DNA from: an uncultured Saccharicrinis sp.
GTDB lineage: Bacteria; Bacteroidota; Bacteroidia; Bacteroidales; Marinilabiliaceae
Direction: 5' to 3'
DNA: 64,000 nt
NCBI GenBank assembly: GCA_963675435.1
Contig: OY776216.1
Span: 4,518,082 to 4,582,081 of the forward strand
Part shown: positions 1-64,000 of the stretch, piece after piece
How positions within the stretch are numbered: position 1 is the stretch's first letter
How the letters are laid out: the number at the start of each line of letters is the position of its first letter
The notes under the pieces: generated by a model
Seen by the model: only the letters and a program-made list of their open reading frames with translations
What the model was told of the DNA's origin: nothing
Databases searched by the model: none
Program-made: the position numbers and the translations under genes

Positions 1-1254
1 AATCTTATTATTATCGATTTCATATTTACCTTTATCAATGTAGGCTTTTAATCTAGGCCAGAGATTGTATGTATAGGTAATTGCTTTTCCAATTGGACTC
101 TGGGGTACCACTTTATTAATGTTGCTTTTTAGCCATTGTTCTATTTCAATTAGGATAGGTCTTGCATATATGTTTCTGTACCTTTGTAAGGTGTTATGAT
201 TTATCAAACGCTCTTTTGCTGTTCTTTCTATTTTATAAAGCTTCTGCATCTTTTTAAGCATATACTCTGCCATATCTTTGTCGTAGTTCAAAGCTTTATC
301 AAAATAACGCCGGGCATGTGCCATGCAAGCTAAAAGCACAATATGTCCTTTGGTTTCCATGCTTTGATACGCAATATAACCATCAGTTTGCAATGAACCG
401 TTAAAATTTTTCAGCGTCTCTTCTGGTGCATCTTTATTTCTACCCGGATGATATTTAAAAAGAACTAATCCTTGCTCGGGTGATCGATAAACCCATTGGT
501 ATCCTGAAAATAAAGCGCCTTTCTTTTGTGAATCCTGAACTCCAATTGGAGATTCATCAGCTTGTAAATAATCACAATTTAAAACTTCTTTTTCCATTAA
601 GTGATACAAAGGATCCAATAGATCAGTTGCTTTGTTAAACCATCCATTCATTGTGGAATTGGTTAAATACAGCTTACTACGTTTGAAGATCTGTATTTGA
701 CGATAAAAAGGAAGATGATCAACATATTTTGCAACCAATATATAAGCTAATAAACTTGCTCCAGCATTTCCTTTGGGTATTGGCAAGGATGGTAATTCAG
801 CAATAACAACGCCTTGATTGTTTGGTTTTGCATATTTTGGACGAATAATTTTCCTAACAAATATTTGAGCAGGATTATATTCTAATATTTCAGTTATCTC
901 TTCACCAATTTTTCTTGAACCTGGCTCAATCAACTCTGGTTCAATTATTTCTTCTACTCGTGGAAAATGATCTGATATTTTTATGCGAATGGGAGTCTTC
1001 TTTTCTTTCTCTGGCTTTTTTCTTGTGTAATTAATCTGTTCAACTTCTGTTTCTGCTTCCTCTGTTTTTTCACCAAATAAATCTAATTGAGAAGCTTCTT
1101 GTGATGTGGGTACAAAACGTTCACTTTTACTGCCAAAAATTAGTCTTTGAAGCTCTTTTAACTGATGCTTTAAGTAATTATGTTCAGCCAAAAGCTTTTC
1201 ATATTCTGCCTTAGAAACGACTTCTTCATGTATGTCTTTTGTTTTGATTTCCAC
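1..1254 (-). CDS. IS66-family DDE transposase (TnpC), C-terminus cut by the window edge; apparent GTG start
   Basis: My own translation of the minus strand gives an open frame from GTG at 1254 to base 1. It ends ...GKYEIDNNKI, the conserved IS66 DNN motif region. It is not in the ORF track because it is open-ended. Confidence 0.8.
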   Translation of the reverse strand, partial: MEIKTKDIHEEVVSKAEYEKLLAEHNYLKHQLKELQRLIFGSKSERFVPTSQEASQLDLFGEKTEEAETEVEQINYTRKKPEKEKKTPIRIKISDHFPRVEEIIEPELIEPGSRKIGEEITEILEYNPAQIFVRKIIRPKYAKPNNQGVVIAELPSLPIPKGNAGASLLAYILVAKYVDHLPFYRQIQIFKRSKLYLTNSTMNGWFNKATDLLDPLYHLMEKEVLNCDYLQADESPIGVQDSQKKGALFSGYQWVYRSPEQGLVLFKYHPGRNKDAPEETLKNFNGSLQTDGYIAYQSMETKGHIVLLACMAHARRYFDKALNYDKDMAEYMLKKMQKLYKIERTAKERLINHNTLQRYRNIYARPILIEIEQWLKSNINKVVPQSPIGKAITYTYNLWPRLKAYIDKGKYEIDNNKI

Positions 1255-1309
1255 GCTTAAAAATAATCAAAACCCTTGTGATATCAATGGATTTAATGCA
1301 TTTTATCTT

Positions 1310-1654
1310 CTAGTGAAAACCTTTTTTTCGTCTAAGGTTTGTGATACAAATACCATCTATCAACATAACCATTTGAGCATAACTTAAAACATAACTCCCT
1401 TCATTTATATCATATCTGGGATATTCAAAAGTGCCTTTTTCAAGCCTTTTATAATACAAAACAAATCCACTTCCTTTCCAATGTAAAAGTTTTATTTTGT
1501 TTCTATTTTTATTGATAAAAACATAGACATCGCCATTCAATGGTGATTCCCCAAGATTATTTTTAACAAGGTCACATAGCCCATCGAAACTTTTTCGCAT
1601 ATCCGTAGCTTGTCCGTATAATTGAAATTTTAGATCGGATGACAATGTAAACAT
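1310..1654 (-). CDS. IS66 Orf2 / TnpB-like accessory protein
   Basis: 114 aa. The motifs DMRKSFDGL and KLL.W....VLYYKRLE are typical of IS66 Orf2. Confidence 0.9.
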   Translation of the reverse strand: MFTLSSDLKFQLYGQATDMRKSFDGLCDLVKNNLGESPLNGDVYVFINKNRNKIKLLHWKGSGFVLYYKRLEKGTFEYPRYDINEGSYVLSYAQMVMLIDGICITNLRRKKGFH

Positions 1655-1655
1655 A

Positions 1656-1979
1656 TCAATACAATTTTATGAGTTCTTTAATTGTTTCTATTGAAAATCC
1701 TTGGCTATAACGAAATATTACTCCATTGGGAAATTCAATCTCTTGATAGGTTTGTTCTGCTGTATTTTCAACTTTGACAGGGATAAATCCGGTAGGGCAT
1801 GGATCTGATTGTTTGGAGGCCTGCTCTTTATTAAACTTTGTTATCCAATATTTAAGTGAACCCACAGAAATTCCTTCTTTCTTACAAAAATCCGGCTGTC
1901 TTATGTGCCTCTTACTTTTATGCCACAGATCTACGATTCTTCGTGTTTCTGCATGACCTTCTATTACTCTTGTTTTCAT
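1656..1979 (-). CDS. IS66 Orf1 (HTH accessory protein)
   Basis: 107 aa, directly upstream of Orf2 with a 1-bp gap. The position and size fit IS66 orf1. Confidence 0.7.
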   Translation of the reverse strand: MKTRVIEGHAETRRIVDLWHKSKRHIRQPDFCKKEGISVGSLKYWITKFNKEQASKQSDPCPTGFIPVKVENTAEQTYQEIEFPNGVIFRYSQGFSIETIKELIKLY

Positions 1980-2143
1980 GTTGGAAAGCTCACAAAATCC
2001 CTGGTAATATGCAATGTGTAAATAACAGTATGCTTACCTGAGAACGAAGACCTACTACCCGGGAAACGATGGCTGTAGACTGTAGACTACGGGCTGCCGA
2101 CTGCTGGCTGCCGACTGTAGGCTACAGACTAAATAGGTATAAA

Positions 2144-2179
2144 TGCAAAAAGAGCAACTGAAACTTGTTCAATTGCTCT
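2144..2179 (-). terminator. Putative rho-independent terminator of the rRNA operon
   Basis: On the minus strand the stem is AGAGCAA...TTGCTCT, followed by TTTTTG, just downstream of the 5S gene. Confidence 0.6.
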
Positions 2180-2193
2180 TTCTTTTTAAAATC

Positions 2194-2300
<107 letters not shown>

Positions 2301-2361
2301 TATCTTTATGAATAACATACCAGCTCAATCAAAATCACTTGTCGTGCTTTAACGCCCAACT

Positions 2362-5153
<2,792 letters not shown>

Positions 5154-5321
5154 TGGTATAGCTTTAAAGCTCGCGCATTAAAGCCAACCTATGATTTTGA
5201 TTGTTTTGCCAATATGTCAATGTACGTTTTGTCTGTTTTAGACAATGTGAAATGCACTACTATAGAAAATAGTTTCTTTGTGAATTAATATTAATATTAA
5301 TTCGTGTTGTAAACTCTCTCC

Positions 5322-6845
<1,524 letters not shown>

Positions 6846-7097
6846 ATAAAAATTATTATGACTGATTTAACAGCCTGTTATTCTTTACAAGAGTTTTAAC
6901 TCAAAGAATCACTATTTTCCTTTTTAAGTGTGCATTTCAATATTTTCAAAGAACGTCTTCTCATCATTCAGCATCAAGGCATAAATAACTCGAAGTCTTT
7001 TATTTTGTAAACTTTACCAAAACTTCTTTTTAGTAAATGTTTATTTCAATCTTTTTAAACGCTCAACCTTCGTTGAACATTGCTCTAAAAGCGGATG

Positions 7098-7457
7098 CAA
7101 AGATAATAACTTTATTTCCTTTTCTCCAAATAAATTTTGAAATATTTTTATTAAATTTTCAAAGCTTATTTTCAACCTTAAAAAGTTATTTTTCAATAAC
7201 TTAACCCCTTTTCAAAGTCTTATCATTTTAGCATTTTGCCCTTCCTTAAAAGCGGCTGCAAAGATAAGTGATTTTAATTCTTAAATCCAAATAGAAATTG
7301 AAAAATTACTTCTTTTTTTCTTACTTTTTTGAATGCCTTAAAACCTCCTCTGTACCAGGTTTTCTCTCCCTTATAAAGTCATCATTATGTCATCTTTTAA
7401 TCGCGCCTTTCGTTCAAAGCGGCTGCAAAGAAACGGACTTTTTTTTTACTATCCAAA
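7098..7457 (-). promoter_or_regulatory. Three tandem candidate rRNA promoters (Bacteroidota -33 TTTG / -7 TAnnTTTG type)
   Basis: The repeated module AAGCGG(A/C)TGCAAAGA(T/A)A...CCAAATA occurs at about 7088, 7250 and 7416. On the minus strand it gives TATCTTTG (7105->7098, 7266->7259) or TTTCTTTG (7433->7426), with TTTG 20-21 nt upstream. Confidence 0.6.
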
Positions 7458-7596
7458 TAAAAAGTGACGATTTATTTTGCAGAAACAACAAGTTAAGTAG
7501 CAAACCTCTTTTTGTCAAGAGGTTAGTTGAGGTAAGTTTTTTATTTATTTTTTAGAATTGTAGAATCTGACATATGTAAAACCAACAAATCTCTAT

Positions 7597-7637
7597 AAAA
7601 AGAGGTTGTTCTTCTCTTTGAAAAACAACCTCTTTTA
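7597..7637. terminator. Hairpin terminator between trpB and the rRNA promoter region
   Basis: AAAAGAGGTTGTT-loop-AACAACCTCTTTT, flanked by A/T runs on both sides. Confidence 0.6.
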
Positions 7638-7679
7638 CGATATATATTATATAATCAGGTATCAAATATATAACCTGAC

Positions 7680-8912
7680 TTATTTCTTATCCACTATTCC
7701 AAAGTCTTTACCAAACTTTTCAACTACATAATCGATATCTTTATCTCCTCTACCGGATAAATTAACCAATATGGTTTGGTCTTTTGGAAGTTCTTTAGCC
7801 AACTTTAATGCATAAGCTACAGCATGCGAACTTTCCAATGCAGGAATGATTCCCTCTTTTCGTGCCAATTGCATAAAGGCATCTATAGCCTCTTTATCAC
7901 TTATGGTTTTATAATTAACACGCTCAATATCTTTCAAATACGAATGCTGTGGTCCCACTCCAGGATAGTCTAAGCCTGATGCTACTGTATTTACTGGCGC
8001 TGGTTGACCTTGCTCATCCTGCAATAAATAACACTTAAATCCATGGATCATTCCTGGTTTACCCATAGATAGTGTAGCAGCATGATCTCCGGTTTTAAAA
8101 CTGGTTCCTGCTGGCTCAATACCATAAATATTGACATCATCATCTTGTAAAAATGCAGAAAAGAGTCCCATTGCATTGGAACCTCCTCCAACACATGCTA
8201 CCAAATTATCTGGCAATTTACCTGTCATTTCCTGAAATTGCTCTTTTGCTTCGCGACCAATTACAGATTGAAAATCACGTACCATCATTGGGAAAGGATG
8301 CGGACCAACCACAGAACCTATTGCATACAGTTGCGTTTCGGGATCTTTCAAATAAGCATCAAACGCAGAATCTACTGCTTCTTTTAATGTTTTTAAGCCA
8401 TGAGTAGCCGGAATAACATTAGCGCCTAATATTTTCATTCGAACCACATTGGGATGCTCTTTGTAGATATCAACTTCTCCCATATGGATATCACACTCCA
8501 AACCAACTAGAGCAGCTGCTGTAGCTAAAGCTACACCATGCTGACCGGCTCCTGTTTCAGCAATAATTTTCTTCTTGCCCATTTTCTTGGCAAGTAAAGC
8601 TTCTCCTAAACAATGGTTAATTTTATGTGCCCCTGTGTGATTAAGATCTTCTCGCTTAAGATAGATTTGCGCACCACCTGCTATTTCGGAAAGATTTTTA
8701 GCATGGAATACGGGGGAAGGACGTCCTGTGTAATGTTTTTGTAAATAATATAACTCTTCTTTAAATACTGGATCATCCTTAATTTTTTCATACGCCTCAG
8801 TAATTTCCTTCATTACAGATTCCAGCATAGGTGGTACAAAACAACCTCCATACTCACCAAAAAATCCATCTTTATTAGGCATTACCTCATTGGCTAACAA
8901 TGATTTGTTCAT
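7680..8912 (-). CDS. trpB: Tryptophan synthase beta chain (stand-alone here; no trpA adjacent)
   Basis: 410 aa. Carries [16 protein letters not shown] (PLP lysine), AETGAGQHG and GGGSNAMG motifs. Confidence 0.9.
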
Positions 8913-9048
8913 TTTTATATTTTAAATGATAAACATAATTATTTTTAACGTTTCAATGTTAATCATTTTCTATATCAAGAACAAATCAAAACCATAGAAG
9001 TATTTAACTGTATGCAGTCGGTGTACTAATTAACTGAAGACTTAACTC

Positions 9049-9549
9049 CTACTCGCTCCTCTTTACAATACGAGCCATAATTTCCTGAGCAGAATCATGA
9101 CGCAACAATATCATGGGCATTGAAACACCCACAGCAATGGATAACAATACAAATACAGCCTTTAATCCATTTGATGTAGTTTCCTGCATAACCTGAATAT
9201 ACTCTTCGGAGGATAGTTGCCCTGTTAATTTTATTAAACCCAACATTGCCCTGTATGAAAATGCCCCTGGTATCATTGATATTATAGATGGTATAGCAAA
9301 AACATACATCGGTGAATGTTTATTATCTGCAGCCGGAATACTTAAAAAGCCTACTACAATAGCTGCTAAAAAGGTAGCTAAAACCACTTCCAACCCTAAT
9401 TCCATAGACATAAATTTAGTTACACCACAAACTGCTCCCATACCAAATATTACTATTAATGTTCGTTGAGGAACATTAAAAAGAATTGCAAAACCGACTG
9501 CTGCCAAGCCCGGCCACATCATACGTTCTATAATTTGAAGAATATCCAT
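9049..9549 (-). CDS. Threonine/serine exporter family protein (ThrE C-terminal-type, DUF3815-like)
   Basis: 166 aa polytopic membrane protein, paired with the upstream ThrE-type gene. Confidence 0.7.
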   Translation of the reverse strand: MDILQIIERMMWPGLAAVGFAILFNVPQRTLIVIFGMGAVCGVTKFMSMELGLEVVLATFLAAIVVGFLSIPAADNKHSPMYVFAIPSIISMIPGAFSYRAMLGLIKLTGQLSSEEYIQVMQETTSNGLKAVFVLLSIAVGVSMPMILLRHDSAQEIMARIVKRSE

Positions 9550-9554
9550 TGTTT

Positions 9555-10328
9555 TTAGATTTGATATATTAATAATGCAGAAGCTAACCCTAATGCTATA
9601 GCAAAAGCAATCATCATTCCGTTTACTCCACGCACAATACCATTCATTATATTCCCATAAATCAAATCGGAAAATGAATTAACCAATGGAACTCCGGGAA
9701 TTAAATACAATACTGATGTAGCAAAAGCATAATGCGGTTCTGCTCCAATATTAAACTTAACAGATAATCCTGATATTAATGATGAAACCAAGGCTGCTAT
9801 ATATATACACAAATAAGGATTATACTTTCGTTTCATTACCTCCTGACGAACAAACAAGCCAATAAAAGTTGCCACAAAAGCTACTAACATCTCAACAATT
9901 CCGCCACCAAACAAACGACAAAAGGACAAATCAGCCAATCCAACAAACAGCAAAATAATAATACGTGGGTAATGCGACAAACCTTTTAATCGTTCTAACT
10001 CCCGATCGATATCATCCATGGACCATTTTTCACCAACAATATTCCAACTCATTTTACTGATTCCACTCACCAGTTTAAAATTTACGCCATGAGGACTCGT
10101 TCGCTTTAACATATTAAAAGCATGTTTCTGCTCCGAATTTTCAAGATTAACCATCAATGCTCTGTGAGTTATCAATAATTCCGAATGAAAACCAAAAGCA
10201 TTAGCTATTCGTTCTAAAGTAACCCTTATCCGCATACTATTAGCTCCTGAACTCATCAATAAAGAGCCTATCTCCAACAAAATTGAACCTAAGCGCTCAA
10301 TCTGTTCTTTTGTAAAATTTTTGCCCAT
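9555..10328 (-). CDS. Threonine/serine exporter family protein (ThrE N-type, DUF1212-like)
   Basis: The ORF extends to 10382, but Met19 (MGKNFTKEQIERLG..., 10328) is the more plausible start. A soluble N-domain is followed by TM helices. Confidence 0.7.
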   Translation of the reverse strand: MGKNFTKEQIERLGSILLEIGSLLMSSGANSMRIRVTLERIANAFGFHSELLITHRALMVNLENSEQKHAFNMLKRTSPHGVNFKLVSGISKMSWNIVGEKWSMDDIDRELERLKGLSHYPRIIILLFVGLADLSFCRLFGGGIVEMLVAFVATFIGLFVRQEVMKRKYNPYLCIYIAALVSSLISGLSVKFNIGAEPHYAFATSVLYLIPGVPLVNSFSDLIYGNIMNGIVRGVNGMMIAFAIALGLASALLIYQI

Positions 10329-10790
10329 GATTTTAAAAATATTGTCGCAAAGGTATAGCTGTTCCTGCAATATTTTAAACAAATAGCGTTGTTTTTAAAT
10401 ATATATCGCTGCTAGATGTGATCCTTAAAACACATAGCACCTTATGAATCTGCTATATACATTTTATCTATCACAAATATAGTATTTATCATTGGTGTAA
10501 AATCACAAATAAACACCCATCTTTATTATATCATTTTTATACCCAAAGTTCCCTATATACATAAGCCATTCACACCATCCCGATGCTTTAGAAAAAAAGA
10601 TTTTACAATACGAACTACTTTTTCAAATTATTATAGTACTTTTGTATGTTGAAGTAATTGGTGAAAATTTCTTTCCTGTATTATTATTGTCATTCAATGT
10701 TCCTTCAAAACCATTGTTTGGTGCTACTCGTACTCTTAACGTAAATATTTTCCTGTTACTCACATATTTTTAATTTTAAAATCATATTGA

Positions 10791-11234
10791 ATGGGGAGAT
10801 CTCAAGAGACCTTTGGTAAAAAAGAAAAAGAAAAGAAAAGGCTTAAGAAACGTCAGGATAAACAAAAAAGAAAAGAAGAAAGAAAATCTAGCTCCGGTGG
10901 TGGTGGCTTAGATGATATGATTGCTTATGTTGATGAAAATGGAAGAATTGTTGATACTCCACCAGATCTTACTAAAAAGGAAGAGATTGATATAGAAAGC
11001 ATTGCAATTTCTGTAGCAAAAAAAGAAGAAGAGGATCCAATTAAAAAAGGAAGAGTTGAGTTTTTTAATCATGACAAAGGATATGGCTTTATTAAAGATT
11101 TAGATAGCCAGGAAAAACATTTTGTTCATGTTAATGGTTTGATTGATCCTATTAAAGAAGGTGATAAAGTACTTTTTGAGCTTGAAAAAGGATTAAAAGG
11201 CATGATTGCTGTAAGAGTACACATTAACAAATAA
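10791..11234 (+). CDS. Cold-shock-domain protein with a Lys/Arg-rich N-terminal extension
   Basis: The C-terminus GRVEFFNHDKGYGFIKD...HFVHVNGL is a CSD with an RNP1-like KGYGFI motif. The N-terminus is highly basic. A candidate TACTTTTG box at 10637-10644 would give a leader of about 140 nt. Confidence 0.8.
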   Translation: MGRSQETFGKKEKEKKRLKKRQDKQKRKEERKSSSGGGGLDDMIAYVDENGRIVDTPPDLTKKEEIDIESIAISVAKKEEEDPIKKGRVEFFNHDKGYGFIKDLDSQEKHFVHVNGLIDPIKEGDKVLFELEKGLKGMIAVRVHINK

Positions 11235-11333
11235 AACCAATTAGCTAATAAAAAAGTGTAAATGGTAAAAAATATATATGATGAACTATATTATTATTCA
11301 GATAATAATCTCATCTTAATATTTAAATTTATT

Positions 11334-11373
11334 AATAACCGATTTTTATTATAAAAAATAGAAATCGGTTATT
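11334..11373 (+). terminator. Hairpin terminator after the csp-like gene
   Basis: AATAACCGATTT-loop-AAATCGGTTATT followed by a T-rich tract. Confidence 0.6.
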
Positions 11374-11451
11374 TTATTTATTACTTCATGTTTTCAATTT
11401 ATTGCTAAAAAGAACCATTCTCCTAATAAATAAAAGAACGGCTCTTCCCAC

Positions 11452-13134
11452 TTACTCTACACTGACCAAATGCAAAGACTTATCGTACTCTAAAGAAGAA
11501 CGGGTTCTTGTTCCAGTTGCTTTGATTTGAAGGCTTTGAGGAATTTCACCATATACTTCTTTAAATATCTCAACTTCCTGTGGAGAGGTAAATATCACCC
11601 CTTTAAATTGATCTATATTTTGCTTTACAATACTATGATTTCTAATCTTTTGATAGACCTTAAGTTTATCAACCTGATTTCCTAATTTTACTAATCCTTT
11701 TCGCAAAACACTATGGGCTTGCTCTGAACCCGGAATTAAAATGTTTTCATCAACAACTCCTGACTGCTTATACTTTTGCAGCATTGCAGGAGAGGATTCT
11801 TCCCGACTGAAAGGTTGAACCAACAATCCTTTACTTCTTAAGGCTTCTGAAGTTGATTTTCCCAGACAATCAATTTTAATCGTCCCTAAATGTCTTACAT
11901 CCAAACCTAATTCAAATAACAAATCAAAAAAGTAATACACACTATATCTATTGGTAAAAACGATACGATGGTATTGATTAATTTTACTGACTATTAGTTT
12001 TTGCGCATCATATACATCTACCTTCTTGATGTTTATTAATGGTGTATGTACAATATTTTCATCTTTCTGCCAGTCATTTACCGAAACACCAGTATACAAC
12101 CATTTATCAGGATTATCCTGATATTGACGAGCTGTTTTTCCTACAATAATAATAGAAGGCGAAGGTAACCCTGAAGATTCATGCTGCAATCTTGCCAAAG
12201 TACCCCTGTAAATCTGCTGATTTGATTTAGAGGCATTGTGCACAATTCCCACAGGAGTATTTTCATGCCACCCTTCTTCAATAATTCGTGCAGCCAATTG
12301 TTGTTGTTGAGAAGCTCCCATATAAAACACCAAAGTGTCAGCTTTGGGAATTCGAAGCTTATTTAAATCATGCCCTGACAATAATGCCACCGACGAGGAT
12401 AAAGATCGCTCAGTTAATGGAATGATCGAGGATGCTGCTGCTGCAAAAGCACTGGTAATACCAGGAATAATTTCTGCATCAATCCATCTTTTTGCTAGGT
12501 AATGGTATTCTTCTGCTCCACGTCCGAAAATTAATGGATCACCTCCTTTAATACGAACCACATCTTTACCTTTTAAGGCAGCCTGGTACATCAATTCATT
12601 GATCTTATTCTGATCAAACTTATGTGCCCCCTTTCTTTTACCTACATAAATCTTTTCTGCACTGAATTTATTTAAATACTCCTGATCGATTAAATCATCG
12701 TAAAAAATAACATCCGCTTTGAGTAAATCAGATTCAGCTTTACGTGTAATTAAGCTATAGTCTCCGGGACCAAAACCTGCTAAGGAAACACTACCCCATT
12801 GTACTCGTTGGTCAAATTCTGAGAAAATTGTTTTCAATCGATCATTATTCCTCTCCCCAATCACCACCAAGTACTTTTGCAATGAAACTTGCTCCTCTTC
12901 CTTAAAATACGAAACATTATGAACTACTGCATAGATTTCCTGATCTCCATTTAGTGGATATGGAACATCCTGTCCTTCAACAATAGCTACAGAATTATTT
13001 ACATTTGATAAGGATTGAAATACATTACTTGCAGGCAATGCAATCTGATATGACAGATCAGATGCTACATAATGTATCCAACGCTCAACACTCACTATTG
13101 ATATACCATTGGTTAATACATTGATTGTATTCAT
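11452..13134 (-). CDS. Uroporphyrinogen-III C-methyltransferase / uroporphyrinogen-III synthase fusion with an extra N-terminal region of about 110 aa
   Basis: The SUMT motifs are VSLAGFGPGD and KGGDPLIFGRG. The C-terminal ~230 aa are HemD-like. Confidence 0.8.
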   Translation of the reverse strand: MNTINVLTNGISIVSVERWIHYVASDLSYQIALPASNVFQSLSNVNNSVAIVEGQDVPYPLNGDQEIYAVVHNVSYFKEEEQVSLQKYLVVIGERNNDRLKTIFSEFDQRVQWGSVSLAGFGPGDYSLITRKAESDLLKADVIFYDDLIDQEYLNKFSAEKIYVGKRKGAHKFDQNKINELMYQAALKGKDVVRIKGGDPLIFGRGAEEYHYLAKRWIDAEIIPGITSAFAAAASSIIPLTERSLSSSVALLSGHDLNKLRIPKADTLVFYMGASQQQQLAARIIEEGWHENTPVGIVHNASKSNQQIYRGTLARLQHESSGLPSPSIIIVGKTARQYQDNPDKWLYTGVSVNDWQKDENIVHTPLINIKKVDVYDAQKLIVSKINQYHRIVFTNRYSVYYFFDLLFELGLDVRHLGTIKIDCLGKSTSEALRSKGLLVQPFSREESSPAMLQKYKQSGVVDENILIPGSEQAHSVLRKGLVKLGNQVDKLKVYQKIRNHSIVKQNIDQFKGVIFTSPQEVEIFKEVYGEIPQSLQIKATGTRTRSSLEYDKSLHLVSVE

Positions 13135-13136
13135 GA

Positions 13137-13577
13137 TTATTCCTCCAAAAATAATTTGATCTGGTTTCGTAACTGAATTGAAGCTTTTACATTTTTTCCA
13201 TCTGAGCCAACTGCAACGGTCATATTATCATTAATCATAATAGCAGGAGAAACAAAGTCTGAATAATTACTATCATCGGCAATATTAACCAGACAATTGT
13301 ACGACTTTGCCTTATCACTAATCCTGTGATTCAATTCATGATCGTTTGTAGTTACATAAACCCAAAGATGACCTTGCAGATCCTCATTCTGAAATTTGCG
13401 TTCGATATATTCAACACCTTCAATCACCTTGATATCATCTAAAATTTCAGGAGCGATCACTTTAAAATGATCAGTAAACCTTTTTAGCAACTGTATTTTA
13501 TGCAAGGCAACCTTACCGCCTCCAATAACCAGAATTTGCTGATTGCTTAAATTGATGGAAATGGGTAGAAACTTCAT
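13137..13577 (-). CDS. Precorrin-2 dehydrogenase / sirohydrochlorin ferrochelatase (CysG N-domain/SirC-like)
   Basis: 146 aa with an NAD-binding ILVIGGGKVA motif. It lies next to the SUMT gene and the sulfite reductase genes. Confidence 0.75.
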   Translation of the reverse strand: MKFLPISINLSNQQILVIGGGKVALHKIQLLKRFTDHFKVIAPEILDDIKVIEGVEYIERKFQNEDLQGHLWVYVTTNDHELNHRISDKAKSYNCLVNIADDSNYSDFVSPAIMINDNMTVAVGSDGKNVKASIQLRNQIKLFLEE

Positions 13578-13807
13578 TATATAATATATTCTGGTTCTTT
13601 AGGTTTTTCTTTTCCAAGCTTTATTCTGTTCCAAACTCGCTCATGCCAGTAATACAAAAACAGCTTTGTAAATACTTCAACGCCACTAATAGATGCAGCC
13701 ATACCAACCTTTCCGGTAATAAGATAAGATACCAGAAAAGTATCTATAGTTCCTGTTACCCGCCAGGATATGGTTTTAATGAATGTCCTGTATCTTTTAT
13801 CTTTCAT
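13577..13807 (-). CDS. DUF2061-family small membrane protein
   Basis: 76 aa with the motifs KTISWRV.GT and HERVW, typical of DUF2061. It overlaps the downstream start by 1 nt. Confidence 0.6.
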   Translation of the reverse strand: MKDKRYRTFIKTISWRVTGTIDTFLVSYLITGKVGMAASISGVEVFTKLFLYYWHERVWNRIKLGKEKPKEPEYII

Positions 13808-14061
13808 CTTTTGCTATTTAGCTGTTTATCACTGGAAATCATTTATTACACCAGTAAATTTGAGTTGCCCTTTCTGGTGCATTCTGCAATTCCAATTTTG
13901 TACCCAACACACCACCTTGTTTGCATTGGGCTATATTAAACCGGGTTTTCAGTCCATGTAGAACATCTAAGTATAAAATAGAAATACTCTTAAAAAGAAG
14001 CCTCACAACCAAAATACTGCGAACTGAAATCTGCTGAATGACGACAATAAACTAACTCCTA

Positions 14062-15771
14062 TTAATTTACCACCTTTGGTTTTAGCGCAACAATTCCTTT
14101 TCTTCCAACAAAATCACCAAAACGTTCTCCAGTCTCTCTATCTTTAGCATACTGTTTTAAAAGCACTTTTAACTCATCTAAAATTTCATTTTCAGACAAA
14201 GTTTCCTTGTATAAAGTATTCAGACGGTCTCCATTAAAACTTGCCCCCAAATACATATTATATCTACCCATAGATCTTCCTACAAATCCGATTTCACCTA
14301 AAAAAGGACGACCACATCCGTTAGGACAGCCTGTCATGCGAATCAAAATTTCATCTTCTGTTAATTTATTCTCTTCCAAAATAACATCAATCTTGTCCAT
14401 CAACTTAGGCAGGTATCTTTCCGCTTCGGAGAAAGCCATCGTACAAGTGTTTAATGCCACACACGCAATCGCATTTTTCCTGGCTTCACTCATTTTTAAT
14501 CTTGGCCAGATATCATATTCCTTTAAAAGCTGATCGATAACATATTTATCCTCATCTTTTATTGCCCCTAACACTAATCCTTGATTACCAGTAAGTCGAA
14601 AATCGCACTTTTTTAATTCTGCAATTTTTCGCAAACCAGTTTTAAGCAAATAATCACCCTCATCTTTTACCCTTCCATGCTCTATATACAAACCAACATA
14701 CCACTTACCATTTTGCGCCTGATGCCAACCAAACAAATCACCATTACGTTCAAAATTATATGGTTTGGCAGGATAAAATCCATACCCCAATCTGGTTTCG
14801 AGCAGATAAGTAAACTTCTCAATCCCCAATCTGTCAATTGTATATTTTAATCGGGCTTGTCTACGATTTTCTCTGTTTCCATAATCGCGCTGAAGCCTAA
14901 CAATTTCTTCAACAACCTCCAAGGTTTGATGATAAGGAATAAACCCTAAAATATTTCCCAAACGAGGATAAGTGCCCGGTTCAGTAAAAGTCATCCCCAA
15001 ACCTCCACCTACAGCAAAATTAAATCCTTCAATCTTTCCATCCTTTTCAATAGCAATCAGTCCTATATCATTAGAGTATATATCCGTATCATTATAAGGA
15101 GGTGTTGCAATGGCAATTTTAAATTTACGTGGCAGATAGGTTTTTCCATAAATAGGTTCCTCATCCTGTTTCCCATCCAGCAACAACTTTTTATCCAACC
15201 ATATTTCGTGATAAGCAGTAGTTTTAGGCAAAAGATGTTCACCAATTTTTTGAGCCATTTCAAAAGCCTCCGGAACTAATGGTGAAATTGCCTCATTGGT
15301 AGTACACATTACATTACGGTTTACATCACCACAGGCTGCAATGGTATCCAACAACGAATCATTAATTTTCGCCATTGTTTCTTTCAACTTTCGTTTAATC
15401 ACTCCATGAAACTGAAAAGCCTGACGTGTTGTTAACTTCAGTGTATTATTTGCATGAGTTTTTGAAAGCTCATCAAAGGCAATCCATTGATCAGCTGAAG
15501 CCAATCCTCCCGGAATACGAACACGAATCATAAAACTATACAACGGTTCCAACTTTTGTTGCTTACGTTCCACATCCAAATCACGGTCTGCTTGCTGATA
15601 GCTACCATGAAATTTAATCAGTTGAGTATCATCTTCAACAATAGCTCCCGTTGCTAAATCATTTAAACTTTGCTCTAACGTACCTCTTAAATAATTACTC
15701 TGAGTTTTAATTCTTTCAACATCTGATGGATTCCAGGTTGGAAATATTTCTTTTTGCTTTACTTCTGCCAT
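14062..15771 (-). CDS. cysI: Assimilatory sulfite reductase (NADPH) hemoprotein beta-component
   Basis: 569 aa with the siroheme/4Fe-4S cysteine cluster TGCPNGCGRP and CVALNTC. Confidence 0.9.
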   Translation of the reverse strand: MAEVKQKEIFPTWNPSDVERIKTQSNYLRGTLEQSLNDLATGAIVEDDTQLIKFHGSYQQADRDLDVERKQQKLEPLYSFMIRVRIPGGLASADQWIAFDELSKTHANNTLKLTTRQAFQFHGVIKRKLKETMAKINDSLLDTIAACGDVNRNVMCTTNEAISPLVPEAFEMAQKIGEHLLPKTTAYHEIWLDKKLLLDGKQDEEPIYGKTYLPRKFKIAIATPPYNDTDIYSNDIGLIAIEKDGKIEGFNFAVGGGLGMTFTEPGTYPRLGNILGFIPYHQTLEVVEEIVRLQRDYGNRENRRQARLKYTIDRLGIEKFTYLLETRLGYGFYPAKPYNFERNGDLFGWHQAQNGKWYVGLYIEHGRVKDEGDYLLKTGLRKIAELKKCDFRLTGNQGLVLGAIKDEDKYVIDQLLKEYDIWPRLKMSEARKNAIACVALNTCTMAFSEAERYLPKLMDKIDVILEENKLTEDEILIRMTGCPNGCGRPFLGEIGFVGRSMGRYNMYLGASFNGDRLNTLYKETLSENEILDELKVLLKQYAKDRETGERFGDFVGRKGIVALKPKVVN

Positions 15772-15931
15772 TTTGATAACTTTTTAGTTGGTGGATATTT
15801 GGTTGCTTTTCCCAGCGCTCCACACTGGGCTATTAGATTACAGACTTTCGACCCTTTCTTTACTAATGTTAGGCATAGCGTCTCGCTACATCTATCTTAC
15901 TGAAGACATTGTACATTCAACTTCGTAACCA

Positions 15932-17740
15932 TCAATACACATCTTCCTGATAGCGTCGACTACTTTTTATTTCCTTAAAATAATCGGCAGTTTCTCTGAC
16001 TGATATATTACCATGTTCGGCAATAATATTTACAAGTTCCTTTTTTACATCTTTAGCCATTCTATTCATATCACCACATAAATAAAAGTATGCACCATCT
16101 TTAATCCATTGATATACCTGTGCACCATTTTCTCTAAGACGATGCTGCACATAAATTTTCTCTTCCTGATCCCTTGAAAACGCTACAGAAACATATTTTA
16201 GCAAACCATTTTTTCTGTATTTCAATAATTCCGTTTGATATAGAAAATCACTTACAAAATATTGATCTCCAAAAAACAACCAGTTTTCACCCTTGGCATT
16301 CACTACATCTCTTTGCTGTAAAAACGATCTGAAAGGAGCGATACCGGTACCCGGACCAACCATGATTACTTTTGCATTAGGATCCTCTGGTAGTCTGAAG
16401 CCTTCATTCTTTTTAATACGTACGAATAATTCATCTCCAACCTGAACTTCTTCAGCTAAAAATCCAGAACACACTCCCTGATGTTCTCTATCATTTAAAT
16501 GGTATTTAACCGCACCAACAGTGATATGAACTTCATCAGGATTAAATTCATAACTTGATGATATAGAATATAATCTAGCAGGTAGCTTGCGCAAAATTCT
16601 CTGTAAATCATTTACGGACATCTCGGCTGGAAAATCATTTAACAAATCCAGTAAGTCTGATCCGTACAAGTACTGCTTTAGTTTTTCCTGGTCATCAATT
16701 AGGCTATTTAACTTTGAATTTTGAGCCAGTTCTGCATATTTTTTAATTACAGGAGGTGTTACTACTGTTATTTCATAATTTACAATTAAAGCATCCCTCA
16801 AACTTTTCCCCTGATCCTGAATTTGAATTTTAGTTTCCGGATTTAATCCTAATTTATTTAAAATGCCATCTACTAAAACCGTATTGTTTTTAGAAATCAC
16901 TTCCAATGCATCACCTGGCTCATAGGTAATTCCCTTATTCTCTATATCTAACTCAATATGATAAGTAGACTTATTCGATCCTCGTCCATTTAACAGTACT
17001 TTTTCCAACACTTCTGCTTCAACCCATTGATCCGTATCAACTTTAACTGCAGCATTCACTTTATTATTTAAAGCTTGGCTACCATTTGTACTTTCTGAAA
17101 ACTGATTTAAAATATTAGGCAAAAAAGCTTCTATATGGTCTTTAAAGTCAACATCCAATTCTATAATATCATGAATGTTTTTTGCTCCCAACTTCACCAA
17201 CTGTTTATAAATATCATTACCAGTTTTACAGAAATTGATATAACTACTATCACCTAAAGCAACAACTCCAAAGTTTAATCCATCTAGCTTAGGAGCTTTC
17301 TTTCCATAAATAAATGCATAGAAATCTTCAGCAGATACAGGCGGTTCCCCCTCTCCATGAGTTGATACTACAATTAACAGATTCTTCTCCTCTTTTAATT
17401 TACGAACATTATAATCTGGCATTTCAAAAAGATTTACAGATACTCCTTTAAGCTCTAGTAATTCTGCAGCACTCTCTGCAATTAACCTTGAGTTACCAGT
17501 ATGCGTTCCATACAAAACAGTCACCTCTGTTTTACTCTCCGGAGCTTTCTGAATATCAACCAAACGTTCAACCTGCTCGTTCTTTATCGCAAAATCTTCC
17601 CCCAAAAGACCTCCCGACTGATTAACTCCCGTTAAGTACCCCGACAACCATAATTTCTGTTCTAAAGTCAAGCTATTTAATAAATCTTGCGCTTGCTGAA
17701 ACTGTTCCTTTGAAAATATTTTACTTATTCCTTCAATCAT
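15932..17740 (-). CDS. cysJ: Assimilatory sulfite reductase (NADPH) flavoprotein alpha-component
   Basis: 602 aa. Flavodoxin-like VLYGTHTGNS, FAD-binding RLYSISSS and NADPH-binding GPGTGIAPFRSF motifs. Confidence 0.9.
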   Translation of the reverse strand: MIEGISKIFSKEQFQQAQDLLNSLTLEQKLWLSGYLTGVNQSGGLLGEDFAIKNEQVERLVDIQKAPESKTEVTVLYGTHTGNSRLIAESAAELLELKGVSVNLFEMPDYNVRKLKEEKNLLIVVSTHGEGEPPVSAEDFYAFIYGKKAPKLDGLNFGVVALGDSSYINFCKTGNDIYKQLVKLGAKNIHDIIELDVDFKDHIEAFLPNILNQFSESTNGSQALNNKVNAAVKVDTDQWVEAEVLEKVLLNGRGSNKSTYHIELDIENKGITYEPGDALEVISKNNTVLVDGILNKLGLNPETKIQIQDQGKSLRDALIVNYEITVVTPPVIKKYAELAQNSKLNSLIDDQEKLKQYLYGSDLLDLLNDFPAEMSVNDLQRILRKLPARLYSISSSYEFNPDEVHITVGAVKYHLNDREHQGVCSGFLAEEVQVGDELFVRIKKNEGFRLPEDPNAKVIMVGPGTGIAPFRSFLQQRDVVNAKGENWLFFGDQYFVSDFLYQTELLKYRKNGLLKYVSVAFSRDQEEKIYVQHRLRENGAQVYQWIKDGAYFYLCGDMNRMAKDVKKELVNIIAEHGNISVRETADYFKEIKSSRRYQEDVY

Positions 17741-18055
17741 TTTACTTAGAATTTAGACATAGCAATGGCTGTTGAACTTATTTGAGAACAAGCCAATAAT
17801 TTGTTTTCTTATATGTTTGAGATGATCTCTATTTTTGAATTATTCCCAAAATGAAACCTTTTTAGGACTTATCGAATCTTATTCCTTAATATTTAAAATC
17901 AAGCACCTAACTTTATAAATCAATAGGTGAACAGTGCATAAATTATTTCTATAACGACAAAATAAAGATAAAGGAGAGAAATTAACCAGTGCATTGTTAC
18001 TATAACGTACCACATGCACTAGTTGAGTAATATTATTAATTGAAATGATTACTAA

Positions 18056-18973
18056 TTAAATTTCAAAACTACTTAAATATCTTTCTCCTGTATCCGGTAA
18101 TAAAACCACAATTCTTTTTCCTTTATTCTCAGAACGTTTAGCTACTTCTATAGCAGCCCACAATGCAGCTCCGGAAGAATATCCACATAAAAGTCCCTCA
18201 ACAAGAGCAGCCTCATGACTTGTATGTATAGCATCTTCATTTTTAACAGGAATTACCTCATCTATGATTGATGTATTTAAATTTGTTGGAATAAATCCAG
18301 CTCCAATTCCCTGAATTTTGTGAGGACCAGGTTTTCCTCCTGCAATAACAGGACTATCTGAAGGTTCGACAGCTATAATTTTCACATCAGGATTTTTCTC
18401 TTTCAACACACCACCTACTCCAGATAAAGTACCTCCAGTACCAACTCCTGCTATAAAAATATCTACTTCACCATCCGTATCTCTCCAAATCTCTTCAGCT
18501 GTGGTCTTTTTATGAATTGCAGGGTTTGCCGGATTATCAAACTGTTGTGGAATAAATGAATTTTCATTTTCAGAAGCAATTTCCTGTGCTTTTTCAATTG
18601 CGCCTTTCATTCCCTGAGATGCAGGTGTAAGAACTAACTCTGCTCCAAACTTCACAAGAAGCTTTCTTCTTTCAATACTCATACTTTCAGGCATTGTAAG
18701 AATTAATCGATAGCCCTTCACAGCAGATACGAATGCTAATCCTACACCTGTATTTCCACTTGTTGGTTCTACAATAATTGAATCCTTATTTAATTTTCCC
18801 TGACGCTCTGCTTCTTCAATCATAGCAAATGCAATACGATCTTTAACTGAACTTGCTGGATTAAAAAATTCTAATTTAGCTACAATTTGAGCTTCACCTT
18901 TGTTTAATTTGTTAATTTGAACCAATGGAGTATTTCCTATTAATTCTGTTACATCTTTTGCAATCTTGGTCAT
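18056..18973 (-). CDS. cysK: Cysteine synthase A (O-acetylserine sulfhydrylase)
   Basis: 305 aa with NPASSVKDR (PLP lysine), TSGNTG and GVGTGGT motifs. Confidence 0.92.
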
Positions 18974-19364
18974 GATTATATGTATTTAAATATTCGCTTT
19001 ATTATTATAACACAAACATACACGTTGAGTTTAAGAACTCCAAGACACCTACAGTGTATTACCCTACTATTATAGTATGTTTTTGACATTCTATAGACTC
19101 CCAACAACACCGTATAATGCTTATTTTCAAATTATTAAACCCAAATATAACTGTTTTAACTATATTCCTACTTATTAAGTATGCTTTAAGCACACACAAT
19201 CAATAGAAACTTTTAAAAGTATTTATTCGTGTCATATCTAAAGAACAAATCATAATTTAATCAATGATTTAAATTACGAAACAAATAGCAAGACCGGCAA
19301 AATAAAGCTAGTTTTTTCTTAAATAATGAGTAAAATTGCACGGAATATATAGATATTACTCATT

Positions 19365-20483
19365 ATGGAAGGATCATCAAGTCTATTAATTGTATTTGTA
19401 TTTGCAGTGATTGTTGGCACTATTGTTTTAAGAAAATTATTTAAAAACAGTATTTTTCTAAGAATTGGTGTTATATGGATTACCAATGTTTTTATAACTG
19501 TTGTAAATAGCCGAATTCGCTATAACAATCCTGAAGCCTATCCTTTCTGGGCCGCTTTATTAGCTGGATTATCCATTACCTCCATTTTATTATATAGTGT
19601 TTCTGTGTGGGTAAGAAAACCACTTTCTCAACTCGTTGATAACATCACAGATTTAAGTAGGGGTGATTTAAACATCATTAATAAGAAAGAATTTAACAGA
19701 AAATACATTGGAGAACTCAATACGTTAAATAAAAGTATTATTAATTTATCGAACATCTTTAAAACTTCACTAACCAAAATAAACGACTCCGCAAAAGAAG
19801 TAAACACACTTGGCTTTGAATCAAATAATATGTCCCAGTCCCTATCGAAAGGAACAGGAGAACAAGCTAGTGCTTTAGAAGAAATTTCTGCTTCAATGGA
19901 AGAAATAAATGCCAACATTAATTCCTCAAATGAAAATGCTTCTAAAACTTATCAGGTTACTTCTGATACAAATGAGAAATTACAAATAAGCGTAGAAAGT
20001 GCCAGGGAATTAAAAAATGCCATTGCATTAATTGCCGAAAAAATAAAGATTATTGACACTATTGCTATAGAAACAAATTTATTAGCACTTAACGCTGCCA
20101 TCGAAGCAAAACAGGCAGGTGAGGCAGGATCTGGATTTTCTGTTGTGGCAGGAGAAGTTAAAAAACTTGCTGAAACCAGCAAAAAAGCTGCTGATGAAAT
20201 AAAAGAAATAACAGTAAACGGTTTAAATCTTTCAGAGCAAGTTAGTTTACAATTGGAAGAAACAATTCCTTCAATGGAAAACACTATGAATTTAATGGAA
20301 GAGATTAGTGTTGCCAGTAAAGAGCTAAAATCAGGTTCTGATCAGGTTACTGCAGCAATTAACAGCATCAATGTAATTACTCAAAACAACGCAAAGATGT
20401 CTGAGGAAATGAGTGCAAACTCTGATAATTTATCGAATCAGTCGGATCAACTCGTTAAAAACGTTGAATTCTTTAAAATCTAG
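19365..20483 (+). CDS. Methyl-accepting chemotaxis protein-like transducer (2 TM helices, HAMP, MCP signalling domain)
   Basis: 372 aa with the highly conserved hairpin tip [32 protein letters not shown]. Confidence 0.8.
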
Positions 20484-20547
20484 TTTTGCATCTCAAATTC
20501 TAAGATAACTATTTCAATTTCCAAACTTCTGGTATTTGAGACAAGCA

Positions 20548-20976
20548 TTATATGTAATACATCAAGCTTTCGTTCATATCACGAAATTCTTTTTGAATAT
20601 CAGCTAAAGTTTTACGACTTAAGGCTTCTGCCATATCATTTATAACCTGATTTACTAAAGAATACACTGCTTTCTGATTATTTGAATCACTTTCTTTTAT
20701 TGGCAATTCTTTTTTATAACCACCTTCTAATGATTCATATACCATTAATAATGAAATTTCTTTAGGTTGAACTCGTAGGCGATAACCACCTCCTGCTCCT
20801 TTTTTCACCTCCAACATTCCACTTTTCTTCAAGGTGACCGCTATTGCCTCAAGAAACTTCATTGGGATATTATGACGCAATGAGATCTGGTAAATCCCCA
20901 TATATCTTTCCTCACTCAACTCCGCAAGCGATAATAAAAACCTTAATCCGTATTCTGTTTTTTTCGATAACTTCAT
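20548..20976 (-). CDS. Rrf2-family transcriptional regulator
   Basis: 142 aa with the N-terminal MKLSKKTEYGLRFLL signature of Rrf2/IscR/CymR proteins. Confidence 0.85.
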   Translation of the reverse strand: MKLSKKTEYGLRFLLSLAELSEERYMGIYQISLRHNIPMKFLEAIAVTLKKSGMLEVKKGAGGGYRLRVQPKEISLLMVYESLEGGYKKELPIKESDSNNQKAVYSLVNQVINDMAEALSRKTLADIQKEFRDMNESLMYYI

Positions 20977-21142
20977 CAGTCTCCTTTTTTACCAGATGTT
21001 AACTCCAATAATTCTACTCTTACACTACAACTATAACAAACTCAATAATTTTAAAGATCGTTATATACTTGTTTCCATTTATTTTATTTAATAAACCATA
21101 CAAACGATATATAATATAACTATTAACAGAAGATTAGGTTCA

Positions 21143-22324
21143 CTAAAAGGCTTCGCCCAATGTAAAAAACACACCACTATCTCCTCTATTCGTCATTCCA
21201 TAATCAATTCTAAAACTCAACTTCTCATTTTCCAAAACACGCAACCTCAATCCTGCACCTCCCATTACATGAACCTTAGTGAACATATCTGAATCAAATT
21301 GTTCAAATACATTTCCTATGCCGGTAAAAACTTCGCACCCAAAACGCCACCATAACTTAGATCTGAAAGCAGCCTGAATATATGCACTATGATTATCCAG
21401 ATATTTATAAGGTCTGGATATCCCTCTAAACAAGCGCTTACCACCTATTTCTGACAAGCGATAAAAAGGCACATCTCCTGAAGTTGATTTTATTACACTT
21501 TGAAATGCCAATACCCTTTCCTTAGCTCCTAAAGCAAGATAAGTTCTAATATCCAGTTTAAATGTTGAAAAATCATAATCTCCTATTGAAGGCAAATACT
21601 TTAAGTAAGATGTTTCTAAAAACATTCCTTTCACCGGATAAACCACACTATTTCTGCTATCATAAGTAACAGAGGGACCAACGCCCGTTACCCATGCCTT
21701 TTGATAACCAAGAACTTCTTCATTAAAAACATCCCCCTCTGTATTTTTCACCTTATAAGAACCAAAGTCATAATTCAAGCCAACAAACCACTTTTGATTT
21801 ACAATTTTCATGATCCTTCCAGTAAACTCCAACTTATTTTCTTCAATTTCAGAATAAGTATCCTTATTACTCGTATTGCCTATTTCATAAAACTGATCAG
21901 GCATATACTGAATCATCCACTTGGTTTTTAAATACCAATTATTCTTTGTATAAAACTTTGATGACGTATAAAATTCATACATTCCAGAAGTAGAGAACTC
22001 ACATGAAACTGAAATATTTGAGGGTCGAAAATATCCGTTACCCTCTTCCTTTCCTCCCAAATAAAACCTCCACGATGGCAACAAACCCAAACTTAAACCA
22101 GTCCTGTTTTCGTAACCTACTACTGGTAAAAAGAAAAAAGTAGAATTCTCCTTTTCTATAGTTATTAAATCCATTCCCCATTCTGTAAGTGAGGTAATCC
22201 CATTTACCAATGAAGACGAACTTGTTGGAGTAGTTGAGTTATATTTTCTTGCCGAATCTGTTTGAGCGTGTATATTAAAAACACTCAACAATATTATACA
22301 TAATAAAAGAAGGCTCCGATTCAT
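21143..22324 (-). CDS. Omp85/BamA-like outer-membrane beta-barrel (bacterial surface antigen family)
   Basis: 393 aa with a signal peptide. The C-terminal ...GVFFTLGEAF ends in aromatic F and the sequence has a beta-strand pattern. Confidence 0.65.
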   Translation of the reverse strand: MNRSLLLLCIILLSVFNIHAQTDSARKYNSTTPTSSSSLVNGITSLTEWGMDLITIEKENSTFFFLPVVGYENRTGLSLGLLPSWRFYLGGKEEGNGYFRPSNISVSCEFSTSGMYEFYTSSKFYTKNNWYLKTKWMIQYMPDQFYEIGNTSNKDTYSEIEENKLEFTGRIMKIVNQKWFVGLNYDFGSYKVKNTEGDVFNEEVLGYQKAWVTGVGPSVTYDSRNSVVYPVKGMFLETSYLKYLPSIGDYDFSTFKLDIRTYLALGAKERVLAFQSVIKSTSGDVPFYRLSEIGGKRLFRGISRPYKYLDNHSAYIQAAFRSKLWWRFGCEVFTGIGNVFEQFDSDMFTKVHVMGGAGLRLRVLENEKLSFRIDYGMTNRGDSGVFFTLGEAF

Positions 22325-22326
22325 AT

Positions 22327-23568
22327 TTAAATTGATTCAAGAGCTTGATTAAAATCCTGGATTAAATCTTCAACATCTTCAATACCTACAGAAATACGCA
22401 TCATTGTATCCCTAATGCCCATATCTTTCTTTTCTTCAGTATCAAACTCACAGTAAATTGTCGATTCCGGATGAATAATTAATGTTTTATTATCATTTAA
22501 ATTAGTTGCTCTTCTTACTAGTTTTAGCTGGTTAAAAAATGAAAAGCATTTTTCTTTCGATTCCAGATCTATAGTCATTACAGCTCCTGGTTTGCCAGAA
22601 AATTGCTTTTGATTCAATGCATAATAAGCATTATCTTTTAATCCGGGATAAGTAACTTCCTTCACCTTGGGATGCTTTCCAAAAAACTCACCTAAAACTA
22701 AACAATTAGATACACAACGATCTACTCGTAGTGCAAGAATATCTAATCCCATATTTAAATAATGTGCAGTATGTGCAGTCATACATCCACCCAAATGACG
22801 GAATATTTCTTTTCTGATTCTAATAGCCAATGCATTTGATCCAAATTTATCGAACCATGTTTTAAGTGCAGGAACTTTAGACCAATCAAAAAGCCCATTG
22901 TCAATTACTACACCTCCAACAGCAGCAGCTCCCCCTGACATAAATTTAGTAGCAGACATCACTTCAACATCAACTCCAAACTTCGAGGATTCAAAAACAT
23001 AAGGAGGAGTTATTGTTGAATCAGCAACTACAACCACATCTCTTTCATGAGCCAATTGACTAATATGAGCAATATCTAAAATCTCCAATTGAGGATTAGT
23101 AATGGTTTCAAAAAACAACACTCTTGTTTTCTCATCTATATTATTACATACCTGATCTAAATTACTCATATCAACAAACCGAACCTCAATACCCCATGCT
23201 GGCAAAGTTTCCTTTAGCAATGCATACGTATGTCCAAACAAGTGATTTGACGAAACAATATTCCCTCCCTTTTCGACTAATGCTAATAATGTATTAGAAA
23301 TTGCTGCCATACCTGAAGAAAGAGCAATAGCTGCATGGGCACTTGTTAAATTCAATAACTTTTGCTCAAAATAAGCCACTGTTGGATTTGTTGTTCTACT
23401 ATATGCATGAGCAAAAACCTTACCTTCAAAAGAATCCCTAATATCCTCTGCAGTATCAAATTCAAAAGCAACACCATCATAAACAGGCATATGCAATGCA
23501 TTGTAAGCATCTTTTTCTGGTAGTGCCGTATGTAACGATTTAGTTGTAAATCCCTTTTTTATTGTCAT
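22327..23568 (-). CDS. O-acetylhomoserine/O-acetylserine sulfhydrylase family PLP enzyme
   Basis: 413 aa, Cys/Met-metabolism PLP family, with SATKFMSGG as the PLP-lysine region. Confidence 0.8.
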   Translation of the reverse strand: MTIKKGFTTKSLHTALPEKDAYNALHMPVYDGVAFEFDTAEDIRDSFEGKVFAHAYSRTTNPTVAYFEQKLLNLTSAHAAIALSSGMAAISNTLLALVEKGGNIVSSNHLFGHTYALLKETLPAWGIEVRFVDMSNLDQVCNNIDEKTRVLFFETITNPQLEILDIAHISQLAHERDVVVVADSTITPPYVFESSKFGVDVEVMSATKFMSGGAAAVGGVVIDNGLFDWSKVPALKTWFDKFGSNALAIRIRKEIFRHLGGCMTAHTAHYLNMGLDILALRVDRCVSNCLVLGEFFGKHPKVKEVTYPGLKDNAYYALNQKQFSGKPGAVMTIDLESKEKCFSFFNQLKLVRRATNLNDNKTLIIHPESTIYCEFDTEEKKDMGIRDTMMRISVGIEDVEDLIQDFNQALESI

Positions 23569-24020
23569 TATTATTAAATTCTTAAATCAGTATTTTAGTA
23601 AAACCAAACTATTATTACATGGTTCAACAATCATTAGTTTATGCCAAAAGTAATAAATTACCTAAAAGTCTAATTGCCAATTTTAATATAATCCTACCAA
23701 CCTCAATCATCTATACTTGTAAATTATTAACCACAATTCACATTAAAAGGTTACAGCTCAAGGTTTAATTTTTCATAAAAAGAAATTCTTTAATAAAATT
23801 CCACTAACACATTACTACTACTATATTGATATGTTTTATGGGATAAACAAAAAAATGAGACATTATAAAACTTTTATGTAGTATATACGTTAACATCACA
23901 GCAACAAGAGCAAATTAAACAACGTATCACGAACGATACCAATGATTTAGCACATAAATAACTCGACCTATTTAATACTTAGGATGTTTTTATATATTTG
24001 CCGACTGAAAAAAATTAAGC

Positions 24021-24572
24021 ATGACGATTAAATTAAGATTGATTTCGGGAGAAGACGAGGATTTTATTAGAGATATTGAAGTTGGAGGTGAAGCTACATT
24101 TTTCGACTTGCACAATTTCATTCAAGACTTACTAAATTTCAACGAAGGTCAAATGGCCTCATTTTTCATTACAGATGAAGAGTGGCAAAAACAAGAAGAA
24201 ATTACATTAATGGATATGGCCATGGATGAAACACCGAATTCATTTATTATGGCTGACACAAAAATAGGCCAGTTTGTAAAAGATACGAAACAGCGCTTAT
24301 TATATGTTTTTGATTTCTTCAATGAAAGAAACCTTTTTATGGAGTGTTTCGAAATTTCAGAAAACGAATGTAAAGAAATTAAGTGCTTGTATGCTGCTGG
24401 TAATGCACCTGAACAACTTGATTTAAGTGATTTATTAGATGAAGGTAGCCCTGAAAACAATAGTAACGAAAAGTCGCTAGATTTTGATGAAGAGGATTAC
24501 TACAACTATCCGGACACAGATTTTGATAATGATCCTATGATTTCATTTACTGACGACCTTGAAAACTTATAA
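24021..24572 (+). CDS. Hypothetical acidic protein (possibly pRiA4b ORF-3/MM3350-like N-domain)
   Basis: 183 aa. The N-terminal IKLRL...FFDLHNFIQ pattern resembles that family. This rests on weak recall only. Confidence 0.35.
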   Translation: MTIKLRLISGEDEDFIRDIEVGGEATFFDLHNFIQDLLNFNEGQMASFFITDEEWQKQEEITLMDMAMDETPNSFIMADTKIGQFVKDTKQRLLYVFDFFNERNLFMECFEISENECKEIKCLYAAGNAPEQLDLSDLLDEGSPENNSNEKSLDFDEEDYYNYPDTDFDNDPMISFTDDLENL

Positions 24573-24596
24573 GTAAATCTCAATTCAATAGTTTTA

Positions 24597-25511
24597 ATGC
24601 AAAAATTTTTAATTGTAGTAGTTGGACCTACTGGAATTGGCAAAACCAAAACAAGTATAGAAATTGCCAAACATTATAATACAGAAATTATTTCGGCTGA
24701 TTCAAGACAGATTTTCAAGGAATTAAAAATAGGAACTGCAACTCCAACAGAGGATGAACTTAAAGAAGCCAGGCATCATAATATAGGTTCACAATCGATA
24801 CACGACTATTATAGTGCCTGGGAATTTGAACAGGATGCATTAAAACTAACCGAAGAACTATTCAAAAATCATGACCAACTGGTTTTAACCGGTGGATCAA
24901 TGATGTACATTGATGCTATTTGTAAAGGCATTGATGAACTACCCACCATAGACCAACAACTGAGAGACGATTTAAAAAAGCAACACGATACAGAAGGTAT
25001 TGAATCTATTCGCAGATTGCTAAAGCAATTAGATCCTGTATTCTACGAGCAAGTGGATTTAATGAATCACAAAAGAGTAATACATGCGGTTGAAATTTGC
25101 CTTATGACAGGCAAACCCTATAGTTCACTCAGAACCAACACCATTAAAAAACGTCCCTTTCATATCATAAAAGTTGGATTGGAGTTAGCCCGTGAAGAGG
25201 TTTATAACAGAATTAATTTACGTGTGGATCAAATGATAGAAATGGGGTTATTAGAAGAGGCCAGACAGTTTTATCCCTATAAAGAATTGAACTCTCTAAA
25301 CACAGTTGGCTACAAAGAAATTTTTGCTCATTTTGATGGAGAATACGATTTAGACAAAGCTATTGAATTAATTAAGAGAAACACAAGACGTTACGCTAAA
25401 AAGCAATTAACCTGGTTTAAAAAAGATACAGAAACAAAATGGTTTAAACCTACCGAATTCATTAATATTATTTCACATATTGATGGTTTAATACTAAATT
25501 GCAATTCCTAA
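24597..25511 (+). CDS. miaA: tRNA dimethylallyltransferase
   Basis: 304 aa with P-loop GPTGIGKT, then SADSRQIFKEL.IGTA. Confidence 0.9.
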   Translation: MQKFLIVVVGPTGIGKTKTSIEIAKHYNTEIISADSRQIFKELKIGTATPTEDELKEARHHNIGSQSIHDYYSAWEFEQDALKLTEELFKNHDQLVLTGGSMMYIDAICKGIDELPTIDQQLRDDLKKQHDTEGIESIRRLLKQLDPVFYEQVDLMNHKRVIHAVEICLMTGKPYSSLRTNTIKKRPFHIIKVGLELAREEVYNRINLRVDQMIEMGLLEEARQFYPYKELNSLNTVGYKEIFAHFDGEYDLDKAIELIKRNTRRYAKKQLTWFKKDTETKWFKPTEFINIISHIDGLILNCNS

Positions 25512-25599
25512 CTAAAGATTTTTTCACCGGGCATATTTTTTTTATTAATCAATCTCTCGGTTTACTTTTTTTTTGCCCGGTGTTTATTTTATCGTTTTC

Positions 25600-26322
25600 T
25601 TAAATAGAAGCCTCAACAACAGTGTGGAATGAATCCTTATTCCATTCATCCCTATTAAAAGAACTGTAAAACTCTATTTTAGAAAAATGCCTGCTTAATA
25701 TCTGCTGAAGCTGATCTTTAACAATCGGAAATAATTTTACCTGCTGATTTCTGTATCCTCCATCTTTTTTTGATATCAGATTTGTTGCAAATACTATTGA
25801 ATTTGAAGAAATTTCATTATATAATCGTTCAAATATATAATGATCACTTTCAATAGTAGGAAGCGCATCAATGTTACTCGATAAAATACGATCATAATTT
25901 ACAACCTGTAGCAATAACTTACCTTCACGCTTAAGTAAATTCCTGGAAGAAGACACAAAGTGTTCTAATTCTTCTAGTCCGGATAAATGAACCAGTGTAT
26001 TCCCCAGGCAATATATTAAATTAAAAACTTCATTTGGATACAATTCTCCAATTCGAGATAAATCACCCTTTTTAAATTGAACATTGATAGCCTGAGGACA
26101 TTTTTCCTTTGCCCTATCTATCATATCCGCATCTAAATCAAAAGCTTTTACCGCAGCACCTCTTCTGCCCAAAGCAATTGCCAAACTACCGGTTCCACAC
26201 CCTGCATCTAACATTGTTTTTCCAGCCAATGCTTTATACATACCTTCAATAAACGAAAGCTGCTTAGGATTTAACGGAAATATTTCATCGTAAGCTTTAA
26301 CTATTTCCTGATAAAATGACAT
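25600..26322 (-). CDS. Class I SAM-dependent methyltransferase
   Basis: Motif I is LDAGCGTGSLA. The ORF extends to 26364, but Met15 (26322) looks the better start. Confidence 0.8.
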   Translation of the reverse strand: MSFYQEIVKAYDEIFPLNPKQLSFIEGMYKALAGKTMLDAGCGTGSLAIALGRRGAAVKAFDLDADMIDRAKEKCPQAINVQFKKGDLSRIGELYPNEVFNLIYCLGNTLVHLSGLEELEHFVSSSRNLLKREGKLLLQVVNYDRILSSNIDALPTIESDHYIFERLYNEISSNSIVFATNLISKKDGGYRNQQVKLFPIVKDQLQQILSRHFSKIEFYSSFNRDEWNKDSFHTVVEASI

Positions 26323-26389
26323 AAAATCTACACTTTTATTAATCAAAATACAATAAGTAAACAACTCATAATAATTTTTGCTCTACTTA

Positions 26390-27340
26390 TTATTTTAAAA
26401 CTTTCTCAATATGATATCTATTTCGTTCCGGACTATTTCGAGATACTAGTTCAGCAAGGAAGCCTGCTACAAACAATTGTGTACCAATAATCATACAAGC
26501 CAAAGCGATATAAAAGTACGGACTTGAGGTAACTAAAGGTTGCTGGATTTGATGATATACATAATATAGTTTTTTGACGCCTAAATACAACGAGGAGAAA
26601 AAACCAACCATAAACATTAAGGTTCCTAATCCTCCGAAAAGATGCATGGGGCGTTTTCCAAACTTTGAAATAAAAGTAACAGACAATAAATCCAAAAAGC
26701 CTTTTAAAAAGCGTTCAATACCAAATTTCGATACTCCGTATTGACGTTCCCTGTGAATAACAACCTTCTCTCCTATTTTTCCAAATCCATTTCGTTTAGC
26801 CAAAATAGGAATATATCTGTGCATTTCTCCATACACTTCTATACTCTTCACCACCTCTTTTCTGTAAGCTTTTAATCCGCAATTAAAGTCATGAAGTTTA
26901 ATACCGGAAACCCATCGTGCAGTTCTATTAAATAGTTTACTTGGTATAGTTTTGCCTAAAGGATCATGTCGTTTCTTTTTCCATCCACTAATTAAATCAT
27001 AACCATCTTCCTTAATCATTCTGTATAATTCAGGAAGTTCATCCGGGTTATCCTGAAGATCTGCATCCATGGTAATCACAACATCTCCTCTTACAGCTTC
27101 AAATCCACTATATAAAGCAGCAGATTTACCATAATTTCTACGAAACTTAATTCCTCTTACTTCTTTGTATTCTGCAGCAAGTTCTTCTACAACATTCCAT
27201 GATGAATCGGTACTCCCATCATCTACAAATAAAAGTTCATAAGTAATCTCTCTTTCTTTAAGAACTCTATCAACCCAATCAAACAACTCTTTTAACGACT
27301 CTTCTTCATTAAAAAGGGGTACAACTACAGATAAATCCAT
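26390..27340 (-). CDS. Family 2 glycosyltransferase (polyprenyl-phosphate glycosyltransferase type with C-terminal TM helices)
   Basis: 316 aa with the motifs VVVPLFNEE, FVDDGSTD and MDADLQD. Confidence 0.85.
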   Translation of the reverse strand: MDLSVVVPLFNEEESLKELFDWVDRVLKEREITYELLFVDDGSTDSSWNVVEELAAEYKEVRGIKFRRNYGKSAALYSGFEAVRGDVVITMDADLQDNPDELPELYRMIKEDGYDLISGWKKKRHDPLGKTIPSKLFNRTARWVSGIKLHDFNCGLKAYRKEVVKSIEVYGEMHRYIPILAKRNGFGKIGEKVVIHRERQYGVSKFGIERFLKGFLDLLSVTFISKFGKRPMHLFGGLGTLMFMVGFFSSLYLGVKKLYYVYHQIQQPLVTSSPYFYIALACMIIGTQLFVAGFLAELVSRNSPERNRYHIEKVLK

Positions 27341-27424
27341 ATTATCTAAACTATTTTAAAATAATAAGGTTAGACTATCCATATATAATCTAACCTTGTA
27401 TAATTCTTTACACTTGTTTATTAT

Positions 27425-27946
27425 TTAGAACTCTGGTTCCGGGTCTTTTTTAAGAATAGCTGAAATAATCAATGAAAATACAAATCCCCAAAATACAGCA
27501 CTTATTACTACCATTACTGACATCATTGCAGGACTAAACATTATATTCATAATTCCTTCAGCCTGTTCTAAACTAGCCTCTGTAGCACCTTGCTCTAATG
27601 CTTTTTCCTGAGTTATAGCTATAATCTTTTCATGTACTGAAGGGTCAATTATAGTATAAAACACATAAATAAATGCACCATAAACAACACCACCAAATAA
27701 GCCAATTAAGGTTCCTAACCCAAGACCTTGGCTATATTTTACGTATCCTTCGTTTTGTTTTTCCTTATAATTTTTAATTCCCAATACCACCATCGCAATC
27801 ATAATTACATACCATAATAGTCCAAAAATGGTGTTTCCTAATAATCCACCATAAGTTTGAATTAATGTAAATACTATTGATGCAATACCAAGATATAATC
27901 CCCATGTTAATACTGTTGATGATTTTGAGGCTGCTAATTTTTCCAT
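27425..27946 (-). CDS. DUF4199-like membrane protein
   Basis: 173 aa with four predicted TM segments, a pattern common in Bacteroidota. Confidence 0.5.
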   Translation of the reverse strand: MEKLAASKSSTVLTWGLYLGIASIVFTLIQTYGGLLGNTIFGLLWYVIMIAMVVLGIKNYKEKQNEGYVKYSQGLGLGTLIGLFGGVVYGAFIYVFYTIIDPSVHEKIIAITQEKALEQGATEASLEQAEGIMNIMFSPAMMSVMVVISAVFWGFVFSLIISAILKKDPEPEF

Positions 27947-28165
27947 AATTTATTTTATTTTGATTAGTTCGTTTGTCAAAGATAATGTTTAAACCTTAAC
28001 AATTATAATAAAAAATTATGATTAAAATCCGCCTTAAATCATCATTGACAATTTCACTAAAGATAAACCATAATTTTTAATGAAAATTATTACAAAAATA
28101 ACTTATTGATAACAAAGCAATTATTAAATACTTCAAAAAAAAAGGTGTTTTTTTTTCATTTTTCA

Positions 28166-28196
28166 CTTGCAGGTAATGTGAATTTGTCTACATTTG
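28166..28196 (+). promoter_or_regulatory. Candidate promoter for the SRP RNA/tRNA transcript
   Basis: TACATTTG (28189-28196) matches TAnnTTTG, with CTTG ending 19 nt upstream. Confidence 0.55.
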
Positions 28197-28205
28197 CATC
28201 CGCTA

Positions 28206-28311
28206 AAGCACGGGTAAGTCCTGTACGACCAGCTCCTATTGAATTCCCCCAGGGCCTGACGGCAGCAAGGGTAGATGGTTGAGCGGTGCGATGCAGGTAG
28301 CTTACCCACCC
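28206..28311 (+). ncRNA. ffs: Small (4.5S-type) SRP RNA
   Basis: The 3' half, GGCAGCAAGGGTAGATG...GATGCAGGTAGCTTACCCACCC, parallels my recollection of E. coli 4.5S (GCAGCCAAGGCAGATG...GGGATGTAGCTGGCAGGGCCCCCACCC). The 5' GGGTAAG pairs with the 3' CTTACCC. Ends are approximate. Confidence 0.72.
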
Positions 28312-28385
28312 GCCAATATAGCTCAGTTGGCTAGAGCAGCTGATTTGTAATCAGCAGGTCGTGGGTTCGAGTCCCTCTATTGGCT
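28312..28385 (+). tRNA. tRNA-Thr (anticodon TGT)
   Basis: The cloverleaf folds by eye: acceptor GCCAATA/TATTGGC, anticodon loop TTTGTAA, T-loop GGTTCGAGTCC. Confidence 0.9.
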
Positions 28386-28438
28386 CTTTTTAGTTTTCAT
28401 AATGTTGGAAACTGGTAATGTATTGAAATATTGATTTT

Positions 28439-28521
28439 GGGGAGATACCAAAGTGGCCAACTGGGGCGGACTGTAACTCCGCTGACTTTCGTCTTCGTAG
28501 GTTCGAATCCTGCTCTCCCCA
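28439..28521 (+). tRNA. tRNA-Tyr (anticodon GTA), long variable arm
   Basis: Acceptor GGGGAGA/TCTCCCC, anticodon loop CTGTAAC, T-loop GGTTCGAATCC. Confidence 0.9.
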
Positions 28522-28548
28522 CTTTAATTTGTTTAAGCAAATAAAATT

Positions 28549-28622
28549 GCCAATATAGCTCAGTTGGCTAGAGCAGCTGATTTGTAATCAGCAGGTCGTG
28601 GGTTCGAGTCCCTCTATTGGCT
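28549..28622 (+). tRNA. tRNA-Thr (TGT), copy 2
   Basis: Identical to the copy at 28312-28385. Confidence 0.9.
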
Positions 28623-28634
28623 CTTTTTTATTTT

Positions 28635-28707
28635 GCGGAAGTAGCTCAGCTGATAGAGCATTAGCCTTCCAAGCTAAGGGTCGCGGGTTTGATCCCCGTC
28701 TTCCGCT
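28635..28707 (+). tRNA. tRNA-Gly (anticodon TCC)
   Basis: Acceptor GCGGAAG/CTTCCGC, anticodon loop CTTCCAA. Confidence 0.9.
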
Positions 28708-28712
28708 CACAG

Positions 28713-28742
28713 AAGCCATCTGATTTTCAGTTGGCTTTTTTT
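28713..28742 (+). terminator. Hairpin plus T-run after tRNA-Gly
   Basis: AAGCCA-loop-TGGCTT followed by TTTTTTT. Confidence 0.55.
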
Positions 28743-28789
28743 AGCCTTCAAAGGCAAACTAAAAAAGTACAAATTAAAATCATATATAA

Positions 28790-28862
28790 GCGGAAGTAGC
28801 TCAGCTGATAGAGCATTAGCCTTCCAAGCTAAGGGTCGCGGGTTTGAATCCCGTCTTCCGCT
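28790..28862 (+). tRNA. tRNA-Gly (TCC), copy 2 (T-arm variant)
   Basis: Same as the 28635 copy, except GGGTTTGAATCCCG replaces GGGTTTGATCCCCG. Confidence 0.9.
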
Positions 28863-28944
28863 CACAGAAGCCATCTGGTTTAAAATAGTTGGTTTCAAGT
28901 TTTCATAAAGTTGAAAACTAATTAAGTATTGAAAAAATAATTTT

Positions 28945-29027
28945 GGGGAGATACCAAAGTGGCCAACTGGGGCGGACTGTAACTCCGCTGACTTTCGTCT
29001 TCGTAGGTTCGAATCCTGCTCTCCCCA
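28945..29027 (+). tRNA. tRNA-Tyr (GTA), copy 2
   Basis: Identical to the copy at 28439-28521. Confidence 0.9.
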
Positions 29028-29054
29028 CTTTAATTTGTTTAAGCAAACAAAATT

Positions 29055-29128
29055 GCCAATATAGCTCAGTTGGCTAGAGCAGCTGATTTGTAATCAGCAG
29101 GTCGTGGGTTCGAGTCCCTCTATTGGCT
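29055..29128 (+). tRNA. tRNA-Thr (TGT), copy 3
   Basis: Identical to the other Thr copies. Confidence 0.9.
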
Positions 29129-29140
29129 CTTTTTTATTTT

Positions 29141-29213
29141 GCGGAAGTAGCTCAGCTGATAGAGCATTAGCCTTCCAAGCTAAGGGTCGCGGGTTTGATC
29201 CCCGTCTTCCGCT
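29141..29213 (+). tRNA. tRNA-Gly (TCC), copy 3
   Basis: Identical to the copy at 28635-28707. Confidence 0.9.
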
Positions 29214-29326
29214 CACAGAAGCCATCTAATTTTCAGTTGGACTTTTTTATATAATTGAGCAATAAAATTATACTTCATTTTTTTAAAATGAAAAGTGAAA
29301 ATATTAAAAAAAAAAACACTTTTTTA

Positions 29327-29357
29327 TTTGCTTGAAAAAAAAATACAGGTATATTTG
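29327..29357 (+). promoter_or_regulatory. Near-consensus Bacteroidota promoter
   Basis: TTTG (29327-29330), a 19-nt spacer, then TATATTTG (29350-29357). Confidence 0.65.
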
Positions 29358-29363
29358 TACCAA

Positions 29364-29457
29364 ATTAAAACAAGAAAAAAGGCAACTACTAGTTGTTCAA
29401 AGATATAGGGTTAGGTTTGGTTAAAAATGGGGATGCCGCAAGGCTCCCTTTTTTTTT
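29364..29457 (+). ncRNA. Candidate small RNA or terminated leader (about 95 nt), unidentified family
   Basis: It starts just after the promoter above. An internal hairpin is GGCAAC-TACTA-GTTGTT, and ACCAAA pairs with TTTGGT. It ends in the strong terminator GGGA(T)GCC-GCAA-GGCTCCC plus T9 (29429-29457). Confidence 0.5.
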
Positions 29458-29659
29458 GTCCTAATTTTTCATGTGTTTATAATTTGATTTCGATTGTCGC
29501 ATGCAACTCTCCCAATTTGATCATTCTCTCGTGTGTGAATTTGGATAATCAAATTTTCATGTTCGTTTCATGACTTCTCTTAAATAATTTTTCTTTCTTT
29601 ATTAAAATTATCCATATTTCCGAAATCTTAACTCTAAACGGATCATAGAATAATAAATT

Positions 29660-32323
29660 ATGAAGGAAAAACACCCTATAGTAAAAGCCATAGCTCAATT
29701 TATATTTCTTCTGGGAAGAATCATTTTATCAATAAGATATAAAGTTCACTTAGAAAGAATTACTGATATTGATGCTAATAAACCTATTTTATTTCTACCG
29801 AACCATCAGGCTGTTGTTGATCCAATGCTACTAGTTAGCTATTTGTATCCTCATAAAAATGTAGTTCCCATGATTACCAGCTCATATTATGATTTGCCTG
29901 TTGTAAAATTATTTTTTAAAAACTGGGGTGCGGTTAGAATTAGTGATTTAGAAAGTGGAAGTAGAAATACTAATGTGTTGAATGAAATTACAGCATCGGC
30001 TATTACCGCTTTTAAGCATAAAAAAAGTATTGTAATTTATCCTTCGGGGCAAATTGCTTCTCAAGGATACGAAAGAATACTAAATAAAAAAGGCGCATAC
30101 GAGATTGTAAAACAGCTACCTTCCAATGTTCAAATTATAGGAGTTAGAATAAATGGTTTATGGGGCAGTCAGTGGTCAAAAGCATGGAAAGGGCAATCAC
30201 CAAATTTTGGACTTAACCTTATTAAAGGTATTTTCTACACACTCTGTAACATCTTTATTTTAATGCCCAAACGAAAAGTATCTATCTATTTTGAAGATAT
30301 AACTAAAGATGCCATTGATTTTTCGAAAGATGACAAACAGACCTTCAATCAATTTTTAGAGCGTTTTTATAATTCAAAAGGTGAAGAACAACCATCTTTT
30401 ATTAAACATTACTTTTTTAGTCCTGCTCTTAAAAGAGAGCTGCCTGATAAATTGGGAAATCAATCAGCTCCCTTTAATCATACACAGACAAAACATTCAT
30501 TTCCTCAGGCCGTTGTTAAGGATGTTAATTTCATTTTAAAAAAGCATTTCCCTGTAAATACTGAAGAGATTACTCCCCAAACACACTTAATCAATGATCT
30601 GGGAGCAGACTCGATCAACCTTGTTGAGATTATTAAAGATATTGAAGCGTTTTTTAATGTGGAAACTCAGACAGACATTGGCGGAATTAAAACAATAGGT
30701 CATCTATATCTTTTGGCCAATGGTAATTTACAATCAAAAATTCCACTCCCGTCCTGTTCTTTTTCAAGAAGCAATCCATTTAAAGATTATATCAAAATTA
30801 ATGCAGTTCAAAACATACCAACTCTTTTTATTAATAAGTTTACCAAGAACACACATATTCCTTTTTCGTATGATACCATGCTTGGAGAAACAAACCGAAA
30901 AGACTTCTTTTTAAAAGTATGTGTTGTTTCTGAAATTATTAAGAAAGAATGTAAGGATAAGCAAATTGGCATCATGCTTCCTGCACTTCAGAGTACCTCT
31001 TTATTAATAATGGCTAGTTATTTTGCAGGAAAAGTTCCGGTAATGTTAAACTGGACTGTTGGACAATCCATATTAGATCACTGCATCGATAAATCTGCGG
31101 TAAATTATATATTTACAGCCACTTCTTTTATTGATAAAATTAAAGATCAAATATCACCAGAAACCACAAAAAAATTAGTGTTTTTGGATAAAGAGATTCC
31201 ACAAACCAGTATTATAACAAAACTTAGAGGTGCTATCAAAAGTAAATTACCTAAATACTTCTATAATTTTGATCATATTGACGATACTGCTGTTGTTCTG
31301 TTTACTTCGGGTAGTGAAAATTTACCCAAAGCAGTAGAACTAACTCATGAAAATATCATCTATGATTTAAAAGGGACTCTTGAATTAGTTGATCTGGAAA
31401 GAAACAGAGTATTAATGGCATTTTTACCACCATTTCATAGTTTTGGATTCACTGTTCTTTCTGTTTTGCCATTAATAACAGGAACACGCACGGTGTATTC
31501 TCCGGACCCTACAGATGGAAGAACATTAGTAAAGGTAATTAAACATACTAAAGCTTCTATTTTAGTTGCAGCTCCAAGCTTTTTAAAAATTATTTTAAAT
31601 AATGCGATTAAAGAAGATTTGTCACATATTAAATATGTTGTATCAGGAGCTGAAGCACTCACTCCAGACCTTCTTGACTATTTTAAAACAATGATGCCTC
31701 AGGCATACTTACTCGAAGGATACGGAATTACAGAGTGTGCTCCAGTATTGTCTCTTAATCCGCTTCAGCAACAAAAAGCAGGCAGTGTTGGCAAAATTAT
31801 TAAAGGTGTAGATTGTAAAATTATTGATTTAGAAAACAATCAACCCATCAATAATAACCAAACAGGCATGATATGCTTTAAAGGTAAAAACATTTTCAGA
31901 GGATATAACGATCCTGCTATCCCCTCCCCTTTTATTGAAATAAATAATGAAACGTACTATAAAACTGGAGATTTAGGATATATTGACGACGATGATTTCC
32001 TTTATATTACTGGAAGATTAAAACGATTTATAAAAATTGGTGGTGAGATGATAAGCTTACCTTTTATTGAAGGTATATTGGAAGAAGGTTTTGGAAGTAA
32101 CGAAGAAAAAATTCTGGCTGTGGAAGGTAATGACAAAATTCAACCACCACAGATTGTCCTCTTTACTAAAAAGCCTATTACACTCAATGAGGCTAATGAA
32201 CACCTTCGATTAAACAAAGCTCCTTCAATAGGTAAAATAACACGAATAGAACTCATGGAAGATATCCCACTTTTAGGAACGGGAAAAATAGATTATAAAT
32301 TACTTAAGGAGAAGGTTCAATAA
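29660..32323 (+). CDS. Three-domain fusion: lysophospholipid acyltransferase (PlsC-type), acyl-carrier (PP-binding) domain, and AMP-forming acyl-ACP/CoA synthetase (Aas-like)
   Basis: 887 aa. HX4D box NHQAVVDP near the N-terminus. Central LGADSINLVEII phosphopantetheine-attachment-like motif. C-terminal AMP-binding motifs FTSGSENLPKAV and YKTGDLG. Confidence 0.75.
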   Translation: MKEKHPIVKAIAQFIFLLGRIILSIRYKVHLERITDIDANKPILFLPNHQAVVDPMLLVSYLYPHKNVVPMITSSYYDLPVVKLFFKNWGAVRISDLESGSRNTNVLNEITASAITAFKHKKSIVIYPSGQIASQGYERILNKKGAYEIVKQLPSNVQIIGVRINGLWGSQWSKAWKGQSPNFGLNLIKGIFYTLCNIFILMPKRKVSIYFEDITKDAIDFSKDDKQTFNQFLERFYNSKGEEQPSFIKHYFFSPALKRELPDKLGNQSAPFNHTQTKHSFPQAVVKDVNFILKKHFPVNTEEITPQTHLINDLGADSINLVEIIKDIEAFFNVETQTDIGGIKTIGHLYLLANGNLQSKIPLPSCSFSRSNPFKDYIKINAVQNIPTLFINKFTKNTHIPFSYDTMLGETNRKDFFLKVCVVSEIIKKECKDKQIGIMLPALQSTSLLIMASYFAGKVPVMLNWTVGQSILDHCIDKSAVNYIFTATSFIDKIKDQISPETTKKLVFLDKEIPQTSIITKLRGAIKSKLPKYFYNFDHIDDTAVVLFTSGSENLPKAVELTHENIIYDLKGTLELVDLERNRVLMAFLPPFHSFGFTVLSVLPLITGTRTVYSPDPTDGRTLVKVIKHTKASILVAAPSFLKIILNNAIKEDLSHIKYVVSGAEALTPDLLDYFKTMMPQAYLLEGYGITECAPVLSLNPLQQQKAGSVGKIIKGVDCKIIDLENNQPINNNQTGMICFKGKNIFRGYNDPAIPSPFIEINNETYYKTGDLGYIDDDDFLYITGRLKRFIKIGGEMISLPFIEGILEEGFGSNEEKILAVEGNDKIQPPQIVLFTKKPITLNEANEHLRLNKAPSIGKITRIELMEDIPLLGTGKIDYKLLKEKVQ

Positions 32324-32366
32324 CTAAGTCTTAAAAGACTTAGTTTCTTTTATTAAATAGCCGCAT

Positions 32367-34391
32367 TTAAAATTTTAGAACAAAACCACCGTAAACATAA
32401 GTTGGTAACGCCGGGTAATAATAACGGGGTTTATTATTACCAAAAGAACTTGCATTTATCAGAACCATAGAGGCATAATGTGTATTAAATATATTATTAC
32501 ATCCAATAAAAATATTACTTTCTACATCTGAAATATTAAACTTGTAGTTTAGTTTTCCATCAAGCTTTTGATAGCCATTATATATTTTAGAATTATCATC
32601 GGTAAGGTATTGTTTTCCTATATTATTATAGTTTAAATTAATTGACCATGCTTTGTATGATGAGTTAATCTGATAAGATAATATAAACTTAGGGATTCCT
32701 GGTAAATGATTCCCTTTTTGATCCTGGCCATCATCAACAAAATTTTCAAATTTATTCTTCGAAATAAAGTAATTTACAATCATATCTAATGAATATATTT
32801 TTGATCTGAAAGCATTATAAATCAAAGAAGACTCTATTCCGTAATGCTTTGTTTTACCAGCATTTATTCCATAAAATACATCTTCACTTTCTCTTTTTGT
32901 AACCAGGAGATTTTTCATTTGTAGTTGATATAATGTTAAATCCAGATTTAGTTTGTTACTCGGTGAAGCATACCTATACCCCAATTCAATGCCAATCCCT
33001 TGTTCTGGTTTTACAGAATGATTGAATGAACCATCAGGCATTAAAGACTCTTCAAAAGATGGTTGAGAAAAACCATGCCCAACCGAACCAAATACGATAT
33101 GATTTTTGCTTAAAGTGTAATTTAATCCTAACCTTGGAGATGCAATCCAATTAAATGCGAAATTCTTTTGATCTACAACAGACTGATAACCTGTTTTATT
33201 CATATTCAGAGAGGCCTGAAATAATAAGTCAGGTATAATCCGAGTTTCAAAAACACTAAAAATATTAGCATTATACCGAATTAGTTTATTGGCGTTTGTT
33301 AGCGTCCCGTAATCTTCTTCATTAATACTAAAATACTTCAACCTATTTCTCTCGTGTAAAAGTTCTACTCCTAAAATTGCCCTGATTTTTTTCTTTTTAT
33401 ATACCAGTTTATCTCTTACACCAACACTATTTTTTACCTCCTGTAAACGATTAAATGGCCTTAACTCATTTAAGTTTGAGTTACGAAAAAACAAATTGGT
33501 TGAATGAGCCACTCGATTCGATATAGGGAAAGCCCATCCTCCACTAATTAAATGTTGATACGATTTTTCATAACCTTTTATTTGAGACCAGGAAAAGGCT
33601 GCTTTTTGAGGAGAATCATAAAAACTCAGACTATCTAATGAGCTAGGTATTTGTCCGAACAATCTGGTATAATGGTAAAACAATTTAAAATTACTTTGCC
33701 CCATTTGATGATTGGCATTAAAAGTAATATTATGTCTTTCATAATTACTATTCTCTCTATATCCATCTGAACTCAGGTAACTTGCACTCATATTAACCAA
33801 ACTGGTTTTATGCTGTAAAAGATTCAGATTTATCTGGTTTAAAAAAGTATTGTAACGGCTATATTCACTTTTGTAAACTATATTTTTACTACTATTTTTT
33901 ATTTGATTGGGAGAAATTAAAACGACTCCGCCTAATCCGGCTCCATAAAGAGCTGATGCTGGTCCTTTTAAAACCTGAATGTCAGAAATATCATTAAGGC
34001 CAATATCCTCAATTGCCGTTACTCCATCTCCATCCGTTATGGGAACATCCCCCCAATAAGCTTTTATCCTGTTTGAGTTATATGGTGTTCTTGATCCAAC
34101 ACCCCTTATTGTAATTCTATTGGTACTTAATGTTCCCTGCTGCATAAAAACCCCTGGAATGGTATTCAATTGCTCTGATAAATCATGCCCACTTCCAGAG
34201 TGAACTTTTAATGAATCCATCTTTATATAGCCTCCTGGCCACTCCAGCTCATTTTCTATAAATAAAGGTGCCCTAACACTTACCTCTTTCATGATAATAG
34301 TTGTAGTTGTATCTATTACAGAAAGCTGAGCATTCGCATTATTAGCCACTAAAAAAAAGAGTGAAATAAGTAACCCTATTCGAATTATCAT
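32367..34391 (-). CDS. TonB-dependent receptor
   Basis: 674 aa with a signal peptide, a plug domain (VLKGPASALYGAGLGGVV) and a C-terminal beta-barrel ending in F. Confidence 0.85.
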   Translation of the reverse strand: MIIRIGLLISLFFLVANNANAQLSVIDTTTTIIMKEVSVRAPLFIENELEWPGGYIKMDSLKVHSGSGHDLSEQLNTIPGVFMQQGTLSTNRITIRGVGSRTPYNSNRIKAYWGDVPITDGDGVTAIEDIGLNDISDIQVLKGPASALYGAGLGGVVLISPNQIKNSSKNIVYKSEYSRYNTFLNQINLNLLQHKTSLVNMSASYLSSDGYRENSNYERHNITFNANHQMGQSNFKLFYHYTRLFGQIPSSLDSLSFYDSPQKAAFSWSQIKGYEKSYQHLISGGWAFPISNRVAHSTNLFFRNSNLNELRPFNRLQEVKNSVGVRDKLVYKKKKIRAILGVELLHERNRLKYFSINEEDYGTLTNANKLIRYNANIFSVFETRIIPDLLFQASLNMNKTGYQSVVDQKNFAFNWIASPRLGLNYTLSKNHIVFGSVGHGFSQPSFEESLMPDGSFNHSVKPEQGIGIELGYRYASPSNKLNLDLTLYQLQMKNLLVTKRESEDVFYGINAGKTKHYGIESSLIYNAFRSKIYSLDMIVNYFISKNKFENFVDDGQDQKGNHLPGIPKFILSYQINSSYKAWSINLNYNNIGKQYLTDDNSKIYNGYQKLDGKLNYKFNISDVESNIFIGCNNIFNTHYASMVLINASSFGNNKPRYYYPALPTYVYGGFVLKF

Positions 34392-34414
34392 TTATATAAA
34401 AATGGTTTTAGAGT

Positions 34415-35830
34415 TTATTCTACAGGTACAAGTTTTAGTATTTTTCCTGGGGTTTCTATAGCTACATAAATATATCCATCCGGACTCATTTCAACATTCC
34501 TTACTCTCCCTATATTTTCCAAAAGGTTTTCTTCATGCACTACTCTATTGCCATCTAACACAACACGCTTAAGGTATTCAAAACGCAATGCTCCAGTAAG
34601 GATATTATTTTTCCAATTGGGATACTTGTCCCCTTTCACAAATGTCATACCGCATGGAGCAATTGATGGAACCCAATAAGATATTGGTTGTTCCATACCA
34701 ACCTTTGCTGTATCATTGGTAAAAATGGTACCATTATAATTAATACCGAAAGAAATAACCGGCCAGCCATAATTTTTACCCGCCTGTATTAAGTTAATTT
34801 CATCTCCACCTTTGGGGCCATGTTCATCAGACCATATCCTCCCTGTTTCCGGATGCATACAAAGTCCCTGTGGGTTTCTATGACCATAGGAATAGATAGA
34901 AGGTTGAGCCCCTTCAGTATTTACAAAAGGATTATCGTTTGGTATGGAACCATCATCATTAATACGATGAATTTTACCACAATCGTTATCTAAAAATTGA
35001 GGATTTCTATCTCGATTCCCTCTATCTCCTACTGAAAAATACAAATAGCCGTTTCTGTCAAATTCAAGCTTACTTCCATAATGATGTCTTTTATTTGATT
35101 CCGGTTCAGCTCTAAAAATAACCTCCTGATTAACCAATTGATTTCCATTGAGCTTTGCTCTCATAATTGCCGTTGTAGCTAAATCTGAATTATTGGGATT
35201 AGGAGATGAATAGGACATATAAATCCAACCATTTTGTTCATAATCTGGGTGTAATTCCAAATCAAGTAATCCCCCCTGACCTCTGGCTTTAACCGTAGGA
35301 ACGCCTGATATTTTCTGCATTTGATGATCAGTTGTAAAACGGAATAAATCTCCTCCTCTTTCTGAAATCAGTAAATCACCATTGGGTAAAAACTCAAGTC
35401 CCCAGGGTATATCTAAACCTTCAACGACAGTATCAACCTTAAACTTTTGTACTTCAGAAATTTCAATACCATTAGCTGTGGTATGGCTTTCATCAACTAA
35501 AGGCACCATTACATCAAGACTTAAAATATAATCTGTCAGCTGACCAATCATTTCATCACTTAAACCTTCGCTAAAAGCTGGCATTCCATGAGCCACTCTT
35601 CCCAATTTTATGCTTTTAAAAACCTCATCTCTTTCCTTACCAAAAAGCCATGTACGATCTACAAAAGAGGATTTTTTATCATTATGGCAACCCAAACAGT
35701 AGTTATTGTATTGTGCCATCAAATCTGATTGAGATATCTGTTTACTTGATTTTTGAGAAGTACAGGATATATTTATTGTAGAAATACAAATTAGTATAAT
35801 AAACGAAAGCAGAAATACACGTTTTTTCAT
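34415..35830 (-). CDS. PQQ-dependent sugar (glucose/sorbosone) dehydrogenase-family beta-propeller with an N-terminal cytochrome c domain; lipoprotein-like signal
   Basis: CLGCH heme motif, then GSDH-family motifs (GLLDLELHPDY, YSYGHRNPQGL). The ORF extends to 35890, but MKKRVFLLSF (35830) is the likelier start. Confidence 0.75.
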   Translation of the reverse strand: MKKRVFLLSFIILICISTINISCTSQKSSKQISQSDLMAQYNNYCLGCHNDKKSSFVDRTWLFGKERDEVFKSIKLGRVAHGMPAFSEGLSDEMIGQLTDYILSLDVMVPLVDESHTTANGIEISEVQKFKVDTVVEGLDIPWGLEFLPNGDLLISERGGDLFRFTTDHQMQKISGVPTVKARGQGGLLDLELHPDYEQNGWIYMSYSSPNPNNSDLATTAIMRAKLNGNQLVNQEVIFRAEPESNKRHHYGSKLEFDRNGYLYFSVGDRGNRDRNPQFLDNDCGKIHRINDDGSIPNDNPFVNTEGAQPSIYSYGHRNPQGLCMHPETGRIWSDEHGPKGGDEINLIQAGKNYGWPVISFGINYNGTIFTNDTAKVGMEQPISYWVPSIAPCGMTFVKGDKYPNWKNNILTGALRFEYLKRVVLDGNRVVHEENLLENIGRVRNVEMSPDGYIYVAIETPGKILKLVPVE

Positions 35831-36268
35831 CTGTCTAAATTTGATTTTAATTGCCATATGGAATTCGCCGAAAAAAACAATTATTCTCATGTGTGAGGAC
35901 TTTTACTCCTGGTTCGTTTCATATTAAAAATACCTTAATATATTATGTTTACTTTTTCAATAATGATTACTTCATACTTCATTGAATCAAGTTAGTAAAT
36001 GTTATCTAGTCTTCAAAAAATAAATTACCATACAACAAACACAAGTACATAAATCTGATTTACAATCCAATACCAACTATCTCATTTACATAACCACATA
36101 TCTAAAATAGTTATTATTAAAAAGACTTAATATAAATTAGATCATTCTATATATCGCCACACCATTATATATACATTATTACATATATTTGATTGTTTTT
36201 TATTTTAATTAATATATTTTAACTTTAAAAAACAACTAAAACCCAATAAACAATCTAAATCATCACCT

Positions 36269-37852
36269 ATGAACAAGGTCATCGTTTATTCAATTGTTAT
36301 TTCTGTTATAGTAATTCTGGGAGTAAACCTGCTCCATAAAACGGAACCGCTAAATTTTTCGCAGTACGAGCTTAAACAGAAATATGCAACAAAACCCACT
36401 TCTTCGGTTGACCATAGTCAGTTTGAAGTTTTACAAGAAGAGTTTAAAACACCCCAGGATGTAACTGAAGCATGTTTAACATGTCACAACAAACGACATG
36501 AGGAAATCATACACTCAAGTCATTGGAACTGGGAAAGAGTTGCCTATGTTGAAGGAAAAGGTATTTCTAAGATTGGGAAAAAGAATGTGCTCAATAACTT
36601 TTGTATTGGATCAAACTCTAATGAACAAGCTTGTGCTAAATGTCATATTGGATTTGGTATGACAAGTAATAAGTTTGACTTTAACAATGCTCGTAATGTG
36701 GATTGTATGGTTTGTCACGACAATAGTGAGGAGTATATAAAAGGAGCTGCAATGGCGGGATATCCCGACCGTAGTGTAAATTTAACCAAAGTAGCACAAG
36801 GGGTTGGAAGACCATCAAAAATTAATTGCGGAAGTTGTCACTTTTACAGTGGTGGAGGTAACAATGTAAAACATGGTGATTTAGAAGATGCCCTTTTAGC
36901 TTGCGACAGAAATGTTGATGTACATATGGCTCAAAATGGTATTAACATGTCGTGTGTTGAATGTCATTCGGCTGAAAAACACCAGATAAAAGGTAAATTA
37001 TATTCCGTATCGTCAACTGATGTCAATCGACTAAATTGTGAAGACTGTCATACATCTCGTCCTCACCTTGATGATTTATTAAACAGACATTATTCAAGAA
37101 TTGCCTGCCAAACATGCCATATACCAACCTATGCAAAAGCAAATGCCACAAAAATGTCGTGGAAATGGTCAGAAGCTGGTAAATTATTAAAGGGTAAACC
37201 TTATCATATAGAAGACTCATTAGGCAACCATACTTATTTATCAATAAAGGGTGCATTTGAATGGAAAACAAATGTTGAGCCTGATTATGTATGGTTTAAC
37301 GGTAGTGCTCAACATTATGTTGCCGGTGATAAAGTTGAGAGTGTTCCTGTACAGGTGAATAAGTTATTGGGTAGTGTAAATGATCCGCACTCAAAAATTT
37401 ATCCGGTAAAGATTCACCGTGGAGATCAGATCTATGATCCTGAAACAAATATGCTCATTCAACCAAAACTTTATGCTCCAACCAAAGGAGATAGTGCCTT
37501 TTGGGTTGACTTTGACTGGAACCTTGCTGCTGAAGCAGGTATGAAAAGAATGGGACTACCATACAGTGGAAAATATGACTTTATAGAAACTGAAATGTAC
37601 TGGCCTGTTAATCATATGGTAGCTCCTAAAGATCAATCTTTAGACTGCAACGCCTGTCATATAAGTAAAAATGGCCGACTTGCCGGAATGAACGGATTTT
37701 ATATACCGGGAAGAGACAGCAACAGCTGGGTTGATTTATTTGGTAAACTCTTATTCTGGGGTTCATTACTTGGTGTATTTATTCATGCACTGGCACGATT
37801 TATCAATTCATTAAGAAAGAATGAAGTTGAATCAGAAGAGATTTCTATTTAA
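36269..37852 (+). CDS. Octaheme c-type cytochrome, tetrathionate-reductase (Otr) family-like, with a C-terminal TM helix
   Basis: Eight CxxCH motifs counted: CLTCH, CAKCH, CMVCH, CGSCH, CVECH, CEDCH, CQTCH, CNACH. The size (527 aa) fits Otr-type proteins. Confidence 0.75.
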   Translation: MNKVIVYSIVISVIVILGVNLLHKTEPLNFSQYELKQKYATKPTSSVDHSQFEVLQEEFKTPQDVTEACLTCHNKRHEEIIHSSHWNWERVAYVEGKGISKIGKKNVLNNFCIGSNSNEQACAKCHIGFGMTSNKFDFNNARNVDCMVCHDNSEEYIKGAAMAGYPDRSVNLTKVAQGVGRPSKINCGSCHFYSGGGNNVKHGDLEDALLACDRNVDVHMAQNGINMSCVECHSAEKHQIKGKLYSVSSTDVNRLNCEDCHTSRPHLDDLLNRHYSRIACQTCHIPTYAKANATKMSWKWSEAGKLLKGKPYHIEDSLGNHTYLSIKGAFEWKTNVEPDYVWFNGSAQHYVAGDKVESVPVQVNKLLGSVNDPHSKIYPVKIHRGDQIYDPETNMLIQPKLYAPTKGDSAFWVDFDWNLAAEAGMKRMGLPYSGKYDFIETEMYWPVNHMVAPKDQSLDCNACHISKNGRLAGMNGFYIPGRDSNSWVDLFGKLLFWGSLLGVFIHALARFINSLRKNEVESEEISI

Positions 37853-37897
37853 TCTTAAAATCAGATCCTAATAATAAAAACCGAAAAAAATATCGCT

Positions 37898-38545
37898 ATG
37901 CAAAAAGTATATATATATAAGAAATTTGAAAGATTCTGGCATTGGAGTCAGGCTGCACTAATCTTCTTTTTAGCACTCACCGGATTTGAAATTCATGATT
38001 CAATACATCTTTTTGGATTTGAAAAAGCCGTAGCGTTTCACAGATCAGCATCATACCTATTGCTTGGCCTAATTGCCTTTAGTATTTTCTGGCACTTTAC
38101 AACAGGAGAATGGAAGCAATACATTCCTACATTTTCGAAGTTACAAGCCCAAATTCATTACTATGCAATTGGTATGTTTAAAGGCGATCCACACCCAACA
38201 ATAAAAACAGTACACAAGAAATTAAATCCTCTTCAAGCAGTAGTATACCTGGGATTTAAACTTGTTATGGCACCTATGGTGATATTTTCGGGGTTATTAT
38301 ATATGTATTATAAGTCGTTTGATGCAAATGACAGAGTTGTTGAATTGGCTATTCCATTGGAATGGATTGCGGTAATTCACACCTTGGGTGCTTTTTTACT
38401 CATATCATTTATTGTAGTTCATGTGTATATGACTACTACAGGTCATAGCTTAACCGCAAATATTAAGGCGATGATTACTGGATGGGAAGAATTGGATGAG
38501 AATGAAGAAAAAGAAAATGAAGAACTAAAAACAAAAAAACACTAA
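37898..38545 (+). CDS. Membrane di-heme cytochrome b (Ni/Fe-hydrogenase/formate-dehydrogenase gamma-like, PF01292-type)
   Basis: 215 aa with four TM helices carrying conserved His residues (FERFWHWSQA, HRSASY, HTLGAF..VHVYM). Confidence 0.7.
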   Translation: MQKVYIYKKFERFWHWSQAALIFFLALTGFEIHDSIHLFGFEKAVAFHRSASYLLLGLIAFSIFWHFTTGEWKQYIPTFSKLQAQIHYYAIGMFKGDPHPTIKTVHKKLNPLQAVVYLGFKLVMAPMVIFSGLLYMYYKSFDANDRVVELAIPLEWIAVIHTLGAFLLISFIVVHVYMTTTGHSLTANIKAMITGWEELDENEEKENEELKTKKH

Positions 38546-38548
38546 ATC

Positions 38549-39082
38549 ATGATAACGGAAAAACCAAAAAAATATATGAATCCCTATCTGGCCGGATTCT
38601 TTTTGGGCTTTGTGCTCTTATTAACGATTTATGTTACAGGTAGAGGATTAGGCGCCAGTGGTGCATTTAAAAGTGTAATGATACAATCTGTGGAAACCAT
38701 TGCGCCAACTCATGCAGAAAACACATCCTATTACGCTGATTATCAAAAATCACACCCTGAAGGACCTATGAAGTCGTGGCTGGTATTTGAAGTTTTAGGC
38801 GTATTCATTGGTGCATTCTTATCTGGAGTTGCCTCAAACAGGGTTTCTTTAAAACTTGAAAAAGGCCCTGGAGTTAAAAACGCAACCCGAATCATTGGAG
38901 CCATCATTGGAGGAGCTTTATTTGGTTTTGGTAGTCAACTAGGAAGAGGATGTACATCCGGTTCTGCATTAAGCGGAATGGCAGTGATGTCATTTGGAGG
39001 CATTATAACAATGTTGGCCATTTTTGGGGTAGCCTATATGGTAGCCTACTTTTTTAAAAATTTATGGATTAAAAAACAATAA
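38549..39082 (+). CDS. YeeE/YedE-family sulfur-compound transporter half
   Basis: 177 aa with the GRGCTSG motif characteristic of YeeE/YedE (PF04143). Confidence 0.75.
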   Translation: MITEKPKKYMNPYLAGFFLGFVLLLTIYVTGRGLGASGAFKSVMIQSVETIAPTHAENTSYYADYQKSHPEGPMKSWLVFEVLGVFIGAFLSGVASNRVSLKLEKGPGVKNATRIIGAIIGGALFGFGSQLGRGCTSGSALSGMAVMSFGGIITMLAIFGVAYMVAYFFKNLWIKKQ

Positions 39083-39084
39083 AT

Positions 39085-40284
39085 ATGGGACCATTAGTAC
39101 CTGATATTATAAGTAGCGAACTCAATTATATTATTGCACTCATTGTTGGAATTGGGTTTGGTTTTGCATTAGAACAAGCTGGCTTTGCATCTACAAAAAA
39201 GTTAGTTGGATTATTTTATGGATATGACTTTACGGTATTGCGGGTTTTCTTTACTGCCGGCATTACAGCTATGGTTGGGGTGCTTGTTTTAAACCATGTT
39301 GGCCTGTTAGATATTAGTATTATTTATATTAATCCTACATTCCTATGGTCAGCACTAATTGGAGGTGGCATAATGGGATTTGGATTTATCATTGGTGGTT
39401 TTTGTCCCGGAACAAGTGCATGTGCCGCAGCCACTGGCCGGGTAGATGGAATGGCATTTTTATTTGGTAGTGTTATTGGTATTTTTGCCTTTGCCGAAGG
39501 TTATCCACTTTGGAAAGATTTATATACTGCTGAAAACTGGGGCCCTGTTTTAATGTATGACCAATTGGGAATGTCGCGAGAAAGTTTTGGACTGGTAATG
39601 ATATTAATTGCAGCTGGAGCTTTTATAGCTACAACCATCATTGAAAACAAAATAAATGGTAAAGAAACCAAATGGTTTAAACCTGTTATTATAAAAAACA
39701 GCATTTTAGTTGCAACTCCAATTCTTATTGTAATAATAGTAATCATTACCCCTACCAAAAGAGAGGTGATGGATAAAAGAATTGATGAAAAAATTGCCGC
39801 AGGTGAGTGTAATCCTAAAATTATGGAAGGAGATAAACTAGCTTATGAATTAATGAATCAATATTATAAGTATAATGTTATTGATGTAAGATCTCCAGAA
39901 GAATTTAAGAAATTCCATATTCCTACTGCGATCAATATTCCTTTAGAAGAGATGCATAAATCAGGAAGTCTTGGTACTATTATACAAAATATTAAAACCA
40001 ACGTATTTTATGGTGCCAATATCATGCAGTCGCAAAGGGCTTGCATGGTGTCAAAGTATTTTGGAAAATCAGATAATTATGCTCTGGAGTTAACCGCTGA
40101 TGAATTTAATAAACAGTACTTCCTTATTACAGATATTGATCCTCACGGTACAAAACAGGAAGTTGATATTCAAAACTTCAGAATTGAAGCTGGCAAAAAA
40201 CTAAAAGAAATTGGAGAGGCTGTAGCCAATATGGATAAGCCTGTTATAAAGAAAGCTACACGCGTTAGTGGCGGCTGTAGTTAA
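39085..40284 (+). CDS. YeeE/YedE-family transporter half fused to a C-terminal rhodanese-like domain
   Basis: 399 aa. GGFCPGTSA motif in the membrane part, then VIDVRSPEEFKKFHIPTAINIPL (rhodanese fold). The protein ends ...SGGCS. Confidence 0.7.
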   Translation: MGPLVPDIISSELNYIIALIVGIGFGFALEQAGFASTKKLVGLFYGYDFTVLRVFFTAGITAMVGVLVLNHVGLLDISIIYINPTFLWSALIGGGIMGFGFIIGGFCPGTSACAAATGRVDGMAFLFGSVIGIFAFAEGYPLWKDLYTAENWGPVLMYDQLGMSRESFGLVMILIAAGAFIATTIIENKINGKETKWFKPVIIKNSILVATPILIVIIVIITPTKREVMDKRIDEKIAAGECNPKIMEGDKLAYELMNQYYKYNVIDVRSPEEFKKFHIPTAINIPLEEMHKSGSLGTIIQNIKTNVFYGANIMQSQRACMVSKYFGKSDNYALELTADEFNKQYFLITDIDPHGTKQEVDIQNFRIEAGKKLKEIGEAVANMDKPVIKKATRVSGGCS

Positions 40285-40347
40285 ACCTCGTATAAAATTC
40301 ATCGGGTTTCTTTTCTATTTTAAGAAGCCCGATGATACCTATCAGCA

Positions 40348-40707
40348 TTATTTTTTGTGCTTGATGGCAATAAAAAAGTAAATAAAAAAACCCAAACCAA
40401 TAAACAACAACTCAATACCAAAAGAAATCATTGATCTTTCCATTCCATAGCTATCCATTCCATATAAGTCACCAACAACATAAGCAACAATCATCCCCAA
40501 ACCAGCCATTACGGACACTAAAGCCCATTTTAAACTTTTTAGCGTTTGAGGTTCATCATCTACAGGTTGTACTGGTTGTAAAATATCTGCCTTTTCAATA
40601 TGTCCACTTTTAACTATTCTACGCTTTAAAAGATAGTCAGTAAACATTTTAATAATATAATAGAAACCTAAGAAAACAATAGCTGTTACAATAACCTCAC
40701 TTCTCAT
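40348..40707 (-). CDS. Hypothetical small membrane protein
   Basis: 119 aa with three hydrophobic helices. No recognisable family. Confidence 0.4.
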   Translation of the reverse strand: MRSEVIVTAIVFLGFYYIIKMFTDYLLKRRIVKSGHIEKADILQPVQPVDDEPQTLKSLKWALVSVMAGLGMIVAYVVGDLYGMDSYGMERSMISFGIELLFIGLGFFIYFFIAIKHKK

Positions 40708-40789
40708 AATATTTTATTTTAAATGATTATTTGCTCATTTGTCGAAACTCAATAACAAAAGGTTGCAAACATTATTATTTATTTTTCTC

Positions 40790-42250
40790 ACCAGGAGTTA
40801 AACGTTATGCTTTGTATACTTTCTTCTTATACTCATTGTTCGACACAACCTCTCGTTATATCGTTTATTAACAGACATCTGGCCTTCTTTTAGTTTTAAC
40901 TTCTCCTGATTAATATTACCTTTTTATACCCTACGCCATCAATGGTGCAATTAAAATTTTAAGCTGTCCTTACAGGACGATGATTTAATTAATTAAATAT
41001 TACCCCAGATGATATCTGGGGCTAAAATAAGTTGGGCATTCAGCCCGTAGTTTTGTTACTGAAAGTTGGAAGAACCATTCGAGATTAAACTACTATTTTT
41101 CAAAAAGTAAAAAATCAAAATTACTTCGTTTAGGTTTTCATAGGTTATTAACTAAAGGTCTGTTATACTATAACCTTTCTCCTTTAACCTTACTTCCATA
41201 TTCTCATTGCTCGGCATAGCGTCTCGCTATGTCGTTTTTTAACAGGCCTCTGGCCTTCATTTAGTTTTAACTTCTCATGCTGGTGCGAGCTTATAGATCG
41301 TATCTCATATCTTTAATTATTATACTTTACCTCAATTAGTCATAAAATAATTAACCTTATACCCTTTCTTCATGTTCCCTTTATTCGCTCAAGCCGCTAG
41401 GCTCCTACTTTTTGCTACAGCTCAAAAAGTAGGCAAAAAAGCCGCCGGCTGCACCTGATTCACTCAAAAAACTACGATGTTTTCGTCGAAAGCGCTGAAA
41501 CTTGACTTTCGTACCTCAAGTCTTCGAACAACACCGCTTTTACCGACTACAGCATCTTGTTTTATTGGCTCACCAGCTAATGCCGGAAGAACCAGTCGAG
41601 ATTGAACTACTATTTTTCAATAAGTAAATATTTAGAATTCCTTCGTTTAGGTTTTCATTGGTCACTAAGTAAAAGTCTGTTATACTTTAACCTTTTCTCC
41701 TTTAACCTTACTTCCATATTCTCATTGCTCGGCATAGCGTCCCGCTATGTCGTTTTTTAACAGGCCTCTGGCCATGTTTAGTTTTAACTTCTCATGCTGG
41801 TGTGAGCTTATAGCTCGTATCTCATATCTTTAATTATTATTCTTTACACTAATTAGTCGTAAATAATTAACCTTATACCCTTTCTTCATGTTCCCTTTAT
41901 TCGCTCAAGCCGCTAGGCTCCTACTTTTTGCTTCAGCTCAAAAAGTAGGCAAAAGAGCCGCCGGCTGCACCTGATTCGCTCAAAAAACTACGGTGTCTTC
42001 GTCGAAAGCGCTGAAACTTAACTTTCATACCTCAAGTCTTCAAACAACACCGCTTTTACCGACTTCAACATCTTGTTTTTTTGGCTCACCAGCTAATGCC
42101 GGAAGAACCAGTCGAGATTGAACTACTATTTTTCAATATGTAAATAATCAAAATTCCTTCGTTTAGGTTTTCATAAGTCATTAATTAAAGCCTGTTATAC
42201 TTTAACCTTTTTCCTTTAACCTTGTTTCTTACTCCTTTCTCCTTGTTCCT
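40790..42250. repeat. Non-coding tandem direct repeat, unit about 517-526 bp, two full units plus diverged partial units at both ends
   Basis: The marker AGAACCA(T/G)TCGAGATT(A/G)AACTACTATTTTTCAA recurs at 41071, 41588 and 42114. No ORF of 60 aa or more appears on either strand. The region holds many short hairpins. Confidence 0.85.
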
Positions 42251-43323
42251 TGTTAATCTTTGGTTCTAAAGTAGCTTGAAAATGGAAGAGAAAAAATTAC
42301 TGTAATTTTACTGTTACTTTTTTCGCTCGTAACCAACTGATTAATAAGGATAAAGAAATTTGAGTAAAATCAGTTTTGAGTCGAAAAGAGCTAAAAAAGG
42401 GCCAATATTCCGGAAAATGGCAAAAAACGATAAAAATATTCCGCAAAATCACGTTTTTGGCCACAAATATTCCAAGTTTTGGTGTTTTTCGGTGTTTTTA
42501 TGACTTTTCTTTGCTAGGTCTTTGCATTTCTATGCTACGGCTTTGCTAATCCTATGCATAGGCATTGCTAGTTGTATGCATAGTCAATGCTATTTCGTTG
42601 TATTGTGCTTGTATTGTGGTTGTGTTGTGTATGCATATTCTTTGATTTTTCTATGCATAGGCATTGCTTCTAAGGAAGCAAAGAAAGATCATAAAATATG
42701 CTTGAACAAAACATAGTCAGTACGACGTCATATCCTAGACATACCATAGGAGCGTAAAGCAAATTACAAGAAAATACAGATTGTTGATGAGCTTTGAATA
42801 TTTGATATGCATTATGGATTAAATGGATAACTGCATCATTTTTGTTTTTTTGCTGCGATAAGTGTCTTTTTGTATTCCTGATAATGAAGCGCATAGAATC
42901 AATTTTTTTCTGTGCCACGCTAAAATGAGTATTAATCATTGCCTGAGTTCTTTTTTTCCTTTATGGGAGCAGGCTAAAAAGTGGCATTGACAAAGTGCTA
43001 CTAAACAAAAGCACATAAGCTTTTTATGAAAAAAATTAATGAATTGGGTTGTTGTTCATATAGTTTTGTTGCTGAATTACAACTACTTTTTCATAATCAA
43101 CAGAAGGTGTATAACCATAATCGTAACAAAAATAATAAAGATTACCACCCTTACTTTTCCAGGTATGTGTTAAACCCGCAATATGCATTAGACCATCTAT
43201 TACACATTGAAATTACTTCAAAACAAGACACTTCGTTACTTCACTTCAACTCACCAGAACGATGCTATGCCTCGTTTCAGTAAAGCCTTGTTTTATGGTA
43301 CTTTCAATGTTCATTACGAAATT

Positions 43324-43587
43324 CTAATACATAATCCGGGTTAAATGTTTAAAGTCCATGCCCAGTGTTTTCAAAAAATCCTTACGAACCGTAGCTTTAC
43401 CTTGTGGGCAAGCAATCCGAAGTGCTTTGCGGTTGCTTCTAAGTTGTTTGTTAACACTTCTGATAAATGCTTCAGAAGTACTTTCTGCCTGGTTATGGTA
43501 GGCACTTTTACATTGTGCGTTACAAAACTTTTTATCACTTCTGCCTTTCAAGGTTTCTTTACAATACATACATATTTGAGTACTCAT
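43324..43587 (-). CDS. Small zinc-ribbon protein (hypothetical)
   Basis: 87 aa with CMYC...CNAQC (CxxC-x14-CxxxC) at the N-terminus and a basic C-terminus. Confidence 0.5.
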   Translation of the reverse strand: MSTQICMYCKETLKGRSDKKFCNAQCKSAYHNQAESTSEAFIRSVNKQLRSNRKALRIACPQGKATVRKDFLKTLGMDFKHLTRIMY

Positions 43588-43870
43588 AGTAGTATTATTA
43601 AACGTTAATAGACGTATTTAGCCGTTTATAAAACGGTTAGAACAAGAAATTGTAGGTAGTTTGCAAATAAAAATCATGAATGACAGACCTGTTATTTATT
43701 TAAACAGAATTCAAAAGGAAAGGCAGAAGAAACCATAATTGGAGATTGTTCTTATTTTAATGGAGTTTTACAACCTATTTGTAAATATTAACTAGGAAGT
43801 AGACCACCTATTAATTGAAAAGTATACCACTTATTAACAACGAAATTATTTATGGTTTCGTTACAAACGA

Positions 43871-45406
43871 ATGATAAGTATGTATACAAAACAAGAAATA
43901 ATAATAAAAAGCTATCGAGAAGGGAAAAGTCAACGTTCTATATCTCGCACCTTACAGATAAGCAGAAAAACCGTAAAGAAGTACATAACAGAGTATGAAA
44001 AAAAGCTTTCAGAATCAGAGGATAAAGAAACAGTAAGTGCCAATTATCTATCGACAGTACCAAAATATAAAAGCCGCTCTCTACACAGGAGAAAACTAAC
44101 CCAAGAAGTACAAGACGAAATAGATAAACTACTTGAAGTCAACCGGGAGAAAAAGCTTCAAGGTTTACGAAAGCAGGTACTTAAAAAGGCAGATATATTT
44201 CAGCAATTGCAATTACAGGGTTTTGAGATTGGCTATACAACTGTTTGCAACTATATCCGCTCAAAAGAAAAATCATCTTCTCCCAAAGAAGCTTTTATTC
44301 GACAAGTATATAGTCCGGGCAGTATTTGTGAATTTGATTGGGGCGAAATAAAACTTCGTATCAACGGCAAACAAGAGCGCTTCCAATTAGCAGTTTTCAC
44401 CAGTGCTTACAGCAACTATCGTCATGCCGTGCTATATTATCGTCAAGATACACTTGCGTTTATGGAAGCCCACGTATCTTTTTTCAATAAAACAAACGGC
44501 GTTTATGAGCAAATGGTTTATGACAACATGCGGGTTGCCGTGGCAAAATTTATTGGTCCTCACGAAAAAGAACCAACACGGGCTTTGCTTCAATTACGAG
44601 GTCATTACCAGTTTACTCATCGTTTTTGTAATGCTTACCGAGGCAACGAAAAAGGGCATGTGGAAAGAAGTGTTGAATACATCCGACGGAAAGCTTTTGG
44701 TGTAAAGGATGATTTCAACAGGCTTTCAGAAGCCGCAGAATATTTAAACACCATTCTGGAACGATTAAATAATACCAAACAAAAACAAAGTGGCAAAACA
44801 GCTTTAGAACTGTTTGAAGATGAGAAAGTGGTATTAGGGAAATTACCGGCTGTACCGCTTGTCTGTTCAGACCAAATACAATTGCGCGCCGACAAATATG
44901 CAACAATCAGTCATAAAACCAATAGGTATTCGGTACCGGACCATCTGGTAGGTCAATTTCTAGATGTTCATTTATTGAGTCACGAAATACATGTTTATCA
45001 TGAAAATAAAAAGATAGCCATACACACCAGAAATTACGGCAAGCACCAATGGATAATCTCTATAGAGCATTATTTGAACACTTTCAAGCAAAAGCCGGGA
45101 GCTTTGCCGGGTAGTTTGGCATTAGCAAGCAACGTATATTTAAAACAGCTCTTTTTAGACCATTTTCAAGAAGAACCACGAAACTTTATTGACCTGTTAG
45201 ATTATTGTCGTAAGTACCGCATAAGCGGCGAAAAACTGGAGAAATCGGTATTTCGATTACTGAGTACCGGTTCCGGTGGTATTACTATAGAAAAACTAAA
45301 AGCTGTATTGGGCAATAATGAATCATTTATTACACCCGAACAAAACTGTTCCATTGCTCAATTAGCAAAAAATCAATTGTCGGAAATAAGTGCATTAATG
45401 AATTAA
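43871..45406 (+). CDS. istA: IS21-family transposase IstA
   Basis: 511 aa with an N-terminal HTH (GKSQRSISRTLQISRKTVKKY) and a DDE core. Confidence 0.88.
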   Translation: MISMYTKQEIIIKSYREGKSQRSISRTLQISRKTVKKYITEYEKKLSESEDKETVSANYLSTVPKYKSRSLHRRKLTQEVQDEIDKLLEVNREKKLQGLRKQVLKKADIFQQLQLQGFEIGYTTVCNYIRSKEKSSSPKEAFIRQVYSPGSICEFDWGEIKLRINGKQERFQLAVFTSAYSNYRHAVLYYRQDTLAFMEAHVSFFNKTNGVYEQMVYDNMRVAVAKFIGPHEKEPTRALLQLRGHYQFTHRFCNAYRGNEKGHVERSVEYIRRKAFGVKDDFNRLSEAAEYLNTILERLNNTKQKQSGKTALELFEDEKVVLGKLPAVPLVCSDQIQLRADKYATISHKTNRYSVPDHLVGQFLDVHLLSHEIHVYHENKKIAIHTRNYGKHQWIISIEHYLNTFKQKPGALPGSLALASNVYLKQLFLDHFQEEPRNFIDLLDYCRKYRISGEKLEKSVFRLLSTGSGGITIEKLKAVLGNNESFITPEQNCSIAQLAKNQLSEISALMN

Positions 45407-45414
45407 AAAATAAG

Positions 45415-46170
45415 ATGATGAATACCATAAATGAAGATATAATCAAATACAGTAAAGAGTTACGGCTACCTGTTTTCAGAAGAGATTTTAAAGAGTTAGC
45501 CACAGAAGCAGCAAGCGGACAACTGGATTATGAAGAGTACTTGTTAAAGCTGATGGAGCGAGAGTATGAATTGCGTATAGAAAATCGAAAAAAGACGCAA
45601 ATACGTCTAGCTGGCTTTCCATCCAAGATGTACCTGAATCAACTGGAACGAGAACAGTTGCCCGATGATGCTCGCGCAAAACTCCCGGTATTAGAACGAC
45701 TTGATTTTATAAACTCTGGTCAAAATATCATACTGGCCGGTAATCCTGGCACCGGGAAAACTCACATCGCTATTGGTTTGGGCTTAAAAGCATGCCTTCA
45801 GGGATACCGTGTCCTCTTCACCTCTGTTCATCGGATGTTGACCCAATTAAGAGAATCTCAATCAGAAAGGACTTTGCGTCAATTAGAGCTCCGTTTTGAA
45901 AAGTATGATTTAGTAATCTGTGATGAATTTGGCTATGTATCATTTGATAAAACCGGAGCCGAATTACTATTCAATCATTTATCACTAAGAGCAGGTAGAA
46001 AGTCTACCATAATAACAACAAACTTGGGCTTTGACCGCTGGGAAGAAATCTTTGGAGATGCCGTTTTAACAGCTGCACTAGTCGATAGATTAACTCACAA
46101 AGCCCATTTGGTAAACATGAACGGCGAATCATACCGATTAAAAGAAACAAAAAAAATCTTAGCTAAGTAA
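45415..46170 (+). CDS. istB: IS21-family ATP-binding helper IstB
   Basis: 251 aa with Walker A GNPGTGKTH and Walker B LVICDEFGY. Confidence 0.9.
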   Translation: MMNTINEDIIKYSKELRLPVFRRDFKELATEAASGQLDYEEYLLKLMEREYELRIENRKKTQIRLAGFPSKMYLNQLEREQLPDDARAKLPVLERLDFINSGQNIILAGNPGTGKTHIAIGLGLKACLQGYRVLFTSVHRMLTQLRESQSERTLRQLELRFEKYDLVICDEFGYVSFDKTGAELLFNHLSLRAGRKSTIITTNLGFDRWEEIFGDAVLTAALVDRLTHKAHLVNMNGESYRLKETKKILAK

Positions 46171-46407
46171 AAATGAAACTTATAAAAAATCGTTCCCCGG
46201 TTCCTCTCCTGATTGGGGTACCCCAATCAGGAGAGGAATACCTTTGTCTTTTAAATCAAATGGTATACTTTTGAACTGAAATACTGGTATACTTTTCAAT
46301 TGAAAAAAACAACCTATTGATAAATCGGGTTATTATTTTGGTTCAATAGCTGAGGCTTATATAGAACTTGCTAAAGAAATGAAATATTCATTTTATTTAG
46401 GACAGAT

Positions 46408-46725
46408 GTGATATTACCTCAATATTATAAGGAGTATAAACCAAAGAACTATCTGTTTGAGGGACAGATTGGAGGTCCTTATTCAGCAGGAAGTGCCGGA
46501 AAAGTATTAAAAAGGGCTATAGCTAAGAGCGGCGTACAGCAACGAGGAGGTTTACATTCATTACGTCATAGCTTTGCCACACATTTATTGGAATCAGGCA
46601 CGGATTTGCGCTATATACAAGAACTATTAGGACATAACTCCTCAAAAACCACTGAAATATATACTCACGTGAGCAATAAATATTTACAACAGATTAAAAG
46701 TCCACTAGACGACTTAAATGTTTAA
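46408..46725 (+). pseudogene. 5'-truncated tyrosine recombinase (only the last ~105 codons; Xer-like, paralogous to 56023-56850)
   Basis: Contains [16 protein letters not shown] and the TEIYTHV catalytic Tyr region, and ends IKSPLDDL. An in-frame stop lies 12 codons upstream, and no N-terminal or core-binding domain is present. Confidence 0.8.
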
Positions 46726-46840
46726 AAAATAAATTATATTAGCTAGCAAAAATACATAAGACATAATAAAAATAACCGAAATACTATGTCGATTATTGAA
46801 ATAATTGACATAGTACTTCGGTTAGAAAGTAGTTAGCAAC
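46726..46840 (+). other. Candidate attI-like junction region: 46-bp hairpin (46776-46821), then GTTAGAAAG and GTTAGCAAC boxes
   Basis: CCGAAATACTATGTC-loop-GACATAGTACTTCGG. GTTAGCAAC (46832-46840) is the exact reverse complement of GTTGCTAAC at 52843-52851. Confidence 0.45.
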
Positions 46841-47185
46841 AAGGCCACTAAAGAAATAACGTAAGAGTAATTAAGGAGAATTTATTTTGTTTTTTGCCCT
46901 CACGTCTTTTCAACTAGAGCCAGCCCACAACCAGCACATTTGCAAATCGCACAACCCGACCCACAACCAAAATTTGCAAAAGAGCTGTTTTCCACCCACA
47001 ATAATATTTTTAAGGGATATCATTTTTTACTAGGACAACATTTGGCAGTCCTCCAAAGTAGCTTTGTGATTATTAATCATTTTAAATTTATAAGTATGAA
47101 AGATTTTAATAAATCATTGGCTACAGATTTGACTATTACTCAAAGTAAAGATTTTCGCTTATTTAATAAAACTATTGATGACACA

Positions 47186-48151
47186 ATGTTTGTAAGTCAG
47201 ATTATTAAATGCGTGAAGCAAATGTTATTAACTTTACTTTTTTCATTATTTACATTAAGTATTCAGGCTCATGAGTTGAGCATTAATTTAACCGAAAGCG
47301 GCACATTAGGAAGTGTAATTCAGGCTGAAGATAACGGCTATATTGATATTACAGATTTAACTATTTCAGGTCCAATGAATGCAAAGGATTTTGGTTGGAT
47401 AAAAAGAACAATTAGAACTTTGTGGTACTTGGATATTTCAAATGTCACAATTGAATCGGTATCAACTATCTTGGGTACAGATTATGGAACTTCAAGAACC
47501 TATCCTGCTAACGAAATACCTACATTAGCATTTGAAAACTCAGTTCTTGTTTCAATTAAATTACCAACCTCATTAAAATCGATTGGAGAAAAGGCATTTA
47601 ATGTATGCCGAGAACTGACGAGTATTGATTTAGAAAATACAAAGATTGAAACTCTGACTAAATTCTCAATAACAAATTCACATGAAATAGAAAATCTGAC
47701 AATGCCGGAGACTTTAAGGCAAGTTAATTATAGAGCATTAGCAGGTGTCACATTAAATACGTTAACTCTGAATTCCGAATTAGAATTAATAAAATCCGGA
47801 GCTTTTTATACGTGTTATTTGCAAAAAATAGTAATTTCAAAAGCCATTTCAGTTGAGATAACGACAGAGTTGCCATTTGAAGACGGAACAGAAGGATCAA
47901 ATACATTGGAAATAATAGCAAATTCTGAAGATATATTGGCTCACAGTTATTGGAGCACATTTGCGACAATAATCAATAATGACATCACAACAGATGTTCA
48001 TACTGTTAAATATGAAGAAAAAGCAGAAATAAAGGCAATTTATGATATGAATGGAAACAGTATGAGTATTGATTTAAACCAATTGCCTTGTGGTACATAC
48101 ATCATTGTGTATTCGGATGGACGTAAAGAAAAAGTATGTATTCAAAATTAA
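47186..48151 (+). CDS. BspA-type leucine-rich-repeat (LRR_5) protein with a T9SS-type C-terminal sorting domain
   Basis: The track ORF starts at TTG 46940 inside a palindromic repeat. Met at 47186 gives a signal peptide (MFVSQIIKCVKQMLLTLLFSLFTLSIQA). LRR units include IPTLAFENS...LKSIGEKAF. The C-terminal ...LPCGTYIIVYSDGRKEKVCIQN resembles a Por/T9SS CTD. Confidence 0.65.
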   Translation: MFVSQIIKCVKQMLLTLLFSLFTLSIQAHELSINLTESGTLGSVIQAEDNGYIDITDLTISGPMNAKDFGWIKRTIRTLWYLDISNVTIESVSTILGTDYGTSRTYPANEIPTLAFENSVLVSIKLPTSLKSIGEKAFNVCRELTSIDLENTKIETLTKFSITNSHEIENLTMPETLRQVNYRALAGVTLNTLTLNSELELIKSGAFYTCYLQKIVISKAISVEITTELPFEDGTEGSNTLEIIANSEDILAHSYWSTFATIINNDITTDVHTVKYEEKAEIKAIYDMNGNSMSIDLNQLPCGTYIIVYSDGRKEKVCIQN

Positions 48152-48163
48152 CTAGTAAAGGAA

Positions 48164-48412
48164 ATGACAAGATTTAAGTTTATGCTTGATGTTTGGATAA
48201 CTTTTTATTTTGAGAAAAAGTTTCATATCGGTCGAACAATTATAGAAAATGATATTGAAACAGTAGCCTGTGTTTCAGAAAGTGGAGATATAAAAATGAT
48301 TCGCTTTTCTCAAATCTGTAATCCAAAGCAACTGAAATTGCTAAAGGATATGAGCGTTTCAGATTATAAAGTTGATACAAGGGATATTGATTTTGATACG
48401 AATTCTAACTGA
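48164..48412 (+). CDS. Hypothetical protein
   Basis: 82 aa ORF starting 12 bp after the LRR gene. No recognisable motif. Confidence 0.4.
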   Translation: MTRFKFMLDVWITFYFEKKFHIGRTIIENDIETVACVSESGDIKMIRFSQICNPKQLKLLKDMSVSDYKVDTRDIDFDTNSN

Positions 48413-48448
48413 ATAAATGTTCGTTAATAATTAATACATCAATTACAG

Positions 48449-49357
48449 ATGATAGAAAATAGTAGCTTAACCAAGTTGATGCGTTGCAAAATAATAATTG
48501 AGGAAGTTGAAAAAGGCACTTATCCTACCGGAGAATATTTGCTCGATAGAATTGCTCGTTGGCTTGAAGGTTTTAAAGAGCTAATTCCTGATATAAAAAC
48601 AGAAATTTCAGAAAGGACACTAAGCAGAGATCGAAAAAATATTAAGGAGATTTTCAATATTGATATTAGCTACGATACAAAGCGAAAAGGCTATTATATT
48701 GGTGAGACCTATAATAAAAGCGATCGGATATTAAGAGCATTGGATGCAATACACGTTTTCTTCATTCAAAAAAACATACCAAATGCTAATAAACACATCC
48801 GGTTTGCGCCTCGTCAAGCTTCAGGTTCGGAACATTTTTTTCATATTCTGAAAGCCATTGAGGATAAAAAGAAGGTTCAGTTTTTTTACGAGCAATACGA
48901 AAAGCAAGAGGAAACACAACGAAGTGTATCTCCATTAGGCTTAAAAGAGTTTAAAGGCTTTTGGTATATGATTGCAGAAGACGAGAAAGGCATAAAAACA
49001 TTTGGTTTAGATCGAATCAAAGGCTTGAATATCACTTTAGAAAATGCGGTTTCCCGAAAGGGTTTTAATATTGACGAGTATTACAAGCATTGTTATGGAA
49101 TTGTTCGTTTACCAAATGACGAACCTCAGGAAATAATTATAAAAACCACTGCGATAAAAGCTAAATACTACAAGGCAAATAAACTGCATACATCTCAAAA
49201 TATAATAAAGACGCAAAACGATGACCAATACCCATATACAATTACGCTACACATGTATCTTACATACGATCTTCAACAAGAATTACGTTCGCATGGAGAG
49301 AAAGAGTTAAAAGTTATACAACCGGAGAATGCTCTGGAGAATGAAAGATATTTTTAA
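48449..49357 (+). CDS. HTH-WYL-domain transcriptional regulator (BrxR/CapW/PafBC-like architecture)
   Basis: 302 aa. N-terminal wHTH-like region (ISERTLSRDRKNIKEIF.IDISYD.KRKGYY). Central WYL-type beta-barrel (V.FFYEQY....QRSVSPLGLKEFKGFWYMIAED). C-terminal extension. Confidence 0.7.
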   Translation: MIENSSLTKLMRCKIIIEEVEKGTYPTGEYLLDRIARWLEGFKELIPDIKTEISERTLSRDRKNIKEIFNIDISYDTKRKGYYIGETYNKSDRILRALDAIHVFFIQKNIPNANKHIRFAPRQASGSEHFFHILKAIEDKKKVQFFYEQYEKQEETQRSVSPLGLKEFKGFWYMIAEDEKGIKTFGLDRIKGLNITLENAVSRKGFNIDEYYKHCYGIVRLPNDEPQEIIIKTTAIKAKYYKANKLHTSQNIIKTQNDDQYPYTITLHMYLTYDLQQELRSHGEKELKVIQPENALENERYF

Positions 49358-49389
49358 TGATTAGAAACTTATAAACTAATCTGAGTAAT

Positions 49390-50445
49390 ATGAAAATAGA
49401 AGAATTTAAAACATGGATGAAAGAATTTTGCGATTTTAATGATACTACAATAAATAATAGAATTTCAAATTGTCGAAAAGTAGAAAGTTGTTATGGCGAT
49501 TTGGAAGACCTTTATTGCAAAGATGGATGTACCAAGATTATAACTGCTCTGACATACTCGACCAAAGATGAAAAAGAAAACCTACCACCGAAGCATATTA
49601 TACCTATTGACGGAAATATAAGGAATGGATCAGCAACATTAAAAAGTGCTGTTAAACTGTATGTAGAGTTTGAAGAAGATTTTTCTGCTAAAGAGGAAAA
49701 AGAAAATGAGTTGATTGATGAGATGTTCGTTGAAGAGGTAGAAGATAAAATTGAGGATAAGAGCGATATGAAGAATGGTTTTAATAGTTTATTTGACCTA
49801 ATAAATACTTCAGAAGATGAATTTATTCGATTTTTTATTAAGAATACCCTTTTTATATCACCTGAGTACGTTGAAAATCAAGTGCAAGAACTTCATCAAC
49901 AGATTGAAAATGGAGAAAAGATACCGGTTCGATTTTCTTTAAAGATGAAAGAACATTTTAAGGCGACTGGCAAATATGTAAGCACCATTAAGAATCGAAA
50001 AGATGCGGTTAATATTAGTAGAGAATTTGATATTTATAGTAAAAGAAGATCAGGTGTAAAGGTGAAATTTGACTCTACCGGAAATAAATCTGTTGTCGAC
50101 GCTATTGAAAAATATACAAAATGTAGGGTAAGCACTTCTCAAAGTCACATAATAAACTACTCAATATCTCATGTTTGGGCACAAACTTTTGATCCGTTTT
50201 TCTTTTCATCTTTATGGAACATTGTATTAGTTCCAAGTTATTTAAATCCTATAATGGATAAACCTAAACATCAGCAAAAACTAAATGGTGAAATTCAAGG
50301 GCTAATAAAAGCCATTTGTAATGAATTGTATAATCCAAATGAGCTTTTGAATGATTCGTTGATTGAGATGGAGTCTGCAGTTATTTGTAAAAAAGCTAAA
50401 GAAATCATAGCAGAGGGATTAATTAATTATATAGATCTTAACTAA
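49390..50445 (+). CDS. Hypothetical protein with a C-terminal degenerate HNH (HNH_2/PF13391-like) nuclease motif
   Basis: 351 aa. SISHVWAQTFDP...LWNIVLVPSYLNPIMD resembles the HI.Pw...NgllL....fD pattern. The middle is acidic. The domain call is from memory of the family pattern only. Confidence 0.45.
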   Translation: MKIEEFKTWMKEFCDFNDTTINNRISNCRKVESCYGDLEDLYCKDGCTKIITALTYSTKDEKENLPPKHIIPIDGNIRNGSATLKSAVKLYVEFEEDFSAKEEKENELIDEMFVEEVEDKIEDKSDMKNGFNSLFDLINTSEDEFIRFFIKNTLFISPEYVENQVQELHQQIENGEKIPVRFSLKMKEHFKATGKYVSTIKNRKDAVNISREFDIYSKRRSGVKVKFDSTGNKSVVDAIEKYTKCRVSTSQSHIINYSISHVWAQTFDPFFFSSLWNIVLVPSYLNPIMDKPKHQQKLNGEIQGLIKAICNELYNPNELLNDSLIEMESAVICKKAKEIIAEGLINYIDLN

Positions 50446-50456
50446 GAAGAAACATA

Positions 50457-50870
50457 ATGGCAAAAATGTATAAGGTGAGGGTTAAAGGAACTGCTCAACT
50501 AAATGGCCCTGTAAAAGTAGACAAGACAGTTGAAATGGAAGAGCAGATGGCAATACGATTTAACGGAGCTGATCGTTATTCAGTAATTGAGTCATTTGTG
50601 CAGACTCATTACCCTGGAGTACAAATACCAAGCATTAGAGGTTTTGGTGCAGAAGTAACCCCTATAAAGGAAGCAAAAACTCCAAAGTCAAGAAAAGCAA
50701 AATCTAAATCTAAATCATCAAGAAGTACTCCATCAACAAAAGGGTTAAGCACTAAAAAGTTAATAGGTGGTGCTATTGTGGCAGCAGTTGTTGCTCCAAT
50801 AGTAAAAGAGGTCATTGGTGATGTAATTGATGAAGTAAAGGATGTACTAAAAAAAGCTAAGAAAAAATGA
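50457..50870 (+). CDS. Hypothetical small protein (globular N-domain, Lys/Ser-rich linker, hydrophobic/amphipathic C-terminus)
   Basis: 137 aa, 11 bp after the previous stop. Its stop overlaps the next start (ATGA). Confidence 0.45.
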   Translation: MAKMYKVRVKGTAQLNGPVKVDKTVEMEEQMAIRFNGADRYSVIESFVQTHYPGVQIPSIRGFGAEVTPIKEAKTPKSRKAKSKSKSSRSTPSTKGLSTKKLIGGAIVAAVVAPIVKEVIGDVIDEVKDVLKKAKKK

Positions 50871-51727
50871 TAAAACTAAAGCAAAGCTTATCCAAGATAG
50901 ATAAGGATAAGATTAAAGAATCTGCGATTGTTTTTTTATCTAATCTCAAAGAGAAGGTAAGTATTCAAGATTTAGAAAAAGTAAATAATTTTTTACCAAA
51001 TATGAATAAAGGGGTATTACAGGAGGTTTGGACAAATGTTGGTGATTTGTGGGCTTATGTAAATAATAAGGAAATTTCAATTGTTGAGAAAACTCTTCCT
51101 CTTGCAGCTTTAGTATATGTCATTAGTCCAATAGATACGATTCCTGATGGAGTCCCAATTGCTGGTTTGATCGATGATGCTTCAATTATATCTTTTATTT
51201 GTGCTTCAATTGCTTCAAAATTAGCTATTGTAAATTCAAATGACTCTTCAATAGAAAACGTAAATAACCTTATGAGTATTGAGGGGAATATCGGAATTTC
51301 AAATCCTAAGGAGAAATTAAATGTATTAACTTCTATTTTAACTCATGCTGCATATGCTGATGGAGAAATGAGTTCTATAGAAGAAGAAAAGCTTAGAGAA
51401 ATAGTAGATTTTTTTGTTTTTTCTGAAGAAGGTTGGTTTTCTACACATGAGGATTTTAATAAGGAAGAAATCTGTGTAATAATTGAGAAAACAATAAAAC
51501 AACCTCTTTCATTGAAGCAAATAATTGAGTTTGTAAATAATGTTAATGAAGATGAAGAGCAATGGTATTTTTATGCTTATGCAGTAGTAGCTTGTGATGA
51601 TGAAATTAATGCATCAGAGAGAGATTTCTTAGATCTTTTTGCCGAAAAACTTAATATTTCCAAGTTTGATGTTAGCAATATTGAAAGGAGCTTTGAAGAA
51701 GTTTGGACAATTACTGTAGAAGATTAA
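50867..51727 (+). CDS. DUF1232 (YkvA-like) membrane domain fused to a TerB-like domain
   Basis: 286 aa. SPIDTIPDGVPIAGLIDD is the DUF1232 signature. HAAYADGEMSSIEEEKL and VACDDEINASERDFL look like TerB/DjlA-N repeats. Confidence 0.6.
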   Translation: MIKLKQSLSKIDKDKIKESAIVFLSNLKEKVSIQDLEKVNNFLPNMNKGVLQEVWTNVGDLWAYVNNKEISIVEKTLPLAALVYVISPIDTIPDGVPIAGLIDDASIISFICASIASKLAIVNSNDSSIENVNNLMSIEGNIGISNPKEKLNVLTSILTHAAYADGEMSSIEEEKLREIVDFFVFSEEGWFSTHEDFNKEEICVIIEKTIKQPLSLKQIIEFVNNVNEDEEQWYFYAYAVVACDDEINASERDFLDLFAEKLNISKFDVSNIERSFEEVWTITVED

Positions 51728-51779
51728 TAATTCTGTTAATTTTAAGAGCGTTTTGTTCTAAATGATTGCAATTCTGCTT

Positions 51780-51968
51780 TAAGGAATATACAAGTATTAT
51801 TAAGGAGGAAGTGTATGGCTATAAGGAACAGAAAAGCAATCGTAAGGAACGCATGGGACACTTTAAGGAATGGAAGGGTAGCCTTAAGTAGTACAAGGGG
51901 AACCATAAGGAATGGGAAAACAACTGTAAGGAATTAACGAGCACCTTTAAGGAGGTGATAAGTTTTAT
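51780..51968 (+). repeat. Nine exactly phased 21-bp units, each starting TAAGGA(A/G) (one TAAGTAG)
   Basis: Unit starts at 51780, 51801, 51822, 51843, 51864, 51885, 51906, 51927 and 51948. Only the heptamer is conserved. A 40-codon ORF (ATG 51815) runs through units 2-8. Confidence 0.85.
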
Positions 51969-51991
51969 TTTTTTTAACCTAAACCATTTTT

Positions 51992-52651
51992 ATGGCGACA
52001 AAAAGAACATTATCAGAAGCAGAAACTCTTGAAATGTACAGAGTAGCATTAGAAAATGCAGTAACACAACCCGAAATTTCTACAGTTATGGCAGAACTTG
52101 GATATGACTCAGCCTTAATTGAAGAAGGAAAAGCAACACTTACAAAAACAAGAAAAGCTTATGATGCTAATAAAGTAGAAGATGATGAAACATCAGTAGC
52201 TTATTCTACTTTCTCAAGTAAAAAAGAACATTTAGAAGACATCTTCTCTCTTCACCGTAAAAAAGCAAAAGTTGTTTTTCGCAATGACGCAACAACAATG
52301 GATAAATTGGCAATTACAGGTTCAATTCCACGTGCATACGTAAAGTGGTTAGAAACAGTAAAGAAGTTTTATAGTGTAGCATTAAGTGATGAGACAATCC
52401 AAACTAAGTTGGTTAGATTAAAGATTACAAAGAAAGACTTGACTGCTACAAACAAACTGATTTTAGAATTAGAAACAGCACGAGCAGAATATCAAAAAGA
52501 AAAGGGAGAGTCACAAAATGCCACAAAAGCAAAAGATGCAGCATTCGCTGAAATTGATGATTGGATGAGCGAGTTTTATGCAGTTGCAAAGATTGCATTG
52601 GAAGATAGTCCACAACTATTAGAAGCCTTAGGAAAAACAGTAAAAAGCTAA
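51992..52651 (+). CDS. Hypothetical helical protein
   Basis: 219 aa, Lys/Glu/Ala-rich. No motif recognised. Confidence 0.45.
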   Translation: MATKRTLSEAETLEMYRVALENAVTQPEISTVMAELGYDSALIEEGKATLTKTRKAYDANKVEDDETSVAYSTFSSKKEHLEDIFSLHRKKAKVVFRNDATTMDKLAITGSIPRAYVKWLETVKKFYSVALSDETIQTKLVRLKITKKDLTATNKLILELETARAEYQKEKGESQNATKAKDAAFAEIDDWMSEFYAVAKIALEDSPQLLEALGKTVKS

Positions 52652-52749
52652 TGGGATAACGTCCCCGAATTGTAAGCACATTGGCAAGTCGCACAAACAG
52701 CCCACAAGCCAAAACTTGCCAAAGAGCTTACAATGCCAACCCAATCTTA

Positions 52750-52775
52750 CCGCCTGAGAGGGCGGTTTGAGTTTT
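52750..52775 (+). terminator. Rho-independent terminator
   Basis: CCGCC-TGAGAG-GGCGG followed by TTTGAGTTTT. Confidence 0.55.
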
Positions 52776-52842
52776 CCCCACGCACAAACAAAATAAAAGC
52801 TCATGATTCAAGGTGAGAGCAGTCAGAAGAATAAAAAGCCCA

Positions 52843-52979
52843 GTTGCTAACATGCCATAATAAAAAATAGCGCAGGCAGTGATTTTAGGAGGTTTTGAAT
52901 TAATAATTATCTTTATCACAGTCAGCAAGGAAAGTGCTGCGAATTGCGCTACTTTTCATATGGCAAGACCGTTATGGGC
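52843..52979 (+). other. attC-like site A (about 135 bp imperfect palindrome)
   Basis: R'' is GTTGCTAAC. L'' ATGCCATAATAAAAAATAGCGC pairs with L' GCGCTACTTTTCATATGGCA. R' is GTTATGGGC. Confidence 0.7.
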
Positions 52980-53013
52980 AATATCATGAGCGCCACGAAT
53001 AAAACATAAAAAA

Positions 53014-53667
53014 ATGAAATACGACAAAGAAAAGTACAAGATTTGGAACTGGAAAAGTCCTGTGATATTGCATTGGATAATAAATCCTGGATTTGTAATT
53101 AATGAGTTGATTTTAGGGCAGACTATCCCGAAAGTAATGTTAATAGAACGGGAAGGGAAAAAGCCTTTTTATCAACGCTCGTTAGTACCATGTCCTCACT
53201 GTGGAGAATTACATTCAGGGTTAAAGTATTCTGCAGCGAACAAGACAGCATTTAAAAACTGGTTTGGTTTTTACTGTGACAATTGCAAAGAAATAATTCC
53301 AGTACAGAGAAATCTGACTTCATTCATTATATTGACAATTACTTTTCCTATTTGGGGATGGTTTAAACAAACAATAAAACAAAAGTGGTTAGACAAACAA
53401 CCTGAAAGATATAAAAACTTGAATCTTGAAATTATTGAAAAGAAAAATACAACGAAGAATTGGTTAAAATCAGGACTTTTCTTAGGACTATTCATGTTTA
53501 TTGCAATGCAAATTATTTTCCCATTAATTAAGAGTGAGGAAATTACTAAGAAAAATATTTTGATTGGAATACCATTATGGCTTATTTGCGGACTTGTTTG
53601 GGGATTAACTATGAAATGGTGGATGAATAAAAGGGGAAAAGAAAATACAGCCCATAACAATGCATAA
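53014..53667 (+). CDS. Cassette ORF: membrane protein with an internal zinc-ribbon (CPHC...CDNC)
   Basis: 217 aa. The attC R'' box GCCCATAAC lies inside its last codons. Confidence 0.5.
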   Translation: MKYDKEKYKIWNWKSPVILHWIINPGFVINELILGQTIPKVMLIEREGKKPFYQRSLVPCPHCGELHSGLKYSAANKTAFKNWFGFYCDNCKEIIPVQRNLTSFIILTITFPIWGWFKQTIKQKWLDKQPERYKNLNLEIIEKKNTTKNWLKSGLFLGLFMFIAMQIIFPLIKSEEITKKNILIGIPLWLICGLVWGLTMKWWMNKRGKENTAHNNA

Positions 53668-53847
53668 TAAGGCATGTGGGGAACCGTGATTCGCGTGCGG
53701 TGGTGATTTCTATTTGCCCGCCTAATGCTTTAAAAGTTACTTTGTGTTGTTAAATAAGTCCCTTGTAAAAGCATTAGGCTCAGTGAGGTTTGGGAAAGGG
53801 CGACAATTTCAATCCCCACACAGCCTCATATGCGAGCCGTTGTGGCC
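53650..53847 (+). other. attC-like site B (about 195 bp)
   Basis: GCCCATAAC-AATGCATAATAAGGCATGTGGGGA... pairs with ...TCCCCACACAGCCTCATATGCGAGCC-GTTGTGGCC. The internal arms CCGCCTAATGCTTT and AAAGCATTAGGC also pair. Confidence 0.7.
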
Positions 53848-53949
53848 AATTATACCTATTCTAGAGAAATTGAATTTTTCACTTAGTAAATACTAATGTC
53901 TATTATTGGTCGAGACTATATTATTAATAACATAACTTGAATAATTAGT

Positions 53950-54507
53950 ATGATTAAAATAAATGAATATAAATTATCCTCTTCAATATTATTTAGCTGT
54001 ATTATATTGATAGTGTCGGCAGTGTCATGTTTAAATAAGAATAGAGTAAGGAAATATACAGAGGAAGAGGAAAAGTTTAAGGCAGTTGTAATCAAATCTT
54101 GTGATAATTCTATAGCTAATGAAGGTTTTAAGATAGACAGTAAGTTGCTGTATGGACAATGGGAAGAATCTATAGTGTGGGTGCAGAATCAAGATTTAAC
54201 AAGAACAGGAATTAGATATATTTATCTTCGCTCTGAATATGAATTTATTAATAATGCACATTTTGGTTCGAAATTTTTTTTCAAAGATTCTTTGCTTGAT
54301 CTATATGTTGGGAAATTTAAACTTATAGAAGAGGGGACTAAAATAGAAATTATGAGCAATCTTAGAAATGATTTTGATTTTAAGAATGGAGATACTATTA
54401 GACAAGCAATTCATCGGGTTCATTTATTAAATGATTCTATATTAAGAATTGAGGAAGATCCTCGATCATGCAGGAGTGGGACAATAGTAGAATATAGAAG
54501 AAAATAA
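53950..54507 (+). CDS. Cassette ORF: hypothetical secreted/lipoprotein-like protein
   Basis: 185 aa with an N-terminal hydrophobic segment ending VSAVSC. Confidence 0.45.
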   Translation: MIKINEYKLSSSILFSCIILIVSAVSCLNKNRVRKYTEEEEKFKAVVIKSCDNSIANEGFKIDSKLLYGQWEESIVWVQNQDLTRTGIRYIYLRSEYEFINNAHFGSKFFFKDSLLDLYVGKFKLIEEGTKIEIMSNLRNDFDFKNGDTIRQAIHRVHLLNDSILRIEEDPRSCRSGTIVEYRRK

Positions 54508-54817
54508 CAGGCCACAACACTTAGAATATAATTAATCACGAACTGCCCAAAAAAGTCCCATCAAACCATCAGAGTGATTCATTATATTTGTTGTTGAACG
54601 GAACCGGGATAAGCGAGCCCATTGTATGGGGATTGATATGAAATGGGTCTTTCATTTATGCTTGGTAAGCATAAAACTCCAAAGTTAAAACAGAAAGTTT
54701 GGGTAAAAAATCATTAAAATAAAGAGTTAAAACCACCTCAATGTATAAATCGACAGTTGATTTAGCTCTTTTTGTTGGTTATAAGACATACCTTTCCCAT
54801 TACACCAAAGGCGGCGT

Positions 54818-56026
54818 TTATGATATAGAGGCAGATTGAGTTGATTTTGTATTTTTTATTGAGTTGGGACTACCTCTGATAGCCGGCTTAAAAGAGGCTA
54901 TACGTTGCATGGTGCCTTGTTTACATTTTGGGCATTGATCGTGAGGATGGCCAAAAAGCAGCACAAATAATTCCTTCCAAGGGATCCCTTTTTTAGATTC
55001 CGGGGAGCAAGCATTAAATATTTTCCGGATGATCTCTAAGCACAGTTTCTTTTTAGAGGAACCTAGAAACCCATAATGCCTTATTTTCATAAAAGCGGGA
55101 GGAAGTATATGCATGGAAAGTCTTCGCAGAAACTCAAAATAAGAAAGATGCATCACATCCACTTTAGCGTTTTTGTAGTTGAGCCACGAAAAATACACAT
55201 TATTATCATCCAGGCTTTTAATACGCTGGTTACTAATTGCAACTCTATGAGTATACCTAGCCAAGTATTCCAGCACTTGCTTAGAATTGTGCATGGGTAA
55301 TTTAGCATATACCACCCATTTATTTTTATAAAAAGGATGCAGGTATTTACGCTCTGGTTCAAAAGTAGTTTTTAAAGTAATGGTTCCCTTATTGTGTAAG
55401 TCCATCAGGTAATCGCAAAACTTACCTCTAAAAACAGCACTTAAGGCTTTAACAGGATATAAAAACTTACCTTTACTTTTTGTATTTTTCCATTTGTTTT
55501 GAGGGGTTAAACCACCGCCCGGCACAATGCAATGTACATGTGGATGAAAAACCAGGTTTTGTCCCCAGGTATGCAAAATGGCAATCATACCGGTTTGAGC
55601 GCCCAAATGTTTATAATCCAGAGCAAACTGTTTAATGGTATCCCATGCTGCCCTAAAAAGTACATTGTACATATCTCTGGGATGATCTATAAACAAAGGA
55701 TTTAGCTGTTCGGGAACGGTAAATACCACATGAAAATATTTGATGGGTAAAAGATCTGATTCTCGATCTATCAGCCACCTTTCCTTTTTCAGACCATTAC
55801 ATTTAGGGCAGTGCCTGTCTCTGCAACTATTGTATGAATATTGCTCATGACCACATTCTGAGTTGTTACATTTATCCTGATGATAGCCTAGAGCAGCCGT
55901 TCTGCAATTTCCCAGGTTTGTAAACACCTTTTTCTTATGCGCATTTAAATGTCCGGCCTCAATCACACTGTGTTTATGATCCCTGATAATAGCACCAATA
56001 TCAAATATGGGTTTACTATAGCTCAT
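54818..56026 (-). CDS. IS91-family (rolling-circle, HUH Y2) transposase with an N-terminal zinc-binding domain
   Basis: 402 aa with the cysteine cluster CRDRHCPKC, the HUH motif HPHVHCIVPGGG and YLARYTHRVAIS (Y2 region). Confidence 0.88.
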   Translation of the reverse strand: MSYSKPIFDIGAIIRDHKHSVIEAGHLNAHKKKVFTNLGNCRTAALGYHQDKCNNSECGHEQYSYNSCRDRHCPKCNGLKKERWLIDRESDLLPIKYFHVVFTVPEQLNPLFIDHPRDMYNVLFRAAWDTIKQFALDYKHLGAQTGMIAILHTWGQNLVFHPHVHCIVPGGGLTPQNKWKNTKSKGKFLYPVKALSAVFRGKFCDYLMDLHNKGTITLKTTFEPERKYLHPFYKNKWVVYAKLPMHNSKQVLEYLARYTHRVAISNQRIKSLDDNNVYFSWLNYKNAKVDVMHLSYFEFLRRLSMHILPPAFMKIRHYGFLGSSKKKLCLEIIRKIFNACSPESKKGIPWKELFVLLFGHPHDQCPKCKQGTMQRIASFKPAIRGSPNSIKNTKSTQSASIS

Positions 56027-56850
56027 CGTTGCAGCCTGTCTAAAGGCGAAATCATAGGGTTTGATTTTAGGTTGTTGCTAATTTGCAGGTATACCATGGT
56101 GGTTCTGATATCATCGTGCCCCATCATTTTTTGTATAGACACAATGTCAACGCCAATTGCCAACAAGTGTGATGCAAAAGCATGTCTCAAAGAGTGAGGT
56201 GTAAAGTGCTTTTCAATGCCAGACCTATCCAGAGCATATTGAAAACCCCACTTTACAGCCTCGTCGCTATAAGGTTTACCTTTATACCTGCCATTAAATA
56301 AATATACCTGCGGTTTAAATTGATGTAAATAGTGCTTTATTTCAGGAATGAGTGATTGGGCCAAAACAGCGTATCTGTCTTTATTGCCTTTACTGTCTTT
56401 AATATAAATACGATGGTTTTTAAAATCGAGATGCTCAATTTTAAGGTTGATAATCTCACTTTTGCGCAAACCAGCTGAATAAATAACTTTTAGTAATAGT
56501 CTGTGCTTTGGACTTATGGCAGCATTAAATAATTGCAGCAGTTCTTTCCCGGTAGGGATCAAGGGTAGATACTTTGTAGCTTTAGGGTAAGGTACATCAG
56601 AAATAATATCAATGCGCTTATACACGCTTTTATACATAAAACGCAGCCCCTGTAAGTAATTTCTGATGGTAGACCGACTCAGCTTTTGATCGTTTTTAAG
56701 ATACAGCAGAAACTCATATATTTCCATTTCCGAAAGCTCATCAGGTAGCTTACCGGAAAATAAGCAGAGTAGCTTAGTAGAACGCATATAATTAGCAATT
56801 GAGCTATTAGAAAAATGCGCTACTTCCATTCTTACATGCAGATTGTGCAA
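56023..56850 (-). CDS. Tyrosine recombinase (Xer-like), translationally coupled to the IS91-like transposase
   Basis: 275 aa from a TTG start. Motifs: AGLRKSE (Arg I), KGNKDR, HSLRHAFASHLL, MMGH, MVYLQ (Tyr). The frame continues open a further 14 codons upstream of the TTG. A nearby ATG is one frame off across an A8 tract. Confidence 0.85.
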   Translation of the reverse strand: MHNLHVRMEVAHFSNSSIANYMRSTKLLCLFSGKLPDELSEMEIYEFLLYLKNDQKLSRSTIRNYLQGLRFMYKSVYKRIDIISDVPYPKATKYLPLIPTGKELLQLFNAAISPKHRLLLKVIYSAGLRKSEIINLKIEHLDFKNHRIYIKDSKGNKDRYAVLAQSLIPEIKHYLHQFKPQVYLFNGRYKGKPYSDEAVKWGFQYALDRSGIEKHFTPHSLRHAFASHLLAIGVDIVSIQKMMGHDDIRTTMVYLQISNNLKSNPMISPLDRLQR

Positions 56851-57114
56851 TAATGCCTCAACACTCTTTGGTGTTGTTAAACTTTTTTTTCATCTTTAAT
56901 CAGTTTATTAAAATTGAAATACAAAGATGCGGTATTTTACCGTCAAAACCTCGTTGTCTACCGACGTAGGAGGTTTAGTTCAACATTTTGTATAAGTAAT
57001 GGCAGGTAATGTAGTAAATATCAAGGTTTGTAGCCCGCTCAAACTGCGCAGAAGTTTGCTAGTAAACTACCACGCAATCTGCCACTACTCATACAATTTA
57101 CCGTTAGCAGCTAT

Positions 57115-57648
57115 GTGAAAATGAAAATGAAAGCAAATATTATAATTATACTTATAATTTTAACTACAACAATTTCTTGTAAAACAAATAAAGAAATCAC
57201 AGGAAAATATCGTACAAATTTTCCAAGTTTAGGTTTTTTTATGACAGTGATTGATTTGAATCCAGATCAAACTTTTCATTTTATATTTTCAGGAGATTTA
57301 ACACATACGGAATTAGACGGAATTTATAAAATAAATAAACAGAATCTTTATCTTAGATTTAATAAATTAAAAGAAGAATATAATCCTCTTGTTTTTGGAA
57401 CTAAAGAAAATCCAGATACTATTTTAAATTTTGAAGATTGGCAGAATTCTCATAGTTATGACTTAAAAAATGAGAAAGGAATAGATTATCACTTAAAATA
57501 TAAAATTGGAAATGATAAACTTAAAATATACCATATTGAAAAAGGAAAAATAGTTCACAGAGCAAAGTGGTACACGGACAGAAAAAGATTTATTCTTTTA
57601 GGTCCAAATTATAAAAAGAAAAAATGGTATTTGAAAAAAATAGAATAA
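57115..57648 (+). CDS. Cassette ORF: hypothetical lipoprotein
   Basis: 177 aa (GTG 57115 or ATG 57121), with the signal IIILIILTTTISC. Confidence 0.5.
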   Translation: MKMKMKANIIIILIILTTTISCKTNKEITGKYRTNFPSLGFFMTVIDLNPDQTFHFIFSGDLTHTELDGIYKINKQNLYLRFNKLKEEYNPLVFGTKENPDTILNFEDWQNSHSYDLKNEKGIDYHLKYKIGNDKLKIYHIEKGKIVHRAKWYTDRKRFILLGPNYKKKKWYLKKIE

Positions 57649-57654
57649 ACCACA

Positions 57655-57848
57655 GCTGCTAACATCGTATAAATTCAATGCTGCCAATTAGTTACGTGGT
57701 ATTATCTACAAGTAATAAGCTCCGCTAATTTTATTTCCTTGCGGAAAGAAAATTTGCTAAATTGGTGCAAACAAATAAAATTAGCTATTTGCAAAATTGG
57801 AACGGTATTCTTTCAAATACGCACTGAAATTTATACACACGTAAGGGG
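57655..57848 (+). other. attC-like site D (about 190 bp)
   Basis: GCTGCTAAC-ATCGTATAAATTCAATG... pairs with ...CACTGAAATTTATACACAC-GTAAGGGG. The R' is degenerate, GTA instead of GTT. Confidence 0.6.
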
Positions 57849-57850
57849 TA

Positions 57851-58027
57851 ATTCCCCCTATAAACCTATAGGATTGATTTAAAATAAAGGTAATCAATCT
57901 TTTTAAGGCTAATTGATTTCTGAAGCTAACGTAAAACAGGCCAGCTGGAATTAGCTGAAAAATGACAATTGAGAGAAAATTATAAACAACTGAATATTAG
58001 TGACTATTCTTTACGTTAGTCAGAATT
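57851..58027 (+). repeat. ~180-bp repeat family 'P2', copy 1
   Basis: Shares CCCCTATAA(A/G)CCTA(T/G)AGGATTGATTT...AATCAATC...TTGATTTCTGAAGC(T/G)AACGTAAAA...TTTACGTTAGTCAGAAT with the copies at 58749 and 61503. Confidence 0.8.
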
Positions 58028-58065
58028 TCGCAAAAAATAATATAATCAGTAAGTAAAATATAGTT

Positions 58066-58608
58066 ATGAGGACAATATCATTAATTACTTTGATTTTAAC
58101 GATAATACTTGGATTGAGTTGCCAAATGAATAAGTCGAATCGTAAGATTGAAGTGAACGGATCAGATTTTAGTATCAAAACAACATCTACGGATAAAATA
58201 AATTCTCAAAAATATGGCGACCAATACACGACAGAGTCAACTTATGTGTCTGAATTACATAAAGACTCGCTAGCAAATATCATGAATATTTATTCTGTTT
58301 ATATCAAGATTTATGGTTTTCAAAAAGATATTATCGACACATTAAAGCAAAAAGATTTTGAGAAAGTCTTACCAAATTCAAGCACAATCAAACCAGACAA
58401 AATTACAAAAATCAAATTAAAAGAGATGATTGTCACACCTGACACTGAAACCATAAAACTTAAATACCAACTTGATAATTCCGATTATAGACATTTTATT
58501 GAATATGATTTACATATTTCAGAATCTATAATACTTAATAAACAACTTAATTATCTAAAATCTACGAAATATAAAGATACATCAACTTTAGAAATAGAAG
58601 TAAATTAA
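58066..58608 (+). CDS. Cassette ORF: hypothetical lipoprotein
   Basis: 180 aa with the signal LILTIILGLSC. Confidence 0.5.
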   Translation: MRTISLITLILTIILGLSCQMNKSNRKIEVNGSDFSIKTTSTDKINSQKYGDQYTTESTYVSELHKDSLANIMNIYSVYIKIYGFQKDIIDTLKQKDFEKVLPNSSTIKPDKITKIKLKEMIVTPDTETIKLKYQLDNSDYRHFIEYDLHISESIILNKQLNYLKSTKYKDTSTLEIEVN

Positions 58609-58614
58609 GAACTA

Positions 58615-58747
58615 CCCCTAACACGCAATAAATTTCAAGTGGCAGTGTTTATAATTAGTATGTTACGCTATTTCTATGGAGTAAGTATCAGCAGAAAGTA
58701 ATGCAGTTTCTAACGCCACCCGTAAATTTATCGCAAACGTTATGGGC
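58615..58747 (+). other. attC-like site E (about 130 bp)
   Basis: CCCCTAAC-ACGCAATAAATTTCAAGTGGCAG... pairs with ...CCCGTAAATTTATCGCAAAC-GTTATGGGC. Confidence 0.7.
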
Positions 58748-58748
58748 A

Positions 58749-58925
58749 ATTCCCCCTATAAGCCTAGAGGATTGATTTTGAAATAAGGTAATCAATCTCT
58801 TAAAGGTTTATTGATTTCTGAAGCGAACGTAAAAATGGTTAGCAGAAATGAGCAGAAAAATGATAAATTTGACTAAAATATAAACTACTGAATATCAGGG
58901 GGTAATTTTTACGTTAGTCAGAATT
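58749..58925 (+). repeat. P2 repeat, copy 2
   Basis: See copy 1. It begins 2 bp after the attC R' box. Confidence 0.8.
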
Positions 58926-59318
58926 ATCCTAAATGTCTGTTAGGATAAAAAAAATCAGCTTTGCAAGCTTATAAATTATCTAGGAAATGTAAACTATTAA
59001 ATTTGATATTAATTAACGTGCATTAAAGTGTTTAATTTCTATTGTTAATCTAAAATGTAGAAAAGGAAACTGTTGAATAAAAAAAAGAGAGAAATATAAC
59101 TAACACAAATAGTGGCATTTATTGGGATTATGGACGATTCTTAAAAATCTTTTATCGATTACAAAAAATAGGATCTAAAATAGGAAGTTTAAATATTACT
59201 AATCTAAATCATACGAAAGGTTTGACACAGGGCTGACCTCCCACTGTAAAAGAAATATGAGATTTAAATCCTTAAGAAATCATACTAAATATTTAGGCAA
59301 GATTTCCGAAATGCGAAA

Positions 59319-59783
59319 ATGAGTATTTTATTTAAAATAAAAAATGAAACGATGACAAATCAAACAGAAACACAAGAGAAAGAATTATATAAAGATAATT
59401 CAGTACGGATAACAGATAGAAGGTATGTAACGCCCTCATCAACATATTTTTTAAGAAATATTTCAAGCACGTACCTATCAACATTTCGACTAGAAGATGC
59501 AAGACCAATTTCAGCATGGACTATGGTCCCTGCACTAATGGGAACAATATTTGGTATTCTAATTATTAGTTTTGATGGCAGTATTTTACTAGGAGGAGCT
59601 ATAACAGTAGCTGCGATTTTTTTACTAGTTAAAGCAGTAAAAATGATTATATCTGACATGAAGCGTGTAGCAGTCACTTTAGATACAAATGGTGGTACAG
59701 TAAGAACAATTGTAACAAATGATCATGCATATGCTAATAAAATTGTGAATTTGATAAATGAGGCAATAGCACTTAGTAATTGA
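59319..59783 (+). CDS. Cassette ORF: hypothetical membrane protein (two central TM helices)
   Basis: 154 aa. No family recognised with confidence. Confidence 0.45.
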   Translation: MSILFKIKNETMTNQTETQEKELYKDNSVRITDRRYVTPSSTYFLRNISSTYLSTFRLEDARPISAWTMVPALMGTIFGILIISFDGSILLGGAITVAAIFLLVKAVKMIISDMKRVAVTLDTNGGTVRTIVTNDHAYANKIVNLINEAIALSN

Positions 59784-59925
59784 TTTATTTTGTAAACATA
59801 GAGGCGGTTGCGATTCTTTTAATATTCTATTGAATACACATTCGGCTGGTAACCTTTATGAAAATAACTAATGTGGGAAAATCATCGTATTGATTGATGT
59901 GATGAAACAAAAAGCCCATAACAAA

Positions 59926-61216
59926 GAACTAAGGTAAAAACCAAATAAAAAGGGCATAATTTTTCCTTTTGAATTACCTAATTGTTTTGGGAGGCAAGTT
60001 CAAAAAGAGAAATTATAGAGAAACCAAAACAGACTTAAAATTTGGATCATATTTTAAGCCTGTTTTTGCAATCCCCATTGACTGGGCTAACAGTTTGTTA
60101 GAGACCGCAATTAAGGCTAATTTTTTTGATTTGCCTTTAGCTACCAGTCTGTCAAAAAGCGCTTTACATTGTGGGTTTCTGGTACATGCCGCAAAACTGC
60201 ACATAAACAAGAGCTTACGAATCAAAGGATTCCCTTTTTTAGATATTCTGGACTTTCCTCTTACACTGGATCCTGAAGTGAAAATGACCGGAGATAATCC
60301 AAGGAAAGCAGAAAGCTGTCGGTTGTTTTCAAATGTTTTGAAGCCATTTGTACAAACTATCAGCATTATGGCTGTTTTTTTACCTATCCCAGGAATTGAT
60401 AAAAGATTAGATAACAACTGTTGTTCATGCTTTTTAATAGTATCTTCTAATTCTTGTTCAAGTAGTTTAATTTCAGCTTCAATTTGGCGGATTTGACGCT
60501 TTAATGAAGTAATAACTTTACCTTTAATACCTTTATCCACAAAGCTATGTAATTTATTTTTTAGAGCTGTACTTTGTTTAAAATACAAGCTAATGGTAGT
60601 GTGTAAATCTTTACAATGTTCTATGTACTCAGGTAATGGATGCCACAGGTTCAGCTTTTGTTCCTGAGCATACTTAACAATCATTTTAGCATCACTTTTA
60701 TCTGTTTTATTGTGTTGGAGCTTCATTTTGAATGTAGCGTTTGATTACAAGCGGATTTATAACAGAAACAGCAATTTCATTTTCAAATAAAAATAGAGCT
60801 AGTTGGTTATAATAACATCCTGTATATTCCATGACACACCAGCTCTTGGCATCCAGTAACAGTAGAAACTTATTAAATCCTTCATCATTATTTGTAAACT
60901 GTTTATGTCCCAATTCAGAACTCCAGACATCAAATACTTTTTTGGAGATGTCGATACCAATAAAATGATTATTTTTATTCATAATTAAAAGATTTAAAAG
61001 AACGCAGCTACTTTAATATAGCAACCTAAAAACAGGCTTAAGAGGCCCAAAGAACTAATCGTATTTCAGTAGCGAAAGGGTGGGGATTTTCATTGTTGAC
61101 AAGCTTTATGCTTTATGCTTTATGTATATATTAACCTTAATCCACTCTTTCGTTCTTTTTTATTTGTATTGTAAGTTAATAAAAAGTAATATTTAGTATT
61201 GAAAAGTAAACTTAGG
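59926..61216 (-). mobile_element. IS110-family insertion sequence inserted in an attC-like site (boundaries inferred by alignment to the intact attC at 53650)
   Basis: The intact site reads GCCCATAACAATGCATAATAAGGCATGTGGGG. Here GCCCATAACAA (59914-59924) is separated from ATGCATATAAGTCATGTGGGG (61217-) by about 1.29 kb that encodes an IS110 transposase. Confidence 0.7.
60013..60982 (-). pseudogene. IS110-family (DEDD) transposase, split by a frameshift in an A4 run near 60707-60726
   Basis: The N-terminal ORF reads ...IGIDISKK...VMEYTGCYY...IKRYIQ. The second ORF starts MKLQHNKTDKSDAK and contains IPGIGKKTA. Removing one A restores ...RYIQMKLQHNKTDKSDA. Confidence 0.8.
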
Positions 61217-61502
61217 ATGCATATAAGTCATGTGGGGTGCAGGTGATTCGCTTAGGGTTGTGATTTCAATATGTCCGCCCATTGCTTTTAAATCGACACT
61301 TTCTTATTAATTTAGCCTATTGAAAAGCAATGAGCTAAGTGGGTTTTTGAGAGGTCGGACTATTTCAATCCCCACACGCCTCATATGCGTATCGTTGGGT
61401 TTCATTCCCCACATCCCACAGAAAAGCAGAATTAAATTCTTAAGCTAACGTGCAAATTTAAAGGGGATTGTGCAATTTAAAATTTGACGTTAGTCACAAT
61501 TC

Positions 61503-61675
61503 ATCCTATAAACCTAGAAGATTGATTTTAAGACAAGTTAATCAATCCCTTAAAGGTTTATTGATTTCTGAAGCGAACGTAAAAATACGAGCATTAAGAT
61601 GGATGAAATTTAAAGGAATTGACTAAAGTATAAATAACGGAATATCAACGACTAAAGTTTACGTTAGTCAGAATT
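61503..61675 (+). repeat. P2 repeat, copy 3
   Basis: See copy 1. It ends 34 bp before the ORF at 61709. Confidence 0.8.
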
Positions 61676-61708
61676 TAAAAGCATGACACATAATTTAGAA
61701 TATAAAGA

Positions 61709-62503
61709 ATGGAAAAGTCAGTAATAAAGAAATTGAGAATTGTTTTGTGGGCATTTATAATTATATCAATACCTACAGGTTATTATATTTATTCAGCTTC
61801 ATTACTTGATAAAGCTTATAAAGCATGGGAAGTAGCTTCAATTTCTGATAAAGATGAAGACATCGAATCTGCATTAAATAGAATTGAAAAAGCTGAACCT
61901 TTCGCCTTATTTGACAAAAATCTTGTCAATATAAAAGTTCAGCTTTTGTATCGAAAAAAAGAATATAGAAAAGTGTTGGAAGCAATTGAAGAAAAAAACT
62001 TACTTATTTACAAAGGACTTTTGTATGAACATTTAGACAGAAGTGATTCAGCTGCAATTTGCTATAAAAAAGCAATTCCCATGCTTAAAAAGCAACAAAA
62101 GAAAAATAAAAAGGATGTTCACTTTGCAAATGAAATTGGACGCCAAATAGCTTTATGCTATACTTTCTTAAATCAAACTGATTCAGCAAATAAATATCTA
62201 ACTAAGATTCCTGAAGACTACGACCCTGAATTAAAGGAATGGTTATTACAATACGATTATTACATAGAAAACTATGTTTCTGGTGGCTACAGAGATTACT
62301 TAGAGGGAGAAACATTATTATTTGGAACTGACAGTATTTCCAACATGAACATTGATAGTCTTTTTACTGCTAATAGATTTTATTTCGACAACCATTCATC
62401 TCGTGGGAACAAACATGAATATGAGATTAAAAAGATATTTGAGCAAAAAGCAATCAGTATTGGGATGAATAGAATAAAAACGAAACCCAACAATGGCTCA
62501 TAA
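61709..62503 (+). CDS. Cassette ORF: hypothetical protein with an N-terminal TM helix and a TPR-like helical region
   Basis: 264 aa. The attC R'' box GAAACCCAAC lies in its last codons. Confidence 0.45.
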   Translation: MEKSVIKKLRIVLWAFIIISIPTGYYIYSASLLDKAYKAWEVASISDKDEDIESALNRIEKAEPFALFDKNLVNIKVQLLYRKKEYRKVLEAIEEKNLLIYKGLLYEHLDRSDSAAICYKKAIPMLKKQQKKNKKDVHFANEIGRQIALCYTFLNQTDSANKYLTKIPEDYDPELKEWLLQYDYYIENYVSGGYRDYLEGETLLFGTDSISNMNIDSLFTANRFYFDNHSSRGNKHEYEIKKIFEQKAISIGMNRIKTKPNNGS

Positions 62504-62681
62504 AGCATAAGTGAGCCGACTCGTTTTGGTTGGTTCGCAGCTTCGGCAATCATCGCCCAATCGTTGATTTGGCTTTAAATATGAAAAGATAAAAACAAAT
62601 ACAACGCTTTGGCTTGGTGAGGTTCGAAAGTATGTTGGGTTAAAATCTCACTTACGCTTCATAGCCGAGCCGTTAGGTGGT
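62482..62681 (+). other. attC-like site G (about 200 bp)
   Basis: GAAACCCAAC-AATGGCTCATAAAGCATAAGTGAGCC... pairs with ...CTCACTTACGCTTCATAGCCGAGCC-GTTAGGTGGT. Confidence 0.7.
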
Positions 62682-62778
62682 ACTAGAGCGCTAAAGATTG
62701 TAAAAGGAGAATAAACTAGAAATTTGAAGAATTATTCATTAGAGGTTTAATATGAATGCAAAATAAAAATTACTATGT

Positions 62779-63486
62779 ATGAAAATTAAACTCGTTATTC
62801 ATCTTTTATTGCTGATAAGTTTATCTTCCTGTAAGTTTTCCAATGAGCAATATGAATCAAAAGTGTTAGATGATATTTTTCTCGATTTGTTGATTGAAAT
62901 GTCTGTACAGGGTGTCCTTTTACCTCCACCACCACCTTTACCTCTTGATTTTTTAGACACAAATTATGATACAACAGGTTATGCGCATAAAGTGGCAAAA
63001 TACGAAGAGGATATTTTATTAGAAAAGGAAAGATTAGTAAAAGAATTTCAAGATTATGGAAATAGACCTAAAGAAATGATTTTAGCTATTGCTGATTCAA
63101 TGTCAACTATGGCAAGTCTAAATAATTCTATGTTAGAAAAGGTATTTCCAACCGAAGTATTGTCCGAATTAGTAGAATCAATAGAACAAGGAATAAAGAA
63201 GAAGAGAAAGTTGCAGATAAAAGAAATAACATCAACAGGTCCTTATCAGCTTAAATATTTTAAAGACCTACCAAGAAATATTAACTATGATGATAAAAAG
63301 CTCGATTTAAAATATGTAGGAAGTATTGGTATTTCTAGAATTTACTTTGACAAAGTAAGAGAACATGGGATTTTAGGATGCAGCTATACTATGGGTGCAT
63401 TATCTGGTCATGGTGCATTAATCTGTATTAAAAAAGTAAAAAATAGGTGGATAATAATAAAAAGTATAGTAACATGGGTGTCATAA
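62779..63486 (+). CDS. Cassette ORF: hypothetical lipoprotein
   Basis: 235 aa with the signal LLLISLSSC. Confidence 0.5.
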   Translation: MKIKLVIHLLLLISLSSCKFSNEQYESKVLDDIFLDLLIEMSVQGVLLPPPPPLPLDFLDTNYDTTGYAHKVAKYEEDILLEKERLVKEFQDYGNRPKEMILAIADSMSTMASLNNSMLEKVFPTEVLSELVESIEQGIKKKRKLQIKEITSTGPYQLKYFKDLPRNINYDDKKLDLKYVGSIGISRIYFDKVREHGILGCSYTMGALSGHGALICIKKVKNRWIIIKSIVTWVS

Positions 63487-63505
63487 GAGAATAACACCAC
63501 CTAAC

Positions 63506-64000
63506 ACTTAGAATATAATTAATCACGAACTGCCCAAAAAAGTCCCATCAAACCATCAGGGTGATTCATTATATTTGTTGTTGAACGGAACCGGGATAAG
63601 CGAGCCCATTGTATGGGGATTGATATGAAATGGGTCTTTCATTTATGCTTGGTAAGCATAAAACTCCAAAGTTAAAACAGAAAGTTTGGGTATAAAAATC
63701 ATTAAAATAAAGAGTTAAAACCACCTCAATGTATAAATCGACAGTTGATTTAGCTCTTTTTGTTGGTTATAAGACATACCTTTCCCATTACACCAAAGGC
63801 GGCGTTTATGATATAGAGGCAGATTGAGTTGATTTTGTATTTTTTATTGAGTTGGGACTACCTCTGATAGCCGGCTTAAAAGAAGCTATACGTTGCATGG
63901 TGCCTTGTTTACATTTTGGGCATTGATCGTGAGGATGGCCAAAAAGCAGCACAAATAATTCCTGCCAAGGAATCCCTTTTTTAGATTCCGTGGAGCAAGC
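63506..64000 (-). mobile_element. Second copy of the IS91-like/integrase element (partial, runs off the right edge)
   Basis: Aligns base-for-base with 54519-55012, apart from four substitutions and a 1-bp indel I could see. It starts right after ACCACCTAAC. Confidence 0.85.
63806..64000 (-). CDS. IS91-family transposase, C-terminal part only (window edge)
   Basis: Homologous to 54818-55012. The stop codon is at 63806-63808 (minus strand). Confidence 0.8.
   Translation of the reverse strand, partial: ACSTESKKGIPWQELFVLLFGHPHDQCPKCKQGTMQRIASFKPAIRGSPNSIKNTKSTQSASIS

Follow-up and report, generated by a model that had tools for sequence, protein, structure and literature searches.

The window, a 64-kb stretch of DNA (64,000 nucleotides) from an uncultured Saccharicrinis sp., contains a recombinase remnant on the plus strand (46399..46725) that corresponds to the C-terminal ~105 aa of a ~375-aa Xer-like tyrosine recombinase. 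The remnant ORF (46408-46725, +) carries the motifs HSLRH, LLGH and YTHV and a terminal SPLDDL, and it matched the Pfam Phage_integrase profile over positions 88-170 of 172 (E 9e-21). The HxxR motif, the His, the Tyr and the SPLD tail are retained, whereas Arg-I, the Lys and both the N-terminal and the core-binding domain have been lost. Because in-frame stop codons close the frame upstream, the GTG "start" of the ORF is an artefact. Using 26 intact relatives as tblastn queries, we found that homology begins at 46399-46414, at residue ~267 of ~375, and that no N-terminal recombinase fragment is present anywhere in the 64-kb window. From the upstream stops and the absence of an N-terminal fragment across 64 kb, we conclude that the remnant is 5'-deleted and lacks the catalytic Arg-I and Lys, and as these residues are absent it is predicted to be unable to cleave DNA. 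Judged from its sequence, the window's copy is dead, with ~270 first codons lost. A preliminary description of this DNA had proposed a truncated, 5'-deleted Xer-like gene ahead of the first cassette and on the cassette strand. The ORF, the Pfam match, the motifs and the closed upstream frame all agree with this proposal, and the late onset of homology bears out the deletion. Apart from the integrases of IS91 modules, there are no other Xer/IntI-like genes in the 64-kb window. Outside the window, we noted a 105-aa protein (P0001) that is 97% identical to the remnant; the remnant, already truncated, is probably present twice in the source genome, and the additional copy may head an array of its own. 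The organism falls within the Marinilabiliales, with 68% identity between one of its housekeeping proteins and a protein of Plebeiibacterium marinum.

Upstream of the remnant lies an IS21-family insertion sequence (43813..46301, +), with istA (43871-45406, +) and istB (45415-46170, +) identified by the Pfam matches rve/Mu-transpos_C_2 and IstB_IS21, and with terminal inverted repeats at 43813-43849 and 46265-46301. A 97-nt interval (46302..46398) separates the end of IS21 from the onset of recombinase homology, and it has no similarity to recombinases or to any of the loci that we fetched from other genomes. We considered a simple insertion of IS21 into an intact gene and rejected it: no N-terminal half lies beyond IS21, no target-site duplication was found at the IS21 flanks, and the 97 nt between the two are unrelated. 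Given the gap and the absence of a duplication, we conclude that the truncation is IS21-adjacent and not the result of a simple insertion. Further upstream of IS21, a ~517-bp non-coding unit is present in three tandem copies that are 79-95% identical (41068-42211). The 3-kb stretch around these units (40800-43800) contains no ORF of at least 100 aa and no Rfam match at the gathering threshold.

Between the stop codon of the remnant and the first cassette lies a hairpin (46773..46824, +) whose arms measure 25 nt, with TAAC and GTTA at its flanks. Folded as DNA, the hairpin has an energy of -17.7 kcal/mol (z = -6.2), and none of 200 shuffled sequences was as stable. No T-run was found at this hairpin. 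The preliminary description had reported a hairpin-containing spacer ending at two boxes, and we located both downstream of the remnant: GTTAGAAAG at 46821-46829 and GTTAGCAAC at 46832..46840 (+). The exact reverse complement of GTTAGCAAC is GTTGCTAAC, the R'' box of the first attC site (52843-52851). On the strength of this match, we take the second of the two boxes, GTTAGCAAC, to be the functional array boundary, an attI-like crossover box. Cassette 1 thus starts at 46833, and the array begins 107 nt past the stop codon of the remnant, on the same strand. A hairpin is also found a few nt ahead of the GTT box in most of the 14 orthologous loci that were folded, and it would form part of an attI-like site.

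The array extends from 46833 past 64000 on the plus strand. Cassette 1 (46833..52971) is 6.1 kb long and ends in a 137-nt attC site (52843-52979) with the R' box GTTATGGGC. Its approximately eight ORFs are co-oriented and include genes for a BspA-type LRR protein, a WYL regulator and a DUF1232/TerB-like protein, and of the genes in this cassette PADLOC recognised the WYL regulator only. The unusual size of cassette 1 could reflect a multigene unit, or several cassettes fused through attC decay. Cassette 2 (52972..53839) carries an ORF at 53014-53667 and an attC site at 53650-53847 (R'' GCCCATAAC, R' GTTGTGGCC). Cassette 3 (53840..54518) carries an ORF at 53950-54507 and the R'' box GGCCACAAC at 54510-54518; its attC site is broken directly after AAC, and the rest of the site lies at 56985..57111 (+), with the R' box GTTAGCAGC at 57103-57111. 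The remaining array (57104..63505, +) contains further cassettes and attC sites, with R' boxes at 57841, 58015, 58739, 58913, 61394, 61489, 61663 and 62672.

Integron-type insertion at G|TT can be recognised by a cassette start that is complementary to the R'' box of the same cassette. In addition to the first junction described above, we found this complementarity from GTTATGGGC to GCCCATAAC (53650), from GTTGTGGCC (53839) to GGCCACAAC (54510), from GTTAGCAGC (57103) to its complement GCTGCTAAC (57655-57663), from GTTGGGTTT (61394) to AAACCCAAC (62483), and from GTTAGGTGG (62672) to CCACCTAAC (63497). With the start/R'' complementarity running along the units, we conclude that the window holds a genuine attC-type cassette array. 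None of its cassettes is shared at the DNA level with the fetched loci. A scan of 40000-64000 against Rfam, a collection without an attC family, returned no matches.

Several other elements were observed in the array. An ORF-less 192-nt repeat occurs three times (57836-58027, 58734-58925 and 61484-61675), with 69-81% identity to a reference copy. The repeats sit just within cassette 5' ends, are flanked by AATT and each contain an attC-like palindrome, TCTGAAGCTAACGTAAA...TTTACGTTAGTCAGA. They interrupt the chain of cassette boundaries, and they may be a MITE-like array parasite or an 'empty cassette'. A motif of ~55 nt with an internal inverted repeat, CACATTKGCAARTCGCACAA..CCCACAA.C.AAAAYTTGC.AAAGAGCT, is found near the start of cassette 1 (46937-46990) and again ~110 nt ahead of its attC site (52676-52730); this motif may be regulatory, or may be what remains of a boundary between fused cassettes. 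At least five tandem 21-nt repeats of the TTAAGGAA type are located between two of the cassette 1 ORFs, at 51779-51953. An IS110/IS116/IS902-family transposase gene (60013-60726, -), apparently N-terminally truncated or frameshifted, also lies inside the array. In classical (proteobacterial) integrons, IS110 elements and group II introns are known to have members that target attC sites.

The attC site of cassette 3 is interrupted by an IS91-family module (54519..56984, -) consisting of a Y2 transposase gene (54818-56026) and a gene for a 275-aa integrase (56023-56850). A second copy begins at 63506, directly after the R'' box CCACCTAAC. Both copies abut the AAC of an R'' box, with the junctions GGCCACAAC|ACTTAG... 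and CCACCTAAC|ACTTAG... (54519-56984 and 63506-64000). Read on the minus strand, the module is itself cassette-like: it starts G|TTGAAC, abuts G|TTGTGGCC and ends in its own ~85-nt attC-like hairpin, in which R'' is GTTCAAC. A related locus, L001, contains at 13411-15324 a remnant of an IS91-integrase module with the exact bounds GTTGAACTA...TAGTTCAAC. These junctions suggest that the IS91-linked integrase inserts its module into attC sites.

The integrase encoded at 56023-56850 had been put forward in the preliminary description as a full-length paralog of the remnant. As a close paralog it does not stand: it is 39-40% identical to the remnant, its gene overlaps that of an IS91-family Y2 transposase, and it falls in a separate clade. 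The count of 59 residues between KGNKDR and HSLRH in this protein was reproduced on recounting; as the protein belongs to the IS91-linked subfamily, it is the wrong proxy for the remnant. We instead surveyed relatives of the remnant in 80 fetched loci, with one genome per species. Long-type relatives are 52-66% identical to the remnant and ~355-490 aa long, come mostly from Bacteroidota and have no IS91 transposase. IS91-linked relatives are at most ~50% identical and ~300 aa long, and an IS91 transposase gene follows directly. A rough neighbour-joining tree, built on 105 residues, separated the two groups and placed the remnant within the long type, beside L083.

The survey bears on one alternative explanation, that the remnant is a fragment of an IS91-associated integrase, carried as IS cargo and unrelated to the array. 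The window array does contain IS91 transposase-integrase modules twice, and the integrases of these modules are homologous to the remnant at 39% identity. However, neither the remnant nor its long-type orthologues have a Y2 transposase gene behind them, the remnant's closest relatives (52-86% identity) are of the long type and lack an IS91 transposase, and the IS91-linked proteins cluster apart. In addition, the remnant's own 3' flank bears the crossover box of the array. We consider this origin of the remnant extremely improbable.

The family to which the remnant belongs comprises more than 7000 clusters at E <= 1e-30, and some of its members carry the generic NCBI name "site-specific tyrosine recombinase/integron integrase". 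A family of ~175-aa proteins consisting of the catalytic domain only was considered, because the best 120 matches were all shorter than 180 aa, and was rejected: one such locus, L002, is split by a scaffold gap, and members of ~370 aa are abundant. In an alignment of intact orthologues, GLR..E, KG.KDR, H.LRH, LLGH and IYTH form invariant columns, so that the full catalytic set R-K-H-R-H-Y is present. The orthologue from Winogradskyella ursingii (L023) aligned to the Vibrio cholerae integron integrase VchIntIA (PDB 2a3v) in two blocks, 115-279/14-179 and 306-370/249-313. Between these blocks it has 27 residues compared with 70 in IntI, and the IntI-specific additional domain is thus absent. The preliminary description had drawn Xer-like spacing without the IntI insertion from the IS91-linked protein, and the same spacing holds for the true long-type orthologues. 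The best PDB matches of the L023 protein were to archaeal XerA. Family members matched TIGR02249, the NCBIfam model for integron integrases, in two stretches that skip positions ~181-238, with scores of 156-177 bits against a cut-off of 265, and they scored far below the cut-offs of all Xer NCBIfam models. The alignment to TIGR02249 reaches the last profile position through the SPLD tail, in keeping with the earlier remark that this motif is reminiscent of IntI C-termini. In an AlphaFold2 model of a 372-aa member (pLDDT 83), the core-binding and catalytic domains are preceded by an additional N-terminal domain of ~90 aa with a beta-beta-alpha-beta-beta fold, and Foldseek ranked XerA and IntI4 first for this model.

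In most long-type loci a GTTRRRY box lies downstream of the recombinase stop codon, and in the usual arrangement a small hairpin stands a few nt ahead of it. We scored a locus as array-linked when the box has an exact 9-mer reverse complement downstream (......AAC), followed by a stem and a new GTT box. By this test, 15 of 43 sequences (the window and 42 fetched loci) are array-linked: the window, L001, L002, L005, L006, L010, L012, L013, L016, L023, L029, L032, L033, L034 and L046. A relaxed search, allowing one mismatch or a wider range, added three more (L028, L044 and L083). Control windows gave a box match with a stem in 6 of 100 cases. L016 and L001 have chains of six consecutive cassettes, L012 and L023 chains of four, and many chains stop only where the contig does. 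A permissive chain search, with 5/6 box matches and cassettes of up to 16 kb, returned mostly chance chains in AT-rich DNA and was replaced by the exact 9-mer and stem. Anchored palindrome scans for attC recovered few sites, the stems beside the R boxes being short and bulged, and an energy-based attC scan was noisy, with 39 matches compared with 16-20 in shuffled sequence at -7 kcal/mol.

The attC sites in these arrays are imperfect palindromes with lengths of ~65-235 nt. When 21 sites of ~130 nt were aligned, the only invariant positions were AAC, GTT and one further column; the stems are conserved while the sequence varies. Compensatory changes were found in 7 of 7 consensus pairs, a number that is low because indels misalign the outer stems in the MAFFT alignment used for RNAalifold. 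Exact 9-mer complementarity between cassette start and R'' box runs along chains of up to six cassettes.

Overall, a recombinase gene followed on the same strand by a box complementary to the first R'' was found in 22 independent loci, which come from a number of Bacteroidota orders, and also from a Spirochaetota MAG and a plasmid. In each of these loci the recombinase is encoded beside the attI-like site at which the array starts. On the complete Chryseobacterium plasmid NZ_CP041688.1, the gene, which encodes the intact orthologue WP_143853951.1, and a hairpin are followed by ATATAAACAA|GTTGGGAAA and at least four linked cassettes, and the array (L204) is interrupted by an IS110-family transposase gene and a group II intron encoding a reverse transcriptase. 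No boundary links were found upstream of the gene in any of the 15 fetched array-linked loci tested (15/15). Counted over all loci, there are 3 links in 221 kb upstream of the gene compared with 36 in 194 kb downstream. No second Xer/IntI-like gene is present within ~10 kb of any array-linked locus. The preliminary description had suggested a search for intact versions of the gene next to cassette arrays in related genomes, and had said that its idea of a cognate recombinase would fall if a canonical intI flanked a similar array elsewhere while the family otherwise occurred only as IS91 cargo, or if intact orthologues never neighboured such arrays. The family extends beyond IS91 cargo, and intact orthologues do adjoin attC arrays.

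We also sampled in the opposite direction, starting from attC sites and independently of any protein. Metagenome contigs were scanned with a Flavobacteriia-type attC motif, which yielded 120 stretches totalling 590 kb. Tyrosine recombinases are present in four of these stretches. Three belong to the long-type Xer-like family and lie upstream of the array on the cassette strand with a boundary match: L140 is intact (400 aa), L155 is a decayed pseudogene, and L201 lies at the edge of its contig. The remaining recombinase, in L189, is of the CTnDOT type and unrelated. No canonical IntI was found in the 590 kb of attC-bearing metagenome DNA. In L155, which comes from a marine metagenome, the decayed recombinase gene (11723-11965) has an in-frame stop and degenerate motifs and lies 48 nt ahead of a valid box and chain.

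The preliminary description had left two explanations side by side: an orphan array, or a Xer-like recombinase that is cognate to a non-canonical cassette system. The first can be stated as a CALIN-type array built by a canonical IntI that lies elsewhere or has been lost, with the Xer-like gene as a bystander. In the window, the array has many attC sites and no working recombinase beside it, and it fits the operational definition of such arrays (at least 2 attC sites, no IntI nearby). Since the window's recombinase is dead, the term orphan applies in this operational sense only. As an account of origin it is very unlikely: the exact junction recurs in the 22 loci described above, which are spread over several orders and include a Spirochaetota MAG and a plasmid; wherever this was tested in array-linked loci, the arrays always begin at the 3' end of the gene and never upstream; IntI-like genes are lacking both within ~10 kb of the array-linked loci and in the attC-first sample; and almost no IntI has been reported in Bacteroidota. 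The second explanation, a cognate non-canonical recombinase, is the one that the comparative evidence favours.

Not every member of the family is linked to an array, as no chain starts at the proximal box in ten long-type loci whose downstream sequence extends for 2 kb or more. The subclade of L017, L020, L021 and L031 has no chain at all. In the window's own clade, the gene has been broken repeatedly, in the window, in L001, in L083 and, by sequence, in P0006. In L001 (86% identical) an internal deletion fuses the core-binding domain to "DYYKEF", and in L083 (83% identical) the gene is 5'-truncated and adjoins a HipA gene. The repeated breakage could mean that the gene is dispensable. The remnants in the window and L001 are orthologous and are followed by wholly different cassettes, and we conclude that cassette content has turned over since the two diverged.

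These observations bear on a further alternative, that the recombinase is tied to the array in a role other than cassette capture, such as inversion, stabilisation or dimer resolution, or as a mobile 'platform' gene that integrates at array ends. Such a role would suit a catalytic domain that is Xer-like and lacks the IntI insertion, the palindrome beside the box could be a duplex binding site, and the gene is often decayed while arrays persist. Against it, the first cassette starts exactly at the box and its far end is complementary to it, which is the signature of insertion at that place, and the cassettes behind the 86% identical remnants of the window and L001 are entirely different. We regard a non-capture role as unlikely, although less so than the other two alternatives. 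We conclude that the Xer-like family is very likely the cognate integrase of a non-canonical integron class, and that the window most likely contains a frozen array headed by a dead copy of this integrase.

Compared with canonical integrons (class 1 and the VchIntIA superintegron of Vibrio cholerae), the arrays described here share the R''(..AAC)/L''/L'/R'(GTT..) imperfect palindromes of attC, the end complementarity at G|TT, a unidirectional array that starts at a site beside a tyrosine recombinase of the Xer/IntI branch, and a C-terminal SPLD tail that aligns to the end of the IntI profile. They differ in that the recombinase lacks the ~35-residue IntI insertion and has the extra ~90-aa N-terminal domain, in that gene and cassettes share one orientation, with the attI-like box on the 3' and not the 5' side of the gene, and in the hairpin that precedes the box in most of the folded loci. 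In addition, the attC spacer beside the R box is asymmetric (AAC-A... versus ...C-GTT), and the hosts are Bacteroidota, in which integrons were reported to be nearly absent. The 'inverted integrase' integrons of Treponema and others (PMC4889954) carry the IntI additional domain, because that study required a match to the IntI-specific C-terminal profile before calling an IntI, whereas the present family does not carry it. Archaeal XerA (4a8e, 5hxy) is the best match in sequence and fold to the core-binding and catalytic domains, and the family shares with XerA and XerC-XerD the Xer-like spacing between the Lys strand and HxxR. Unlike XerC, XerD and XerA, the family scores below the Xer cut-offs, has the extra N-terminal domain, and heads cassette arrays rather than residing at dif, and it does not have the features of a chromosome-dimer resolvase. 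The IS91 transposase and integrase modules (for example those of the window, and the 'TnpF'-type integrases on Acinetobacter plasmids) share a homologous Xer-like integrase with the SPLD tail, and those of the window sit inside attC sites. Their integrase, in contrast, measures ~275-320 aa, lacks the N-terminal domain and clusters in a clade of its own, and a Y2 (HUH) transposase always comes after it.

Published work sets a stricter definition. IntegronFinder recognises IntI by the additional domain of ~35 residues near patch III (PMC4889954), and Cury et al. 2016 concluded against counting as integron integrases those recombinases that lie near attC sites but lack the IntI domain (PMC4889954), which counts against our preferred reading. 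With IntegronFinder 2.0, Bacteroidetes were noted to have had earlier only In0 elements, plus one complete integron in Salinibacter (PMC9024848), and a 2024 preprint lists Bacteroidota among the clades previously without integrons. We found no paper describing such an integrase in the literature searched, which covered sources other than subscription journals. We also observed that many contigs (L028, L044, L046, L005, L002 and others) stop at an attC R' box, within a few tens of nt of one, or shortly after the recombinase gene, and that numerous database entries for this recombinase family are cut off at ~175 aa. Such arrays seem to be systematic break points in assemblies, and this may be part of why the system was overlooked.

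We propose the following model for the cognate-integrase reading. An intact recombinase of ~360-400 aa would comprise the N-terminal beta-beta-alpha-beta-beta domain, a SAM-like core-binding domain and an Xer/IntI-like catalytic domain without the IntI insertion. Its gene would lie on the cassette strand with the GTTRRRY box ~0-250 nt after it, usually preceded by the hairpin. Circular cassettes bearing attC, an imperfect palindrome of ~65-200 nt with the form R''...AAC / L'' / L' / GTT...R', would be inserted at the G|TT of this box, and each insertion would leave the first nucleotides of the cassette complementary to its own R'' box. The Xer-like recombinase itself would be the catalyst, and the hairpin and the N-terminal domain may have a role in site recognition. 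In the window, the gene has lost its ~270 first codons, beside IS21. Because this copy is dead, the array would be frozen unless an intact paralogue serves it in trans, and it would persist as a fossil that gathers IS21, IS91-integrase, IS110 and MITE-like insertions.

Among bacteria, integrons are the chief means of capturing gene cassettes. Present integron detection requires the IntI-specific domain, and by that test Bacteroidota look almost integron-free. We think it probable that the family represents a widespread, unrecognised integron class in Bacteroidota, with sporadic occurrence in Spirochaetota and on plasmids. Its marks would be an integrase that has a beta-rich N-terminal domain in place of the additional domain, and an attI that lies 3' of the gene and is flanked by a hairpin. 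On this view Bacteroidota would not be integron-poor, and attC-type recombination could proceed without the IntI insertion; it would also follow that IS91-integrase modules, IS110 elements and group II introns parasitise these attC sites like their proteobacterial counterparts. If the family works as proposed, a large phylum of marine, soil and gut bacteria would own integrons, some of them plasmid-borne, that escape present tools. It would be necessary to revise the dogma by which folded attC sites can be read only with the IntI insertion, and a large hidden pool of cassettes would become searchable, including toxin-antitoxin pairs, regulators and unknown genes.

Follow-up and report, generated by a model that had tools for sequence, protein, structure and literature searches.

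Regulators of the wHTH-WYL-WCX type, such as BrxR, CapW, DriD and PafBC, are the closest described relatives of the first gene of the locus presented here. Genes for WYL regulators are found together with defence systems (PMC9122601), and the signal sensed by CapW is ssDNA (PMC11662680). For the last gene of the locus, the nearest described systems are Shango, Bunzi and Dionysus, validated defence systems of which TerB proteins are parts (preprint 10.1101/2025.09.30.679545). TerB was first described within a stress-resistance cassette, and membrane surveillance has been proposed as its role. Type IV restriction systems, exemplified by McrBC, and integron cassettes are further points of comparison.

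The window, a stretch of 64,000 nucleotides from an uncultured Saccharicrinis sp., contains the following four consecutive genes:

48449-49357, plus strand: g1, 302 aa
49390-50445, plus strand: g2, 351 aa
50457-50870, plus strand: g3, 137 aa, with a conserved 70-aa N-terminal domain followed by a Lys/Ser linker and, at the C-terminus, a hydrophobic helix (alignment, hydropathy)
50867-51727, plus strand: g4, 286 aa, a fusion of a DUF1232 hairpin in the membrane with a TerB/DUF533-like domain in the cytoplasm (Pfam)

Judged from sequence, there is about an even chance that they constitute a WYL-regulated, restriction-like candidate defence locus (anti-phage or anti-mobile-DNA) with a membrane TerB module. 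The same middling confidence is placed in the view that this composite candidate module rides on a 6.0-kb, seven-gene unit in a strain-variable island of a marine Bacteroidota genome.

The earlier note had described these genes as tightly packed on the plus strand, and the ORF coordinates and spacing (gaps of 32 and 11 bp and one 4-bp overlap) are exact. Co-transcription would fit both the tight joints (the 11-bp gap and the 4-bp overlap) and the lack of plus-strand terminator-like sites between g1 and g4. The operon, however, had been given four members, and while the tight packing holds, this count does not, since two upstream genes are equally tight: an LRR_5 gene (47222-48151) is followed by a 12-bp gap, an 82-aa ORF (o82, 48164-48412), a 36-bp gap and g1. 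Because both are packed as tightly as g1-g4, the operon probably comprises six genes. Together with a PQLLE-family gene further downstream, they make up the seven-gene unit, whose remaining features are:

46832-46840, plus strand: left boundary 9-mer GTTAGCAAC of the ~6.0-kb shared unit, exactly where homology with the second genome (L001) starts
46932-46987, plus strand: hairpin just inside the left end, with the conserved loop CGCACAA..CCCACAA..CAAAA (DNA fold)
47222-48151, plus strand: LRR_5 protein of the BspA type that starts with a signal peptide and ends in a T9SS-like tail (Pfam LRR_5, 6.6e-19)
48164-48412, plus strand: o82, dN/dS 0.21
51780-51954, plus strand: nine TAAGGA(A/G) cores in strict 21-nt phase ahead of the PQLLE-family gene
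51992-52651, plus strand: PQLLE-family protein, last gene of the unit (NCBIfam NF052641, 7.3e-80), dN/dS 0.07
52749-52776, plus strand: intrinsic-terminator-like hairpin with T tract, 3' of the PQLLE-family gene
52843-52851, minus strand: right boundary 9-mer, GTTGCTAAC on the plus strand, inverted relative to the left one

Compared with L001, a metagenomic contig of about 86-87% identity, all seven genes show dN/dS values of 0.07-0.21, indicative of purifying selection, and they are therefore real genes under constraint. The LRR_5 gene (dN/dS 0.14), whose 5' region is deleted relative to L001, probably encodes a surface protein, its signal peptide and tail being read from the N- and C-termini of the orthologue. 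A family search returned no match for o82, the homologues of which adjoin g2 relatives in L001, L014 and L029. The TAAGGA(A/G) core occurs in ten phased copies in L001, the left-end hairpin recurs at 52669-52734, where the 9-bp stem differs by two compensatory changes, and the hairpin at 52749-52776 is the sole strong terminator-like site on the plus strand within the unit.

In the window, GTTAGCAAC has two matches (46832 on the plus strand and 52843 on the minus strand) against 0.4 expected, and two are reached in 5 of 100 shuffles, so the pair alone is not significant; it is validated by the comparison with L001. Homology with this contig extends from 46832 to 52863, about 12 nt past GTTGCTAAC, and L001 carries GTTGGCAAC at the left boundary position, preceded by unrelated sequence. 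Both 9-mers thus coincide with the ends of a shared segment between unrelated flanks, as expected from the earlier proposal that they bound a unit. The four genes sit inside this mobile ~6-kb, seven-gene unit, which is strain-variable and lies within an island, beside IS elements. The idea of a mobilisable cassette consequently survives as far as the mobile unit is concerned (a shared segment with unrelated flanks), but seven genes are involved rather than four, and its integron part is weak.

According to that last part, the segment 46832-52863 would be a chromosomal integron cassette, moved by an integron integrase through attC recombination. Such an origin would account for the GTT...AAC cores at the unit boundaries and for the same-facing downstream ORFs separated by imperfect palindromes of 150-200 nt with ...AAC and CGTT... 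ends (long hairpins at 52852-53000, 53660-53835 and 61230-61390), and the left boundary lies 107 bp beyond the end of a tyrosine-recombinase fragment. However, this recombinase is a 105-aa C-terminal fragment that shares 39% identity with the integrase encoded by one of the two ORFs of an IS91-like element also present in the window, and presumably lacks the IntI-specific insertion, judged against IntI1. The integron reading is weak because the fragment resembles this IS91-like integrase ORF and not IntI, and its probability is slight: no integrase adjoins the unit in L001, the homology with L001 stops where the palindrome starts and the two genomes have different palindromes beyond that point, the two 9-mers are inverted and not direct, the unit holds seven genes and its own terminator, and GTTNNNAAC shows no enrichment over the window (28 sites vs 21.9 +/- 5.1 expected).

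The WYL domain of g1 is recognised by Pfam (PF13280, E 5.5e-15, aa 129-193) and by the generic WYL models of PADLOC (E 1.9e-22). A WCX-like C-terminus is indicated by the alignment of positions 111-295 of the g1 family profile with DriD residues 161-340 (E 2.5e-15); the Pfam WCX model matches seven g1-like neighbours, but not g1. Pfam finds no HTH in g1, where we infer an N-terminal wHTH. On these grounds g1 is a predicted WYL-WCX transcription regulator. Of the earlier assignment to the HTH-WYL regulators of the BrxR/CapW type, the WYL domain stands, while the affinity does not, and that subfamily was discarded: against the PDB, the family profile scores far better with PafBC (1.2e-25) and DriD (2.5e-15) than with CapW (2.5e-6) and BrxR (5.8e-6). 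A single-sequence alignment of CapW to g1 aa 65-192 has an E value of 0.51, and the motif 'SERTLSRDRKNI...GYYI' in g1 was spotted by eye only.

The second gene, g2, is divided into two domains:

49390-49689, plus strand: helical domain at the N-terminus (aa 1-100), a putative DNA reader that recurs as a mobile module
49762-50445, plus strand: core domain (aa 125-351), a putative enzyme and probable nuclease effector

The core is a large, well-folded domain outside known families, its invariant residues including Arg, Asp, His and two Asn. Its family comprises 696 clusters at E < 1e-3, in which F155, R181, N232, H261, P269 and N277 are invariant and D228, D290, K291 and Y314 nearly so, and its AF2 model reaches a pLDDT of 95.6 and a pTM of 0.91. 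Pfam yielded no match for 26 core segments at E <= 10, HNH families included, and no HNH in full-length members of the g2 family, and the core profile matched no HNH or other nuclease among PDB sequences. Foldseek found no PDB match (best E 1.4 with the full model and 3.7 with the core model), and against BFVD it retrieved entries named HNH or NinG for g2 only at E 2.8-8. The resemblance of the g2 C-terminus to a degenerate HNH_2 motif, as proposed earlier, thus finds no support in Pfam, in the PDB sequence profile or in Foldseek on two high-confidence models. HNH_2 identity is backed by no HMM or fold search; what remains is the beta-beta-alpha order, in which a His and an Asn are invariant, the predicted model showing a strand ending at H261, a loop, a strand starting at N277 and a helix bearing N286 and D290. 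Elsewhere, the fusion partners of the core are zinc ribbons, an HExxH domain or LRR_5 domains without signal peptide. The family is patchy (56 loci among 185,579 species genomes) and almost absent from phage-derived collections, which is neutral evidence. Overall, g2 looks like a new, putative restriction-type anti-phage effector in an uncharacterised enzyme family.

The N-terminal domain of g2 is found in other proteins joined to various C-terminal domains, NucS-like and PLD-like (MIT_C) ones among them, for instance NucS_C/YhcG-like in P0023, which is flanked by restriction-modification, MmeI-type, McrBC and GmrSD genes, and MIT_C in P0025. It also occupies the N-terminus of McrB-family GTPases followed by McrC, as on a Sphingobium plasmid (E 3.5e-55 for the GTPase and 9.6e-21 for McrC). 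No ATPase or GTPase was matched by Pfam in g2. On plasmids, toxin-antitoxin genes lie near proteins with this domain.

Both the relatives of g2 and its N-terminal domain thus occur amid restriction and defence genes. Within two genes of g2 relatives there are matches to type I and III restriction, DRT, MzaA, PifA, QatA, GajB, PD-T4-6 and PDC; many other neighbours are housekeeping genes. A WYL gene is found near g2, on either side and either strand, in 18 of the 23 closer non-redundant loci. The neighbourhood survey that the earlier note had asked for consequently confirms the co-occurrence of g1 and g2 and the presence of defence neighbours, but not the conservation of all four genes. As had been claimed, no named system is recognisable, since PADLOC, NCBIfam and Pfam name no known defence system for the locus. 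PADLOC-DB v2 has no match for g2 and g3 and only weak ones for g4 (PDC-S48, E 0.0015; PD-T4-9_A, E 0.01), and the island in the window holds no recognised defence gene besides the candidate locus. The proposal of a candidate defence module is thus favoured by the restriction and defence context of g2 relatives, but not by system models or by the genes of its own island.

The profile scores of g1, best with PafBC and DriD, are also compatible with a damage-response regulator, in which case the operon would be a damage-induced repair or stress set with no immune role, g2 acting as a repair nuclease and g3-g4 in membrane stress. The first description of TerB and the housekeeping character of several g2-relative neighbourhoods point the same way. 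Nevertheless, a set of this kind is improbable for a mobile, strain-variable unit next to IS elements whose g2 family is so patchy, whose g2 N-terminal domain is common to McrB and restriction-island nucleases, and near whose g2 relatives defence genes recur.

A g3-like ORF lies directly downstream of g2 in six loci. This recurrence of a small ORF right after g2, the mobility of the unit and the toxin-antitoxin genes near N-domain proteins on plasmids would suit an addiction pair stabilising the 6-kb unit, with g2 as the toxin and the g3 N-terminal domain as the antidote. Such a pair is, however, very unlikely, given that most g2 relatives lack a g3-like partner (present in 7 of 49 loci), that many pair with LRR_5 or WYL proteins instead (LRR proteins without signal peptide stand beside the g2 family in 16 of the 49), and that type II toxin-antitoxin systems do not typically have a WYL regulator of their own.

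Regarding g3 and g4, the features ascribed to them earlier are real. The hydrophobic C-terminal helix of g3 (approximately aa 101-121, Kyte-Doolittle 2.1) follows its Lys/Ser-rich linker, as alignment and hydropathy agree, and Pfam detects in g4 DUF1232 (4.5e-11), DUF533 (4.4e-8, 33.3 bits, cut-off 29.6) and TerB (4e-7, 30.8 bits, cut-off 24.4). The g4 architecture is present in only eight clusters among 5.8 billion proteins, and the tailed form of g3, found only together with g4, precedes it wherever the upstream gene is visible.

A single four-gene module, as first envisaged, is not what related loci display: g4 accompanies g2 elsewhere only in L001 and L003, the closest relatives, g2 and g3 have a T9SS cargo gene between them in L003, g1 and g2 are found without g4 in L002, L007 and L013, and the g3-g4 pair stands alone in L070-L075, adjoining in L070 AbiEii/DUF6088 genes and a TerB/kinase/HSP70 cluster. 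In terms of gene content, the locus is a composite of two smaller predicted modules, g1 + g2 and g3 + g4, each found without the other. The same distribution would follow if two unrelated modules had come to lie side by side by gene accretion in the island, with g1-g2, perhaps with g3, as a regulated DNA-acting enzyme and g3-g4 as an uncoupled membrane-stress pair. This is considered rather unlikely, because the g3 N-terminal domain, alone, directly follows g2 in four distant genomes (L026, L027, L031 and L032) and also precedes g4 in all g4 loci, and the spacing and lack of an internal terminator described above fit co-transcription. Being common to both contexts, this domain speaks for a physical connection by way of g3.

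If the locus is a coupled defence system, g1 on its operator would keep the operon low. On sensing a nucleic-acid signal through the WYL domain (probably ssDNA, as for DriD, PafBC and CapW), it would release or activate transcription. The effector would be g2, acting like a type IV restriction enzyme, with its reader domain targeting DNA and its core cutting or otherwise modifying nucleic acid. The g3 N-terminal domain may bind g2 while the g3 tail tethers it to g4 at the membrane, so that g3-g4 would couple g2 to, or restrain it by, the state of the membrane, with TerB in membrane surveillance. As for the coupling of g2, g3 and g4, its only basis is gene order in three related loci.

More broadly, and tentatively, the g2 core may be a new fold and family of immune effector, spread over Bacteroidota and Spirochaetota and gated by interchangeable sensors or regulators; in this genome, the tail-anchored g3 would in addition connect it to TerB as a membrane sensor. 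The gate may be a WYL regulator, an McrB-type reader domain or a cytoplasmic BspA-type LRR protein, the last either adjacent or fused. If so, bacteria would possess an NTPase-free immune architecture of LRR sensor plus effector, and the LRR proteins without signal peptide at g2, together with the fusions, would represent rare LRR-based intracellular sensing in bacteria. Should the locus be a defence system, an effector family without Pfam, NCBIfam, PADLOC or PDB relatives would join WYL-regulated, restriction-type immunity, and a small adaptor would link this effector to a TerB membrane module, offering a handle on the role of TerB in defence. The mapped ends define a 6.0-kb fragment for cloning.

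Compared with known systems, the unit resembles integron cassettes in being discrete, with GTT/AAC-type cores and a same-strand ORF array with long imperfect palindromes, but differs from them in its seven genes, its inverted cores, the absence here of an IntI-type integrase and a following palindrome not common to the second genome. Like wHTH-WYL-WCX regulators, g1 combines WYL with a WCX-like C-terminus and adjoins its presumed target, its family accompanying g2 relatives in most of the closer loci (18/23); unlike them, it has no HTH detected by Pfam, and unlike BrxR and CapW in particular, it scores nearer to PafBC and DriD. The predicted strand-strand-helix order of g2 (H261, N277, N286, D290) recalls HNH_2 and other beta-beta-alpha-metal nucleases, although HMM, PDB-sequence and Foldseek matches are lacking and Asn or Ser takes the place of His at the third motif position. 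With type IV restriction, g2 shares an N-terminal domain that takes the variable reader position of the McrB-family GTPases preceding McrC, and with single-chain reader-nuclease fusions the same domain, placed there on NucS-like or PLD-like nuclease domains in restriction islands. Only this domain is common to McrB-family proteins, since g2 has no GTPase and its core matches no known nuclease family or fold. Finally, g4 carries a TerB/DUF533-like domain and is predicted to be membrane-bound, like SngA of Shango, BnzA of Bunzi and DinB of Dionysus; PADLOC does not match the locus to the models of these systems, and neither the DUF1232 fusion nor the tail-anchored g3 partner belongs to them.

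The four genes at 48449–51727, here called g1 to g4, had been put forward in an earlier note as a single candidate defence module, and ORF calling agrees with its account of four packed plus-strand genes, with gaps of 32 bp (g1–g2) and 11 bp (g2–g3) and a 4-bp overlap between g3 and g4:

48449–49357, + strand: g1, 302-aa ORF
49390–50445, + strand: g2, 351-aa ORF
50457–50870, + strand: g3, 137-aa ORF
50867–51727, + strand: g4, 286-aa ORF

The spacing 5' of g1 is equally tight, since an LRR_5 gene ending at 48151 is followed after 12 bp by an 82-aa ORF (48164–48412), and this, after 36 bp, by g1. The transcription unit thus probably comprises six genes: the LRR_5 gene, the 82-aa ORF, and g1 to g4. 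No terminator-like site was found on the plus strand in the g1–g4 interval, and the single strong one of the region on that strand lies at 52749–52776, 3' of the gene after g4. Promoter scans with Bacteroidetes-type and sigma-70 motifs both gave no more than chance, and an Rfam search of 40–64 kb of the window gave no real match.

Gene associations were sampled in 56 GTDB genome loci plus metagenomic contigs, where ORFs were called and then searched with the window's proteins. All neighbours up to four genes away were clustered, over 49 non-redundant loci.

Co-occurrence in 49 non-redundant loci
g1-family WYL regulator: 18 of 49, on either side and strand, all belonging to the 23 closer relatives of g2
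LRR_5 protein: 16 of 49, nine directly downstream of g2
g3-like ORF: 7 of 49, six directly downstream of g2
82-aa ORF: 4 of 49, mostly two genes upstream
g4: 3 of 49, only in the window, in L001 (a metagenomic contig) and in locus L003

By this pattern, the four genes are the junction of two modules, with g3 common to both. The view of the four as one combination is not sustained, as g4 accompanies g2 in so few loci and the g3–g4 pair occurs without g1 and g2 in locus L070. The earlier interpretation is thus borne out in part. The likeliest reading of the whole, with roughly even confidence, is a WYL-regulated, restriction-like candidate defence locus, in which an effector of a new enzyme family (g2) would be joined via g3 to a DUF1232–TerB membrane protein (g4). 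That two independent modules are merely juxtaposed is considered rather unlikely.

Tailed g3 and g4 are also present in L070 to L075. In L070, the sole long contig among these, g1 and g2 are absent within 8 kb of the g3–g4 pair, which has AbiEii/DUF6088 beside it, as well as a group made up of TerB, kinase-AAA and HSP70; together these look like a conflict-system cluster. The proteins encoded there (10190–15005 and 3130–4832) include a TerB-like protein of 168 aa, a protein kinase-AAA of 580 aa and an HSP70-like protein of 850 aa, along with AbiEii/DUF6088. The g3 N-domain without the tail lies 3' of core-only g2 genes in Dysgonomonas, Bacteroides, Odoribacter, and Butyricimonas, and in L003 a T9SS cargo gene separates g2 and g3. 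The Lys/Ser-rich linker and hydrophobic tail described earlier for g3 are both present, the latter as a helix at about aa 101–121. The DUF1232 and TerB-like parts proposed for g4 are likewise recovered by Pfam (DUF1232 4.5e-11, DUF533 4.4e-8, TerB 4e-7), with the hydrophobic segments falling within the DUF1232 part; this architecture is rare (8 clusters among 5.8 billion proteins). Shango, Bunzi, and Dionysus, all validated systems, include TerB proteins among their components, for which membrane surveillance is a possible role (10.1101/2025.09.30.679545).

PADLOC's known-system models, as well as Pfam, NCBIfam, and PHROGs, returned no match for g2 and nothing usable for g3. A word-indexed protein search gave only 36 relatives of g2, and its repetition with a g2 profile almost no additional ones; when 1.84 billion cluster representatives were searched with a profile, 696 clusters passed E < 1e-3, of which 110 reached E < 1e-30. 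Phage collections contain almost no members of the family, as phage records gave no homologues and IMG/VR contigs only two. The earlier note had proposed surveying the neighbourhoods of homologues for defence genes, and Pfam and PADLOC were run on the 195 proteins encoded no more than two genes away from relatives of g2. Many of these proteins are without a match and some are housekeeping; also present are type I and III restriction, a DRT reverse transcriptase, MzaA, PifA, QatA, GajB, PD-T4-6, several PDC candidates, GmrSD_N, KAP NTPases, and DUF2779. A role of the locus as a toxin–antitoxin-like stabiliser is regarded as very improbable.

By alignment, g2 consists of an N-terminal domain (aa 1–100) and a core (aa ~125–351). 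The N-terminal domain is helical and mobile, and is joined elsewhere to several other domains, such as NucS_C/YhcG-type PD-(D/E)xK domains in protein P0023, a PLD-like MIT_C domain in protein P0025 (E 1.3e-40), and two more C-terminal domains without a family match. P0023 is flanked by methylases, SacI- and HinfI-type enzymes, an MmeI-type enzyme, McrBC, and GmrSD. On Sphingomonadales plasmids, the domain forms the N-terminus of McrB-family GTPases (match to solved McrB 3.5e-55), with a McrC homologue (9.6e-21) after them. These GTPases of ~930 aa are found on the Croceicoccus plasmid L078 and the Sphingobium plasmid pNIN3 (L079, 6950–11061), and one of them also holds a stretch resembling the ScoMcrA N-terminus (E 4.4e-5). 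In McrB proteins, the N-terminal position is that of the DNA-recognition module; because the g2-type domain occupies this position, it is read, by analogy, as a putative DNA reader.

What stays constant across the family is the core, with F155, R181, N232, H261, P269, and N277 invariant in the alignment, and D228, G231, W263, W276, P282, D290, K291, and Y314 near-invariant. AlphaFold2 models are confident for both the full-length protein (pLDDT 92.2) and the core alone (pLDDT 95.6, pTM 0.91). In Treponema MAGs (L036, L038, L039, L043) and proteins P0093, P0086, and P0143, the core is fused with an LRR_5 array without signal peptide, an HExxH metallopeptidase-like region, or zinc ribbons. Domain swapping points to the core as a putative nuclease, since nucleases are what this reader domain is fused to elsewhere. 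As for the HNH_2 likeness claimed for g2, every direct test was negative. HNH was absent from comparisons of a core-segment profile with Pfam (E <= 10) and PDB, and a profile of 58 g2 relatives met only low-complexity noise among PDB sequences. Foldseek matched no PDB structure, its best hits being at E 1.4 with the full model and 3.7 with the core, and BFVD, searched with the full model, yielded nothing significant; no run fell below E = 0.49. When hhalign compared the core with another domain linked to the same N-domain ('AHL.DHK...N...PTD'), the motifs aligned, but at a probability of just 0.45%. The predicted order—a strand ending at H261, a loop, a strand from N277, and a helix with N286 and D290—is the one feature compatible with a beta-beta-alpha-metal site, and the HNH_2 reading is thus a lead, not an established result.

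The LRR_5 proteins encoded immediately 3' of g2, or fused to its core (Treponema, P0093), are without signal peptides, as are those encoded directly 3' of the g2 core gene in Prevotella and Bacteroidaceae. Unlike the LRR_5 proteins encoded directly 3' of distant g2 relatives, that of the window and its orthologue have T9SS-like tails as well as signal peptides, and are therefore probably surface proteins. The window's gene was accordingly set aside as a cytoplasmic sensor partner. What gives the locus its value is chiefly the g2 family, with its links to LRR proteins, WYL regulators and the McrB-type reader.

The locus is part of a mobile unit. The 9-mer pair at 46832 (+) and 52843 (−) by itself is not significant. 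In blastn against L001 (145 kb), homology spans 46832–52863 at ~86–87% identity (g2 proteins 84% identical) with unrelated flanks, and since its ends coincide with the 9-mers, the boundaries drawn earlier for a cassette are real. The unit holds seven genes (LRR_5, 82-aa ORF, g1–g4, and a PQLLE-family gene, NCBIfam 7.3e-80), all at dN/dS 0.07–0.21. A ~930-bp deletion in the window (47202/47235 versus L001 4932–5861) took away the original start of the LRR_5 gene along with the greater part of a 324-aa gene, and the long TTG-start ORF 46940–48151 is an artefact of this fusion. Between g4 and the PQLLE-family gene, a TAAGGA(A/G) core recurs nine times in exact 21-nt phase (51780–51954; ten copies in L001, 10382–10571), an arrangement that resembles an array of iterons or operators along one face of the helix. 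Just inside both unit ends lie directly oriented hairpins without Rfam match (46932–46987 and 52669–52734), sharing the loop CGCACAA..CCCACAA..CAAAA and a 9-bp stem with two compensatory changes. A near-perfect 52-nt hairpin (AACCGAAATAC...GTACTTCGGTT; 46773–46824, two mismatched positions) stands immediately 3' of a recombinase fragment, 8 nt before the left boundary.

The proposed integron nature of this unit, which concerns its mobility only, is highly improbable. Same-strand small ORFs lie to its right, with imperfect palindromes between them, but its boundary cores are inverted, the palindrome 3' of it is not in common with L001, and GTTNNNAAC, rejected as a general array boundary, is not enriched. 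Moreover, the recombinase fragment (46408–46725) shares 39% identity with the integrase ORF of an IS91-like element that has two ORFs; its N-terminal half was sought 5' of the IS21 insertion without success. An IS21 copy (IstA and IstB, 37-nt inverted ends) occupies 43813–46301.

54498–56900: IS91-like element, with integrase (tyrosine recombinase) at 56023–56850 and Y2 transposase at 54818–56026

The end region of this element is repeated at 99% at 63485–64000. The palindromes (52852–53000, 53660–53835, and 61230–61390; L001 11480–11650) are 150–200 nt long and lie 3' of ORFs, with ...AAC before their start and CGTT... after their end, three being ~78% identical to each other; these and a separate 192-nt repeat family (57836, 58734, and 61484) may be attC-like or REP-like elements. 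The left flank (29–40 kb) is core genome in common with Plebeiibacterium sediminum, and a ~517-bp tandem repeat without long ORFs (40805–42250, roughly three copies, 79–99% identity) marks its junction with the variable island.

WYL regulators are found alongside many defence systems (PMC9122601), and CapW, one of the models suggested for g1, senses ssDNA (PMC11662680). The WYL assignment of g1 stands (Pfam 5.5e-15; PADLOC WYL models 1.9e-22), whereas a particular BrxR/CapW likeness does not. A DNA-damage or stress operon is an improbable alternative to the candidate defence locus. When a family profile of 17 g1-like proteins was compared with solved regulators, PafBC scored 1.2e-25 and DriD 2.5e-15, the latter match spanning the WYL and C-terminal WCX regions, and CapW and BrxR only 2.5e-6 and 5.8e-6; judged by these matches, g1 is a WYL–WCX regulator that is not particularly BrxR- or CapW-like.

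Follow-up and report, generated by a model that had tools for sequence, protein, structure and literature searches.

The locus described here belongs to a chromosomal cassette array in which two cassette recombination sites (attC) are each interrupted by a copy of the same insertion sequence. All coordinates refer to the window, by which we mean the entire 64,000-nucleotide stretch that was analysed. The features of both interrupted sites are as follows:

54510-54518, plus strand: R'' box GGCCACAAC of cassette 53840-57103, whose attC is interrupted; its exact reverse complement forms the cassette 5' end, GTTGTGGCC at 53839-53847
54519-56985, minus strand: copy 1, an IS91-family insertion sequence of 2467 bp with int and tnpA; ends accurate to ±3 nt
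54524-54599, minus strand: oriIS-type end, a subterminal imperfect palindrome with arms at 54524-54539 and 54574-54589
54818-56026, minus strand: tnpA, an IS91-family HUH/Y2 rolling-circle transposase of 402 aa; NF033538 at 432.6 bits (cutoff 125), PF04986 (Y2_Tnp) and PF14319 (Zn_Tnp_IS91)
56023-56893, minus strand: int, a tyrosine recombinase of the integron-like subgroup; PF00589 (Phage_integrase) and PF13495 (SAM_4)
56883-56893, minus strand: int start, with ATG at 56891-56893 and an A8 run at 56883-56890; the main int ORF is +1 relative to the ATG
56925-56985, minus strand: terIS-type end, minus strand TGTTGAAC; GTTGAAC at 56978-56984, imperfect palindrome at about 56946-56976
56986-57111, plus strand: rest of the interrupted attC; L'' GTATAAGTAATGGCAG at 56990-57005, loop, L' CTGCCACTACTCATAC at 57079-57094, spacer AATTTACC, R' GTTAGCAGC at 57103-57111
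63497-63505, plus strand: R'' box CCACCTAAC belonging to the attC into which copy 2 has inserted; its exact reverse complement is the start of that cassette, GTTAGGTGG at 62672-62680
63506-64000, minus strand: copy 2, of which the window end leaves the ori-side 495 nt; 98.8% identical to 54519-55012

The initial annotation had read this as an IS91-family element equipped with its own tyrosine recombinase, and the profile matches of both ORFs agree. TnpA has an N-terminal zinc-binding domain, an HUH motif (HPHVH, residue 161, 55532-55546) and a YxxxY motif (YLARY, residue 254, 55253-55267). The int gene lies upstream of tnpA, its stop codon overlapping the tnpA start (ATGA), and it encodes the expected catalytic residues R (AGLRKSE), K, HxxR (HSLRH), H and Y (MVYLQ). 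The recombinase is closest to the integron integrases, albeit lacking the extra domain of IntI: its best solved relative is IntI4 (2a3v), its match to the integron integrase model TIGR02249 falls into two stretches and reaches 177.6 bits, under the cutoff of 265, and it is about 42 aa shorter at the position of the extra domain, where 28 residues of Int stand opposite the unaligned IntI residues 182-252. That domain, located within the IntI catalytic domain, is required for specific DNA recognition (10.1101/542381). Nor is int placed like an integron integrase, since it resides inside the element next to tnpA and interrupts a mid-array attC, rather than occupying a head-of-array position with attI and a promoter. 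The pairing of an IS91 transposase with a recombinase had been called unusual, which does not hold; int and IS91 gene pairs are annotated on many plasmids, and Smyshlyaev et al. have already classified the IS91-borne recombinases, placing them beside the integron integrases in an integron-like subgroup (10.1101/542381).

A further characteristic of int is the homopolymeric run beside its start codon. An ATG followed by an A8 or A9 run, with the int ORF out of frame, is found in 21 of 23 lineages, while one locus (L015) has an in-frame A7. Protein-level conservation extends upstream of the first in-frame Met, and the int reading frame is intact in all lineages. The poly-A site is conserved and a clean candidate for a site at which phase variation or programmed slippage would control a mobile element.

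The limits of copy 1 were set at the points where homology to nine related loci (L001-L009) starts and stops while the flanks differ. The left junction is as originally described, with GGCCACAAC at 54510-54518 followed by ACTTAGAATATAATT... from 54519, and so is that of the second copy, where ACCACCTAAC at 63496-63505 precedes the same start sequence from 63506. The proposed span of 54510-57111, on the other hand, ran 126 nt too far on the right, as the nine loci indicate that the element ends at 56985 on the integrase side, with TGTTGAACTAAACCTCC... on the minus strand. If the empty site of a related lineage, described below, is taken as a guide, the limits would be 54518-56983. Insertion exactly after the AAC had also been claimed, and this is accurate to within 1-3 nt, because CAACA (copy 1) or AACA (copy 2) is present at both junctions; the empty site of the related lineage puts the break inside the triplet, as AA^C. 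Two ORFs with the sizes of tnpA and int (7680-8912 and 9555-10382) were considered as a third copy and set aside, since by eye their products look like a tryptophan-synthase-beta-type enzyme and a membrane protein, respectively.

It is evident from the relatives that this insertion sequence of the IS91 family is complete at about 2467 bp and belongs to a large family in Bacteroidota whose ends are invariant. The ter end starts with (T)GTTG and consists of TGTTGAACTAAACC followed by the palindrome (fold z-scores of -2.6 and -3.4); TGTTGAACTAAACC is identical in all lineages, including the Flavobacteriia plasmids and at least 120 metagenome contigs. The ori end consists of GTTCAAC, a bulged hairpin and a spacer of 5-8 nt. 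In copy 1 this inverted version of the ter-end heptamer lies beyond the palindrome (minus strand, 54593-54599) and the final minus-strand bases ...CTAAGT adjoin the flank GTTG. The fold energy of the ori hairpin in the window copy is not significant relative to shuffled sequence (z = 0.1). In the Flavobacteriia-type sister lineage, pairing holds in 98.5% of cells, compensatory changes occur in 8 of 14 pairs and none of 500 shuffles reaches the observed value; together with its conservation across lineages, this covariation suggests that the hairpin is under selection. A double-stranded Xer/dif-like core with inverted arms and a 6-bp spacer was also considered at the circle junction and rejected as a conserved feature, since the partial palindrome CTTAGT/ACTAAA occurs in the Flavobacteriia type only and is absent from types A, B and C. 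The signature TGTTGAACTAAACC ... CTWAGT-[G/A]TT should be usable for annotating these elements along with interrupted attCs that attC-finding programs would otherwise miss.

The host array itself is genuine. Our attC assignments rest upon R'' (RYYYAAC) and R' (GTTRRRY) boxes, an imperfect L''/L' hairpin and complementarity between the R'' box and the cassette start. Each cassette begins with GTTNNNNNN matched to its own R'' box, and six cassettes in the window exhibit an exact 9-nt match, the cassette start and its exact reverse complement at the start of its own attC lying at 52971/53650, 53839/54510, 57103/57655, 58739/59914, 61394/62483 and 62672/63497. A scan for GTTNNNNNN and its reverse complement has a high background in such AT-rich DNA (34-64 chance pairs per shuffled window) and therefore only specific flank 9-mers were counted as evidence. 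When 54518 is joined to 56985, a long imperfect hairpin reappears that resembles those of the neighbouring intact attCs, and the intact and reconstructed sites fold alike. The remainder of the interrupted attC had been correctly recognized by GTTAGCAGC at its far end and by an L' arm, but the site resumes about 120 nt earlier than had been implied. A neighbouring attC of the array holds an IS110-like element (DEDD_Tnp_IS110 and Transposase_20).

The relatives compared with the window copies derive from Marinilabiliaceae genomes, Flavobacteriia and Sphingobacteriia plasmids and at least 120 metagenome contigs. The latter, all of a Flavobacteriia-like sequence variant, were drawn by the ter-end pattern, which was adopted because an ori pattern with a gap of 35-65 nt missed the lineage of the window itself (gap of 68 nt). 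A Rhizobium element with int and IS91 genes (L011) was rejected as a family comparison, as its ends differ. The relatives sit at more than 100 other places with the same habit, antibiotic-resistance cassette arrays included. The approximately 38 transposase-side junctions, which represent at least four lineages, all have the sequence [G/A]TT[R/T], with T at the fourth position in a single case, and the direction of tnpA is always antiparallel to the cassettes. The exact reverse complement of the flank 9-mer is found 0.6-1.3 kb away as a cassette start for both window copies as well as L002 (both element types), L003 (type B), L004 and L008. Among the metagenome matches listed, the hairpin score reaches at least 12 in 54% of 104 distinct ter-side flanks, compared with none of 267 control positions; 51 of the 56 hairpin-bearing flanks have an AAC within 12 nt 5' of the distal arm, and the typical attC-like site is 110-114 nt long. 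Excising the element in silico allows an attC-like structure to fold back, the L001 site being atypical. No canonical integron integrase was seen in the relatives' loci, which are too short for this to be meaningful.

The most direct evidence comes from the aadS cassette, where the reconstructed attC equals uninterrupted cassettes on Bacteroides, Riemerella and Empedobacter plasmids, in one piece and with 99.7-100% identity. The comparison of occupied and empty sites reveals a precise insertion with nothing gained or lost beyond the 2-3 nt TT(G) common to the element end and the target. The target G remains on the integrase side and hence the break in this lineage falls at G^TT, which corresponds to AA^C when read along the cassette strand. 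Exact-protein look-ups with TnpA and two adjoining cassette proteins yielded no empty site for the window copy; its rejoined flanks form an attC, which together with the aadS comparison agrees with the original statement that no target is duplicated. The proposal that the targets represent the conserved core of the cassette recombination sites also fares well: GTTR (YAAC on the cassette strand) is the core of the attC R'' box, the oriIS-type end abuts it, and the preference is family-wide. A check of whether the flanks are always attC-like AAC boxes had been suggested as well; the preference is strong but not absolute, as about one third of the integrase-side flanks among the metagenome matches listed have no attC-like hairpin and one non-attC flank recurs in three loci (L012, L067 and L124). 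Overall, the family inserts preferentially, in one orientation and without target duplication, at the R''/L'' junction of integron attC sites.

The most likely explanation, in which we have reasonable confidence, is IS91-type rolling-circle transposition aimed at the GTT at the foot of the attC hairpin, with the recombinase in an accessory role. TnpA would nick the ori junction and displace a strand corresponding to the plus strand of the window, terminating at the ter sequence, which bears the same GTTG as the target. Such a match of ter and target has a precedent in IS801 and IS1294, where GTTC is both the ter cleavage site and the target (PMC13181058). The displaced strand would then be joined into the target [G]TTR, with the break at G^TT. 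In a single-stranded or extruded attC, a long hairpin would form with GTTR 0-3 nt from its foot, in a geometry like that of the element's own ori end (hairpin, spacer, cleavage site). The recombinase may contribute to target choice, to the processing of circles or multimers, or to excision, and would be kept intact by selection, while the conserved poly-A frameshift site beside its start codon would hold its expression low. Several observations call for caution regarding the rolling-circle explanation. The enzyme that makes the joint is not readable from junction sequences. The G^TT break is one base off that of classical IS91, in which the whole tetranucleotide lies outside the element, and it is the same as the crossover position of integron integrases. 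The element also has a cassette-like build, starting with TTGAAC (TTRRRY) and ending in a bulged hairpin plus G/A, and in a circle its subterminal GTTCAAC and the GTTGAAC on the other side of the junction would base-pair. The fold energy of the ori hairpin in the window copy, the flanks that lack an attC-like hairpin and the atypical L001 site likewise weigh against it.

These same features raise the alternative that the element is a selfish gene cassette inserted by its IntI-like recombinase, which we consider conceivable, but distinctly less probable. In such a scheme, TnpA or replication would provide a single-stranded circle whose ori-ter junction folds into an attC-like structure, comprised of an R''-like GTTCAAC, a bulged L stem, a spacer and an R'-like G/A^TTGAAC, and this would recombine at G^TT with a resident attC whose top strand is folded, which would explain both the insertion at R'' and the inverted orientation. 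The break position is G^TT and its first base appears to be supplied by the element, being A in the 'gggctttcat' lineage where the empty site has G. The partners share only 2-3 nt of identity, which is typical of folded-strand integron recombination and unlike classical double-strand tyrosine recombination, the bulged bases lie on the 5' arm as in attC, and the complementarity of GTTCAAC and GTTGAAC across the circle junction extends to 12 nt in type B. The kinship of the recombinase to IntI4, its integron-like classification (10.1101/542381) and its intact frame in every lineage point in the same direction, as does the ability of Riemerella resistance units with attC-like 3' stem-loops to integrate without homology (PMC13148043). 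However, a recombinase that scores below the TIGR02249 cutoff and lacks the domain IntI needs for DNA recognition (10.1101/542381), and that is out of frame with its own ATG in most copies, is a doubtful catalyst for this reaction, whereas IS91 TnpA alone suffices for transposition and produces the same tetranucleotide-flanked, duplication-free junctions (PMC13181058). Some insertions also lie outside attC-like hairpins, and the heptamers could simply be a transposase-binding inverted repeat; as they are invariant in most lineages, the repeat supplies no covariation evidence. There is a modest chance that the recombinase catalyses or directs insertion on folded single-stranded DNA provided by TnpA, as a mirror-image second attC recombination system using the opposite arm and strand from IntI. 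If true, this would make the family a living link that connects rolling-circle transposons with integrons, and the family could drive, or even be the resident recombinase of, Bacteroidota cassette arrays, including those with aadS, blaOXA, blaMYO and catB.

Two further explanations dispense with homing to attC. The transposase might require GTTR alone, with copies piling up in attCs and arrays because they are harmless there and purged elsewhere. The third of listed ter-side flanks lacking an attC-like hairpin and the recurrent non-attC flank would fit this scenario, and arrays are known to tolerate insertion sequences, such as the IS110-like element nearby. Yet GTTR occurs about once per 100 nt, with many copies in intergenic and cassette DNA, while a single attC position is used: insertions are separated from the hairpin foot by 0-3 nt and occur without exception on the R''/L'' side with the short spacer, never at the R' GTT, and in one orientation, both in 51 of 56 cases in the listed metagenome set and in every testable Marinilabiliaceae insertion. 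Purging of harmful insertions cannot create specificity of position and orientation inside a 110-nt non-coding site, which makes this explanation quite improbable. We give practically no credence to the other, in which the shared ACTTAGAAT... is a conserved part of the attC and int and tnpA are cassette cargo. Both window flanks do share AATAACA six bases upstream of AAC, but the same ends bound the same two genes beside unrelated flanks in different species and phylum-level lineages, the sequence is absent from intact attCs of the same array, and an uninterrupted version of an occupied site exists. The empty-site comparison thereby confirms the reading of ACTTAG... as the element end.

Rolling-circle transposition into attC sites would also bear upon antibiotic resistance. 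A Myroides plasmid carries a tandem duplication of a unit comprised of the element and aadS, next to blaMYO-1, blaOXA and catB, an arrangement compatible with read-through mobilisation but also explained by homologous recombination. Family members adjoin resistance genes on other Bacteroidota plasmids as well, and the ISwz1-type elements within resistance regions of Weeksellaceae ICEs may belong to the family. Given their presence in resistance cassette arrays and beside resistance genes, these elements may influence the movement of cassettes among the chromosomes, plasmids and ICEs of Bacteroidota.

When the element is compared with known systems, the closest parallels are IS91, IS801 and IS1294. 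Members of the IS91 family insert without duplication at target tetranucleotides (GTTC, CTTG or GTCC); their two ends carry subterminal palindromes, tnpA is overlapped by an ORF upstream of it, and they form circles of both single- and double-stranded DNA (PMC13181058). The present element shares with these three the transposase family (NF033538, with HUH and YxxxY), the lack of both duplication and long terminal inverted repeats, an oriIS downstream of tnpA that abuts a T-rich tetranucleotide (here GTTR), a ter end resembling the target, palindromes near both ends and an ORF overlapping the tnpA start. Unlike theirs, its upstream ORF is a full tyrosine recombinase rather than a small protein (orf121), its target is a tetranucleotide at the foot of the attC hairpin in fixed orientation, and the first base of that tetranucleotide appears to travel with the element. 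The ISfinder IS91 members with an accessory integrase (ISWz1, ISMno24, ISShvi3 and others), set together with it by description, probably form the same subgroup. ISWz1 and ISMno24, described as having tandem transposase genes, occur in multiple copies in Weeksellaceae ICE resistance regions (PMC10973501, PMC11322121), circular forms of ISwz1-bounded segments have been reported (PMC11322121), and ISShvi3 was noted as "adjacent to an attC site" in a Shewanella integron (PMC9229058). None of these sources mentions attC as a target, a fixed position or orientation, or an int poly-A site. Our literature search, which covered published papers, found no description of attC targeting by IS91-type elements; thus, the pairing of int with IS91 is already known, whereas attC homing is without a published description that we found.

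With integron cassettes and IntI, the element has in common an IntI-related recombinase, a G^TT/AA^C break in the core site, a TTRRRY start, an imperfect bulged hairpin at its end and identity limited to GTT. It differs in lacking the IntI-specific domain, in inserting inverted at R'' instead of at R' or attI, and in having an HUH transposase and IS91-type ends. The IS200/IS605 (HUH-Y1) elements and REP-associated tyrosine transposases similarly employ single-strand transposition with a tetra- or pentanucleotide target read beside a DNA hairpin, and some members accumulate at repeated palindromes (REP, repetitive extragenic palindrome), although theirs are Y1 enzymes with neither a zinc domain nor a recombinase and their targets are not attC. 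Insertion that is attC-specific and of fixed orientation is already known from the IS1111-attC group of the IS110 family and from group IIC-attC introns (PMC9229058, PMC3001079). The chemistry of these is unrelated, being that of an RNA-guided DEDD transposase and a retrohoming ribozyme, respectively, with no HUH transposase or tyrosine recombinase, and the element's HUH/Y2 transposase places it outside IS1111-attC. The family would therefore add a third attC-targeting class beside these two (PMC9229058, PMC3001079), one operating via an HUH single-strand transposase and the sole class with a recombinase from the integron-integrase clade, which makes it testable how integron integrases came to act on folded single-stranded hairpins.

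The mobile element interrupting the attC at 54510 encodes two overlapping minus-strand genes, with the int stop codon overlapping the tnpA start (ATGA), as the stop codon of the small orf121 of IS91 likewise does (PMC13181058).

54818-56026, minus strand: tnpA, IS91-family transposase of 402 aa (NF033538, 432.6 bits versus a cutoff of 125)
56023-56893, minus strand: int, tyrosine recombinase with a full set of catalytic residues

The transposase matches Pfam Y2_Tnp and Zn_Tnp_IS91 and carries an HUH motif (HPHVH) as well as a YxxxY motif (YLARY). Together with the catalytic residues of Int, these matches confirm the pairing of an IS91-type transposase with a tyrosine recombinase proposed by the initial annotation. 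Both junctions it quoted were also correct when re-read in the window sequence: at copy 1, GGCCACAAC extends to 54518 and ACTTAGAATATAATT follows from 54519, while at copy 2, ACCACCTAAC extends to 63505 and the same sequence as the copy 1 start follows from 63506. The two copies are 98.8% identical across the 495 nt available up to the window end. By scanning one genome per species, we identified nine loci in Saccharicrinis, Plebeiibacterium, and other Marinilabiliaceae, whose transposases are 73-80% identical to that of the window. Homology runs on the minus strand from TGTTGAACTAAACCTCC (56985) to ...GATTAATTATATTCTAAGT (54519), and the flanks outside are unrelated. The element is therefore 54519-56985 (2467 bp), rather than extending to 57111 as originally proposed, and 56986-57111 is what remains of the attC. 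When 54518 is joined to 56985, the result is R''-A-TTTT-GTATAAGTAATGGCAG...CTGCCACTACTCATAC-AATTTACC-GTTAGCAGC, with a fold resembling the intact neighbouring attC sites.

The element is embedded in a bona fide chromosomal cassette array. A Bacteroidales-type SRP RNA, an rRNA operon, and tRNA genes are present in the window, and from ~52.8 kb onward the plus strand encodes short ORFs, mostly lacking a Pfam match, with long imperfect hairpins between them. In six cassettes, the recombination site begins with the exact reverse complement of the first 9 bases of the same cassette (GTTNNNNNN). Because of this match, GGCCACAAC and ACCACCTAAC are genuine R'' boxes, and the AAC targets were rightly recognized as such.

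Cassettes of the array (window positions: cassette start, start of own attC)
52971, 53650
53839, 54510
57103, 57655
58739, 59914
61394, 62483
62672, 63497

Another attC of the array (59914-61402) contains an IS110-family element (~59925-61221; DEDD_Tnp_IS110 and Transposase_20), the gene of which is split at 60707-60726 into ORFs of 91 aa and 237 aa. It lies 2 bases past the AAC of R'' box GCCCATAAC (59914-59922), and the attC remainder extends from ...ATGCATATAAGTCATGTGGGG to R' GTTGGGTTT (61394). Since this insertion is also near the R'' AAC, two unrelated IS families occupy nearly the same attC spot within a single array, a situation reminiscent of the IS1111-attC group. A ~192-nt conserved non-coding module (57836-58027, 58734-58925, and 61484-61675; 69-81% identity) sits just upstream of three different cassette ORFs, with its first two copies starting at or near an R' box. 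No Rfam family matches the module, which might be a promoter, leader, or small RNA carried by cassettes.

A block of plus-strand genes at 48449-51727, which precedes the clear cassettes, encodes a regulator with a WYL domain (48449-49357), an unknown protein of 351 aa, a protein of 137 aa rich in lysine, and a protein resembling DUF1232/TerB; instead of cassettes, it may be a module for defence or stress. At 46408-46725, on the same strand as the cassettes starting ~6 kb downstream, is a 105-aa C-terminal tyrosine recombinase fragment with 40% identity to Int. It shares the SPLD.L tail of Int and lacks the IntI insertion; its N-terminal part was not found upstream of 46408. A short attC-like hairpin follows at ~46782-46828 (AAC-CGAAATACTATGTC...GACATAGTACTTCG-GTTAG), and just upstream of the recombinase fragment is an IS21-family element (43813-46315; istA 43871-45406, istB 45415-46170, inverted ends 43813-43849 and 46265-46301) with a probable flanking ACCTATT duplication. 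Further upstream are three tandem copies of a ~517-bp unit without a long ORF (40800-42300; 79-99% identity in parts), as well as the SRP RNA followed by a triplicated tRNA gene array with a repeat unit of ~506 bp (28205-29232).

The precise insertion point could be read from Myroides odoratimimus plasmid p63039 (L010, NZ_CP013691.1 48249-57115), in which the element lies inside the attC of an aadS cassette. The array is of the integron type (attC ~110 nt) and also includes blaMYO-1, blaOXA, and probably catB. We joined the element flanks and searched plasmids with the joined sequence, which matched uninterrupted aadS cassettes of Bacteroides xylanisolvens, B. thetaiotaomicron, Riemerella anatipestifer, and Empedobacter stercoris, each as a single piece with 99.7-100% identity.

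Empty and occupied aadS attC
Empty site: ...CCAATACGATG TTG TACGACG
Occupied, ter side: ...ACGATG TTG AACTAAACC
Occupied, ori side: ...CTTAGTTA TTG TACGACG

No bases were lost and nothing beyond TT(G) was duplicated, in agreement with the proposed insertion without target duplication. The target G remains on the ter side, while the ori-junction base is the element's own; it is A in all members of one sub-lineage, and most others, the window's among them, have G. Because the target G stays ter-side, the break falls at G^TT, which the cassette strand reads as AA^C, or at most 3 bases 3' of it. Thus, insertion does occur at the AAC triplet, but the aadS empty site places the break at AA^C rather than after the C, the position that had been suggested. 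In the window lineage both bases are G, and the break position is therefore ambiguous there. This aadS cassette, its attC unchanged, occurs with different neighbours on the Bacteroides, Riemerella, and Empedobacter plasmids, adjoining ere(D) and tet(X) in the two that were read (L137 and L138), while in p63039 the unit of int+IS91 element and aadS is present in tandem duplicate.

Across the family, the target preference is evident from both ends (a slash marks the junction). All 10 type-A ori-side junctions start with GTTR. Type B, a second lineage whose recombinase is 38% identical, occupies the same arrays in L001-L003; it shares the type-A ter end and finishes in ...CTAAGT/GTTR on the ori side. 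A tblastn search found int+IS91 pairs on many plasmids; elements of Myroides, Chryseobacterium, Sphingobacterium, and Arenibacter share the ter end TGTTGAACTAAACC and an ori end composed of GTTCAAC, a bulged hairpin, and CTTAGT-T[A]/TTR. A metagenome scan with the ter-end pattern identified at least 120 contigs, and among the matches listed, the full elements (13 by pattern and 8 by eye) all adjoin [G/A]TT[R/T]. With these matches included, ~38 ori-side junctions yielded zero exceptions to NTT. On the ter side, we compared 104 distinct flanks among the matches listed with 267 control positions from the same contigs: a strong hairpin lies 0-3 nt from the junction in 54% of flanks versus 0/267 controls, and 51 of the 56 hairpin-bearing flanks have an AAC no more than 12 nt 5' of the distal arm. 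These listed flanks have the layout 5'-RYYYAAC-G[GT]TT[TC]-arm-loop-arm-T/element (mostly 110-114 nt in total), which is an attC in bottom-strand orientation. Among them, the long spacer is at the L'/R' side and insertion is always at the short-spacer R''/L'' side. Among the Marinilabiliaceae loci, the flank 9-mer also pairs with a cassette start in L004 and L008, as well as in L002 for both element types and in L003 for type B. About one third of the listed ter flanks lack an attC-like hairpin and the L001 site is atypical. The proposed attC homing holds for the family as a strong, but not absolute, preference; the original observation stands, and its central interpretation is right once the element boundary and break point are corrected.

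Many occupied sites have a second (A/T)AAC ~10 nt upstream of the AAC (e.g., AATAAC-A-N6-AAC, or GTTR-N6-GTTAT on the other strand), as at 54498-54518 and 63485-63505 and in the ori flanks of L001, L008, L010, L016, and several metagenome loci; this motif might stem from the stop codon of the cassette gene and its surroundings, or might help to specify the target. A non-attC ter-side flank, GAGTTGTGCAACGGTTACC(N)/TGTTGAAC, recurs in three unrelated contigs (L012 ~3808-3827, L067, and L124), possibly representing another favoured target or the terminus of a different element. Metagenome contigs L055, L093, and L136 have a ter end and no int or tnpA within 3.6-4.8 kb downstream; they could represent solo ends, derivatives formed by deletion, or relatives that are non-autonomous.

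The element ends are themselves structured. The ter end is (T)GTTGAAC followed by a palindrome (z = -2.6/-3.4), and the ori end begins with GTTCAAC, the inverse of the ter heptamer, extending to 12 nt in type B. The ensuing ori hairpin keeps its shape among lineages with completely different sequences: a 1x1 mismatch, a 2-nt bulge on the 5' arm, and a 5-8 nt spacer to the junction (CTAAGT, CTTAGTT, TATTT, and others). Among 14 Flavobacteriia-type sequences, 98.5% of cells are paired and 8 of 14 pairs exhibit compensatory changes, a level reached by 0/500 shuffles. The AT-rich hairpin of the window copy is no more stable than shuffles (z = 0.1), and the case for it is one of comparison with relatives.

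Published features of the IS91 family include the lack of duplication, a T-rich target tetranucleotide adjoining oriIS, palindromes at both ends, and single- and double-stranded circles, with the ter cleavage site of IS801 and IS1294 being the same as the target (PMC13181058). Since the insertion sites and ends observed here match this description, we favour rolling-circle transposition of the element by TnpA, and we infer that attC would be preferred because GTTR at the hairpin foot mimics the element's own ori end. It is also possible that the element's recombinase catalyses an integron-like reaction. The break is at G^TT, the element is built like a cassette (TTGAAC ... hairpin ... G/A), GTTCAAC and GTTGAAC would be complementary over a circle junction, and insertion at R'' in inverted orientation would amount to use of the resident attC top strand. 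Int is also kin to IntI, its best solved relative being the Vibrio integron integrase IntI4 (2a3v, E = 4e-34). However, Int lacks the IntI domain, the alignment breaking where 28 Int residues face 70 of IntI; it scores under the cutoff of the integron-integrase model, the start codon is out of frame with the long ORF in most copies of int, and some insertions lie outside hairpins. Pure accumulation of copies in attC as a safe haven cannot explain the pattern, as it leaves unaccounted a single position and single orientation in a 110-nt non-coding site.

An A8/A9 run comes within 3-13 nt after the int ATG in 21 of 23 lineages, with the long ORF in another frame (window 56883-56893; L001-L006, L010-L016, and metagenome loci); L015 has an in-frame A7 run. 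Protein-level conservation extends upstream of the first in-frame Met. The run does not reflect sequencing error; it is a conserved site and a candidate for programmed transcriptional slippage or a phase-variable switch.

Int+IS91 elements have ISfinder entries, and the pairing is already known rather than unusual, as it was initially supposed to be; what is of interest is instead how the family as a whole behaves and its link to integron integrases. In the literature searched, we found no description of the poly-A site in int or of attC homing by IS91-type elements, or of its fixed position and orientation. ISShvi3 was once noted as "adjacent to an attC site" in a Shewanella integron (PMC9229058), and the attC-targeting elements named in the papers covered here are IS1111-attC elements and group IIC-attC introns (PMC9229058, PMC3001079). 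Smyshlyaev, Barabas and Bateman assign IS91 and IS3 recombinases to an "integron-like" subgroup and remark that the IntI insertion is missing from them (10.1101/542381); the kinship of Int to IntI4 and its lack of this insertion agree with that placement.
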